This document shows positions 1-64,000 of a stretch of 64,000 nucleotides of DNA, one piece after another. The notes under the pieces are model-generated. The model made no database searches, was not told the DNA's origin, and was given only the letters and a program-made list of their open reading frames with translations. This stretch comes from Podarcis cretensis (taxonomy: Eukaryota). Both the position numbers and the translations under genes were made by a program. The stretch is from assembly GCA_951804945.1 (NCBI GenBank), contig OX638149.1:87730001-87794000 (forward strand). The letters run 5' to 3'. Every line of letters starts with the position of its first letter. Positions within the stretch are counted from its first letter, which is position 1.

Positions 1-1616
1 TTAAGCAAAACATCTTCCTTAGTATCCATGCATGCGTACAGAGAGAAGAAAAAGAGAGCAAGTCTGGTCTTTCAGCATATAATATTGAGTTGCATGACCA
101 AAGGATTTGAACTAGGCTTTTAGGTTGCATAAAGGCTCTCTTTCACTGCAAATCAATTGATTTTATTTCTTTTGGCAACCAGATAATGTGCATGCTTGTT
201 CTGGAAGTGTATGCATTTCAAAATAGAAACTTGATTAAAAAACAAACAACTAGAAAATGTTGTTACCATAAATCATGACTTAAAAATTGCCTGGCGTGAA
301 GTTAATCCCCCTAGACTAGTCTACACGCTTTGCCATACTACTCCTGAGCAGCACAGGGGGACAGTATGCTAGAATTGCTATTCCCACTCCCAAATGTTGA
401 GCATTTTCTTAGAGAAATCCAAACTCCTTCCCACCCACAACCATCTGGAAAGGATGAACGTATTGTATGCTCTCCAGAAAAACAAAGAACATGAAAGCAA
501 AGGACAAGCTGGTTCTATCTGTGACTTTATTGGCTCCCACCAGCTTTCCCACAATGCCCTGCCTTCACATCTTTCCTCCCACAACACTGGAGGTGATAAT
601 AGCAAAGGCACAGACTGCTGGATGATGCAGTGGCCCCTGCAGAGGGAGGGACTTTAATAATTGCTGCAGAGCATACAGCTGAAGCCCAAGGCTGTAAAAA
701 ACAAACTTTTTTTTATACATCTGGTAGAAGACAGTGCCTGATCAAAGCATGCATCAGACAGAATAAAGACATCCATGTGGTCACTGAGGTATGGGTGCAG
801 CTTGGGGCCAGCCAGCTTTGCCAACATGCAGTCTAAGAGAAGCTGGCCGTCTACTGGAAGCAGAGATCTCCCTTCCCTAGCATTACAGGGCAGCCGGTGG
901 ACGATCGGTCGGTCAAGGCTGATCTTTGGCAGACGTTCGGAGAAGGGTGCTGGCAGAAAGAGCCTTAGTCAGGAAACACAGAGAAGGGGAGAATCCTGAC
1001 ACGCCTTCTCAGCAGGGAAAGGGATTACATGGAACAGGCCCCAGAGATCTCGTCCTTTGCTCGCTGTGACTATCACGAATCCCACCTCTTCCTGGAGGAC
1101 TTGGGCGTTGCATTGTGCTTCCCATGATTTGAATGTCCCTGCTGTTGCTTCTGACGCAGCAGCAGCGCCAGTATTTGACAGAGAAACTGTGCAAGAGCAG
1201 CTTTAGAAAGACATCTCCCCACCCACAGCTTCCCCTAAACAGATAGGTAGCAAGAGGAAGCCCAGCAGCACCAAGAATAAGGTGGGGAGAAAGCTCTCTA
1301 CAAAGCGTTTAGCACCACCTACTGTCCAGCTTTGGGACTGCCACAGTGGGGGCCTCTCTTTCAAACTCCCCACAGCTGTAGGACCTTCCCCCACACAGCT
1401 GACAGTTTGAGGTTTAGCCCGACTGATGCCAATGCTGCCGGCCACCCCACTCCCCCTTTGCACTGCTGTGGCCTATGCCAGCCACGGCTCTGGTGGAAAG
1501 ACTGGGAACCCTACCCCAGGGCTACCACTTGCTCCATCCAGGGGGAGAAATACTGCCAGCTACCCCAGAAGGTGTCTGATGGTCACAGTGCAAGGTGACA
1601 ACAGCTGTGTATCAAT

Positions 1617-1642
1617 GAGAGAGAGAGAGAGAGAGAGAGAGA
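1617..1642. repeat. (GA)n microsatellite in the ZFAND2B 3' UTR
   Basis: Read directly from the sequence. Confidence 0.9.
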
Positions 1643-1788
1643 GGGGACTATGAGGACCAGGCAGGGAGTTCAGCCTTTGGTTCATTGTTAGTAGTCCTGA
1701 GGGAGCGGCAGAAGGAGGTAACCCAGGTGGGGACAGAAGAACCATGGTGACCAGGCACGATCCACGTGCTGATAGCGTCTCATTGTGC

Positions 1789-1827
1789 TCAGGACAGACA
1801 GCAGTTGGAGGGCTTTGTGCTTCGAGC
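1789..1827 (-). CDS. ZFAND2B: ZFAND2B last coding exon (ARSTKPSNCCLS*)
   Basis: TAG acceptor, KPSNC motif, CaaX, TGA stop. Confidence 0.92.
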   Translation of the reverse strand, partial: ARSTKPSNCCLS

Positions 1828-4800
1828 CTAGGAGGACACAAATATGCTGAGGGTAAGAACAGCCAGAGAGGGCAGCACATCCTTCCCTCCCTGCCCAACA
1901 AGACCGGACTGGCCATTTTCTACCAGAAGAATCTTATACCACCCCACATGCACAAAGCACACTATTTTACATTCTATGATTATATATAAAATGATGATGG
2001 TGGGCATTATTCTCTCTCCTGTTTTGTTTTAAGCTGTGAAATCACGTTGTCTAAAACAAATAAACCAAACTTGTATGGATATATTTATCAATGATATTAT
2101 TTCTAATATATATATTAAATGGTTATACTTAATTGTTCACTTGATATTTTGTGAACCGCTTTGGGCACCGTTTTGAGGGCAAGTGGCGTAAATGCAAGTG
2201 GATGCCGAAAATATATTGCAAGGAGAGAGGGAAAGGGCCATTGTTCTGTAATCCCAATTTGCAAACAGGACTGGTGGTCAAGGGTTAGATTTAAATCTAT
2301 GTGAAAAAATCTGCAGTGCACAAGTCTGCCTGACCCTTTGGGATACCTGCTTCTCCCCAAGCTGGGCAGTGTAGTTAGTTAACCTACTCCTCCCTGCAAC
2401 TAAAAGCATTTACCAAACCTAGGAGCATCCAGCCTCCAGAGTTCCATATACAATAAAAGCTGATAAGAAAAGATCCTAAAGGCAGCTGATCTGATTTGGG
2501 CTCTAGTTGGTTGGTTTGGCTTTGGACTTCCTTGATGAGATTGTCCTCTTTTACTCACAAGGAAGTAGATTGGCAGAGTCTATGTGCAGGAGGAGAATCA
2601 GAAACGACTTTGTGGGAATTGCCTCATCTTGCTCACCTGTTGTTGCTGCTGCTGCTGCCGCCGGTATTCCTCCTCGCTGGCCGACAGGGCCCGAGCCAGT
2701 GCAAGGTCTTCCTCTTCCTGGGCGCTGTTTGAGACACAGGACTGGATGAGTCAGACATGCTGCACAAATTAGAATCTGTACCCCCCAGCAATTTCCTGGC
2801 ACATTCCTCCCAAGATAGGGAGTGATTTATTTTAAGAAGAACTTGCATTCCATTTAAATAATAAAAACCTCCAAGCAGAGGTCAGTATGTTGGTGTGCAT
2901 ATAGTGATCTCACCACATTTAGATCTGTATTTAATGCTTTGAGGGCCTAAGCAGCACAGACGTCTATGCTCTGCCTCCACAGCTGCAGGCAGTAATGCTT
3001 CTCAATACCACTTACTGGAAACCACAGGAGGAGAGTGGGGTCAAGCTCGGGTCCTGCTTGCTGGTTTCCCACAGGCATCTGCTGGACTAGATGGGCCATT
3101 GGCCTGATCCAGCAGGCTCTCCTTACACTCAGAGGACTGGAATTGATGTCAACAGTCCTCTGGGCACATGAATGTTAACACAGCCTCCCCCCCTCCAACT
3201 CCATTCTCCGCCAGAGAGTCTCCCATATATGCAGATTCCAAGCAGGCAGCCTGGCACAGTGGCGCCAGTAAGATCTTGAAGCCAGCTGATCTCTGCAGGG
3301 CTGGCGCAACCATGCTGTACCTGTGGGGTTGTGGTTGGGTGGGCACTGCCTCTGCTAGGGACATCTCCAAGGCTCGCTGCAGCGCTTCCTCCTCACTCTG
3401 AAACACAAAAGCAGATTCAGCCTGCTGTGGAGGAGGCTAACAGCCTCAGCAACTTGCAGCTTATAGGTACAGGGCAAAGCATATGCCAAGACCAAACTAA
3501 GCTTCCTGATGTATATTGTACCCTACGAGGTATAGTTTGGTCAGAATTCAGTATACACTTCCAAGTGAACACTAAAAACATTACTTCTGGTAAATGAGCC
3601 ACCGCAGCTCCTAGAGGGCCATGAACATTTGTGCCCCAGACTTTTTAGACTCATCTACCCATCTACTATCAAACCAAAGGGACGCATTGGTTGCAAGGTG
3701 TGAATTTTCTTTCAGCTCTTCTACCCCACTGTGGAGGTTTTCACTAGAGGGAGTTTGGGTGGGGGGAAAGGAATTTTTACCAGCTTTCCCCTTTCCCCTG
3801 CAGTCACCAGTACTGTCTTTCCAACCCTCTGGAGCAGACTTTCTCGAGGCCTAGGGGAAAAGAAGAACTGCAGAAAATCACCTCCCCCACTTCTGGCCTT
3901 GGGTGCATCCAGTTAGCAGAGTGCCACAGGGGACAAATCTGGACCCAGCCCACCCTGTCCCACCGCAGCGACCACTCACAGATGCAGATTAAACAAAGGA
4001 CATGAAGCGATATGTCCACTTGTAAGCTGAGACAAGGCTTACAAGGGAAGGCACCCACAAGATAATACATTATTTCTCTCTCTGTTTCCTGACTTCTGGG
4101 GTTTCATTTGTAATTCGGCTTAAGATTTTTGTTCTCACTTTTGAAGCTCTTACTTATTTGCCTCTCCTCCTGATCTGTCTTTGGTTCCCTACTGCATTCC
4201 ATTCTGAATACTTATACACGACTCTTCTCCTTGTTACACCCAGGATTTCTTGTCCCAACTACCACCATCCTTTTTCTCAGGCTTCTTTTTAACACTAGAA
4301 CGTTTTTTCCTGCAAATATTCATGGTTTGTTGTTTCTTTACAAATAATAATTTCTTAAAATGCATTTCACCTGTTTCTGCCTGTCAGCTCCAACCCACCC
4401 TGCATTTGGGTCCTTTTAAACCTATTTGATTTCTAATATTTCTAGGTTTATATTCAGGGAAAAAACCAATCTGTGTAGCTGACAATGCTGTATATATATA
4501 TATATCAGAAGTAAGCACCATCAATTTCAATGAGGATTTAGGATTGCAGTCTTAAAACTGTTTTCAGATTACTGTCTTAAACCAGGAAACACACAACTTT
4601 GTATTTCTGTCTTATTCCCATTTTTTCCTGCTTAAGACTGCAAGCAGTTTTGCAAGCCATTTGTTTTCTCTCATGTAAATAACCCAGTATATTCTGGAAT
4701 GAGATCCTAACAACATATATCAGCTTTGCAGCCATTTACCTGGAGAGTGGCATATGTGCAATGGAAAAGGCAACAGCCTGTGTTTATTGGTGTAAATGCC

Positions 4801-7800
4801 CAGTTTGTTGGCCAGGACTTACCAATCCATTCTGCAGGGCAACCACCGGAGGAGATATGCTTTGTGGCAGAGGAGGTGCTCTTGCCATCTCACTGGCCCT
4901 GTGTGCAAAAAAAGATGTCAACTGTCACTACTTGTGAGGCATGTAAGATGGAGAGGGAAAATCCCCAGGGATAATCCACCAGGGTGCCTTGGAACGTAAC
5001 CCCTGCGTCCATTGGGAGTTGCCTGTGCAATGCTTCCTGAAGCTGTACGGTAGGCTTAGCTGCTATAAGAAGAAAGGTTAGGGGACAAAGCAGACTCGGG
5101 CAGTTAATGTACCTGCTGGAGGTTGGCAGAGCTGCAGCAGCTCTCGTGGCTCGGTTGCTGGGTGTAGTGCTTGTAGGTGTTTTGGCAGGTTTTTGAGCTC
5201 TGGCAATCGCGGCACTCCTGAAACGGGAAACGCAACTCTTGGTAAAAGGAGCACTTCTCTCGCCATTGCAGCAAGCCCTCCCCCCTTCCCCTGAGACTAG
5301 CAAGAATCCACTCCAGCACTATCCTTTCACGCTCAATGTGAACTGTTGACCATCAACATCTGGAGGGCCACAGGTCCCCAACTCGTGTGCTGGAACAACC
5401 AAGGATGGGGAGGAAACCACTGTCTCCTGAAGAATGCGCACCAGCATTACTGCATGGCTGCAGGCCTATGTCTGGCATATGCCAAGCGTTTTGCCCAGCC
5501 CTGCCCTCTGTCCCGCCTTTACCCTGCCTTGGAGAGGGAATGCCCAGGGCCAGCGCAATCATGATCCAGTGGGTGCCGGTGCTTGAGACAGAAGTTGCCG
5601 TGACACTGGTCACACAGAACCTTCATCATCTCTCGTTGCTTGCAGCCAGGCCTCTGACACTTGTTGGTAAAGATCTAGGCAGATGGACACAGTTGTGATT
5701 CAAGACAGTTGGGGGGGGGGAAAGGCACCCAGGACACAGCTGCTTTCTAAATGCATACAAAAGACCTTTGCTCGTTGCAAAATGACCTCTTTGGGGCGCA
5801 AGTCTGGGCAGTGCGCATGGAGGTTCTGGACTGCCCAAATGACAAGGAAATGCTGAACTGCAAGCCTCTAACCAATGAGAAATTACATCCGAATTACGGT
5901 AATCCCCAAGAATGGGCCTCCAGATGCTGCTGGACTACAACTCCCATCATTCCTGACCATGGCCATGTTGGCTGGGGTTGATGGGAGTTGCAGTCCAACA
6001 ATATTTGGAGGACCACACATTTTCCCCCACCCCTGCTCTTCTAATTTGGCTAGCCCCAATTTGGCTCGTAGCCAGTCTGAACTCTGCAGCCAGACTAAAC
6101 TCACTAGTGCTACTCAATTTGGATGTACAGCTCGTTCGTTATCCCAGCCCTTCAGATACCCTCCAGAGAAAGACCCACAGAAATCCCAAGCTGTGGTTGC
6201 TCACAGTTCTGCCATTGAAAGGACCCCTAACCATCTGGACCATACTGCATAGGAACATAGCAAGCTGTGTTATATCAAGATGATTGGTCCATCTAGCTGA
6301 TTGACTGGCAAAGACTCTGCAGGGTTTGGGACAGGGGTCTCTCCCAGCCTGACCTGGAAATTACAGGTACTTTTTTGTAAGAAAACACACATTCTGTCAC
6401 TGAATAATGGCCCCAAACCTGCTTGTGGAACCCAGAGTATGCTGACTTCAGGCACATCAGGCACATCAGATTTTGTGTGTGTATATGTTTTAATATTATT
6501 TTATAAGGAAATAATTTTATATTTCTATATGCATAGAATATTTCTATAGGCATAGAAAAACACAAAATTAAGGTTGCATCCAACTGTTGTATGTCTACCT
6601 ATCTGATTCTGATGGACTTAAAGCAACGTGTCCCACAAGAGGCAGCAGAGAGGATGGATGAAGCCTCTTACCTTGCGCTTGCGCTGAGCTGGGTCTGATT
6701 TGCAGTCCTGGTCAATGTGTGCTCCCACCACAATGTCAGGCATCTCTCCCCGCTTGACAGGGATCGGGATGCTGCAGAGTGGGCACACGGGGACCTGCAC
6801 ATCCTGGGGACAGAACAGATAGAGAGCAGGTTACACAATGGCCCCTGGCCCACTCAATATGAGAGCATACTGGATGCTGCAGGGTCTCCTCATCTCCTAA
6901 GGTGTGCTCCTGTTCATGGTTCCAGAGGGCCGTGCCTTCCAAGGAGAGTATTCTGTTCTCCATCCGCCCCCACCCCCCAATCTCCATGTTTATTTTTTAA
7001 CTGACATTCAAACTTCTGTATCTACTGAGCAGGTGCAGTTTTCACTGGCTGTTTGGGGAGATTCTTTTGGCCACTGGGATACTGTATAGATAGATAGATG
7101 ATAGATAGATGGATGATAGATATATAGATACATGTAAGGTAAAAGTAAAGGATCCATTGACGGTTAAGTTCAATCAAATGTGACTATGGGGTGCAGCACC
7201 CATCTCACTTCAGGCTGAGGGAGCCTGTGTTTGTCCACAGACAGCTTTCCAGATCACGGGGCCAGCATGACTAAACTGCTTCTGGTGCAACGGGACACCA
7301 TGACAGAAGCCAGAGCACATGGAAATGCTGTTTACCTTCCTGCTGCAGCAGTACCTATTTATCTACTTGTACTGGCATGCTTTTGAACTGCTAGGTTGGG
7401 AGAGGCTGGGACAGAGCAATGGGAACTCACCCCGTCGTGGGGATTTGAACCGCCGACCTTCTGATTGGCAAGCCCAAGAGGCTCAGTGGTTTAGACCACA
7501 GTGCCACCCGCATCACACACACAAACACACTTCTGAAATCTTCAGAGTTCCCCAAATAATTTATTTTGTCCATCAGTGGCCCTGTTTTAGTTCAATTTCT
7601 GTTGTCACTCACCAACTAAGTTCACTATTAAAGAGAGTGAACACCATCCCATTAAAATGTAACATCCCATTACAGGCTCTGGTTGGCATTGACCCATGAC
7701 AGGGCCTGCTCAGTGGTGGATCTCCACTTGTGGAATGCCCTCCCTGCTGAGGTGTATTTGTTTCTATCATTACTAACCTTCAGAAGGAATTTTTAAATTG

Positions 7801-10800
7801 TCCTGTTTACTCAGTTACCTGATCCTGGAAGCTACTATTCCTGGCAACCCTGAAATCATTGGCTGGGAGAATGTTGATTGTTTCTAAACAGCTTTCATAA
7901 TGTTTCTAATTATAATTGTTTAATGATGTGTTTGCTGCACAGGGAGCCTTTGAACGAATAACTGAAGTAACAACAACAACAAACCAACAGTCCCAATAAA
8001 AAGCACTTCCAGAAAATGCTCAGATTTTGAAAAGAAACAGCTTCCTCCACAGCAGGACAAATTCCACCCTTTGGCGTAGATAAGGTCAATGTGTTTCATG
8101 AACGTGGAGAGGGCATCTATACCTGATTACCTGATGCGTCAGAGTGCCGTGAGCAACCATACTGTCCCCTCCAAGTTTCACTTACCTTCTTGTAAGCCGA
8201 AGTGCAGTTGTGATGGGCGTAGGCAACATGGTCAGTGCAAAACAGCTGTTCACAAGCATCACATTTCAGGGGGAGGAAATCTGAGGGGCAGGAAAGGACA
8301 ATACAATAAAGAGTTGCAGCTGTCTTCTCTGCAGCCCTACACAGGACTTGCTAGGTATCCTTTATTTTAAGGGTACGTGCCAAGAACACACTGGATATGC
8401 AACCTCCCAAGAGCATACTGGAAAGGTAAGAAAAGATCTGAGCACAATGCCGATGCCATAGTAACTGATGACTAACACAGACTCAAATATGTATGCAACT
8501 AGGAAAATAAGATGCAGGCTACCCCCTTCTGCAGCCCCTGACTGCTGGGCTCAAGTAACAAGCTAATATCCAATTCTCCCCAGGTCTCTTTAAATAAAGA
8601 GAACTAGGAAAAAGCTTCTACAAATAGGACAGGAAGAAAGTGCATTTATTTTTGTCTTATCGAGAAACAGAGCCAGAGCCAGATTGCATGGCAGGTGGCT
8701 GAGTTGGTAGAGAAAAGCCTGGTGTGCAATAAAAGACTGTGGACAACTAAGCAAAATGTTCTCAAACATTCACACATACACACACCAAGTTCTACACAGT
8801 AGGATGGCTTCTACTTCAACAAACACTGGGGTGTGTGAACCCCATTATCTAATCTTCCTTGGCACAAACAGTGGGACCGGTTTCAAAGCCCATCTGCATA
8901 AGAGGGCAGTTTACATTTCATCCTAGGTAGCACCCCCAGAAGGATCCCAATCCCTGACCGTAGGCAGTTTCTTGCATTGGCATGATGGGGTACAATCCTT
9001 TCTGTCTGAGGCATGCAAACACAACTAGTATTTTCTAGCTAAAAAGCACCAGTGTTAATGTTATTATCTGGGATTCCCTGAAGCTAGACAGATTGGTCTT
9101 CTTGTATGGGAGAGAGTGGCTGGGTAAGGTAAAAGTGAGGAAACCTGTGACTCTCCAGATGTTGTTTGTCTCCAACCTCCATCCCATCCCCAGTCAGTGT
9201 GGCCAATGGTTAGGGGTGGTATAAGTAGCGACATATGAGGGAACATAAATTTTCCATTCTTGGCATAAGGGATGTGTTCATAGGAGACAGGTAGCAAAGG
9301 AAGCTGCCTTTATACTGAGTCAACCTAGCTCACTGAAGGGCAGCGACTCTCCCAAGAGTTCAGATAGAAGTAATCTTTCGCAGCCATATCAGAAGATGCC
9401 AGGAATCAAACCTGGAACTTTCTGGATATTTATTTAAAAATTTATATACCGCTTAATCATTAGCATTACTAATAAACCATACAAGAAACAAAACAATAAA
9501 AATGGATAATAAAACTTAACATAAACCCAAACACTACCTTAAAGTATCTGCTGGGATGAGAAAGTTGCAAACACATGTTTGTAACAGGAGCAGGAAACCA
9601 GATTTTAAGAAATTGTATTGAAGTAATTTGGTTTGATTTGTAATAATTTGGAAAAATAAAAAATAATTTAAAAAAGCAAGTTTGTCATATGCCTGAAGTT
9701 CAGCAAGAAGAGTGTCTATCAAATCTCAGTTGGGAGGGAGTTCCATAAGCTTGGATTCACTATAAGGAATGCACAGCTTCTAGTAGTTACGAGACATGCA
9801 TCTGAACCACGGAAGACAACCAACAGAGACTCCCTGAAAGATTTCAGTGATCAGACAGGGATGTAGGGGACCAGCTAATCCTAGACCCAAGTAGCTAAGG
9901 GTCTTGCAAATTAATACAAGAACTGTGCACCTGACCCAGTAACATGTAACAAGCTAGTACACATTTTTAAGCACCAGGGTTATGTTCCTGCCTCCATCAA
10001 TAGCCCACCCATAGCAGTCTGCAGCAGCTGCAGCTTCTAAACCAAGCACAAGGGTAGCCCCACAGGTAGTAATCAAGAATTGAGGTTATCAGTGCATGAA
10101 TTACCACAGCCAGGCTATCCCTATCCAAGAATGGCTATTGTTGATGCACCTGCCATAGCTGGTAAAATGTACTCCTAGCCACTGAGGCAATCTGAAACTC
10201 AAGTGACAAAGATGGATTGGATCCAGGAGCAGCCACAAACCTGTTGTTTCAGAGGGAGAGTAACTGGCAAATGATTCATCTCTCAGACACAGGAACCATC
10301 TATCCACAGTACCTCCATCTTCCCAGGGTTTAAGCTCAGTTTATTTGCCTTCATCCATTCCACAACTGCATCCAGACAATGTTCCAGACCAAACACAGCC
10401 TCTTGTGACTCAGATGTTACGGAGAAACAGAACTGCTCCAAACAGCAGCAGAACCATGCCCTGTGGCACAGCATAACAAAAGGACCATGGGACAAAGATG
10501 CAATCTTTCAGTGCTATTCACTGGACATAGCCCTGTATGCAGGAATGGAGCCAATGTAAAAAGTGCCTCCAACACTCATCCCACCATGCTGTTCCAGGAG
10601 GACACTGATCAATGGCTTCAAAAGCCACAGACTGGGAAGCAGAAGCACAGGCGCATTCCACTTGTCCTGCTCTTAATACGGATCATCTATCCAAGTAACC
10701 AAGGCTTATTCAGTCCCAAAACTGTGCCTGATTCCAACCTGAGATGGATCCTGATCGTCTGCATCCTCTAGGAACTCCAGTTCTGTTCTGCCATCACTCT

Positions 10801-11980
10801 CTCTGCCACCTTGATCAATAATAAAGCAGATGCTCTACCACTGAGCTATGGCCTTTCCCTTAAAGGTAGAGCTAATGAAAACAAAAACAAAGACTGTGCA
10901 GTGTGCTATGATCATTAGCACTTGCTCAATTTCTTCTGGGAATGAAATTTATGCCATTACTTTAAGCACTGAAGCAACTTGGGACACTAAGATCATTTAT
11001 AATTTGGAAAATACCATGGGTGCGTCTCCATAGAGATGCACCTACTCACCTGTTAGCTTTTTACCAACACTAACACACCACCTAAATGGAGGCAAGCCCT
11101 TTTAACATGTTGTGCTCCACATGTAAAAGAATATGCTGGAGCCATCACGACATGCTATCCAAGCTGCAACATACTACCAGCATAACTTGTGCATGATGAC
11201 AGAAACTATTTCAGAAATTTTCTAGCTAGTTCCTAGAAGTTATCAGTACTTACCAAAACAAGATATGAATTGTTGAGAAAACAGAAGCCCTTGAAAAAAT
11301 CAGCACAAATCTGCCTGCTAACACTTTCATGAACTACAGCTCCACAACATGCTCAAGGTTCATTTCAGTGGAAAATTTTTGGATAGTGTGCTTAGCTTCA
11401 AAACACATCCCTTGGCTGAAGGGCAAATCTGACTCAAAAACAAGAATTTTGATATTCAGCCCCAGAACACACACTCGTAAACAGACGCAGAAAATCCAGG
11501 CTCCCACACTCAGTAGTACAACCTGTTATGAAACACCACGCTGCTCTTTGTATTGGGGGGTAGAATGGAAGAATTCTGATGACTGTATCTGTGTCACAGC
11601 TGCAAACAGAGTTTTGCTTGTCACCCTCTTTTAGTGGCTGTTGTTTACTGCCTACCTTGGCACAGTATTTCGTCCCTCCTCACCCCACCCTACCAGTTTT
11701 TACCTTTGTCCACTTAGCTCAGAACTGTTTGCACAAACTTCCAAAGACTCTCCATGATCTGACAGGAGCCTTTCCCAGCCCAGAGTCGAGGGACTGAACA
11801 TGAGAACTTCTGCCAAACTATAATCCTTCCCAATCCCAGTCCCTTGACCTCAGTTTAGTTCCCCAAGGAGATAGAAACCAGGAAGGGAGTCCATGTGAGG
11901 CATGCAGCTAAATACAGATTCTCACCAAGGCGCTTGCAAGACGGTTCTGAGCAGTGGGCACCTAAATCTGGAAACTCCAT
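1789..11980 (-). CDS. ZFAND2B: AN1-type zinc finger protein 2B (AIRAPL), complete spliced CDS of 9 exons, 819 nt / 272 aa
   Basis: Joined exons: 11926-11980, 8186-8280, 6672-6803, 5523-5674, 5113-5217, 4823-4898, 3321-3397, 2637-2724, 1789-1827. All GT-AG and phases match. Protein starts MEFPDLGAHCSEPSCKRLDFLPLKCDAC and has two AN1 fingers, two UIMs (SEEEALQRALEMSLAE, QEEEDLALARALSASEEE) and a C-terminal CaaX. UIMs plus CaaX distinguish 2B from 2A. Confidence 0.96.
2637..2724 (-). CDS. ZFAND2B: ZFAND2B coding exon 8 (UIM2 plus Q7)
   Basis: 88 nt, AQEEEDLALARALSASEEEYRRQQQQQQQ, GTGAG donor. Confidence 0.93.
3321..3397 (-). CDS. ZFAND2B: ZFAND2B coding exon 7 (UIM1, SEEEALQRALEMSLAE)
   Basis: 77 nt, UIM consensus. 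Confidence 0.93.
4823..4898 (-). CDS. ZFAND2B: ZFAND2B coding exon 6 (...PPVVALQNGL)
   Basis: 76 nt, conserved ALQNGL, GTAAG donor. Confidence 0.9.
5113..5217 (-). CDS. ZFAND2B: ZFAND2B coding exon 5 (SAAIARAQKPAK...)
   Basis: 105 nt, phase 2-2, AAIxRAQ motif. Confidence 0.88.
5523..5674 (-). CDS. ZFAND2B: ZFAND2B coding exon 4 (IFTNKCQRPGCKQREMMKVLCDQCHGNFCLKHRHPLDHDC...)
   Basis: Second AN1 finger, 152 nt, TAG acceptor and GTAAAG donor. Confidence 0.95.
5913..6035. mobile_element. Short palindromic hAT-derived MITE (representative copy)
   Basis: Self-complementary CCTCCAGATG..GGACTACAACTCCCATCA...TGATGGGAGTTGCAGTCC..TTTGGAGG. Related copies at about 9141, 35132, 51745, 53275, 57620, 60920 and 63466. 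Confidence 0.7.
6672..6803 (-). CDS. ZFAND2B: ZFAND2B coding exon 3 (DVQVPVCPLC...DPAQRKRK)
   Basis: 132 nt, CAG acceptor and GTAAG donor; overlaps ORF 6618-6800. Confidence 0.95.
7135..7514 (-). mobile_element. Sauria SINE, more diverged copy
   Basis: Colinear with the 34722-35100 copy along its whole length. Confidence 0.85.
8186..8280 (-). CDS. ZFAND2B: ZFAND2B coding exon 2 (DFLPLKCDACEQLFCTDHVAYAHHNCTSAYKK)
   Basis: CAG acceptor, GTAAG donor, 95 nt, AN1 finger residues. Confidence 0.95.
9430..10450 (-). mobile_element. Degraded L2-clade LINE fragment
   Basis: Minus ORF 10283-10495 contains LEHCLDAVVEWMKANKLSLNPGKMEVLWI, a typical L2/CR1-clade post-RT motif; boundaries approximate. Confidence 0.6.
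11926..11980 (-). CDS. ZFAND2B: ZFAND2B coding exon 1 (MEFPDLGAHCSEPSCKRL)
   Basis: GCCATGG Kozak start, G|GTGAG donor, 55 nt. Confidence 0.95.
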
Positions 11981-12329
11981 GGCGCTGCAACGGGGCTGGA
12001 GTCAGCGAGGGATGAGGGGCAATAATCCTACCTGCTGGGGGAAAAACAGGATTAGAAACTGCGGGATCAGAGCACAGGAGGGAGTTTTCACCAAAGGAGG
12101 GAGGAGATGCCGCAGCACCCACGGGGGCAGAGTGAGAAGAAAGAGGAGGAGGAGCTGCAGCACCCATGGGTGCTTCAGCAGCTAACGAAGGGGGGGGCAT
12201 AACACCCAAACGGTGTGGAAAGAGAAGGGAGAACAGCATTGTCGAATAAAGATAAGCCACATAGCAGGAAGGAGGAAAAATAACCCATGAAGAAAACAGG
12301 AGAAAGCCGGGAGGGGGACAGATCAGTAC

Positions 12330-13130
12330 CAAAAACAGCAGGTAGACTCCGCCTTCTCTGCTGCAAACAAGGAAACCTTGGCTCTTCCCACCCCACCCAC
12401 TTCCGCTCCTAGGCTCGGTGACGTCATTTTGCAAGGCCCATATGGCCATGCTATGGACATTCGAGAAATTCAATCAGACATTCCTTGTCACTAGCCCCGC
12501 CCCGCCCCCCGCCCCCGGGAAGGAGCCCCGTTTGCCTTAGAACCGCGGAATGTTGGGAAATGTAGTAGAACGCTGGACGCGCTTCCTGGAGCCGAAGCCG
12601 CCTTCTACTCGCCTAGAAGTGGAATGGCGCGGTGTATGATGGTAGCTGAAGTCACGCGTTGCGTAGTTCCCGCTTTTTCCTTATGCCGGGCAGTTCCGTT
12701 AGCGTCCCTCATACGCTTGAGGGGAGTGGGGCGGGGTGCGCTTGAAGCCTCCGCACGCGGCATTCTGGTCCCGCCTTAGCCGGAAGTGTCTCTATGGTGA
12801 CGGCGGGAGGTTCGGGTTGGGCTAGAGGGGGCCAAGCCACCGCCCGCCTCGGAGCCGGTAAGTGGGGAATGGGGCCCCGTGGCGTCGGGTTACCGCTCGC
12901 CTGTCCTTCCCTTCCCGTCTCCCTTCACGAGGGTGTTGGACTCCGCGCCCAGGCGTCCCCAGTCCTGCCCTAGAGCGAGAGTTACGTGCCGGGCTCTTGT
13001 TCTCAGGCGCTCACACGAGGCGCGAGACGACACGCGCTCCGGCGACTGAGCTCACTCGAAAGGCTCGCGCCCTCTAGCGCCTTTTCTTTTTGGCCCCAGG
13101 CAACGTCGACACGTGGGGACCGCCAGTCGT
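12330..13130. promoter_or_regulatory. CpG island, bidirectional promoter shared by ZFAND2B (-) and TTLL4 (+)
   Basis: CpG-dense. ETS/GABP sites CACTTCCG at 12398 and CCGGAAGTG at 12780 point in opposite directions. CRE TGACGTCA at 12419-12426, GC boxes near 12495 and 12728, ZNF143/THAP11-type TGGGAAATGTAGT at 12554-12566. Confidence 0.85.
12785..12857 (+). other. TTLL4: Probable non-coding first exon of TTLL4 (5' boundary approximate)
   Basis: Strong donor CCG|GTAAGT at 12857/12858, directly downstream of the ETS site in the CpG island. Confidence 0.65.
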
Positions 13131-14544
13131 CCTCCCCACATCCCCGATGGTGGGTTGGGGAAAGTTATATTTCTTTCTTACTACTTACAGGTTTACGGAA
13201 TGGGGGGTTGAGAGGAATTCATGGGGGCAGATCTGGGCGCAGCCCTTCATCAGGCTCAAGACAGAAAAAACGTGGTCATGTGAACGCCTGGCCTTGGGGG
13301 TTTTTTCGTGGTGAAGCGTTCAATGACTGGTCTTCCATTCCTGTGCAGGTTTTATCTCGAAACATCAGACCCGTGTTTGGAGTTCACAGCCCAATGGTAG
13401 ACTCGCTCTGCTGGTGAACTAGTTCTATTCGTGGGTGGGCCAGTTCACGTGTTCAAATGTTGGCAAGCATTTTACCAGTGTCTCCATCTTGTCAGCTTTT
13501 TGACTGCTAGTTTGATATACAGTAATCAGTTGTTTATTTTTATGCTACCGTTTGTCTGTTAATAAAGCGGTATTCTCTCAAAGCACGACCAGTTTTGTCA
13601 TAGTCATCCCTTGGTCTGTTAGGTCATTACATCACACACACACACACACACCCTTTAGACAATTGCTAATGGTGTGACCTTGATTCCATTTGCTTATGCT
13701 AGCTGCAACATTTAGGGTTTTGAAACAGATGTAGTTCAGTATATTAATGGCCCAATCTCAGAGTTTGAAATGGTGGTGATTCCTGACATGTGTTGCACTC
13801 TCTTTCCTGAATAATGTCATCTGTGCAAAACAGCTGAAATAATATGCACCTTTGCTTCCTAGTCAGGTAACTCTTAACAGTTGTGGGTAGTACAACTTGA
13901 AGACATTCCATTTTATTGTATTGACTGACATATTGCTTTATTTTGTCATATATCCCTAGTGCGTCATTTAGTAAAATGTAATTCTAAAAACCAAGGTTCC
14001 CTTCCTCTGCATTTTCTGTTGTCTTGGACTGTCCCAGTCATTGTCTGTGATGTGTTCAGGATTCAGTTTCTTGCAAGTCAACAGTTACACAGCTCTGCTC
14101 TGACTGCTGTTTTTGTACAAGGATTTTTCCAGATGGGTTGTGTGAAAGTCATTTCTCAAAGCTATAACAATGCTTCTCCACCTCATCCAGGATGTTTGTT
14201 TCTTACACATTTTATTTCAGTTTTAAGTACTAAACCTTATTTTTTTCTGTACAGTAGTCAGTGCCGACTTCCAAAACCTATGGGGATATATCTAATGGTG
14301 CCCCTCTATGAACATAAGTGAGTCTTTCCATTCTCAGAAGGATATGTGAGTCAGCAGAGGCCTCTGCTAATGGAAGATAGAGACTATTTTCATTGATTTC
14401 CCCTAGTAGCCCCCGCATCACCTTCTGTGCTGTTCCACCTTTCCATTAGCAGAGGCTGGATCAAAAACTCTTTCACAAATGGAAAGGCACTACTGTTGAA
14501 TACAAGCCATAGTATTTTAATCACCTTTTCTTTTAGCACGAATA

Positions 14545-14718
14545 ACAGAATCATAGAATTGTAGAATTGTGGAAGGGAGCTTGAGGGGTCATGCCTGCAA
14601 TGCAGGAATCTCAGCTTAAAGCATCCATGACAGATAGCCACCCAACCTCTGCTTAAAAACCTCCAAGGAAGGAGAGTCCACCACCTCCCAAGGGAAACCA
14701 TTCCACTATTAAACAGCT
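14545..14718 (-). mobile_element. CR1 LINE 3' end fragment
   Basis: AGAATCATAGAAT tail followed by CR1 3' sequence; reverse-similar to 21207-21459. Confidence 0.8.
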
Positions 14719-17559
14719 TGCTGGATCAAGCCAACATGGTCCATCTAGTTCAGCATCCTCTTTCCCACAGAGTCTAACCATTTACCTCTGAGAAATCCGG
14801 CAGCATGACATGAAGGCAAAAGCCCTCTTTTATTGTTCCCGGCATTCGGTATTCAGTATTCCTGAGTTTAGCAATGCTTCTGGTTAAGAAAATATGTGAG
14901 ACAGAGACAGCTCCTGTCTGATATTCAAGGGGAGGGAATTCCTAAGGGTAAGTGTCACTGCACTAAAGACCACCTGATAAGATGGTATTTGTAGGAGGCC
15001 CTCCCTTGCAGAGCACAGTGATCATTTGGGTACATAAGAGAGGTAAGACAATATTTCAGGTATCCTGCTCTTAAGACAGTTGCTTGCCTTTTAATGTCGC
15101 ATCAAAAATTATCACTTGAAGTGGACCATTTCCCTTCACCATAGGGCCTGTCCTTCATGGATCTATTTTGATTGAATTTTTAACTAGGTTGGATGAGCCT
15201 CCTGTGGAAGATCTATATAGGAATGGTTCTGGAGAGGGGATAGATGGGCCCTGAAGAATTTTCTGTGTTTGAAATTGTATAATCTCATTTCTCTGCTTTT
15301 TCTGTTTTTGGTCTCTCAAAATACCTTGAGGATTAATCAGCCTTCAGAACTTGCTTGAGGAACAGTATCTGGTGGAGATCAAGCAACACGTTTACAAAAT
15401 GAAATTCTATCTTGCCAAGTGCTGGTAACTCAGTGTAGTCTTTGTTTTTCCCCTAATCTGTGTGTAGGGCTTAGATGTCACTACAGATTGGAGATTGTTG
15501 TTGGGTGTCGACTTTGTAATCCAATACAGTACATGCAGTGTATCAAGTGCTGCCTTCTGAACTGGAACACACCATCAGAGCTGTATCAGCAATTCATGGG
15601 AGGGAGGATGGATGTGTATTGGACACAAGGTCCTTTTGCAATGAGTAATAGTATCACTTCCCACCTCTTGGTTCTCAAATACACTAACCTTTGATAAACT
15701 TTACGATTTTAGGATAGGAAGGGGGGTTCTAGGATGGCCCTGCAGGGTGGTGCTTTTGATGTGACAGCTCACCTGAAAGAGGGCAGGAGTTGTGCGTCAC
15801 ACTTCAGCATGTAGCCTGAATGGTAGACAAAGTCCTGTTCTAGAATGTTATGGATGTTGACAGTTCTTTTGGCAGAGGCAGTTTGCTTTGAGATAGCATA
15901 GAAGCTTGTTGTCAGAACAAAGGTTAGTGCTGTCCGTTGGCTCTGTACTGGTGGTAGGAACAGAACATGATAACGGTGAAGTGAAACTTCGGGGACAACA
16001 ATATTTTTGTGAGAGAAGTCAACTGCTAAGAGCCCAAAGTATGTCCAGCCAAAAGAATGTTTTTTAATCAAGTTAGAGACGAGATGTCTGGTATAAATCC
16101 TTTTCAGGCTGTCTAGAGGACCATGCAACACCACGTCTGCATCCTAGTACACTGGAGTTCCACACTACTGCCAATTCTGTGAGCTGCTACTGGTTGTACA
16201 AGGTCAGCACTGTCCCCAAATAACCTAAAGGGCTTATCACATGAGCAGTCTACTCTAGGGTGGCATGTCTTTATAGCTGAGCAAGTTCCCTTCTGTTTGA
16301 GGGTATATTAGATCCACTTATTTTGTCTAATGCATTAAATACCAGCCATTTTACAAGGAAATGGGTGTGAATACACCTTTCTGGCTCAATAGGTGTTGTA
16401 GGCATTTTAGTTTCTTTCATATGTATGCTGTGACATTTTTCTTCCTCTCCCTGCCTTCAAATCCACTAGCATCTGTTTAACAAGATTGCCTGATAAGCAT
16501 CCTAGCACAAAAGATGAAAGGGGCATATTCAGCATGTTGAGGGAAGCCTCATTGCTAATCCCCTGCTAGTCAGGTTGCTGGATAAAATAGGTGAATGTTA
16601 TTTTAGAGCCAGGATTGGACTGTGCTTTGCTTGTGCCTCCTGCTGCCTCTCTTGGCTCTTTGCACAAGGGACTGTTTGATTGAAACCTAGACTGAATTCT
16701 TTCGGCACTGCCTTGATGAGTCAGCAGGCATGTGCTGTGAAGAAACAACCAGCCTCCAGTAGGAACCTAGCAATTTAAATGTCAGATTTTCTTTGGGTAG
16801 GAAAGCTGATTCCCAATATTATAATATATATACTATGTAATGAAAAGGGCAAGGGCAAAGTAATCCATTTAACCTCAGAACATAGGTTAGCAAACACCCC
16901 CAACACTAGGTCTGAATATTTTCAGGAATGCTTTCTAGCATGAAGTTTATCACTGGTTCAATACCCCTTTGGCTATCAAAATGTCACCTTGCTGCTTATC
17001 AGCACCCCATGTCATCCTCTGCAAAATGTATCTTGATTTGGTAGACATGCCTATTTTTCAAACTATGGGTGTGCTCTTGTTCCAACTACTTGCTCTGTAT
17101 TCTGGCAATACGGGTGGAGGACAAAATTGCTTAGAAAAATGACTGAATTATCTGTTCATTCTCCTTTTTGGGAACCAAACTCTGAACCTTGGGACTTCCA
17201 TTCCCAAGCTCTTCCGCAACAGCTCCAGAAGGATTTGTTGCCTGGCTGGGTAACCAAGTGAAGAACCTATAGTGCTGGAGCTAGGTATAATAAACAAAGT
17301 TCTGCTGTTATGTCTAGTTCTGTTCTTGGTTCTAGGCTTTCTGTGGTATAAGATGTAAAAGAACTGGTGGATGGAAGAATCCTGCATGAGAATAAGAAAC
17401 ACAAAGGTGCAAGCAGGAATACTGAGCAACTATTGCTAGCTTATTTGCATTATAAACAAGTGTTTATGTTGTTAACTTCATTCCCCTGCCATCCCCTTGC
17501 GCAGGAGAAAAAGCTCTTTTCTGGCTGTTCTTCCCTGTAGTACAAGCCTTCCTGGTGGT

Positions 17560-17560
<1 letters not shown>

Positions 17561-17604
<44 letters not shown>

Positions 17605-17735
17605 TGCCGCCCATCTGACTGGGTTGCCCCAGCCACTCTGGGTGGCTTCCAGCAACACACACATAAAGTAAAACATCAAACATTAAAAATTTCCGTATAC
17701 AGGGCTGCCTTCAGATGTCTTCTGAAGAATAATAA
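17561..17735 (-). mobile_element. LINE (L2-like) 3' tail with (AAT)n microsatellite
   Basis: About 14 AAT units followed by GCCGCCCATCTGACTGGGTTGCCCCAGCCACTCTGGG, which I recall as a common lacertid repeat end. Confidence 0.55.
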
Positions 17736-17953
17736 TATACGTCCTTTGTATGCTGTAATCTGGTCTTTTTCTCAGCCTTGATGGCACTGTCTTTCATTAG
17801 TCATCTTACCAACGACAGCAGAGATTGACTGGAGTGCTTCCTTTGGGCCTCGTAAAGTTCACATGTGTGTTTCTTTCAGGCTGGTCATGGTGAAGATGCC
17901 GCTCTGACTCCGGTTCACCAGCTGGACTCACTGAGAGTGTGGGATGGCTCTAC

Positions 17954-19347
17954 ATGGCCTCTGTAGGGCCAGAAGCCTATAGCCTTGGCCTCAAGAGGGG
18001 AAACCAGTTCCAGGTGGGCATTGCACCAGGGCTGACGGTGCCGCCACTCACAGCAAAGCTTCACGAGAGTAAGGCCTGGTACCTTGCTAAGCAGCAGGTG
18101 AAGCCCATTTGGCAGCTGGAACAGAAGCATGTGACCAATTTTCAGGACCTCCAATCGGTCCACTCAGGGATTTCTTCCCAGCGTCCCCGCCTCTTGTACC
18201 CAGAGTCATTATGTAGTGATACAGCATTCCTGACTTCACCTCCACCTTTGCCCCACGCTCTCCCAAACTTCCTCGGAAGCACCTTGCTCTACCGACGTTC
18301 TTACTTCAGACACAAGCCTTATCGGAGGCTTGAGTCCATCTGTTTGCAGCCAACTTCTTTGGAGAAGAAACCTCTTTGTGCTCCGCTCCCTACCTATCGC
18401 TCCGTTCTCAACAACACCATGACATCCTCAGCCGTAGACCCATTCTTTATGCCGAATACTGCTGCTGACTGTTCCAATCCAGTGTCAAAGGGGTTCCCCC
18501 TAAGCTCAGGGAAGCAAAACTCCAATTCATACAGGCCAGTGCTAAACAATAACTCTTTCCTTCGGCCAACTAGTGCAAAAGTGCCTTTGCAGCAGCAGTA
18601 CCACCAACCGCTGCCACCAGAAAATAAGAAGCTAAAAGGCTTGTCAAGACCTATTGGCTTCTCTTGGACCCACTCTGGTGGAAATGGAGATGGCGCTCCT
18701 GTGAACCTTGAAAGAAAGCTTGGGAAAAACAGTGGCATAACTCTTGAGCAACCCAGTGCCAAATCTCCTCGCTCGGCCATTCACAATGGCGTGGTTCTCA
18801 AAGTGGAACGGCCCTCCTGGCGACTCGAAGATGGTGAGAACAGGTCTCAGAACCTGAAAGAGCAAGATGTGCGGTTGACGGAAGCTATGCGGAAGCTGAC
18901 TGCAAATGGCATCCGGAAAGTTAGTACCTACAACGAATTTGGTCACCGCATTGACAGCTCTTGCCTTATGAATGCAAACTTCCACTCCAGTCTTTTCAAT
19001 CGATGGAAGCCACACATAGTAGCACAGATCACCCCAAAGGACGTACCAGCTGCCACCTCCCCAAATCTGGAGCCTGGTAGCCGCCACCAGAGCCTTATGG
19101 TCACAGAAGCTGCCGATGTCTGCACTAAACGCATCGATGTTCGTTTCTTAGCCTCAAATCCTGAACCTTCCAACCACTGCGCCTTGAGTCAGACTGTCAA
19201 CCACACCTCTGTAAACGCTGGAGAACAAGTGGTAAAAACAGAGCTGTCCCCACGGACTACAGTCTCTGAGGTAGAGACCAAAATTTCCTCTCTTCAGTTA
19301 GGCACGGATACAAAATGGGGGAACCCTGTTACTGTGAAAGAGACCGA
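17954..19347 (+). CDS. TTLL4: TTLL4 coding exon 1 (large N-terminal exon; exon acceptor at 17879/17880)
   Basis: 470-aa ORF 17939-19351, ATG at 17954, GA|GTAAGT donor. Confidence 0.93.
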
Positions 19348-22300
19348 GTAAGTACTCTGGCAAATATGTCTGTTGGGGTGGGTTAGTGTTTCCCTTTCAG
19401 TACTCTTTGTGGCAATAATTGCCAACCTGTAGCCCTCCAAGTGTTGCTGGATTACACTTCCCACAATCCCTGAATCATTGACCATGCTTTCTGTCGGGCT
19501 GGGCGATATCAGCTTTTCAACAGTGCGGTATATCATCAGCCAAACATCGCGGTCTGGTGATATACCGTATTGTTGAAAAAACAAGCTGCATTGGCCTCAG
19601 CCAGTGAGATCCCAGGTGAAACTGCCGCATCTCTCACTGTGGAAACTGAGGCGGTTTCACCCTAGTGCCTAGCGGGCTAGGACAACACAGCTTGTTTGCA
19701 TGGCTCAGCTGAGGCGCAGGAAGGCTCCCAATCCCCAGCAGTGCCCCCCCCCCACTTGTGTGGGAGCCAGCACCGGGCTGGGGGATCCTTTAACTGCTCA
19801 GCTGAGCAGAGCGGCAACCACACATGCCTCAGCCGAGCAGTTCAAAGATGCAGAGGGAGGAAAAAGTTGTATCAACACCTTGCCAATGAAGCTTGTTTCT
19901 CCCTCTGCACAATATGAGGGCAGAGTGGGATGGCGGTTTCACTCCGCAGTATATCACTGGTGAAACCGCTGCTTCTCCTGAGTCCCTCTGCTGGCAGCGC
20001 CTGCTGGAAGGAGTCAAGAGTCTTGACTTCCTCCAGCGAGCATTACTAGCAGAGGGACTCAGGAGCGATGGTAGTTTCACCAGTGATATACCGCTGAGTG
20101 AAGCCGACTTTGTGGTCTGCTCCTCATACTGGCCCTGGGCAATATATTGATATGTCGCTCAGGCCTAGCTGACTGGGGCTGATGGGTGTGGGAGTCCAAC
20201 AGCATCTGAAGGTTAATCACCCTTTTCTTATGATAAGGACTGTGTTTGATATAGTAGAACATGCTAAAGAACTTATAGCAAGGTGTTCCTGTGATGTAAG
20301 CATATTTAAGCTTGGTCATCAATCGGTGTTTGATACGCCTTGGATGGTTTTGCAGCCTTCACTGTCTCCAAAACGTCTCTCAAATCAGATGATAATTCTG
20401 CTTTACCTCTGGTAGCCCGTTGTTTTGACAAGTATGCCACAAGTCAAGTCCAAAATTTGCCACTTGGTCCAGCAGGGGCACCATGCCAGAGCCCTTTCTC
20501 TCCACACCACTTCTATCACTAACATGGGTTAATGTTTATGATAGTTATTTGGGATATCTTGCCTTGTCTGTGATCTCTTGGTCTGTTGTTGGGTGTAGAG
20601 ATCTTTTTGCTTTGCTAACTGAGAGGAGTTACAGAGCTTCACTTTAGGGCTGTAACCCTTTGTGTTGTAGAGCTGCAGTCAACCTCCCCCTGCTGGACCA
20701 AGCGGAGGTGGAAGATGTAGAGGAAGAGCTCCCGGACGGCTTGGAAGATGCCTGCAGTCAGGATGAGGAGGGCGAAGAGGAGGATGGGGAAGGTCAGCAG
20801 TCACATTTATTTCCTCTCTTCAAAGTACAAACAAGCCTATTCACCACACATAAAACAGAGAAGGGTTTTCATACACTGATTATTCTGTTAATACAAATAT
20901 ACTAATTACTGTCATTACAAAACATCTTGAACTAGTCAAAAGCGAAAACGATTCCTACTACAGTTGTCCATGCTTACTATTAGGGCATGGATATATTGCA
21001 AATCACTCTATAATATCAAGAGAGAAAGAACTGTATTGCAAAAAATAAAATTGCTAGCTTGAATACTATAATTTGCCTTGTGGGCACCTTCAGCCTATGC
21101 ACTTTCTACACTTGTAAAACTTGTTTTGAGTGATATTTAGTGAACTGCTATTGTATGCAAAGCAACAGTCTGATATCCATTTACATTTTACTGGTGCATT
21201 TTATCACGGACACGGAGCAATGGTTCCAAACTACAAGAAAGAAGATTCCACCTAAACATTAAGAAGAACTTCCTGACAGTAAGAGCTGTTCGACAGTGGA
21301 ATTTGCTGCCAAGGAGTGTGGTGGAGTCTCCTTCTTTGGAGGTCTTTAAGCAGAGGCTTGACAACCATATGTCAGGAGTGCTCTGATGGTGTTTCCTGCT
21401 TGGCAGGGGGTTGGATTTGATGGCCCTTGTGGTCTCTTCCAACTCTATGATTCTATGATCAAGCATTCAGTTAATTGTTTTCTGGTTACCCAGAGACAAA
21501 CTTTTTAAATCTACTGTCTTGAAACAGTTCAGAGTGAGATAATTTTACCATTGAATGTACAAGGCCTGACAATATTTCTAGATCATAAACAGCAGTAATA
21601 GCATTCAGTGCTGAGGCAGAGCAATACTAATTCACTGCTGCTGGAAGGGCTTCTGTATCCTATGCAACCCAGCCAGAAGGGTGGAGTATAAATAAAATAA
21701 TTTGTTGTTACTACTACTACTACTACTACTACTCAGTCTAAGAAGGGAGAGCCTAACCTACAAATATGTGTGATGCTTACAGCTGTGCCCCAGTTTAGCT
21801 GTTCCACCAACAAATCTGTCATGGTGGTGGCATATCTTGAATTCTGCAGGCATGATACAGCTTTTGTCAAATCCCATTGCCCCTCAGCTAGCAGATCTTA
21901 ACTACAGAACTTCATCTTCAATATTCCTGCTAGGAATGTTCTGATCAAACCCAGTAAATACTTGTGTGTGGATTTATTATAATTGTTGCTGTCTTGCTAC
22001 GGTTTGGGACAATGCTACTCACCCTCAGTATTGACCCATTCTGTCCCCCATACCTAATCTTCTTGCATGAGAGTTTGGAAGAAAGCTGCACTTAGGGTGA
22101 TTACTGTAGTTCTTGCTAACATTGTGATGTAGCAGCCTGACATTTTCAGCTGTGTTTTAGTTCAACCATTTTATTGCTTTAGTATATTGCACTGTGGTTC
22201 AACACTCTTATGATATCCTTTTGTAAATAGAAGGCAAACTTTAACTTACGGGGAGTGACATAGGGAATGATATTCTATCCTCTTGTAACCTTGGCATGGG

Positions 22301-25300
22301 GTCCTTTATTACAGTGTACAAATAAGTAAATTGATGGCTGTGTGGAAGAGCAGGCAAATAATGGATATCCTCATTGTCAAGATCCAGGATCTGATTTGAG
22401 GTCATTGTGCAGAAACTATGGTGCCCTTTAAATGTAGCTGCACGGGGGCACTTATCAGTAAGCGGCTCCTTTGCTGTTGGGAAAACTCTGAAATTACGTA
22501 AACACTTCTCATGAGTAGGGGCAAGAGAGGTGGTTTGTTATTTAAACATTTTTCCAGTCACGTAACAGTTGCTTGTGGATTAAGTTCAGCTATCTGAGAG
22601 AATGTCTCAAAGAGGTTGAATTTCTTCAGGATGCTCATGGAGTGTAGCCAAGATTTTTCACTCATTAAACTATTTTTGCCTTTTTTCTTTAGGTGAATCA
22701 GATGGCTCCTCTTCATCCGGATTATCCCCCAATGGTTCTGTAGCTATTATATCCAGGTTCGTTTTAGGAATGTTCTGTCTGTAATGCACTGGATCCTTTT
22801 GTTCTTGGATAATCCCATGGGATGGCCACCTGGAGACCCTGATCTGTTTGCCTTGGTGAAATCACTTGGCTTGCACTTGCTGGCTGTGCCCATTTGCAAA
22901 GAGAAACAGAGATGCTAAGCAGTCAGGCTGAAAGGCAGCTTAGTTTTCATTCTGGGTTGGTGTTTCTCAGCCAAAGCAAACCTCACTTTCTCAGTCAATG
23001 TGTTGGTCAAGAGCCTCAGGAATTAAACTGAATGGCATATGGTGGAAACGGATGTCCCAGAGAAAGTGTTGTGCCGCTCACTTCTCCAACTGTGCCTGGT
23101 ATTCTTTTCCTAGGAATTGCGTTGAGGGATTGGTGCCTACACTAGAGGGCCAAGAACGAATTCTCAAGCCAGCTCTTACATGCAGCCTGTTCCCCAATGT
23201 GCCTCCCACCATATATTTTGGTACCCGGGATGAGAGAGGTAAGGTGGATCTGAATTCATTATATGAAACAGGCAATGCCAGAAAACCCTAGTGTACTATA
23301 GTGGTGGAGTGGAGTCGGAGCTTAAAATGAGAGATTCTAGGGTGGGGAGGTGATGGTGGGATGCATGTGGTCATGTCATTTAAGTATGTGGTGTAATGAT
23401 GCCTTTCCAATGGATTTACTAAGGTCTCCAGGTGATGTGAAGAGAAAACCTTAAATCTAGATTTATATCTGTGGAGCTGTAGGATTTTGACATCACCAGC
23501 AAAGAGGTTCAGAACTGAAATGGCTGAAACAGCAGTTGAGATGCTGGAAGGTACAGCATAATATTTGATGGGCATTCACTTTGACCCTCAATCTTAATCC
23601 CACCATAGGTGGAGCGTGTATCTTTCCTGCCCTGCCCTATGATGGGGTTAGTGGACATCCAGATTCCCTTGTAGCAGAGATGGTCCCATATGTCGTATTT
23701 TGCTCTGGCCTGGGTGCTTTCATAGTGGAGAGCAGGCATTATCACAGCACCACAACAACCTTTGGTCTTTGAAGAATTAAAGCTGGTCTTAAGCTGTTGG
23801 GATGTGCACATAGACCGACTCGGCATGCTTCTTGCTATATATAGCATAATTCCTCAAACTTCTTGACCTTAGTTTCGCTATCTTCCTTTTAAACTTTTGC
23901 CTTCCCCCTCCCCAGTTCAGGACTAGCCACCTGTCCCATTGCATAGCATTGAGATCAAGGCAGCAGCTCTTCCCAGATCAGACTGGCATGATTCGGCAAG
24001 TAGGGGAACAGCTGCACCCCTGTCCCCAAAATAAATTAGGATCCTCTGTTAGAGGGCATTCAGCCTATCCATTTATTCACTGATGAGAGGAGGGAAGTCC
24101 CACCTGCCTCAAAATCCTGTTCCTCCCAGAAACTTTGCACATTCCTTCAGGTGTGTTGTGCTTCTCAGATTGAGAACCACTGTTCTATGGACAAGTGACA
24201 GAGCTTTTGCCAATGGTTTTCTTTCACTTGGTGATCTGATTCTGTTGAAATTCATTGAATAAAAATCTTACCCTTCTAGCACTTCATGACAAATTGATGT
24301 CCTCAGCCAAAGGAGATGCTCCCGTGGTTGGGTTTCCCTTCTAACCTTAGGATTTCTTTCCTAGTGGAGAAGCTCCCTTGGGAACAGAGGAAGCTGCTAC
24401 GATGGAAGATGAGCACAGTGACTCCCAACATTGTAAAGGCAACAATCTCCAGGTCCCACTTCAAAATCAGCAAGAGTGAGTTGTATTGTGGGAATGGTCT
24501 GTGGGTGCATGTTGCCTCCTGCCTTAAATACACCCAGACTCACAGCTTTATCTTGGAATAGTGCTAATGTTTGGAAATGAACTGTTCCACTTTCAGACGC
24601 AGATCTTCAGTAGCAGAGCAAAGAAAGCTCCCATAGAATTGATTACTCTAATGCACCTCCCTTGCATGGAGGACTCTGAAAGATGCTGCAAATCATGAAG
24701 CTGCAGATCTAATTGTGGCTCTTCTGCTGCTTCCCTCTTAAGTCTTGGGCAAGCTTCATGGCACTTCTGCCTATGTGTATGCCCTTGGGCAGCTCTTGTC
24801 CAGATGGATACTGACCACAAAGTGCTAATGTTTACTGCAGAACTGCAAGAGCTGCAGCATGGTCTGTACTTACAAACTGGGGAAGAATGTTCAAGACATG
24901 GAATAAAACTCCATGTCCTAGCAATTCTCGTAGAGTTTGCTTATACATCTGATGATCTGTGTCTTGTAATGCAGAGCTGTAGCTGCTCTTTCCAGTAGGC
25001 TGTTTGATAAATGCAGCAATCCTTCACCCCCTACTCTTCCAATAAGAGGAGACTTAGATAGATAGGGGGGGCTTTAATTTGACATCTCCTGCCTGCTCAC
25101 CTGTAATTGGATAGGCTTTGATGTCACAGTATACCCTGTGATGCTGATGCTACAATCTTTTTAGAGTTGTGTACAGTTCTCAATAGGGTTTATTGTGGCT
25201 GCTCGTATGAGGCCACTCTTGGTTCATGTGGAAGGGGAAACATGGATAAGGCAGGAAAATTATTTCCAATTCATATTTTCCAAACTGAAATTCTTATATG

Positions 25301-28300
25301 CCTGAGACTGTTGCAGTTCTTGAGCATAAACAGAATATATATATCAATGTGATGTTCAGAGAATAGTCTGTGAACTGCCCTATTGCCCACAGGAAACAAT
25401 GACTGGCTGGGCTGCTGGGGCCATCACATGAAATCTCCGGGGTTCAGAGTTATCAGAGAACATCAGAAGGTATGAGATATGGTCATGACTACAAAAGGAC
25501 ATATTAAAGAATATAATACAATGTGGGGAAAGGGCATGAGATGCATTTCACTCTGGCCTTTTCTGCCTTTTTCTCCATCTGAGCGCTGCATGTAGCTGAT
25601 ACTTTCCTGTTTTCTGCTGCAATGTTCTCTTTCCCCTAGTCCCTTAATGTTCTCTTGGTGGCTGTGCCTCTGAAGGAGGCAGCCTAGGTTTGCAAGACAC
25701 TATATGGTAGAAACTTCAATGCTGGCATGCTTCCTTCATGGGAACTACCTGTTGGGAGTACCAGCCCAGGGGCTTTTGGGGTGGGGGTTGTATGGACAAT
25801 CTAGGTTATTGCAGCTATCCCTGAGTTTGGAGGAGAAGGTACCCCCCTGTTGAACCTTTATCTTACCTTTTTACCAGCTAGGATACAGCAGGAAACCTCA
25901 TTTCTCCTTTCTTGTCTCTTCCTTTCCCTCCTGCAGTTGAATCATTTTCCTGGCTCATTCCAAATTGGTCGGAAGGACCGTCTGTGGAGAAATGTGTCCA
26001 AACTGCAGTTGCGCTTTGGGAAGAAGGAGTTCAACTTTCTGCCCCAGTCCTTCATCCTTCCTCAGGATATCAAGCTGCTCAGAAAGGCTTGGGAAGATTG
26101 TGGGAGCCGACAGAAATGGATTGTGAAGCCGGTGAGGGAGGGCACAGATATGGTTCGACCTGTATAGAGATAGGGGTGTGTCCTTTGTGTGTCTTCTGCC
26201 ATGGTATAGCCATTCTTTCCCTTGCCTTGCCAGTTTCAGGTTTTCTTGGATGAATCTGATTTTTTTTGATGCATTTCATCAGGCTTTAGGACTTGTGTTG
26301 GGACAGACTGCCTTTGGCATGAGCTCTGTTCTGTTTTTGTATTGTGTGGTTTTTATTCTGCTTTAGATTTTAGGTATTTCGTTTCATGGTTTTAATCTCT
26401 GTAAACCACTCAGAGAACTTAAGTAATTAGATGGTACTGAAGTGCAGTTAACAATAATTAATGGTAATGTAAACTACACCCCCCACCTTCCTCTAAAGCA
26501 ACAATGCATATTCTCTTCTCATAGATGGACAGTTTCTACTTGTTTATTCTGGTTCCCTCTTGACTATATCATAGCTTTAGCCCAATAGTCCCTTTGGCTG
26601 TCAGTCTCCCTTTTACTGCAAGTAGGACTTGCACCAGTCTGAAAACCCACCTGTCATCATCTTCTTCATTCATTTCCTTGATATTGGGAAGGACAGGAGT
26701 AATCCTCCCTGGTGTATTGTTTTAAAATATTCTGGGTTTTTATTCTTTGCAACCTCGTAAAGGTTGTGAATAAAAGTGCATCACATTTGCATTTCCCCAT
26801 GTCATTGAATCTGAGGTGTTTGTGCATTGAATGTTTTAGGTGAAAAGAGGCACCCTTAAACATGTAAACGAGGAGAGAAGACTGGGAGACATGCAGGGGG
26901 TGCCTCCGTCTGTTCCTAGGAGCCTCAAACATTTCCTAAAGAGAGAGAAAGGCGCCCCCCCCTTTTCATGAGGACTAAAGTATTTTCAAAACCCTAGATA
27001 TTCTCAGACTCGACAGGTGCCACAGTCTGTACTGTACTGCATGACTACAGCCAGGCGTGTTTTTGAAACTTCTAGGGAATTAGCTTATCAGTCAGTGACA
27101 GCAAGGAACTCAAAGCTGCTATACACCAACTTGTGAATATACAAAGCTTTTATTGACTTAAAAAGCCTTTGCTGACATGCTCAGTCTTTGAAAAAGCTGC
27201 CACAGCAATTGATTTTAACATACTGCTGAACTTAAAATTACATTGAGATTTTTGTGAGGCTGCTTCTTTGGAGGCTTGTCTTAAGACTGATAGTATTAAA
27301 ACAAATTCCTTTCATGTACCCCACCTTCCCAGACTATAATCGAATGTTCCAGCTTTGAATTGTAGGATAGCAGCAAATGGATGCAATGTGAACATCGCTC
27401 TCTGTCTTTCACTCACTTTAGCCAGCATCAGCTAGAGGCATCGGCATTCAGGTCATCCATAAGTGGAGCCAGCTGCCCAAGCGCAGGCCACTGCTGGTGC
27501 AAAGGTAAGCAAGTCCCCCTGCCCTGTCGGTCTTTCCCCACCCTGCTAACAAAAGATTGGCTTTAATATCTTAAGGTATCAAAGAACCAACTTGTTTCTG
27601 ATTATGCTTTCTGCTGTTGTAAAACTTTACATTGTTCTGTGGGGTTTGTTTGTTTTGCTTCTGCTTCCAGCTAAAGAGTAGAGCAATTGTGGAATTGTTA
27701 CGATATTGACATGGGTTCAGAAATATGGCTAAAGGAGACCTTTTGCTGTGGCAAGGAGTACCATTTGTTGAGAAAGCTGGCATTTCATCAGCAGTCTCCC
27801 AAACCCCTTAGATCTCCATCAAGCCTCTCTACTGGTGACAATGTCCTGAACTTATTGAGACTAAATCTCAGGGCTACTCTATGATGTGGTTCCTGTATGC
27901 TCACCTGTCTTTCTGTTGCAGGTACTTACATAAACCCTACCTCATTGGTGGAAGCAAGTTCGACTTGAGGATTTATGTTTACGTCACATGCTATGATCCA
28001 CTTCGGGTTTACTTGTTCAAAGATGGACTTGTTCGTTTTGCCAGCTGCAAGTAGGTTTCCTATGAATTGGTAACCTCAGAAAGAGGGTTGGGTTGACTGC
28101 TTGTCAGAAGACCAGCTGAGATTCATGAATAGCAGATTAAATATGTTTTCTGGAAACAGTAGACTAACTATTGGTTTCAGGTGTCATTTGTATTATAGCC
28201 TGTGCACATCCTTTTGGTTTAAGCAGTGACTATTGAGAACCAATTATTTGCTTTCACTGTGTAGCTGAGTCTGTGTGCTTTTAAAATAGCCAATTATTAA

Positions 28301-31300
28301 ATGATTTATTTTATTTTATTTTATTCATAAAACTTATACACTGCTTGATTGTTAAAAAAACCCTCAAAGAGGTTTACAAAAAGATAAAACAAGAAAATCA
28401 AGAAAAAAATTACAGCTGTACTTTAAAACATACAAAAGTTAAAATAATAAGACAGATTATAATTACTTCAAATTCCTAAGCATCTGGATGTTTAGTTAAC
28501 TGACAAAGTTGGTGAATAACTCAAGTCAGAGCAACCCTTGATGATTAACAATTTGAATTGTTAAACCAGTCATATCTCTGTGGAGCACACACATTCATTT
28601 TCATTCTCTCTCTCACACACTAGGCTGGAGCTTAGAGGAGATACTTAAAGATTGGTGTGTGTGCCTCTGTCTTTTATCTCCCACACTGCTAGCATCCCTC
28701 CCTCTTCTTGCCATTTCATTTTGATGAGTGATGTCTCCTTACTTAATGTAAACTTTTATTCTTCCTTCACCTCAGATATTCCCCCTCTGTGAAGAGCCTC
28801 AACAACAAGTACATGCACTTGACTAATTACAGTATCAACAAGAAGAATATTGAATACAAGGCTAATACAGATGAAACTGCATGTCAGGGTCACAAGTGGT
28901 GAGTATTGATGAGCAGGAACGAGAATCCTTTTGTATGTGTTATGTTCTTGACTGGCTTATGTTGTCTTACCTCTCTAGTCCTGAGTAGCCCAGATGTGGC
29001 CCTACTGTTTCCATAGGAAAGAGACTTTATTTTCATTTATTAAACAAAATAGACCACTTAATCAAAAAAGAAAGGTCTCATAAGTGGTTTATATAAAATT
29101 ACATTAAAAGCATGGTTGGTTCTGGGTTCATGTTGCCTTTTTCCTTCAGAGATGGGGGGAGAGGAGTTAATAACACTATCTGGGGCAACCCTAATGCACT
29201 TGCATGCTCTGTTCTGTCTCCACAGGGCACTGAAGGCACTTTGGAGTTATTTGGCCCAGAAAGGAGTTGACAGTGAAGCCATCTGGGAAAAGATCAAAGA
29301 CATTGTTGTCAAAACCATCATTGCGTAAGTCTCAGGCTCTAGTTGTCTTCCCCCCAGCCCTTTGCTTTCAGGAGGACCTCTTTTTGACGGGTCGTCTTAT
29401 CCATTAGCCAGAGATATGTACCGATGTTTGCAGATATTTTGAGCAAGTGTGCATCTTTGCTTCTTTCTTGCTGATTTGTGCTTCTGGAATCAGAGTCTCC
29501 TCCTGTATTGTTTCTCGAAGGTTGTTGATTGTTCCTTGGCCCCAAAAGTATCTTGTTTGGATCTTAATCATCTGAAGCAAGGAAGGGTCATGTGCTGTCT
29601 TCATCAGGCTCTCATCTGAGCCATGTGGGGAAGCTATTGCTGAAGCCCTGTTTTGGTGGCATGCTTGTACCATATACCTGGCTAGAGTGATGCATAAGAG
29701 GCTGGGAAGTCCTGCTGCTAGTTTTGCTGCTCAGGAACAACCCAGCACCTGTTTCATTTTCTAGATCAGAGCCCTACATAATCAATCTCGTGAAGATGTA
29801 TGTGAGACGCCCTTACTGCTGCCATGAGCTGTTTGGGTTTGATATCATGCTGGATGAGAACCTTAAGCCATGGATTCTGGAAGTCAATATTTCCCCCAGG
29901 TAAGTTGTGCATGGTGGACCCTTCAGCTTGAGCTCTGACTTGGTGCATTTCACTACAATTTCAAGAACACCCTTTACCTCCAGTTTGTCCCACAGATGCA
30001 TGCTAGGCCTATATGCACAGATGCATGCAGTCTGTTTTGCCAGTGCCTTACTTCATGTGCTGATGGCTTCCATCTCTTAATGTGAGGGAGGCAACACTTA
30101 CATTGAACTCTATCACACAGTGTGTCTCTGATTGGTAGGTATGTCTGTGTATTGTGTATGCATGTGGGTGTGGTGGGGGAGGGGATACTAAAAGAGAGAG
30201 AGATTGTCTTGCCTTGGAGATCGAGTTCCTCCTTTCTCTCTTTTGGAAATCAAACTTAACAGCTATCTAAAATGCCAAAAGCTAGGGCCAAAGACATGAA
30301 GATGGGCTTCTCCAATCCAGGTTTTGTTCTCTCTGCAGCCTTCATTCAAACTCTCCTCTGGATGTGAGCATCAAGGGTCAAATGGTCAGAGATGCCCTTA
30401 ATTTGGCTGGTTTTCTGTTGCCAAGCACAGATGATGTGGCTTCACCCTCTGGAAGTGCCAGCAGCTCCACAACTAGGTTAGAGATCAAACTCAGTTTTAC
30501 TGGGCATCTCATCTTTTGCATTGTTCTTGTTCAGTTGGGGAGTGAGGAGGCCTGAGTTGGAAAGACTGAGATGAAAAGTTGTTGTGGCAATAGTATGTGT
30601 GGCTGTAGCACAGAAGCATAGCTGTAGCCTGTATATAAGACTATGCATTTTATTCAGTCACGCTATTGGTACAGAAACTGAATTAAGCATCCAAAGAATC
30701 TCTGCTTTTGTTATTTTTAAAGCAAGTTTCTGGTCCATGTAATTGCAAGATGGGCTTGAAAATACCCGGGCAATACCTTGTGCAACTTTGGAAGCTGAGC
30801 AGTGGTGGTGATTGATCTCAGAAATATTGCCAGGAATACTAGGCTTCAGTAGCTGGAATTGTGTATTGCTCCTCAACTCAGTTCAGCCACAATAGCTGTC
30901 AGGGATAGCGGCAAACACCTGGAGGACACCAGGTTGAGGAAAGCATGAAGCAGGCTGGTGAGGGATGGGGCCTGGGGAAGGGAGCATGGCCTGGGAAGAG
31001 TCCTGGGGCCCAGATGGAGGGGCTGGAGGGTTGCACGCTGCCCCCATGCCTAAGGTTCCCCATCCTTGATCTATGACTCCATGGATCGTTTGAGGCTTTT
31101 TTCGTTTCTTTTGGCTTAACAGAGTATTGCTTATGGTTCTGGCTATAGGTGGCTGAATTGAGGGCACTGACTAACTCTCTGTGTACTAACTTTAATTATT
31201 GCTGTGCCCAGCTTGAATAGTGTCGCAAAGGAGAAGAGTAAGTCATCTCTGGAGCTGTTCACTTCTGAGAAAACGAAAAGAGCTTTTTATCTGACCTCAA

Positions 31301-34300
31301 AAGTGCCTGATCAGGTAGGCGAGAACATGCCTTCCCCAAATACTCTGCCCTCATTCTGAGATTTCATGCATGTTTGGGCTGGAGTTCTCCGCTCTTCTTT
31401 GAATCATTTCATTAACTGTTTAATTAAATGAAACCATAAGTAGTGTGCATAAAGCAATATAATTTCATCAAACAAGTATACATAACTAAATTATGTTTCT
31501 CGCTAGGCTTGCTAAAATAAAAAAAAGTTTTTAGCAGGGGTGTAAGGGTGCCTAATATTACTAGACAAGGAGTTGCAAAGCATAGAGGTAGCTACACTGA
31601 AATATTGACTCGTAATAGCGGGTGATTATTACAATTGCTTGGCTTGGGGAGTGCTTAAGAGTTCAACCAAGCACTTTTTCTGACAGTAAATGTGTCAGAT
31701 GCAGGTAAGATGCATCCACACACAAGGAGGAGGTGCTTGTTTATTCACAGAAGGACTGGTATTTGAAGGAGGTTGTATTTGACATATAGGATATGATTTG
31801 GCTAAGTGTGGAAGTTATAAAGAGCTGTATTTCAACTGTATTCAGAGCAAGGCTAGTGTCAAACCTTAAGCCCATCAAACACACAGCATAGCTTAAGAAA
31901 ATGTTACAAACTACAGTGGTACCCGGGGTTACATACGCTTCAGGTTACACACTCCGCTAACCCAGAAATAGTGCTTCAGGTTAAGAACTTTGCTTCAGAA
32001 TAAGAACAGAAATCGTGCTCCGGCAGCAGCAGGAGGCCCCATTAGCTAAAGTGGTGCTTCAGGTTAAGAACAGTTTCAGGTTAAGAACGGACCTCCGGAA
32101 TGAATTAAGTACTTAACCCGAGGTACCACTGTATAGTTAAGACCCAATAGGCCATAGCCACTGGTTGCCATTGTTATATTGGGTGTGCCTTGAAGCAGTA
32201 AGATTTCCCATTTCTTACTTACGCACATGCTTTTTGGTTTAGTTTGTTCAAAGGGTACAAGAAGCATTTGGGAACCATAACCAAGAACCCTGCCTTTTCT
32301 TCTTCACCCCCCCCCCCCCAAATTCCTATTTGAATATCTCTCTTCTGTCTTTCCACTGCTGTCACAGTGGGAGGGGAATATGTGTTGCGCGGCCACCATC
32401 CTAGAGTGGCAATCATAGTGGTTTTAGAGAACTGAAAGTGGCATGCATGTAGACTTGTGCAGTTACCTCCTGGAAAACCAAGGTGTTTCCCTGTCCCTCT
32501 TGGCTGCAGGAGTTCTATTCCACCATCCTAGATGTTCTAACACCAGATGATGTACGTGTCCTAGTAGAGACAGAGGATGAATTCGCTCGACGTGGACAGT
32601 TTGAGCGAGTTTTCCCCTCGCGCTTCTCCATGAACTACCTACGTTTCTTTGAGCAGCCGCGATACTACAACATCCTTACTTCCCAGTGGGAGCTGAAATA
32701 TTTCGTGAATAAGGTCAAAGGTAAAAAAGTTCCCATCACCTCCTTCTTGCAAGCTCCCTTCTAGGATAAGCAGTTAGTTGTTTGATCCAGCCCTTTATAA
32801 GTAGACTGCATACCTTGCTTTCTAACCCAGAGCTGTCTGTGCTCTTTCACATAGCATTATTATCTGTCATCCTTACAGGTTGCTAGTGTGGTTTGAGTGT
32901 TGCTTCTTGCTGGGTCATTTCTGTCATCTTCCCCACTCCCCACACCTTGCAGCCACATCTTTGGCGTTAGGGGAGAAGTCTTTCTTTATTCTTGCCCACC
33001 CCTTTGTCCTTTCATTGGTTTCTATTGGCTATCTTTAAGCCCACACCCTCACCCAGAGCCTTCCTGTTCATCAGTGTTACCTGCTTCTCTTGAGTGTATC
33101 CAGATAATTCCATAGAATAGACCAGGAAGTTCAACATCTTCAAATGAGCATCATACCATTGCAGCTTGATTTTTAAACCTGTGTGTGTGTGTGTGTGTTT
33201 GGGTTGCTCAGTATCAAGGGCCTGCATTACTTGTACCCACTGCCTTCTTACATCCAGGGCAGTTGCTTAGTAATAGCCCTCAAAATTTCACATGTGAACT
33301 AGCATTCGTTCTGTGGTGTTCCTTTCTGCAGGGGTGGATCTGCTCAGAAACTGGTGTCACAAAGGCTTTCATAATGGAGTGGTGACAGAATCCACAGTGA
33401 TGGTAAGGGTGGGCCCTCTTTGCCTTTCCTCATACCTTAGATATGTTCTGCTTTTTCATGAGGGTGCCCATCAGAACTACTTGTTACTAATCAAGTGGCT
33501 CTATATTGGTGGTTGTCTTACTGCCTGAAGCACCTTCTCTTTGCTTCACTAAGTTTGAGGTATGCTGGGAGCTAAGAAAGGAACATTCACTAGCTGTCTA
33601 ACTCTGCACTCTCTCAACTTCAGTGGTCAATTCCAAGATCCCACCTCTATATGAAGAATGAACTCCCTGTGAATGGCTTGAGCAAGATGGAATTAGGCAG
33701 AACCAGGTGAGATTGCAATACATTTCCAGTTGGGGTTTGTCCATGATTTTTCATCCGTTCCCTTATAGTACAATTCTTTGCAAGTAATCCCCACTGCATT
33801 CAATGGGATTTATTCCCTGGTGGTTGTGTGTAGGATTGTAGCCATGGTTAATATATTTTAATGCATGTTAACCTTCTCATGAATACATGGAGTAAAAGGA
33901 AACTCTTCTTTGTTACTTATATGCCACCTTTACATTCCTTACTTCCCTCCCCTGATATATTACCCTTTTGACAAGCGTGATCTTAACTGTTTATGTGCTA
34001 CTTTCTGCCCCTGTTAGGATGTGCCAGAGGATTAAATTAGAAGCATCTGCTTCTGGGTTTAAACTAACTGTGGTTAATCATTATATCCAGTAAGGGCAAA
34101 CTATAGTTAGTTTCAACTGGGCTTTTTCAGTGTGGTGCCCACTGAGGCACTCTGCAGTGGCTGTGAGACACTTCTGCCATTCTGACTTGCAACTCCTTCT
34201 TTTAAAAAAATCATGGAGGCTGGATACAGTGCCAATCTTAATTTTCCATGAGTAGCCCTGAGCCCATGTATGGTCAGGCAGCTTCAATCATGTAGCTACA

Positions 34301-35819
34301 AGCTAGGATTTCGTGTTAAGTTCAAACCAGGCCGTTGTCTTAGCCTTTCTTATTTTTACTTCGGTATATATCTGACATAAATAAGTATTTGTAGCATTTT
34401 TATACTAACCTGTAACACTAAGTATTCTGGGCAGTGTACATTAAAAAAACATGTAAAATGTAAAAACAACATGAACACAAAATCACAAACAAAGCTAAAT
34501 AAAATAAAATAAAACCAGCAACAGATGAACCAGTAGTACCAAATGTCTAAAAAAAACTTTTGACCATGTTTTTAAGTAGGAAAGCCTAGCTGAATAAAAG
34601 GCCTTGACCTATGGCTACTGAAAAGTCGGCCTCACCTCACCTCACTTGGCAGGGGTGGACTTTTAAAGATGATTTTCAGGTTGGGCTATATATATGGGAG
34701 GAGATAGTCCTTCAGATAACCTAAAGGTAAAGGTAAAGGTAAAGGTAAAGGGACCCCTGACCATTGGGTCCAGTCGTGACAGACTCTGGGGTTGCGGTGC
34801 TCATCTCGCTTTATTGGCCCAGGGAGCCACCATTTGTCCGCAGACAGCTTCCGGGTCATGTGGCCAGCATGACTAAGCCACTTCTGGTGAACCAGAGCAG
34901 CGCACGGAAATGCCGTTTACCTTCCCACTGGAGCGGTACCTATTTATCTACTTGCACTTCGATGTGCTTTCGAACTGCTGGGTTGGCAGGAGCAGGAACC
35001 GAGCAATGGGAGCTCACCCCGTCACAGGGATTCGAACCGCCGACCTTCTGATCGGCAAGTCCTAGGCTCTGTGGTTTAACCCACAGCGCCACCCATGTCC
35101 TTCAGATAACCTAGCCCCAGGTTATTTAGGGCAGGAATGGAGAACCTGCAGCCTTCCAGAAGTTGTTGGCCTTCGTCTCATTCTAGCCAGCATGGCCCAT
35201 GGTCAGGGATGATTGGCGTTCTAGTCCCAGAACATCTGGAGGGTCACAGATTCTCCATCTCTGTTTTAGGGCTTGAAAAGTTAATACTTGCACTTTGAAT
35301 TATCCCCTGGAATAGATTAGAAGCCAGTGTAGATAACAAAGCACAGGCATGATTTAATTTTTCAGCCACTTCCTGTTAACAATCTCGCTGCCCTGTTTTG
35401 GAGCAGCTGAAGTTTCTAGACTGTTTTCAAGGCAGCCTGAGGTACAGCACATTGTGGTAATCAGGCCTAGGCAGTGGTGAGCCATAAGCCCTAAATCCTT
35501 CTTTCCCATCAAATACAGGGATGACACAGTAGTAATAGAAAGACTGCCGTTTCCTTCAGATGGGTGAAAATGATATGCTATGGAAGTGGTTCTCTCTGTG
35601 TGTGCTCTATTCTGTGCTGCAAGACAGATCTGCCTCTCTCTCAGGTTCTGTCTTCTTCCCAACAGCAAAATCCTTATCCAGCGAGATGGGGAGGAGCCAG
35701 TCCGAAGCTCTGAGCCAAACCCCTGCACTCAAAGCTTACCTCAGATTAAATACACAGCTGGAAGTCTCAAGAAACCCACAATCCCTCGGACCCTCAGCAA
35801 CTCAAGCCTAGTGAAGTGA
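17954..35819 (+). CDS. TTLL4: Tubulin polyglutamylase TTLL4, complete spliced CDS of 18 coding exons, about 1138 aa
   Basis: N-terminus [13 protein letters not shown]...[13 protein letters not shown] domain motifs [60 protein letters not shown] and [11 protein letters not shown]. All 17 introns GT-AG and phases consistent. Confidence 0.96.
19496..20167. mobile_element. Non-autonomous hAT-like DNA transposon nested in a short MITE
   Basis: Imperfect TIRs GGGCTGGGCGATAT / ATGTCGCTCAGGCCT, internal inverted repeats; interrupts the palindromic MITE (halves 19420-19495 and 20168-20225). Confidence 0.6.
20671..20792 (+). CDS. TTLL4: TTLL4 coding exon 2 (acidic, [17 protein letters not shown])
   Basis: 122 nt, TAG acceptor and GTCAG donor. 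Confidence 0.9.
21207..21459 (+). mobile_element. CR1 LINE 3' end fragment
   Basis: Typical CR1 terminal sequence ending TTCCAACTCTATGATTCTATGAT. Confidence 0.85.
21708..21733. repeat. (TAC)n microsatellite
   Basis: Read directly from the sequence. Confidence 0.9.
22693..22756 (+). CDS. TTLL4: TTLL4 coding exon 3 ([20 protein letters not shown])
   Basis: 64 nt, long pyrimidine tract, phase fits. Confidence 0.88.
23114..23238 (+). CDS. TTLL4: TTLL4 coding exon 4 (...[18 protein letters not shown])
   Basis: 125 nt, conserved motif. Confidence 0.93.
24365..24475 (+). CDS. TTLL4: TTLL4 coding exon 5 ([25 protein letters not shown])
   Basis: 111 nt, conserved motif. Confidence 0.94.
25393..25469 (+). 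CDS. TTLL4: TTLL4 coding exon 6 ([16 protein letters not shown])
   Basis: 77 nt, conserved motif. Confidence 0.94.
25937..26131 (+). CDS. TTLL4: TTLL4 coding exon 7 ([17 protein letters not shown]...WIVKP)
   Basis: 195 nt, TTL domain. Confidence 0.95.
27422..27504 (+). CDS. TTLL4: TTLL4 coding exon 8 ([27 protein letters not shown])
   Basis: 83 nt, TTL domain. Confidence 0.95.
27922..28050 (+). CDS. TTLL4: TTLL4 coding exon 9 ([22 protein letters not shown])
   Basis: 129 nt, TTL domain. Confidence 0.95.
28776..28898 (+). CDS. TTLL4: TTLL4 coding exon 10 ([11 protein letters not shown]...CQGHKW)
   Basis: 123 nt, TTL domain. Confidence 0.95.
29226..29324 (+). CDS. TTLL4: TTLL4 coding exon 11 (ALKALWSYL...[10 protein letters not shown])
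   Basis: 99 nt, TTL domain. Confidence 0.95.
29765..29899 (+). CDS. TTLL4: TTLL4 coding exon 12 ([25 protein letters not shown])
   Basis: 135 nt, catalytic ExN motif. Confidence 0.96.
30339..30476 (+). CDS. TTLL4: TTLL4 coding exon 13 ([18 protein letters not shown])
   Basis: 138 nt, phase 2-2. Confidence 0.94.
31212..31314 (+). CDS. TTLL4: TTLL4 coding exon 14 (...[13 protein letters not shown])
   Basis: 103 nt, phase fits. Confidence 0.9.
31914..32131. mobile_element. Tc1/mariner (Tigger/pogo-like) MITE, copy 1
   Basis: TIRs CAGTGGTACC.CGGGTTA / TAACCCGAGGTACCACTG with TA target duplication. Confidence 0.88.
32510..32720 (+). CDS. TTLL4: TTLL4 coding exon 15 ([30 protein letters not shown])
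   Basis: 211 nt, conserved motif. Confidence 0.95.
33332..33402 (+). CDS. TTLL4: TTLL4 coding exon 16 ([14 protein letters not shown])
   Basis: 71 nt, conserved motif. Confidence 0.93.
33624..33706 (+). CDS. TTLL4: TTLL4 coding exon 17 (WSIPRSHL...)
   Basis: 83 nt, CAG acceptor and GTGAG donor, phase fits. Confidence 0.85.
34722..35100 (-). mobile_element. Sauria SINE, full length, with TSD
   Basis: (TAAAGG)n tail on the plus strand, tRNA-like head (GGTGGCGCTGTGG...GGTTCGAATCCC on minus), flanking direct repeat TTCAGATAACCTA at 34711 and 35101. Confidence 0.9.
35132..35263. mobile_element. Short palindromic hAT-derived MITE copy
   Basis: TIRs CAGGAATGGAGAACC / GATTCTCCATCTCTG, same interior as 5913-6035. 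Confidence 0.7.
35666..35819 (+). CDS. TTLL4: TTLL4 last coding exon (...TQSLPQIKY...SSLVK*); alternative in-frame start at 35645
   Basis: Pyrimidine tract plus [11 protein letters not shown] resembles the mammalian TQTLPVIK. TGA at 35817-35819. Confidence 0.8.
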
Positions 35820-36597
35820 CGGGGGACTGAGTGAGTGGCCAACTTCCCCTTCCTTATGGTCTCAGGAGGGGGCGTACGTGACCTACCTCAACAGAAGCTA
35901 GGAGAGCCAGCATGGAAGGATGGGAGGACCTTTCGTCCAGGACGCCCACGTAGAACTATTTTTTTGGAAAGGGAATTGGGTCGAAGAGGAGATGTTTAAC
36001 TTGGTTAAAAGGGACAAATGCTCTGTTTATAGTTTTTTTTTATGACAAAGGAAGTTGCTAAACACAGAAGCTTGGAAAACCTATTTAACTTTTAGTGTGA
36101 GTTCCTTATAGTTTATTGACCTTGCCATGATCGTCACCACTTGAGCCATAAGTGCCTCTCGCTGTTAAGTGCCGACATACTAGGTTTCGCCAGACACTGA
36201 CAACCTCAATGACCATTTGTGAAATGAGCTGCTACCATGAGGCAATTGCATGTTTGCAATTGACATAATAACCCATGTATTCACAACATGACACAAATTC
36301 CTTATTAGCTGAACAGATGGGAAAACAAACTTAAGAATGGCTTAACACCAGTAAATCAGGCAGATTTTTTCATAAACTCTCTGGTGCATGGCCATAAGAG
36401 AAATAGGCTTAAACAGTGAGGGAGATGGTGGGGAGTCTAAGAATATTCTTATTATCTAGGTACACACCCATGTTTACTTAGTTCCTGGGTACAGATTTCC
36501 TGATGGACTTTAGTTATGGAAGGTATTTTCTACTTACTTTTTACTCGGGAGAAGCAGATTTTGCAGTGTGCTGGTCCAAAGCACAAATGTGTAGCTT

Positions 36598-38277
36598 TTT
36601 TAAAAAAAATATATTAAGTTTTTCACAATTAATATAAAAACAAAAAGAAAAGAAAAAAGACAAAAAGATAACAAAGATACAAAAATACAAAATTAAAACA
36701 TACAATTACCATTACTTATTTCCGTTAACTTATTTCTCAGACCTCCTCTCACCTCCCCTTCTTGTATTCCAATTTAAATTATCAATACAGCAGATCCTTA
36801 TATCCAAATTTAAACATCAGATACTTAAACATCATTACTCATTCTTCATCATTTTTCCTAAAGTCGACCAAAATTTCCCTTCCACGGCTTTCCCCAGTTC
36901 CAAACAAGTAACAAAGCAGGATAAAAATAAAACAAGTTATAGTTATATACCCTTTGGATTCCCAGACTCCACCCACCCCTTTCCCGGTTACCGTCTCCAA
37001 CAAGTGTTTATCAATTCAGTATCTTGTCTAGCCTGGAGATCTCACATCCAAGGCTTTTAAATCTCTTTCAGTTCCTCTCTGCCGGCCTTTTTGATAGTCC
37101 TTAACGTTAAACCCCAGATTTCGGAAAGGCTTCGGCCCATCAGGATCCATGTTTTTCCCAGCCAGCCCTCCATACTTAAAAAGAGAACCTATAAGGTACC
37201 CCGACATACTCCTTTCAAGTCCAAATGTCCCCAAAGCTCCAATTTCCGCCTTGATCAAATTTGTAATCCTTCTGTCTTCAGATCTCCACAAAAGGGTATC
37301 TCTCAGTTTCAGGCTCACCAATTCAGGCCAGGCTTTCCGCTTCAATTTGTTATTCTCCTTTATTGCTTTCATGTTAGACCACAAATTACAGCTCTCATTT
37401 GACATCTGGGAGGTTACAGCTCCTCCTTCCTTCTCTTCAGAAACAGCACATATCTCCTCTTCCATATTCTCAAAACATTCAAGTTTCCCTATTTGCTCAA
37501 TTGTATAAGCTCCATGCTCCAAGTCCTTATCAACTTCAACAACATTGTTTGCTGCTGAGACCAAAGTTGTAACACTTGTAGCCAAAACATCAATTTCCCC
37601 TTGTAATTTTCTCAAGAGAACAAATGTTCTTTCCAATTCAGTCTGAAGTCTCCCATCTCCAGCCATTGTTGTAATGTCCTAAACCCCCTCTAGGGGGATT
37701 TTAGTTTGTTAATGTTTTTCAGCTCAAGTCCAATAGCCAATTTATTGTAACAGTCCTTCCTTATTTTCAACAAATTGTAACAAGTATAACCAGCAGAAGC
37801 AACAGAAACAAAGTTCTCTTTTTCCTTCTGACAGCCAATTTGACAGCTGTCAAAGTCCTCAATACTTCATCAGCAGGCTCTCTCGCGGGACACTCCCGGG
37901 TCCGGGGTGTGTGTGAAACTTCAGCTCCCACAATTAATCTTTTATCCTCCGGTAAAATTTCTTATAATGTCAAAGCGTGAGGGTTAAAGTCTTTTAAAAA
38001 GGTCCTCTCGACCTTAGATCGCCGCAGGAGGAGCAGAGAACTCACAGCACCGCGCCGCACCCCGTCCCCGTTCCGAAGCCTTTAAAAAGGCTCCTTCACG
38101 GTTTGGGGGGCGCAAATGGTGCCCGCCGAGTTACCAGGTTCACAGGCATCCGCGCCTGTGATTTTTAAGGGTCTCCGCGTCGCCGCCGCGGACAAGACCC
38201 GATCCTGCAGAGCCGATTCCCTCCGGAGCTCGGAGGGAATCCGCCATTAAACGATGGCGCTAACCCGGAAGTCCCTC
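36598..38277 (-). mobile_element. Non-autonomous L1-type (HAL1-like) retroposon, 1680 bp, apparently full length
   Basis: Flanked by the 16-bp direct repeat CACAAATGTGTAGCTT (36582-36597 and 38278-38293). Minus-strand 5' end GAGGGACTTCCGGG...ATGGCG is CpG-rich. Single ORF, T-rich 3' UTR, short A tail, TT|AA target site. Confidence 0.85.
37028..37666 (-). CDS. 212-aa ORF of the retroposon; N-terminal coiled-coil-like segment, possibly ORF1p-derived
   Basis: Intact ORF with a strong Kozak context (ACAATGG), centred in the TSD-bounded element. Hydrophobic heptad pattern in LQTELERTFVLLRKLQGEIDVLATSVTTL. Confidence 0.55.
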   Translation of the reverse strand: MAGDGRLQTELERTFVLLRKLQGEIDVLATSVTTLVSAANNVVEVDKDLEHGAYTIEQIGKLECFENMEEEICAVSEEKEGGAVTSQMSNESCNLWSNMKAIKENNKLKRKAWPELVSLKLRDTLLWRSEDRRITNLIKAEIGALGTFGLERSMSGYLIGSLFKYGGLAGKNMDPDGPKPFRNLGFNVKDYQKGRQRGTERDLKALDVRSPG

Positions 38278-40757
38278 CACAAATGTGTAGCTTAAGCACT
38301 GGTGGTGGTTTCTTAAGACAGGAGGAGCATCTCCTTTCGGTTTTAGCTATGTGCTGGGACTCAGAAAAAGGTGTGCTAAGGTGGCTGCTTCTTGTTCCTC
38401 TCTGGTTTAGGGTCAGGTGGTTATCTGTGCTAATCCTCCTAGCATTCATACACACCCTAGAACACTCTCCAGTTCTTTACCCCTAAAGAAGACTATAATT
38501 TAGCCCAAGTGGTGCTTGGCTGTATAATTTTTGCTTTAAGTACTGCATCCTCAGTCAGTGCCTTCTCCCTGCTGCTGGAGAATTCTGCCTTTTCTCCACT
38601 TGTTATACTTTACTCCTAATCTGAATCTGGTACTGGATCCCAGTTTTGGGTACACTTTTCAGTTGTGTGCTTATGTCCGGAATGTGTTGGTGAACTTGCA
38701 CTTACAGCCAGCAAGGGCCATTTGCTGTCCTGATCCCTGGGCACTGATAGATGCATCTGTTGCTCTACTTGACTCCTGATACCTTGACACTTAGGAGCAT
38801 TTCCTGCCTGTACTCGGACACCACGTGCAGGAAGCTGCTAAATTCTGAGCCTTGAGGGTGAACTCAACAACTTTGGCTGCAAGAAATATATCTGTTTAAT
38901 GAAGGATAGGAGTCCTTTTGTCTCATTTTACACACACACAATCAGATGCTATGGACAGCATGAGGCATGCAAGTCCCCTGATGCATCACTGTGCAGTCTT
39001 CTATTTTTTCCATGTAGCAGTAATGATATTCCAAATGCCTGTATTTCTCACTATGGTGGTGAGATGTGCTTAGGTGGCTACTTGTGATATAAATGGCCAG
39101 AAAAAGGAAGGCATCATTCCTACAGTGCATCTCTCCAAATAGATTGCTTCTCCATTGGTCAGGGCAGTATTTATGAATCACACAGTCCTGGAAATCTCCT
39201 GGATACAACTGGATACAGCAGCTGTAATCTAGAATATAGATGCAGTGTGCATTTATTGTTAAAGTGGTTCAAGTCATTGCAGAGGGGTGTGAGATTCCCC
39301 AGAGCACACAACACCAAAGCAGCAGGGCACCTCTTTCTTACTACATCTATCATTTGCTTATCCTAAGTAACCTCAGTGACTAAGCTCTTAAGAGCAGAAA
39401 AGCTGGGAAACAGAGAGTTGGAAGCCAAGCCAGGCACACTGGATGTAGTTGTGCTTTCTCCTGGGGCCTTAGCAGTAGAAGCAGCAGCGCTCCTTGCATC
39501 ATGCCAGGGAATGAGTTGCTAGAAATCATTTCAGAGTCTGCCTTGCAGACAGCGACTTACCTTGCATTTCTGTCTTACTTCACTGGCTGTATTAACACAG
39601 GTATCTATCTTGGCGAGACCTTTATGGCATGATCCCCTGAATTAAAGCTTCTTTTCCCCTTGGCTTGTTATTTCCATCCCCTTCAGATTCATCATAACTT
39701 CTCTCCAGCTTGGCTCTTCTCTTAGCCAGCTTGGATGTCGCTGAGGTTGGGGAGATAGAAGTGGAGACGGCTTGCTTCTTCCAAGTTCATACTCTATATG
39801 TTCCTTGCTACTAGCTTCATCAGTTGACAGTTATCAACCTTCCCTGCAAAACTTTGTAAACAGAGGGGAAGGGTGTGTTGCACTAATCTCTATTGCAAAA
39901 CAGCCTTTTCTCCAAAAAGCCAACAGAAGACAGTCTAATCCTTTAGGAGACTTGAGTGTTGAATTTTTGTTTTAATTTCTTATGCCCTTTTTGCAAGCTA
40001 AGCCGGGCAGGTGCTGAGATCTTGGTGAGGCAGTGCATTAGCAAAAGGAGGGCAAGCCAGTTTCTAGTAAGGTAATAAAACAAGGGTAGAGGGAGAGTTG
40101 GCTTCCTACTGCTAACATCCTCAATATATGTTCAATTTTAACTTGGTTAAAACCTCTCTCCCTGTTTGCCTGGTACACAAAAATGAAGGCTTGCATTTTG
40201 AATCCTCTTTTAGGAACCAGCCTATGTGTCCTAGCCCTGCAGCCGGTTTTATTTCACTGTCTCCTACTGAAAACTGAGTGTCATGTCCCTTCTTTGGGCT
40301 CTGTAGGAGGTTGGTGCCTAATGTGTCCCTCTCAAATCTCATAGCGACAATCTTCTGTGAACTAGCCTGACTCCTAGGATTGTATTGAATGACCTAAAAG
40401 AGCTAGCTGTGTAGAAGTGTGAAAGTGGAGAGGCCTCTTCGAGTGTCCTAAAGAATTCTCCCAGCTGGCCGTCTCCCTGAGCCGCCTTATACTCTTGCCA
40501 CCACCACCCACCCTTCCTGACTTGAGTAATTACGAGCAAACAGGTGTTCAGCACTCCTCCAATGTGGTCTACACAGCTATCTCTGTTTCCTGGTATTAAC
40601 AGGCATTGCTGGTTCTCTCCTTCCCCCATGCCCCATCAGTATTTGAACCTTAGGTGGGTACTACTCTGCACAAAATGTCATGGATCGCTCAATGTAAATT
40701 GGTGGAACTCAAGAGATCTAGGGAAAAGGCATTGCATTTCTGGCCAAATATCACCCT

Positions 40758-40930
40758 TCAGCTCAGTGGTAGAGCATATGCATATGCTTTGCGTGCTCAA
40801 AATCCCAGGTTCCCAAATAAGGTGGAAAAGACTCATGGCTGAAACCTTGAAGAACCTCTGCCAAATCACCATAAACGGTGCTGAGGTAGATGGACCAATG
40901 GTCTGACTCAGTATAAGGTAACTTCCTATG
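40758..40930 (+). mobile_element. tRNA-derived SINE (Squam-type)
   Basis: GCTCAGTGGTAGAGCA A-box head and GATGGACCAATGGTCTGACTCAGTATAAGG tail. Relatives at about 53457-53615 (+), 6250-6372 (-) and 44430-44515. Confidence 0.65.
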
Positions 40931-43900
40931 TAGTGCTTTGTAATGAACTTATTTCCTTGTCCTGGTGGTTTTCCCCTAAAGCAAACTATTGCAGTAAATA
41001 GCAGCCTCATTGGTTGGTTTTATCTTGCTAAGGTGGATCCTCCAAGCAGTGTGCTATAGAGCTTGATACTGAGAGGAACAAAAAGATTGCTCTGGGATAG
41101 AGGAGAAGCCATCCCAGCACCTTCCACATTTCGGGATTTGAAGCTCGAGTAGCTGCTGTCTCAACTTGCTCAACACAACTATCTTCTTCAGATGGATTTA
41201 TTCTGCTCAGAGTGAAATGTCAGTGGTCAATTTATTGCTGCACAGAGGGCACTAGTAGTTGTTTGGGTCTTCTGAAGTGTGCATCGGAAAGATCCAGAGG
41301 ATATACATTTTCAAAAGGATGCCATGAGTCCAATTTAACTCACACTGCTAAATTAAAGATATTTTTTAAAAAAACAAAATAAAGGATTCAAGTGCAAGTA
41401 TGTGGTCATGACTGTCGTGATATAACTCGGGTGGCAGTAAAGGTAATGTTGGGTGCTTTAGGGATTTTTAAGTCTAGGTGAGCCCTGCTCTAAGCTGCCA
41501 CTAAGCAGGTTTGCTTATCTAAGAAATACCGTACAAGCAAATTTTCTCCAGGTTGGTATTTAGACTCTGGAAAGCCATGTGAGTTTCTGCTGTCAACACC
41601 AAATTCTTGAGAGAGGAAGAGGAGAACAAACATCAACCTCTGTAGAGTGATTGCCTCACTTCACCTAAATTTCTTATACAAGGCCCAATTATAGTGAATC
41701 TAATAAACTGACTGAGGTTAAAAAAAAAAGTGGGAAGAAAGTGTGGAGCAAATACACTGCTAGATAAACTTCCTAGAATCTGGCCCATTTTGCTATGGCT
41801 TAACACAAATGAGCAAATGGGCATGTTCCTGGAGAGAAGATTGTGGCCTTTTTCCTGCTCCTCGGGTCTTGGTGCCGCTGCACTGATTTGAGCTAACCTA
41901 CAGTTTGGCTTAGTGATGCATCCAAACCACAGCTTGTGGTTTATATTGCTCCAAACAGACCATGAGCTCTTGGCAATGTTCTGTGGCTTACCACTCATGG
42001 TTTGTCTGGAGTGAGAGGAACATCAAGCCCAGACACAGAAGTAATGCTAAGCCAAACTGTGGCTTAGCTCACAGCAGCTTGGCTGCAGTAGCAGCTATGG
42101 AGGAGTGCTACTCCATAGTTTGACTTAGCATGGCATGAAAACTGGGTCTGTCATAAATCATAGCTTTTCTGCTCTGCAAGCAAAGAAAACTGGTTTGATT
42201 TTTTTTTTGCTCAGCATGGGAGGTAGGAATAGCATATGTGTGCTATTCCAGGCAGATATGCAGTTGTAATATATCTGATTTGCTTAAGCTGCCATAATGT
42301 CATGTGGGCAAATCTAATTAATCTTTTATTGCCTAGCAAAAAACAACCACCTTACAGTCTTTCAGAGATATCCAAACAGAATCTGTAATTCACATAAAAC
42401 TATCCTGTCAATTAGATTCCTAATCTCTGGGATTTGTGGCCACACTTCCTTTAAAACAGCTACTTTAAAAGTTACAGACTCAGCAGTATTACTAAGCAAA
42501 TACGTAGATAAGTTTAAACAAGCCAACCAGCCACTTTAGCCAGGTATGTAGCCAGCAGTGCATCTCCTGGAAATATATACAAGGTGCAGTAGTTCATAAA
42601 ACACAGTTACACTGATGGATGTGTCCACTGGTTGAAGGCAGAGCTCCAAAAGCTGCTTCAGTGTTGAAGGTTTTTAAATCCAAGAGATAGTTTACTGGCA
42701 TATCTGGATAAATACGTGAGATTTTAGAAGAAGAATGTGAGGTTTGAGAAATCTGACAGCTCTCCAGAGTTTCTTGCTGCTTAATATGTCCAGCTAAGTT
42801 TCAAAATTGCCTTGGCTTTCAATAAACCTTGATTTCATATGAGCACTTTAGCAAAGCCACCATTATTCAGGATATTGTTGAAGTGCAGTAATCCATAACT
42901 ATCTTCCTACGGTCACCATACCTCTTATGCAGAGTTTGTGTAGAAGCAGTATATGCATTCCAGTCTTAAATATCATAACTCTACTATTATGGTTTGCTTT
43001 CTGTTTTGCTGCCACCCTATAAAACAAGGAGAAATTGCTCTGGTTTCAAAGAGTAGAGCAGCATTAATCAAGTCCTCCAGCTCCTTTATATCTTGAAATA
43101 GGAGTAATTGCTTTTGAGGTGGGCACCTTGAGGCAAGCAACTTGGTTTAGAGGCCTAGAACATCTCTAGCAATACATGTCAACTCAAAATTGAGTATTCT
43201 TCAAGACCGGACACTCTCAGGTAAGTGAGTATAAACTAAACGAAAGGTCTGTAAGTAATTTTTGCTGTTTGATGGCCACTAACCGATATACAAACTTTCC
43301 TAAGGACTACAGTGGATGTGTGCTTCAAGGGGGAACAGCCACAGTTGTCTTCAGTATCCAAAGGGTCCTTGGTGCAACATGAAATCTGTTTTGGCAGCCA
43401 ACAAAGTCTTCTCCAGCATCCACATCTCCTGCTGCCACCAAGCCTGTATTTTTGGTGTGTATGCTGATCTATGATCAGATCTCCCACAATGCTTTTTTTT
43501 TTTTAAGTTACATTTTATAATGAGGAAAAGGCTGCTCAACACACTGCCTGGTGTTATTTGTCCACAAAGGGCAAATTTTACCCCTTTTAAACTGGATATT
43601 GCATTTTGTTGCATCTTTTCTTGGTCACAATAAAGGTATTACCCTCCTGTTAGTTTTAATTTTTTGCTAGAGCACACACAGCTGCTATTCAGCTGCAAAG
43701 GAAATGCAGGCACCTCCACACTACTTTGCTTGCTCTGCAAAGTGTAAGGTTTTTAACTTTTATGTTTATATATTCCCTTTTGGAGCAAACGTTCCCCCTG
43801 CTAGGTTGAGAAAATCATCTTGATAAGAACAGGTTATCTATCCCCTGAAGTGTTGGGAGTTTTGACCAACCAGAGACACTGCCACAGCTGGCTTTCTGCT

Positions 43901-46039
43901 GGCAGTGGGCATCTGTAACCATTTCCTTTCTTGCCAAGAGCCAATAAGGCCTGTGTCGCTGAGTTCAGGCTACAAGTAGTGGAGATAAACTGAGAGAGGA
44001 GGGGCAGCAACCATTCTCTTTTTAGGAGCCTGACTCATTCTCCAGGAATTCTCCACAGCGGGGAGGAGAGGCCAATCCTAACTGGGTTATGTTTAGTATG
44101 TGTAGATGGGGAGGTGAAGACAGCAAGCACTTGCATCAAGATCAAGGCTCTGAGGCAGGACCAGAACTGCATGTAAAGATAAAAGGGGTGCCTGGTCATA
44201 GCTAGCCATAAGCAACAGGGGGAAACAACCTGCTTCAGGTGTCGCCAGAAGGGGGAACTGGCACTGGCCAAGACCAAGTTCTCCTTATTTACTGTTTGTT
44301 TTTAAAAATGTATATTATCCGGCTTTTATTCCATGAATCCAAAGGGGCAAACTGCAAACAAAAGTAGGCAAAATGATTGGGAGCAACAAGTACTGCCAAA
44401 TTCAAAACAAAACACCAGTAGTTTTACAGAGGGCTGGGAAATCCTGGAGAGCCACTGTCAACTACTGAGCTAGATGAACCAATGGTCTGACTTTGTGTAA
44501 GGCAGGTTCCTATGTTCTTATCAGAGTGCAGGAGGGGAAACCTGGGCCGTGAGTTTGAGCCCCACGTTGGACAAAAGATTCCTGCATTGCAGGGGTTGGA
44601 CTGGATGACCCTCGAGCGCCCTTCCAACTCTACAATTCAAGTCAGAAATTGTTCTCCCGCTCAAGTAAGTTTAAATTGTTTTAAAGGGGGACTAGATAAA
44701 TTCATGGAGGATAGATATGTGTATTGTACTAATGCTTCTGAAAGCCAATTGCTAGGGGCCACACAGGAGGAAAGTGCTATTGCACTCCTCTCGTGCTTGT
44801 ACCTTTCCTAGAGAGGCTTGAGGCTGGCTGCTGTAAACAACAACAACACAGGATGCTTGACTAGATGGACTCTTGGCCTAATCCAGCCAGGCTCTAGTTA
44901 TGTTACTATGAACATCTATCTTCATGCTGCTCTATAAACTAATAAGCTGTTTCATGCTGCCTTTATTGGGCAACCAAGCTGTATGCTAGTCCACATATAA
45001 ATTGTAAGGACTTTTAATTGCGGAGATCGGGTATAGTCAATTTTAGTGCTTCCAATCCCTGCAGCTAATCCCAGGGAAGGTCAATTTGCAGCCCATGGGT
45101 CACATCTGGCTTCTATCCAAACAGTCTTATCTCTACTGGTCTTGCTAAATTTTAATCAAGGTATGATAAACATTGTGCGCACAGAGAAAATGTGTTTTAA
45201 ATGAATGTGATGATGTCACATTTCACTGTTCTCTCCCTTCCTTTCCCAGGCTTCCTATGTTATGTCTTGCTTTACGTGCTGTGGGGGTAGCCAATGTGGT
45301 GCCTTCCAGATGTTCTGGACTTACAACCCTTAATGGAACAAGTCAACACATGGTCTAAAATTATCTTGTAATGCATTTTCTACGATTCCAACTGAAGTTG
45401 TAATTGTGTGCACACTTTTACATTTTCTCCTGCCATTTCAGGTAACATACCTATCAAGCACTACTGAATCACAAGCTGCTTTGCTCCACAGAGATTCATG
45501 AGGGCTGCAAAGCAACTACATTGCTTCAGATAAATGAGTTGGCTAGGTGAACATCCAGGAACAAGTGGCCTATTTTAAAAGTGTTATCATGGCCCAAACC
45601 ATTTTGGAAATATATGAGCTCCTTTTCTCCAGATGCTTTTGTAAAGACAAACTTTACTAGCATTTTTAAAAAGAACACTGGGAATATTATGTTGCTGCTA
45701 GAACATGGGAAGGGGATGAGTTTGTGGGTAAAAGGATATGAGGGACTGGTGGGGAAAAGGCTGGAGGATTCATCCATTAAAATTACAATTTTACACTTAT
45801 ATCCTGGATACTACAATAGGGTTGTTTTTTTTGTTTGTTTTTTAATGCAACAGATGGAAGTTGCATTGCTTTCCAATCAGTACTCCTTGCGGGTGGGAGT
45901 GACTTCGCCAACTCAATGTCTGCCTACCTCTCAACTTTTAAAGGCATAGGGGCCTTCTGAAAGAAAGAAGCCCGCTGCAAGCGGGAACAGTCTCTGCCCT
46001 GGGGAGCCAGGGTATAGTGTCCCCATTGCACCAGGGACT

Positions 46040-47110
46040 GTACCTCTGGAACAGCTCCTCTCGGCCTCGGCCGATCACTGGCGTTTCACTCCTTTGCTTC
46101 TTCCTCCCGGGAGGGGCTCCCCCCCCCCCCGAATAGCCTCCATCATCTCCTCTCCTCGCCCCACCTCCCACCCCGCGAGACCGTGTCCCACCGCGCACAG
46201 GCTTCTGTGCCCCGACTTCCTCCCTTCGCACATTCCGTGATTTATTTACAGCCGGAGAGCGAGTCGCTCTCTCTCCCCCCTCCCCCCCCCCCGCCCTCCA
46301 GGGCAAACAGGAGGCTTCGCCCGAAGCTTCCCGAGCGAGAGGCCGCGGAGCCCGCTTTCCTCGCCGCATCCCTCGCCCCAGCACCCCTCGGCGCCTGGGA
46401 GAGCCCCGCTCTCGGCCTGCCCTGCTCTCGGGAGGCGGCCGCGCGCTGCCCTGAGTCCCCCGGGAGGCGGCGGGAAGGCCCTTCTTCGCACAGCGCGGCA
46501 GGCGGTGGCCCCTCCTGGCGCCGCGCGCACCCGGGGGTTGCTGCCAGGCCCGCCGCCTTCCTGACACGGACTGGCTCCCCGGCCAGGTGCCCGAAAATAG
46601 CAGCTGCCTCGGCATGGAGCGGGCGGCGGCGGCGGCGGCACCGGCCTCGGAGCAGGTAAGCCCGGCGGAGAGAGCTCCCCGAGAAAGGGCTTCGCGGCGG
46701 GTGCCTTTCTGCCGGCCAGGCCGGGCCCGGGGAGCACGGACGGAGGGCACTTCCTGGCGCAACAACGCCGCGACCACTTCCTGCTTTCGCTTGCCGGGGG
46801 CGTGGGGCTAGCGGGGCTTACCTGAGCCCCGGAACCTGCTCCCCAAGCTCAGTGGACACCTTTGAGTGTCAAGAACGGAGCTTTCGAGCACGTGCGGAGC
46901 GCCGCCTGCCCCTCTGCGTTTTCTCTCCCACACCTTCGGGTGCGATTCCTTGGCCCGTAACAATTTCGCGTTTAGAAATTGAACTCGGTGCTCCGACTCG
47001 TCTCCTGCCCATTTAAATAAATCTTATGCATTAATGCGATCCGCGCAAGTGTTCGGGTGAACAAAAACAAAAGCTCTGAAGACAGAGAAACGCACGCGCG
47101 TTGTGTTTTT
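46040..47110 (+). promoter_or_regulatory. CpG island, PRKAG3 promoter and first exon
   Basis: Very high GC and CpG density with GC boxes; contains the ATG exon and a CAG|GTAAGC donor. Confidence 0.8.
46614..46655 (+). CDS. PRKAG3: PRKAG3 coding exon 1 ([14 protein letters not shown])
   Basis: GGCATGG Kozak start inside the CpG island, CAG|GTAAG donor. Confidence 0.75.
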
Positions 47111-50100
47111 AGAGAATGCAAGCACGTGTCATCATAACAGGCTCCCTCTATGTCAGAAAAAATGCTTTTCGTGTGGCGTTGCTATTTGTTTAAAAATCTG
47201 CTGAACTGAGGACACCTTTTTAATCAACGTATTTAATTGATCAATCGATCAAGCAAATAGTGCAGCCATAAACGAGGTGAGAGAAACTTGGCAGCTGTAT
47301 CCCATTCCTATATGGCTCTCTTGCTGTCTTGCAAGTGCCTTTTTTAATATTAAAATTTTCCTCCAAAACCAGGTCTTTGGTCCTTAACTTATCTGCGGCC
47401 TTTTAGAAGTGGATGGAATGTTCTTAATGTATTTCTCTTCCCTCTTGGTTTTAATGTATCTGTGTGGGGTTTATTGTCTAGTTTGTTTATTTAGCTGTAA
47501 GTTGCTTTGGGTTGCTCTGGGCAAGATAAAGCAACTGACACATTAAATAAATAAATTAAATAAATTACTGGTTATATTTGTCAGCTGGCATGTTTCTGCT
47601 TTCTGTCAGTTGCGGTAGGAAAATTGTGGGCTACCAAATCTCTGTCTGGGGTTTGTTCCATGTCTCAGCATGTGTCTGTGTCTGATTGCACTCTGCTCTT
47701 ACGCATGTTTCCTCCTGTGTCTGAGTATGCATGCATTGTGGTTGAGTATGTTGTCTGTCATGCACAGTCTCTGACTGGGTGCAGCCTGAATCAGCTTTAT
47801 TGGATCATCTCTGTGTACTCCTTCCACATTAACAATAGACCCTTTACTGCAGTGTCCTTACAGATGCTAGCTTTGGGTACTAACTGGAGAAGCCATAGGT
47901 ATGATTGTTGGGGATTGTTAGAGCTAGAGGTCTCCTCTCCCACCATGTCACTGTTTCTTAATTCCCTTGTGGTATTAGCTGGTTAAGCCATCCTCTTTCC
48001 CATTATGTAAAAAGGACATACGGTTATTCTACCCAAGATTTAAACATCTGCTTTCCCACAACATGCTTAACATTCCCTACAAACAACTCTGCCTGCAACT
48101 TGAAAAGCTGTAACAATAGGAAGGAAATAAACAGCAGCCATGTGAGGATGAAGGAAATGGCCTCTGCCTGCAGAATATATGTGAAGCACTAAGTTTTTTG
48201 ATCCCTCCAGCATTCTGTTTGAACTAGATTTGTAGCACTTTGGGAATTGAGGGCCTAGGGTGGAGTCTGAGGTTCCCCGTCCACTGCAGAATTGTAGCTC
48301 TCACTCTTCAGATCCTAAAAGCTGAACTATTTTGCACATTGAATGTGGACCACAGGGGCCACTTTTTAACTTTCTCCATTTTTCCTTAACTCCCAGGCAG
48401 CACCACTGAGCAATGGCCTCCAGCCTCAGGAAGCAGGTGGGTAGTGCACTGGTTTTGCCTGCCGGTGGTGGAGTGACCGCTTTCAAGTACAGACTTCACT
48501 GCCTGCCAGCCAGACTGACTCATGACATGTGTTGCAGGGAACAGTTTGGGGTGTTAATTGCCTGCTTTGAGTGTCTTCTAAACTTGCTAATCCATAACAG
48601 CATGATTGTGTGTACTAACTTTGGGACATTATACATCACTTTTTGAGCCATGCTGCGAGCCATCTGAACCACTGCCTCCCCTATCATTCTAGTCTTGGAA
48701 AATCTCAGTTGTACCCAGATTTCACTTTTTGCTTTCCTGTTTGAGAATGGCTCCAGTTCTGCTATTACCTGTGAAACCCATCCTAATGTGATCTTACAAA
48801 AAACTTACCGTATGTGAGGCCTGAGTTCAAAATCTGGGCTCATACTTAGATTCCTTGGATAAGCCCAGTATTGTCCATCCTCCATTTTCTATCTGCCAGA
48901 TGGGAATATTGGTGACCTACCTCACAGGGTTGTTGTGAGGGCACTCAATAAAGATAATGAAGCTATTCAACTGCCACAGAAATGTGTGAATAAATACAGT
49001 ATACAGCCCCCTCCTGACCGGGTCTGCTTTTTCAGAGCAAGTAGTTAGCCCCTTTTACACTTTCCCCTCTACTGTAAAATTTGCAGAAGAGAGTTTGGGC
49101 TCTGTCTGAAATCAGCAAATGCCTTCACCTTAGGCTGAAGTGTGTGGGTTGCTGCCTGTCAAGGGATGTAAACAATCAACTAACTGGATGTGCTCTGTGG
49201 GGCAGGGTGGGGTAGGGTTGGTCAGTGACTGCTGCAGCTTTTGGCTGGTTCTCTGTGCAAGTCACGGGTTGTTCAGCTCAGCATGCGTGTTCCTGCAGTT
49301 TATGTGAGAACATACCATTTCTTTAGGCTTAGTGAGAAGGAGGGAAGGTTGTGTCAGTCAAAAGGGCCAAGATTACTTAAATGTTTCACCTACCAAGAAG
49401 TTTTTGGTGTCTGGATTTGCAATGCCTCCCCTTACCCACTAGGCCCCAACCTGTCTCTGGATGTTAAGGAATCAGCGTTGGAAGCCAAGGTTGTAGGGCA
49501 AGAGGCCAAGGACCTGGCTGCAGATGGCAAAGGTACAGAGTTGAGCATGATGAATGTGATGTCAGATGGCAGGACCATGGACGGGGATCCCAGAGCTGTT
49601 GGGCTGGATGCCAAGACTGCAAATCGGGATGGCAAAGTAACAGCTGGGGATGCCGTTGCTACGGAATCGGATATTAAGGCTGCAGATTCAGAGGCCAGAG
49701 AACTGGATACAGCTGACAACTACGGTGGACCACAGGCCACAGTGACAGATAGGAGACAAACAGGTCCAGGGGGCAAGGAGGATGTGATGCCAAGAGGCAG
49801 GTGCAAGAGCTGGAACGCCAGTGCCCCCACCCTGAATGTTAAAGATGCCGGTCAGCAAAACAAAGGCACGGTTGTGGATGCCAAAGCAACATCAGAAGTC
49901 ACCAAGCCAGATGAGAGCAACAAAGATGACGACGGTGACATCATTTCTCTCGACTGTGAAATTCTTGGGTTTGGTCCTGATACTGATTTGCTGGGACCAG
50001 ATGCTGAGACTTACATGCATTTCATGCGGCGCCATCACTGTTATGATGCCATTCCCACCAGCTCCAAACTGGTAGTGTTTGACACAACCTTGCAGGTAAG

Positions 50101-53100
50101 GGGGGAAGTGGGAGCTGTTGTGGGTCAAGGAAGGGGATAGAAAACTGGTCATTTTAATAATGGGATAGTGGAAGCTCATTTCTTTATTAATCGGGGTGGG
50201 GAACCTGTGGCAATCCAGATACTGTTGGGACTGATATGAGTTGGAGTCCCGATCCCTGTTACAAATCCTTAAACATCCAGCAAAGACAGGACAGTAGTCC
50301 AATAGGCTCAAGTCAACAGCTCTGCTCCCTCCCTCTCAATGTTCCTAGTAAAATTGTTATCAGCACTCAAGAAAAGCTAGTTCTCAAAATAGAATACAGG
50401 GTGGAATGATGCTGATGGGAGTTTGCAAAAGGCTTGAATGAGAGTAGCTCAGATAACTGAGGGTTGGGAATAATTGGAAGCAGCATAGTTCCAACCTGAT
50501 GGTATCCCTTTTCTTTCCTTATGTAAGTGAATGCTTGCTTTTCCCTTCTATGGGAAAAGTAAACAATTATACTTGAGGAACGCTTCTGGTTTTTTAAAAT
50601 TTACAATGTTTCTGAACTGTTCATTATACGATTCCAGATTGCTATACAGAAGGATGGATAACGCTGTTCACACAAGAAAAAACATAAAGGGGCAGAATTC
50701 ATTTAACTAGTCCTGTTAGTGGAAGCCAACATGAGGACTTACACTAGTGCAACATGTCCTCCCACGTTATCTGAAATTGGCTCAGGGGAAGCTGAAAAGC
50801 TGATGGACCAGTTACCATAGAGTCACATTGAATTCCTCCCAAGGAGTAGGGAAGGCAGAATAAAATATCTTGCATGTCAGCGCAGACAGGAGTAACTTCA
50901 GACAGCGCTTGCACCCCTGACATTGTGACCTCCCCTGACAGGGATTCTACACTGAAGTTTGTGGGGGTTTCCCTACCCTTTTAGTACATGTCTGCCCTCC
51001 TCCCATATAACTACACTACACTCAGCAGTTTTCAACTTCCTTCCTAATCTGTCAGGTACTGGTACTTGACTTTCTGCTATGGCAGGCAGTGTGTGTGTTG
51101 TGGGGAGCTGTAGAAATTAATAGAGCACAAAGCTATCAATCGTTACTAGCTGCAATGACTGTGTTCTCCCTCCATTTTAGGAGGCAGTAGGCCTCTGAAT
51201 ACTAACTATTTTGGAATACAAGTGGAGAGAGTGCTGTTGGTCTTCAATATGCATCTGGATGGCTTCTGTGAGAACAGGATTCTGGACTAGGTGGGCCTTT
51301 GGACTCTTCTTACGACACTGGCAGAGCTGGATATAGGAACTCAAATCCGTCTGCAAGGATTAAACAAATAGATGCTCACTTTCAGGATGAAGCAATTCTA
51401 CCTGTTTCATCAGGTTATTCCTGCTGCTGCAAGTTTACCTTCCCTCCTATTTGTTGTAGTTCATCACATTCCTAGAGCTGTGATTTAGGAGGAGGTAGAA
51501 TCGTGGGAAGAGAGCAAACTAGGAAGAAAGTCCAAGCCGCATAATTTGGTAAAAAATAGGCCTAAGGTTGTTGCCCCCTAAAATTGAACCACAATGTTTA
51601 ATAATATCTAGTCTAGCAGAAGAATATAATTGGTACACAGAGTTGGAGTCCAAGGGGGTGCAGTGTGGGCGATTACTTCTGAATTTTCCCCTGCCCAGCC
51701 TTCTTGGCTGGATGCAGCTGTTTCCTCACCCTGTAGATCTGGCCTGGCCAATGTGGTGCCTTCCAGATGTTGTACTACAATTCCCATCAGCCTCAGACCA
51801 ATGGTAAGGATGACGGGGGCTGAAGCCCAACAAGACCTGAAGGGCACTACACTGACTACTCCTAACGGCAGATAGACAGGAATATTGAACAGCAACTGCC
51901 AGTCTGGCCCACCTATTCTTTTTTCCTCCTGTCCCCAGATAAAGAAGGCCTTCTTAGCCATGGTAGCCAATGGGGTGCGAGCAGCCCCTCTCTGGGACAA
52001 CAAGCAGCAGTGTTTTGTGGGTAAGTGATGCTGCGTTCAGGAGGGCAACACAGGACAGCAGATTTTGGGCAAAAGGAAGTGTGAACTGGGATTTCATAGG
52101 ACTACTACAGGCCATTCAAACTGTACTAGGGATGGTCAAGAAGGCAAGGTTGGGTGTGTGCAGGAATTCTGCAGGTGCCTTATTAAGGAAAGGCTCAACC
52201 ATCTGCTGTCCTGAGAACTGGGGCTTGCACAAGGTAGCCCTTCATGCCTGTTGCTTCAGCTCCTCCAGACCTACACCTGTGTGTATCCACCCTCTTCCTT
52301 TTCCTCTTTCCCCCACTCTCTCTTACTGCAGGTATGTTGACTATCACTGACTTCATTAACATCCTACATCGCTACTACCGATCACCTCTGGTGAGTTTTC
52401 CAGGACTACTCAATTGCCTTTGCAAGATCTGGAGCAAACCAGCTTCCAGCATCTCCCTCCCAATATGTACAGGGATGGAGGGGGGCAGGGGCAGAGGGGT
52501 GACAGCAAAGCAAGAGGACCTGTGACTTCAAAGTACAAGTGTGGACTGCTTGGAACTCTCACTATCTTATCCTTTTGTGGGTGACATCACCCTGCTCACG
52601 AGTATCATTTTGTGCTGTTTTTAGGTTCAGATATATGAGATCGAGGAACACAAAATTGAAACGTGGAGAGGTGAGGAGGGCACCACTAGGGGGAGTAGTG
52701 TATGCATGGATGCTATTGAATATCTTTAAAATTGATTGTCAGCAGTGGAAGGTGAATTGCACTCTGTGTGTGTGCACATGTTTACGTCTGTCTCCCTGCT
52801 TCTGGCCTTGATTTAAACAGTTCCTCTCTTAATTTGGTATCCCTTCCTACTTGATAGTCTTGCCTCTAGACAAGGCACGGCCAGCATTTAGTCCAACAAC
52901 ATCTAAAGGACAACAGCTCCCATAATTCCCTCCCATTGGCCATGCTGGCTAGGGCTGATGGGAGTTGGGGCCCACTGGCCACCCCAGCCCCTAGGCAAAG
53001 GGTTTAGGTTACAGTACTCTAGGGATTGGAAACCAGTGACTTCTGGTTTTGATGGGCTCCATCAGCCCTTGCCAGGATGACCAATAACAATCTGGAGGGT

Positions 53101-56100
53101 CACAGGTTCACCCTCCTTGCGCTACAGGCTCTTTTGCTGCATTCTGATGAAATTCCATGTGCTGTAGCCCATTGCTGTGAGCTCATTGGATCCTGTCCCA
53201 TTTCTGTCCCTGGTGTTTCTACTTACCCTCTCCCTTTGAGCTTGGTCCACACAACCACCCAGAAGAGGGGTAGCTAATGTGGTACCTTCCAGATGTTGAT
53301 CCAGCTCTTTTCATCCTTAGCCAGCATGGCCCAATGGTCAAGGATGATGGCAAGTGAAATCCAACATGTGGAGGGCACCATGTGGGCTGCCCCTGACTCA
53401 CAGGGAATGTGCAAGGCTCAGGGAGGATCCTCCTCCATCTGCTCACTGCTTGCATGTTCAGTGGTAGAGCACATGCTCTGCTTGCAAATGATCTGAGATT
53501 CAATCCCTGGCATCTCCTGTTTGGGTAGGGAAATGCCCCCTAGCTAAAACCCTGGAGGGTGGCTGCCAATCAGGACGCAGGCTAACTGGATCATTGGTCT
53601 GATTCAGTACAACAGCTATAGTACCCTTTCTCTCTTCAAAGTGGGGAAACCCAGCCAGATGGGCAGGATATAAATAATAAAATTATTTTTTAAAAAGTAT
53701 TATACATTGAATCACTGTCCCAATTTCTGAGATGCTTTCAGTGCACATAACATGGGAAGAAAGTTGATGTTATGGTAAATCATCTTCAACTTGGCAGTGA
53801 TTAACCATATGGTATAGTGACCTCAAGCTGTTGTATGCCAAAATCTCAGAAACTCAACATCCTTCTAAATAGATTGGAAACCCGACTGACCTCTTTTGCC
53901 AGATTCCCCTACCCCCACAGAAGTAGCTTCATCCTTAACCTGTAGTAGTTCTCCCATCTTACCTAGGGCAACGGTTCCATATACTATTCAGACGCTTTCC
54001 TTTCTCCCCAGAGGTGTATTTGCAAGGTTTCTTCAAACCCTTGGTGTGCATCTCCCCAAATGATAGGTAAGTCATTCCTGATGCTTGCTTACTCCTCCCA
54101 CAGATCCCTCCTCTTTGGCAGGAAAGGTGGGAAAGAATTTTAATGAGTACATAATAATAGTGTGGCTAGCTTTGATGGAAAGAGTCTTGTACTTTTAACA
54201 ACTGCATGGCAGTTGGTCTAAAAGAGTGAAGTTTTACTCATCAGTTCCTTGCCAGAAAACACTTCACTTGTTGATTTCTGCCTGTCAAATAGCTGAATGC
54301 ACAGAGCCTTTGTCCATAATAGGGGTGGGGGAACCCTCACTGTCTCACAACGCCTACTCCATTTAGAGCAGCTGTGCTGCCTGATGCCCAAAGTGGAAGC
54401 AGTAAATGGGTACAGTCCCTGGGTACAGGGAGCCAATCTCCAGGCATGTCATATTGCCCTTTTGTTTCTCCCTTTCCTAGCCTATTTGATGCTGTTTATT
54501 CCTTGATTAAGCACAAGATCCATCGGCTGCCTGTTATCGAGCCCATCTCAGGGAACGTCCTACATATTCTGACCCACAAACGTATCCTCAAGTTCCTGCA
54601 TATCTTCGTGAGTGTCTGGTGATCCCAAATTCTTCTTGGCATAGATGATGGCAAGGCAGATTATTTTTGGTCTCAGTGGGTCCTATGTTGGCCCAGTGCC
54701 CGATGCTCTCTTTTATCATTTATTTATTGGTATAGAGCCAACAGGGTATGTGGTGCCTTGCAGAGCTGCATAGGGAAAAATAGACTGGCCACTTCCCTCA
54801 AGATGCTCACGATCTAAAATAGACAATTGGGAAAACAGTAGAAGTTGGGAGAGTAAGAGGTTAGGCTCCACTAGGGATGTAAAAAGGTATCATTTTATTT
54901 TTTGTCCCATATTCATTGTCTGCAGTGGTACCTCAGGTTACATATGCTTCAGGTTACAGACTCTGCTAACCCAGAAATAGTGCTTCAGGTTAAGAACTTT
55001 GCTTCAGGATGAGAACAGAAATCGTGCTCTGGTGGCATGTCGGCAGCAGGAGGCCCCATTAGCTAAAATGGTGCTTCAGGTTAAGAACAGTTTCAGGTTA
55101 AGTACGGACCTCCCGAATAAATTAAGTACTTAACCCGAGGTACCACTGTATTTCTATTCTGCTGCAGTTCAGCTTCTGCAAAAAATGTTATCTAGCTCAC
55201 TGCTCACTGTGGCCAAATTTAATAATGCAATTAATTACATTATTGTGTGAATGCACATCATTCATTTCATTGTGGGGCAGGGGGAGCATCACCAATAATG
55301 CACTGGAAAAAATAACCTCCTCTTCTCTCACTACAGGGAGCCATGCTTCCAAAGCCACGATTCCTGCAGAAAACCATCCTGGAACTGGGCATTGGCACCT
55401 TCCGTGACGTTGCCATGGTCCTGGAGTCAGCCCCTGTCTACACAGCCTTGGAGATTTTTGTGGACCGCAGGGTCTCAGCATTGCCTGTTGTTAATGAAAA
55501 AGGTACTTGCTGCGGGGAGCTCCTCTGCTCTGCTCACCGCTATGTTTGCCGTTTCAGCTGAGCCTTACCTCTCTCTCATATGTTATCAGCTTTCTAATTC
55601 ATCCTCTACTTTTTTCTTGGGCCCTGAAATTCCACAAACCCTATGTGACATTTATCAAACAATCTGAGCCATTGCGTGATGTAGCTTTTGCCAAGCTGCA
55701 CCGTTTTGGGGTTCCATATTTGAATCCCCCCCACCCAGCTTGAGCCAATGAACCATAGTGCTATATGCAACATTTCAGAGATAGTGTTAAATCACTATCA
55801 CCCAGATTTTGTCACTTTTGTAAATTCCACCCACTGTCATAAAATCAGGAACCCTCTTTCTATGTATTAACTCATAAACTTCAAGATGTGATAAAAGCCT
55901 GGAAAAGTGGTGTTCACATATATGATAATATGAATGAATAATGCTCTGTGTCTAGCTCTATTCAAGACTTTATTGTGAGTGGATTTTTTCTTTTATCGGG
56001 TATTTCTTAATTATTTTTATGATTAATACATATGGAATACTTGCTTAGTTGGAACGTATTAAATATATCAATACTTTTTAAAAATTGATGATAGCTACAT

Positions 56101-56367
56101 TATGAGGTGGGTGAATGGGAGGGTTTTCTCTACTGAGTCCCTTATAATGCTTCCCTCGCTTTCTCTTTACAGGGAGGGTAGTTGGCCTCTACTCTCGCTT
56201 TGATGTGATTGTAAGTATAGCACAATCATATTTTTGCAGGTGTGAAGTTGGTTGGCGGGAGAATGGATTTTTTTAATAGCCAAAGCTAAGAAAATGGAAT
56301 GTTTCCCTGTCTTGCCTCTAGGGGATGCAGTACCTGTTTAAAATTTTAAGATGGGAAGATCACTTGG

Positions 56368-56399
<32 letters not shown>

Positions 56400-58263
56400 T
56401 GTTTGGTATCCCTCGCAAATGTTTCCTGAACTCCATCTATCTAAAGGGATTGAGGTGGTGATACAAATTTTCACTACTATTTTTCAGCTCTAGACAGAGA
56501 AGTCAGCAGCAGTTTCCCTCTTAAACATAGGGTGAAAAGCAAAGGAGAACATTGTCTCCAATACTGTGATTCTAAATGGATGGCGGATTAGGGTCCATTT
56601 ATCAAAGTGGCTGTCACAAGGTGCATTAAACCAGTGTGTAGCAACTGAGCCTTGTTTCAGCAAGAGTTACCTGGATATTAAAGCCAGAGTTCTCCCACCT
56701 TTGCAAAGTGGGATTGGGGTAGCTTTATTCTCTGCTAATGCCAAGCCCCTGCCTGGATGATCTGTCATGGTGGCTTCAAACCATTTCCTTGTCTCTGCTT
56801 AGCACTTGGCTGCCCAGAAGTCCTACAACAACCTGGACATTACTGTGGGGGAAGCACTGAAGCAGCGCTCAGTCTGCCTGGAAGGGGTGCTCACCTGCCA
56901 TCCTTACGAAACGATGGAAGACATTATTGACCGCATCGCCAAGGAGCAGGTATGCCAGCGTGGAGCAGGAAGAATGTGCGCTTTAGGTAACAGTTACACT
57001 GTGGCAAGACCTTGACCTCTCCAGGTCCATAAAATCTGACTTCAGGAGTTAAATGTTCAGCCTAAACCTCTTCTGTCTCTACTTTCTGCTTACTCAAGTC
57101 ATGCCCAGTGACACTTTCTAATCCAGTCAGCCTCTAATCCTGTCGCCTGATTGACTTTGCTCTATTGGCATAGGTGTTCCAGCAGTAACCATCTCTGGCT
57201 TGTTCTTCCCCATGACACTCATGGAAGAGACAAGTCCACACTAGTGGCTTACAGGCCCTAGGAAAAGGATGGGAAATATTGTGGAATACTGTATTCCAAC
57301 CATTTAAGCAAAAAACAAAAACTCCCAAAATAATTCTCATGAGACTTCTCCAGGGTAGAAGCTATTCCCAATGAATCACTTAAAAAGGGGGTCCACGGGG
57401 AAAGCCAAGAGCCCGCACAGAAGAGGTAGATTGCTCAGGTGGGTGGTCCCCAAGGTAAGTGAAACCATCTTCAGATGCTGATGAGAACTGGACACCTAAA
57501 GGCTGCTTCACATGTTATATGAGAGAAAACAGCTGTTTGCTGCCATACAGCAGGAAGCCATGGCAGTCTCATGCATATGGTGGGAAACATCTATCTGTTG
57601 CGTGTAATGATTTACTGAACCAATGGGGAACCTGTGGTCCTTCACAAAGCATTGGGACCCCAATTCCCATCAGCCCCAGCCAGCATGGTCAATGGTCAGG
57701 GATGAAGGGTAATGTAGTTCAGCAAAAACACCTAGAGGGTCACAGATTCCCCATTCTAGAAGCAAACAGGTGTTTCCATATGCAAACACACATACCTTAA
57801 AAAATTATAATGTGGGAAGCAGCCCTAGACTTATTTTCTGTACAGCACAGTTGCTCCTCTGCAACTAAAGGCTAATAGGCGGCGCAACAGCACCCAGCTT
57901 TAACTTTCCTGCCTGCCACTCTTAATTGCAACTTTTCCCAGAATGCCCTGTCCCTCGGCTATCTTGCTGTACTAGGATGGTGATGATGTTAATAGTAATA
58001 ATAATAGCATTATGCCACCAAAGGGAAACGTTTCTGAGGTTTGCCTCAGGAGGGAGGGGTAACGCTAGCCCTGTGGATGTCAAGCACTCATCTCGGCTCA
58101 TCCCGTTACCGTACTCTTGATGGTGTGTGGCTCACTCATCTGGCAGGTCCATCGTCTGGTTCTGGTGGATGAGAAGAAAACCCCGCGGGGGATCGTGTCC
58201 CTCTCTGACATTCTCCAAGCCCTGGTTCTCACGCCTGCAGGTATCGATGCCCTAAACTCTTAA
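46614..58263 (+). CDS. PRKAG3: 5'-AMP-activated protein kinase subunit gamma-3, complete spliced CDS of 12 exons, 1572 nt / 523 aa
   Basis: Four CBS domains ([51 protein letters not shown]). Gamma-3-specific features: [25 protein letters not shown] and the C-terminus [10 protein letters not shown]. Phases are consistent. Confidence 0.95.
48397..48436 (+). CDS. PRKAG3: PRKAG3 coding exon 2 ([13 protein letters not shown])
   Basis: 40 nt with a strong pyrimidine tract; supplies the phase 0->1 shift needed to join exon 1 to exon 3. Confidence 0.72.
49443..50095 (+). CDS. PRKAG3: PRKAG3 coding exon 3 (repeat-containing N-terminal extension to [28 protein letters not shown])
   Basis: Open frame 49241-50140, TAG acceptor at 49440-49442, CAG|GTAAG donor; the 5' boundary is less certain than the 3'. 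Confidence 0.82.
51939..52020 (+). CDS. PRKAG3: PRKAG3 coding exon 4 ([20 protein letters not shown])
   Basis: 82 nt, CBS1. Confidence 0.96.
52332..52390 (+). CDS. PRKAG3: PRKAG3 coding exon 5 ([19 protein letters not shown])
   Basis: 59 nt, conserved motif. Confidence 0.96.
52625..52670 (+). CDS. PRKAG3: PRKAG3 coding exon 6 ([15 protein letters not shown])
   Basis: 46 nt, conserved motif. Confidence 0.96.
54012..54066 (+). CDS. PRKAG3: PRKAG3 coding exon 7 ([17 protein letters not shown])
   Basis: 55 nt, conserved motif. Confidence 0.96.
54481..54607 (+). CDS. PRKAG3: PRKAG3 coding exon 8 ([21 protein letters not shown]...KFLHIF)
   Basis: 127 nt, CBS2. Confidence 0.96.
54923..55148. mobile_element. 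Tc1/mariner (Tigger/pogo-like) MITE, copy 2
   Basis: Same TIRs and interior as copy 1, same orientation. Confidence 0.88.
55337..55502 (+). CDS. PRKAG3: PRKAG3 coding exon 9 ([10 protein letters not shown]...[12 protein letters not shown])
   Basis: 166 nt, CBS3. Confidence 0.96.
56173..56210 (+). CDS. PRKAG3: PRKAG3 coding exon 10 ([12 protein letters not shown])
   Basis: 38 nt, conserved motif. Confidence 0.95.
56369..56397. repeat. (GT)n microsatellite
   Basis: Read directly from the sequence. Confidence 0.9.
56803..56949 (+). CDS. PRKAG3: PRKAG3 coding exon 11 ([12 protein letters not shown]...IAKEQ)
   Basis: 147 nt, conserved motif. Confidence 0.96.
58147..58263 (+). CDS. PRKAG3: PRKAG3 last coding exon (VHRLVLVDE...[10 protein letters not shown])
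   Basis: 117 nt, TAA stop. Confidence 0.96.
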
Positions 58264-58499
58264 GCCGCCTGACGCTCCATCCTTCCTCCATTTGTACCCT
58301 CCATTTCCTCCGCTTCTCTCCAGCTCAGGTAGGCCCCATGCCTTGGCCTCTCTAGCCTCTGCCCTGCTGCTCGTTTTTGCCTTGCTGCTGGGTCTCTCTT
58401 GTCCGTCCGGCCAAGCCAGGTCTGTATTTCTGTCTGTCTAGAACCAAACACCCAGCCTGGAAGGGAGGCCAATGCTATGGATCGTAAACACAGCATAGC

Positions 58500-58830
58500 C
58501 TTGTAGGAGGAACCTCTTCATGAGAGGTCCGCAGGGTGGCAATACAAGAATGGGCCTTTTCTGCAGTGGCTCCCCGGGGGGGGCTCACCTGGCACCTTCA
58601 TTACATATATCCAGGCAGCAGGTGAAAACGTTTCTCTTTAACTAGGCCTTTGGCTGATTAACATTCTATGTCCTTTTTAATGTGTTTGTGGGAGGGGGGC
58701 TTATGGGTTTGTTTTTATTATGTATTTTGCATTTATTTTTATGTTGTGAACTGCCCTGTGATCTTCAGATGAAGGGTGGTATACAAATTTAATACATTAT
58801 TTATGATTATGATTATGATTATTATTATTA
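58500..58830 (+). mobile_element. LINE (L2-like) 3' fragment with (ATT/ATTATG)n tail in the PRKAG3 3' region
   Basis: GTGAACTGCCCTGTGATCTTCAGATGAAGGGTGGTATA followed by a simple-repeat tail. Confidence 0.5.
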
Positions 58831-59992
58831 GGGGGGGCTGCTCAGACACACACAGGCAGGGTTCCAGCTTCTGGCAAAAGAGAGGCCTCCTGATACATCA
58901 AAGCTGTGCTTAAACCTTTAAAACCAGCAGCTTCTTATTCCACCTCTAATCCATTCGGATTTTCTCCTTACTCTTTTTCACATCCCTTGGTGCTAGCACG
59001 GCACACCAATTGTTGGAAGTGTTTTGTTGCATGGGAAGAGCTGGTTATAGAACTGGACGGCATCAGAGGAACCCTCTGCATCCAGAAAACTAAGCAGCTG
59101 TGTAGTGGGAAAGCTGGTGTATGTCTCACATATATGTAAATTTCTTTTGGCAGAGTGTTAGTAGATGTGCTGCATGTTAGATTCATTTCCAATTGAAATG
59201 ATAAAACCCTGCTTTTCCACTGCATTTCCCTAGCACAGATTTTATCACAGGGAAATGGTGGTTTTTCAGTAACAACCAGTTCACTGGGTAACATGAGCTG
59301 GGGGTTATGTTACTTCCCATGCCCTGTAGTCACCCCAGCTGATTTATTTACCTGTTGTGGTTGCTAAAGGCACAGAGGCAGTTACAGCTTGGGGGCAGGT
59401 AGAGTGTCAGGTCAGCTGTTAAGCCTAGCCTTTAAAGGTTGCAATGGAAAAATATGATATTCAGTGGATAAAGCACACACAGCCACAGTTCCCCACCCCC
59501 AAATTCCCCCCTTTATCTGAAAGCTCTCCTGTGACTTCAAATCTGTCCATCAGAAATTCAGCCACTGTGTATCTCAGAAGAGTTCCCCCTGCCCCCTTCC
59601 ATGCCTTGTAAACTATTTTTACTCATCTGCTGTGATTTTTTCTCTGACTTCTAACTCAGGAGTTCTCAAGCTTTCTACCCCCCAGCAACCACCTGAGAGG
59701 CCTACCAAACACAAAATGGCAGAGCCAGTAATAGAATGGTGGTGAATGGAGGCAGAGTTTATTCTAATCATCTGGCATAATTGTTCACTGGTATCTAATC
59801 CATTTCTGGAACCTGCTAAATTCTCTGCCAAAGTGGTTTCCTTGTGACAAGGAGTTCCATAGTTCAGCTTTCCTCAAGCTAAGTATAAATATTGGAGTTA
59901 CCATGACTCAGCCTCTCCTTTATAGGCAGAATTTGCTGAGCTAGAGGCTAAAAGGGGAGAAGGCATTTTATCTGCACATACCTCTTTCCCCC

Positions 59993-59995
<3 letters not shown>

Positions 59996-60028
<33 letters not shown>
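59996..60028. repeat. (AC)n microsatellite
   Basis: Read directly from the sequence. Confidence 0.9.
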
Positions 60029-60030
<2 letters not shown>

Positions 60031-62841
60031 CCATTCAAAAAAGTATTTTTCATAATCTCTCATTTCTTCTCCCCATCTCCTTTCACACTTAACTTGTATC
60101 CTACTTTCCCCTGCCATAAACAGCCTGCTTCTTTAATCCCTTCTCTTTGTTCCCTTTACGTTCGCTTCTTCTCTTACTTCCATTCTTTTTATTCCCAGTT
60201 AATTTTACTTAAATTAAAGGGCTCATCAATCTCCCTTGCAACAAGGCTTCCCTTACCATTGTGGGGAGCGGGGACAGTATAGTAGTTTACTATTGCAGGA
60301 TCCAGCTTCTGCTACTTTTATTACATTATCTACAAGTTTTGGGGGGCATCGTCAGCTTCCTCTCACTCTTCCACCTGCGTAGAAGCATCTCAGTGATGGA
60401 TGAGCACAGCAGCTAGAAAAAAGAGCTAAGGAACTTTCTCCTCCCATCTTGACATAAGCTATAAAGGGTGGGGGGGTAAGATCAGTGTCATGCCTTGCGT
60501 GGCTGGTGCACAACCTAGACTACCCATTAGTTGTTATAGCAACCACATTATTATTTCCTCTTGCGTTTACCACTCAATTCCCCCCAAAAGCACACAATTC
60601 TGGCTGATGTGGCTCCCAGGAGAGGCTCTGGCCACAGGTACACAGGCTGCCACCACCTACGGCTTCTTGTTGCCTTGTTCCACTGGGCTTGAGTCTGAAT
60701 GATCTCCCTTGTTCTTGCCTGATGCCATGGGCTCTCTGGTTCACTGTGTTGCCACCTTCCCGCAACTAGCTGTGTGTACGGCTGCATCTGTGCTCCTACA
60801 TGTTTGTACGCAAGCTGGGGTGGATCTGTCCGTGGTCTGTGTAGGGTAGCATCTCTTTGGTCAGCGCCTGTAGCCACCATGCCATAGAGAGGGTGGCTTA
60901 CCCGTGCAGTCCTCATGATGTTGTTGGACTTTCCAAGTCAGGTCAGCCCCCAGCCAGCATGGGGAACAGTATGGGATGATGGGAGGTGGTGTAGGACATC
61001 TAGGAGGGCCACACATTTCCTGGGCCTGATATAAGGAAATGCAAGTTGCCTCAAGTATAATTCACTGCAGAATAAATCAGTGGGATAGAGCTGCTTAGCC
61101 AAAATCCTAAGCCATTTTTTTGCTGCAGAACCCCCCACTCCCAGTACAATGCTTGAAAGGCAGCTAAGAAACTGCAAGTAAGTTCGATCTGCACCTAACT
61201 TCTGGCTGAGTTACTTTTAGGATTGCCACTCAACCGACTGGTTTTGGCTCCTGATTATCTAGTTTATGATGGAGCACAAGAAATTTAATAAGCTTGGGCA
61301 TGTAACACCAGAGGCTAAAACACTAAAGCTCAGAGCAGCTTCCCAAGGATTCTCAGGCAGTCTCCCCCTGTATATGGCTTTCAGGGCCAAACTTGCTCAG
61401 CTTGAGCAATGCAACTGCTTTTAAGCAGAACACCCCTCTCTGGTAATTGCAACCACGGGGACTACCCAAGAACCATAAGGGCTGGGCTGGAGAAGAGAGA
61501 CCACCAGCTACATTGATAAAAAGCAGCATGAAAAGAGGAGGTGCATTTCAGGCACCAACTAGCCTCTGATCATCAAAAGCCTCTAACTGTAAGCAAGAGG
61601 TTTTGAACTTTTAGAAACTTTACTGATCACCCCATTTGGGAATATTTCTTTTTATTCAGGAGGCCACTGCATCCAATGAGGCTTCTGCATGTTCTCTAGG
61701 CCAGGAGTTTGTTATAGGAGGCACAGCCTGGCCTGTGTCTATGACTGCAGCGATTCTTCCCAGCAGGCCAGCTGGGGGAACAGGACTTATCCTCTGGGAT
61801 ATGTAGTTCATGGAAGGAAACAGCTGCTTCCCAACCGAATCACGCCCATCAGACAACAAAGAGGGAGAAGCATAGGCAGGATCCTTCTCCCACTATGGTA
61901 TTAACTTTCTTCATTCCCTTCTACAGGCATCGACCGGTATTCAATCTGATGCCATTAAAGGCCACACTTGCTACCCAGCACTTTGGGTTACCTCCAGGGC
62001 ATCTATGACACATGAGGGTAAGGTGGGGCTTTCCAGCCCATGAAAGAGAGAGAGAGATTTCTTCCTAACAGGCAACATTGGTGCTTCGGCTGCGTGTTCC
62101 ACCTATGATGCAGAAAGAGGTGAGAGAAGCAATAAGAAAGGAGGATCTGAACTGCAGAACTGTAAATAGATTTTTCAACCGCTGAAATCTGCTAGAGTGT
62201 TATAGAAGCAGCCATGCTACAGATGGAGAGAAAGCTGGCCCTGGTTGAACATTTGCACCTGTTGCTTGTCTCCTTTTTCTGTCCCCTGCTGACTGTAGGA
62301 CATGTTATCATGCACAAAAATCCATCTTGCTTCAAGGCCTCTAGCAGATGCTTTTGACTGAACTGAGGTGACTGCTACTGCTCCAGACATATGGACACTC
62401 AAGAAGGCCCATGTCACTCACAAGAGGAAGGTAGACTACGATCGCAGTGGTTTGGCTCCATGACTTCAACAGAGAAAGGATTTCTGCATTAGACCCTGCT
62501 GCTTTGGAGAAAAGGCAGGTTGCTTCCAACACAGGACTAAACACTTAGCAGGCTATTGCATTATTTTTATTGTTGTGATTTTTCATTGTACCTGAACAAG
62601 CAACAAGGTGTGAAGCTGACGTGACCTAAGCTGAAGAAAAATAATTTAAGAGGGAACGGGGAGTTCTGAAATTCATGGAAATGCTTTCAAATATATTTTA
62701 TATTATTACAGAACACTATGGGGTCACTTTCTGACAACCTTAGAAAAAACCTAGCTCAGTCCACCATTTTCCTATAGCTGACAACAAGCAACTTGCCATC
62801 TTTCCTCTTCAGCCTACAGTAAAAAGCAAGGCTTTTGACTA

Positions 62842-63083
62842 CAGTGGTACCTCTGGTTACATACTTAATTCGTTCCAAAGGTCCATTCTTAACCTGAAAC
62901 TGTTCTTAACCTGAAGCACCACTTTAGCTAATGGGGCTTCCTGCTGCTGCCGCGCAGCGGTGGCACGATTTCTGTTCTCATCCTGAAGCAAAGTTCTTAA
63001 CCCGAGGTACTATTTCTGGGTTAGTGGAGTCTGTAACCTGAAGCATCTGTAATCTGAAGCGTATGTAACCCGAGGTACCAATG
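62842..63083. mobile_element. Tc1/mariner (Tigger/pogo-like) MITE, copy 3 (inverted relative to copies 1 and 2)
   Basis: Same TIRs, TA flanks, interior is the reverse complement. Confidence 0.88.
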
Positions 63084-64000
63084 TATTGAGTTCCCCTAGC
63101 AACAACAGAAGGATTTGCTAGGAGGTAGGTAGCATTTTCCCAGCAGACTTAGTGGGGAGGGTCTCACTACAGGAAAGCATGCAGTTTCTCTTCTTGTTGT
63201 TGTGTTCATGTTCTTTGAAATAAACTTTCATATTAAGACACAGACTGTATGCAAACAAGCATGATTACGTTTGTTTGTATGCATAAGGTACTTGGATATT
63301 ACAGGGAAGTAGAAAGTTCCTGGGGATAGTTACACCTTTTCTTTCAACACCCATCTTGTATCCCTCCCATCTTGTATCCACTGGAGGACACATGTTCAGT
63401 GGCCAGTTGGTGATGCTATTACGTTTCACAGGAGGAGCAATGCATCTCCAGGATAGGGGGCAGTCAATAGGGGGCTCTGCAGATGTTTTGGATTAAAGCT
63501 GTCATCAGCTCCACCCAGCATGGCCGGTGGTTGTAACTGTGGTCCAAAACATCTGAAGGGCACCAGATTTGCCGCTCACTGCTCCAGGAAGAAAAAAAGA
63601 AACTAGCAAGGGCACATTTAAAGGTAGGAGAAAGGAAGAGGGTGGACTTCTTTGAATGATAAATAGCAAGACTGTCACATGCTGATATTATAGTTTTATT
63701 ATGATAGATTGATAACAGAGTGTCTTTATTATTAGGCTATTAGGATCTTCTTGTTCAAGTCTTTTCAAATATATTTATGAAAGAAAAATCCACAATGGAA
63801 TTTTAATGGGGACCCGAAAATTCAAAACACCCTTTGAGAGCATCCTCATCCACACCCAATTCCCCACTGTTGACCATGGCTTTAAGGCACTCAGCACCCA
63901 TTAGAGGGACCTCACTGAGCATTTAGAACCACAGTTCCCAGCCATTGGAGTAAGGTTGACACACACATTGGAAAAGAAGTTCATGCTACAGCTCCTTCCA

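Follow-up and report, generated by a model that had tools for sequence, protein, structure and literature searches.

The 64-kb window, the whole stretch of DNA analyzed here, carries on its minus strand a 1,680-bp retroposon copy (Table 1). It consists of a CpG-rich leader of 611 nt, an ORF of 212 aa, a T-rich trailer of 430 nt and a T8A4 end; re-reading the sequence returned the same parts and lengths that an initial annotation had described. The copy is bounded by an exact direct repeat of 16 bp, CACAAATGTGTAGCTT, which is present only twice in the 64-kb window. No further copy with two or fewer mismatches was found in that window, where 0.06 would be expected by chance. The perfect 16-bp target-site duplication (TSD) reported earlier around 1,680 bp was thus confirmed.

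The empty site was found in two other organisms. One contig each in runs X5 (organism B) and X8 (organism C) joins position 36581 to 38278. At this joint 1,696 nt are skipped, 16 letters fit both sides, and the 16-mer occurs once. In run X1 (organism A), contigs span both junctions, one over 36460-36624 and the other, with 0 differences, over 38248-38653. The preinsertion site reads ...GTGCTT/AAGCTACACATTTGTG/CTTTGG, i.e., the 5′ flank ends in ...GCTT and the TSD begins with AAGC. The TT/AAGC site, so far only reconstructed, is therefore seen directly in contigs of other organisms. These data show a discrete insertion event with an exact empty site.

Table 1. Features of the retroposon copy and its insertion site
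Feature	Position	Strand	Basis
TSD, element's 5′ side	38278..38293	.	Exact 16-mer; single copy in X5 and X8 empty-site contigs
Candidate internal promoter and 5′ RNA module: leader head, CpG-rich, strongly structured	37978..38277	-	CpG o/e, RNA fold, depth
ACTTCCGG, ETS-type core, nt 6-13	38265..38272	-	Motif match only
Inverted pair GCGCCAT ... ATGGCGG, YY1-like cores	38241..38260	-	Motif match only
Remaining leader, CpG-poor, with CCCCCTAGAGGGGG palindrome directly before ATG	37667..37977	-	Sequence, CpG o/e
ORF, 212 codons plus stop	37028..37666	-	Start context acaATGg; relatives to E = 6.5e-49
Heptad-repeat helix, candidate coiled coil, codons 4-56	37499..37657	-	13/16 a/d positions hydrophobic
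Most conserved family part, codons 182-212, R..L.FN.KDYQ..R.RGTERDLRASDVRSPG-stop	37031..37123	-	Alignment A2
T-rich trailer (3′ UTR), 430 nt	36598..37027	-	Sequence
3′ end: hexamer AATATA, like a variant poly(A) signal, then T8 and A4	36598..36615	-	Sequence
TSD, element's 3′ side	36582..36597	.	Exact 16-mer and empty-site contigs
Whole retroposon copy, 1,680 bp	36598..38277	-	Missing as one block in organisms B and C, present in A

The 5′ leader and the 3′ end

Read on the minus strand, the element starts with GAGGGACTTCCGGG, and nt 18-37 hold the GCGCCAT and ATGGCGG cores. Over the leader's first 400 nt, CpG o/e is about 1.1 versus 0.26 across the window, in agreement with the CpG-rich leader of about 611 nt annotated from this start. 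The leader head folds far more stably than expected (z = -5.06; matched by 0 of 200 shuffles), and no unusual RNA fold was detected in the second half of the leader (z = -1.2). The head is also the most repeated part of the element, with a summed depth of about 4,100 to 4,900 times that of the flank in three runs, and by contig depth its repetition exceeds that of the ORF middle about 40-fold. Loose contig ends at 38249 and 38275 indicate that other copies share the 5′ terminus but have different flanks, and CCGGAAGT is kept in the variant 5′ ends of other copies (loose end at 38249). The proposal that the element is not a 5′-truncated L1 thus holds: the copy is complete, its 5′ terminus recurs next to other flanks, and there is no ORF2. 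The leader may function as an internal promoter.

An Rfam E-value scan of positions 36400-38500 returned only a chance CRISPR-DR match, located on a palindrome, and revealed no tRNA-, 7SL- or 5S-derived Pol III head as would be found in a SINE. Three upstream ATGs precede the ORF in the leader, a feature that we counted against the explanation preferred below; the one inside the YY1-like ATGGCGG core starts a uORF of 35 codons.

No unusual RNA fold was found in the trailer (z = +0.82), whose bin 36716-36839 ranks second in repetition within the element. The terminal A run is A4, or at most A6 when the two A's that open the TSD are included, and AAGCTACACATTTGTG then follows. There is no canonical AATAAA. 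The A tail is only 4 to 6 nt long despite the youth of the insertion, which was also counted against the preferred explanation.

Copy number and age of the family

Contigs at least 85% alike on the insert numbered 5,170 in X1, 3,760 in X5 and 1,367 in X8, and those at least 99% alike numbered 699, 570 and 148, respectively. The flanks have a flat depth of 88, 87 and 22 in the same runs, and depth on the insert sums to 6e3 to 4e5. The copy number is high, and copies are very similar. As thousands of contigs cover the insert without piling up on the flanks, the copy at this locus is young and belongs to a large family with recent activity; it is not a lone retrocopy. This bears out the view of a young, multicopy family without reverse transcriptase (RT), given 1,367 to 5,170 contigs per run on the insert next to single-copy flanks, and the possibility that only a single copy exists does not apply. 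Neither a second copy nor an L1 partner was found in the window by blastn and tblastn. One run marked 'RNA?' may be DNA, since it covers insert and flanks alike.

The flanks diverge from the window by about 1.0 to 1.15% in organisms B and C and by about 0.3% in organism A. A young age is supported by the perfect TSD, this low flank divergence and the CpG o/e of the leader (about 1.1 versus 0.26). The differences in presence and absence between close relatives suggest that the family may still be active.

The ORF and its protein family

The 212-aa ORF exceeds the longest ORF in all 2,000 shuffles of the element (maximum 198, mean 72), and all other reading frames of the element are closed. With 1,680 bp and a single ORF, the element has no coding capacity for RT or endonuclease (EN). 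The N-terminal coiled-coil pattern noted at the outset is well founded, as 13 of the 16 a/d positions are hydrophobic and the AF2 model based on a 21-sequence alignment has a helix at residues 4-50 (pLDDT 73 to 90). This helix is the sole confident part of the model, whose mean pLDDT is 51; AF2 from the single sequence gave a pLDDT of 39. The low confidence for most of the protein was counted against the preferred explanation.

Pfam gave no match to the 212-aa protein, and Foldseek of the AF2 model against the PDB returned nothing. The structural comparison suggested in the initial annotation yields one confident helix and no match. A search of the ESM Atlas with the protein gave scores of at most 0.79 and no lead. 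Matches from sequence and profile searches of the PDB were discarded as heptad-repeat noise (engineered coronavirus HR1 repeats), with a best whole-sequence E of 0.0021 but domain i-Evalues of at least 11. Capture of a host gene was considered for neuroguidin, which matched start to start, and was rejected when its E value of 0.43 weakened to 1.1 with a larger profile. A word-based search with the single protein found nothing, and it also missed the relatives later found by HMMER.

About 20 diverged relatives of the protein, with 28 to 51% identity, were collected. HMMER (phmmer) over 1.84 billion representative proteins identified eight small relatives, with E values from 6.5e-49 to 6.6e-6, and a profile search added six, one of them from Podarcis lilfordi; no related loci were found in metagenome contigs. 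The family alignment, A2, comprises 21 sequences. Family proteins are about 170 to 215 aa long and have in common the heptad helix at the N terminus, a variable middle, first acidic and then basic, in which indels keep the frame, and a conserved, basic C-terminal tail with the near-invariant end GTERDLRASDVRSPG-stop. Three near-invariant columns of A2 are broken in the studied copy (G19R, K155S and S206L); at position 206, nearly all members have S where this copy has L. These departures, too, were counted against the preferred explanation.

Origin and mobilization of the element

We consider it likely that the insert arose recently as a full-length copy of an abundant family of non-autonomous non-LTR retroposons in lacertid lizards, mobilized as follows. 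Transcription would start from the element's own CpG-rich, hairpin-rich 5′ head, yielding an mRNA-like transcript for the protein of about 170 to 215 aa described above, with its coiled coil, variable middle and conserved basic tail. This protein would probably multimerize and coat or mark its own RNA in cis. The RNA would then be copied into the genome by RT and EN supplied in trans, most likely by L1 ORF2p, an enzyme that would nick 5′-GCTT/AA-3′, prime on the short A end and leave the 16-bp duplication.

L1-mobilized (TPRT) insertions are expected to show a TSD of about 7 to 20 bp, a cut at a TT/AA-like site and a 3′ A run; the element has an exact 16-bp TSD, the TT/AA cut and an A run, albeit short (A4-6), and from these features L1 is the most likely helper. 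No RT, EN or Transposase_22 was detected by a Pfam scan of the open stretches of at least 90 aa in the window. With no such coding stretch and no second copy in the window, the helper and any L1 ancestry are argued from the hallmarks of the insertion. Because we infer the promoter, the L1 ORF2p helper and the L1 descent, 'half-L1' is used here as a label for a lifestyle and not for a tested membership.

A true half-L1, i.e., a lizard L1 that lost ORF2 and retains a cut-down ORF1p, with the trimerizing coiled coil kept, the RRM and CTD lost and the stalk joining L1 RNPs, is conceivable, though we lean against it. The architecture is that of an L1 front end plus tail, with a structured CpG-rich 5′ UTR, a YY1-like core, an ORF that opens with heptads and an A end, and the excess repetition of the 5′ head over the ORF middle looks as if the head were common to other families. 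However, the Pfam models for Transposase_22, trimer and dsRBD matched none of nine family members at E values up to 10, in keeping with the earlier statement that no RRM or CTD can be recognized. Neither L1 ORF1p nor ORF2p was among the phmmer matches over 1.84 billion proteins, the profile searches of the PDB returned coiled-coil noise but no L1 ORF1p chain, and Foldseek was blank. As the family matches neither Transposase_22, a PDB chain nor an L1 protein, descent from ORF1 is not supported by these searches, although coiled coils carry too weak a signal to settle common descent either way. It is just as conceivable, and held with the same reserve, that the protein is not an ORF1p remnant but an independently acquired or newly evolved coiled coil with a conserved basic tail, allowing a non-autonomous RNA to compete in cis for L1 ORF2p.

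Mammalian HAL1 elements ('half-L1'; Smit 1999, Bao & Jurka 2010) are described in PMC5753468 as lacking ORF2 and presumably mobilized by L1. Like HAL1, the lizard element is non-autonomous, has no ORF2 (a single 212-aa ORF in 1,680 bp), keeps one coding ORF, is presumed to be mobilized by L1 and amplifies in lineages of its own. Unlike HAL1, it is found in a squamate host and its protein gives no signal of Transposase_22, RRM or CTD and has no detectable L1 relative, whereas HAL1 ORF1p is recognizable; of the L1 ORF1p homologue that characterizes HAL1 (Transposase_22, with coiled coil, RRM and CTD), only a heptad helix was found. We therefore rate the element as HAL1-like in lifestyle and not as a member of HAL1. 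No description of HAL1-like elements in lizards was found in the literature searched. With L1 the element shares a structured CpG-rich 5′ UTR, a YY1-like core near its start, a first ORF that opens with a heptad coiled coil, the TT/AA target, a TSD of about 16 bp and an A end, but it lacks ORF2 (EN/RT), measures 1.68 kb where L1 has about 6 kb, ends in a very short A tail and encodes a protein in which ORF1p cannot be recognized.

It is unlikely that the ORF is a mere passenger, in which case the family would in effect be a long non-coding L1-mobilized retroposon whose frame is open only through youth. Of the 18 best-supported differences between the ORF and other copies, 14 are non-synonymous and 4 synonymous, which is the ratio expected under neutrality with 22% synonymous sites, so that constraint at the residue level is not visible among near copies. 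The three uATGs, the low AF2 confidence past the first helix and the absence of a named domain also fit a passenger. In contrast, about 20 relatives at 28 to 51% identity are open from the same start to ...SPG-stop; in-frame indels have arisen in them several times independently, the C-terminal motif is near-invariant, and the ORF of the studied copy is longer than in any of the 2,000 shuffles. Near copies moreover keep the frame inside the ORF and not outside it. Among the well-supported indels listed, only two are internal to the ORF, a +1 and a -1 that lie 4 nt from each other in a single contig, and both ORF-internal skips (93 and 255 nt) are multiples of three; leader and trailer have ten uncompensated indels of 1 to 2 nt and skips of 34, 21, 70, 52, 86 and 64 nt. 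The expectation of an ORF conserved among copies is thus upheld for the frame, which is kept and open in diverged relatives, but not for near-copy substitutions, which occur at the neutral ratio. As judged from these alignments, the ORF has been retained in frame over the long term.

Even less probable is a helper other than L1, namely another squamate LINE (Bov-B/RTE, CR1 or L2). The very short A tail after T8 would suit such a helper, being unlike young mammalian L1 insertions, as would a TSD that starts with A after T, as in Bov-B TSDs. Nevertheless, a 16-bp TSD at TT/AA together with an A end is the pattern left by L1, and short TSDs, or none at all, are usual for CR1 and L2. In Podarcis, Bov-B is characterized by a 'Tn-TA' signature and a (CAA)n tail, and an (ACCTTT)n 3′ repeat is also a Sauria-SINE-like criterion (PMC13295347); no T run (TTT) precedes the TSD by about 10 nt, and the tail of the element is T8A4 and not (CAA)n, (ACCTTT)n or another microsatellite.

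A single processed retrocopy of a host mRNA, as its mRNA-like layout (5′ UTR, CDS, 3′ UTR, A end and TSD) might suggest, is refuted by contig depth limited to the insert, with thousands of related contigs confined to it, and by a diverged protein family across many assemblies. Our preferred explanation, a non-autonomous family mobilized in trans, does share with processed retrogenes and SVA/LAVA-type composite retroposons a Pol II-type RNA, L1 retroposition in trans, a TSD and an A end. Retrogenes, however, are single events, whereas the lizard family has hundreds to thousands of related pieces, and SVA/LAVA-type families lack a family-specific conserved ORF of the kind present here.

The element involves no new principle of transposition. 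To our knowledge, mammalian HAL1 is the only known case of a non-autonomous L1 parasite that keeps a protein. The lizard family is a young and abundant squamate family whose sole gene encodes a small coiled-coil protein that has no RNA-binding core. If the protein is indeed independent of ORF1p, the family would represent a class of protein-coding L1 parasites distinct from HAL1 and currently active in wall lizards, with hundreds to thousands of copies. Its insertions offer many recent markers for the population genetics of lacertids, and the family provides a natural system for the minimal protein need of an L1 parasite, be it marking of the RNA in cis, entry into the L1 RNP, or nothing.

Structure and surroundings of the insert

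The 16-mer CACAAATGTGTAGCTT is present in exactly two copies in the window, with no further match among the 64 kb when up to 2 mismatches were permitted (chance expectation, 0.06). These copies form the target site duplication (TSD) around an insert of 1680 bp, and the arrangement reported in the initial annotation, i.e., a leader, a 212-aa ORF, a T-rich trailer and an A tail, was read as such on the minus strand. In the reconstructed pre-insertion site, ...GTGCTT|AAGCTACACATTTGTG|CTTTGG, the duplication begins at a TT|AA junction, in agreement with the empty site proposed earlier. The initial observation was thus confirmed. An ORF of this length arose in none of 2000 shuffled versions of the element (maximum, 198 codons), and the CpG observed/expected ratio is ~1.1 over the first 400 nt compared with 0.26 across the whole window. 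The leader also contains three upstream ATGs, which had gone unmentioned.

Features of the element and of its surroundings
Feature	Position	Strand	Description
TSD	36582-36597 and 38278-38293		exact 16-bp repeat, CACAAATGTGTAGCTT
Element	36598-38277	-	1680 bp between the TSD copies
Leader		-	611 nt, starts GAGGGACTTCCGGG; inverted GCGCCAT/ATGGCGG cores at nt 18-37
ORF	37028-37666	-	212 codons; start context acaATGg
Trailer		-	430 nt, T-rich; ends AATATA-T8-A4
Palindrome near the 5' end	38212-38244		strong; perfect 11-bp stem, GATTCCCTCCG-AGCT-CGGAGGGAATC
Palindrome directly before the ATG	37676-37714		strong; CCCCCTAGAGGGGG
TTL match	25805-26164	+	
Three further TTL matches	between 26.2 and 36.0 kb		

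The first 300 nt of the element form a series of hairpins, the perfect 11-bp stem at 38212-38244 in the leader among them, with a fold (z = -5.06) that was equalled by 0 of 200 shuffles. Folding is unremarkable over the remaining leader (z = -1.2) and over the trailer (z = +0.82). An Rfam scan of the element returned nothing besides a chance match to CRISPR-DR21 (E 0.3), caused by the palindrome before the ATG.

The element lies antisense to a plus-strand TTLL4-like gene, downstream of its recognisable TTL-domain exons, and ~11 kb upstream of PRKAG3-like exons coding for a CBS domain. It touches no recognisable coding exon, and no TTL match was found from 38.3 to 45.5 kb. An open stretch of 470 to 485 aa without a Pfam match (17894-19348, plus strand) precedes the TTL-domain exons and is probably the large N-terminal exon of the TTLL4-like gene, with the TTL matches as its probable ligase exons. 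Among the open stretches of the window, matches to a CBS domain (PRKAG3-like) and to UIM also occur. Between 45529 and 47013, long open stretches overlap in five of the six frames (e.g., minus-strand 45941-46807 and plus-strand 46018-46656). Pfam matched none of them; this region looks stop-poor and is probably GC-rich or of low complexity.

Age of the insertion and extent of the family

Logan contigs from four public runs were mapped onto 35600-39300 of the window; being contigs, they are uninformative on expression, and a run labelled 'RNA?' spans the flanks as well and may be DNA. One long contig in each of the runs X5 (labelled organism B) and X8 (organism C) joins 36581 to 38278, skipping 1696 nt, with 16 letters that fit both sides; it represents the exact empty site, in which the 16-mer is present once. 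Contigs of X1 (organism A) span both junctions of the element (36460-36624, and 38248-38653 with 0 differences). The flanks diverge from the window by ~0.3% in A (7/2059 positions) and by ~1.0 to 1.15% in C and B (19/2005 and 23/2005, respectively). As the site is empty in B and C but filled in A, the insertion postdates the split between A and B/C or is still polymorphic. With the rate that PMC13295347 applies to squamates (0.0013 per site per Myr), ~1% divergence corresponds to ~4 Myr, which we take as a rough upper bound for the insertion. The unbroken TSD and undecayed CpGs agree with an age at or below this value, so that the recent insertion initially proposed is borne out.

The proposal of a multicopy family also held. 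Flank depth is flat and single-copy (88, 87 and 22 in X1, X5 and X8), whereas the insert draws 5170, 3760 and 1367 contigs, respectively, of ≥85% similarity, 699, 570 and 148 of which reach ≥99%. The depth summed across the insert ranges from 6e3 to 4e5; it does not equate to copy number and serves only as a relative profile. In this profile, the 5' head (38080-38327) reaches ~4100 to 4900 times and a trailer bin (36716-36839) ~900 to 2500 times the flank depth, while the middle of the ORF (37336-37583, codons ~28 to 110) reaches only ~50 to 150 times. Depth is low where the family protein alignment is most variable, and high over its conserved C-terminal half as well as over the trailer and head. 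This fits either better conservation of the ends between subfamilies or their presence in further families, such as an L1 or other RT-less elements. The repeat level of the first ~250 nt of the element is ~40-fold that of the ORF middle, and this head may circulate alone or be common to L1. Other copies halt at the same 5' terminus (...CCGGAAGTCTC, followed by unrelated flank), so that the 5' end seen here is the true end of the family. Runs of nine studies, labelled with ten organisms in all, contain words from the stretch; no second copy was found in the 64-kb window.

An orphan protein and the maintenance of its frame

Searches with the 212-aa protein gave no match in Pfam or in a word-based protein search, a single chance match in PDB sequences (E 0.43), and no lead in two ESM Atlas searches (best scores, 0.76 and 0.79). 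With phmmer against 1.84 billion representatives, we found eight small relatives of 154 to 215 aa, known solely from Logan assemblies (E 6.5e-49 to 6.6e-6, 34 to 51% identity), and a gene model from Podarcis muralis in which the final 60 residues align with residues 21 to 80; neither L1 ORF1p nor ORF2p was among the matches. A profile search added six members, including one Podarcis lilfordi hypothetical protein. PDB profile searches yielded only heptad-repeat noise, and a match to the neuroguidin N-terminus faded with a better profile. The P. muralis model, XP_077778988.1, is ERV Env-like up to ...SVDPW, after which its last 60 residues are 50% identical to the retroposon protein; its cluster-mates in P. 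raffonei and P. lilfordi have the Env membrane anchor in that place. This suggests that, in P. muralis alone, the env copy is interrupted by a family copy, as a further lineage-specific insertion.

An alignment of 21 family sequences revealed a conserved start (MA.DGK.Q.EL.R.F.L.G.LQ), a variable middle, acidic then basic, with several independent in-frame indels, and a near-invariant end (R..L.FN.KDYQ..R.RGTERDLRASDVRSPG-stop). The N-terminal coiled-coil pattern noted at first is sustained by a clean heptad pattern over residues 4 to 56, hydrophobic at 13 of 16 a/d positions, and by AlphaFold2, which with the family alignment predicted a single confident helix at residues 4 to 50 (pLDDT 73 to 90; remainder below 50 to 65). 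Foldseek found no match for the predicted model. An RRM and a CTD are the defining parts of L1 ORF1p. Both are absent from the retroposon protein, as had been thought: beyond the blank Pfam result, neither Transposase_22 nor any other consistent family match appeared in nine scanned members. The protein is therefore an orphan, composed of a coiled-coil head and a conserved basic tail.

Several features argue that the ORF is kept by selection. Relatives with 28 to 51% identity retain an open frame that begins and ends as it does here, and their indels are in frame. Among near copies, the only well-supported ORF indels shown are a +1 and a -1 separated by 4 nt in a single contig. The two skips within the ORF span 93 and 255 nt, each a multiple of three. 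In contrast, the leader and trailer carry ten uncompensated 1- to 2-nt indels and skips of 34, 21, 70, 52, 86 and 64 nt. However, among base differences that separate this ORF from other copies, the 18 with the best support comprise 14 residue-changing and 4 silent ones, exactly the neutral expectation (22% synonymous sites), in a small, selected sample of 40 of 300 variant rows. This copy also breaks three near-invariant columns of the family alignment (G19R, K155S and S206L), and may already carry damaging changes. In our reading, the frame and both ends would be maintained along amplifying lineages, with the middle residues evolving almost freely. The 93-nt (37116-37210) and 255-nt (37289-37545) skips are element variants in organism B (X5); the latter takes out roughly the variable middle, also missing from shorter family members.

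Mobilization and relation to half-L1 elements

Because the element encodes neither RT nor EN, its copying must happen in trans. A TT|AA junction, a 16-bp TSD and an A end make up the L1 pattern, and the element is most likely L1-dependent, judging from these sequence marks. The Bov-B/Sauria-SINE signature described for Podarcis (PMC13295347) combines TA at the cut site, a T run ~10 nt before it and a tail of (CAA)n or (ACCTTT)n repeats; it is absent here, both at the target and at the tail. Some doubt on an L1 helper comes from the A run of just 4 to 6 nt and the lack of AATAAA, unusual in so young an L1-type insertion. No L1 coding sequence was found in the 64-kb window.

Mammalian HAL1 is non-autonomous, lacks ORF2 and has one ORF (PMC5753468). 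The element shares these properties, but its ORF fails the defining test of homology to ORF1p, and we thus regard it as HAL1-like by lifestyle rather than as a HAL1 member. A search of the full texts in a literature collection found no description of squamate elements of this kind. The interpretation given in the initial annotation is supported as far as it could be tested: the insert is a complete and young copy from a wall-lizard family of protein-coding retroposons that is abundant and lacks RT.
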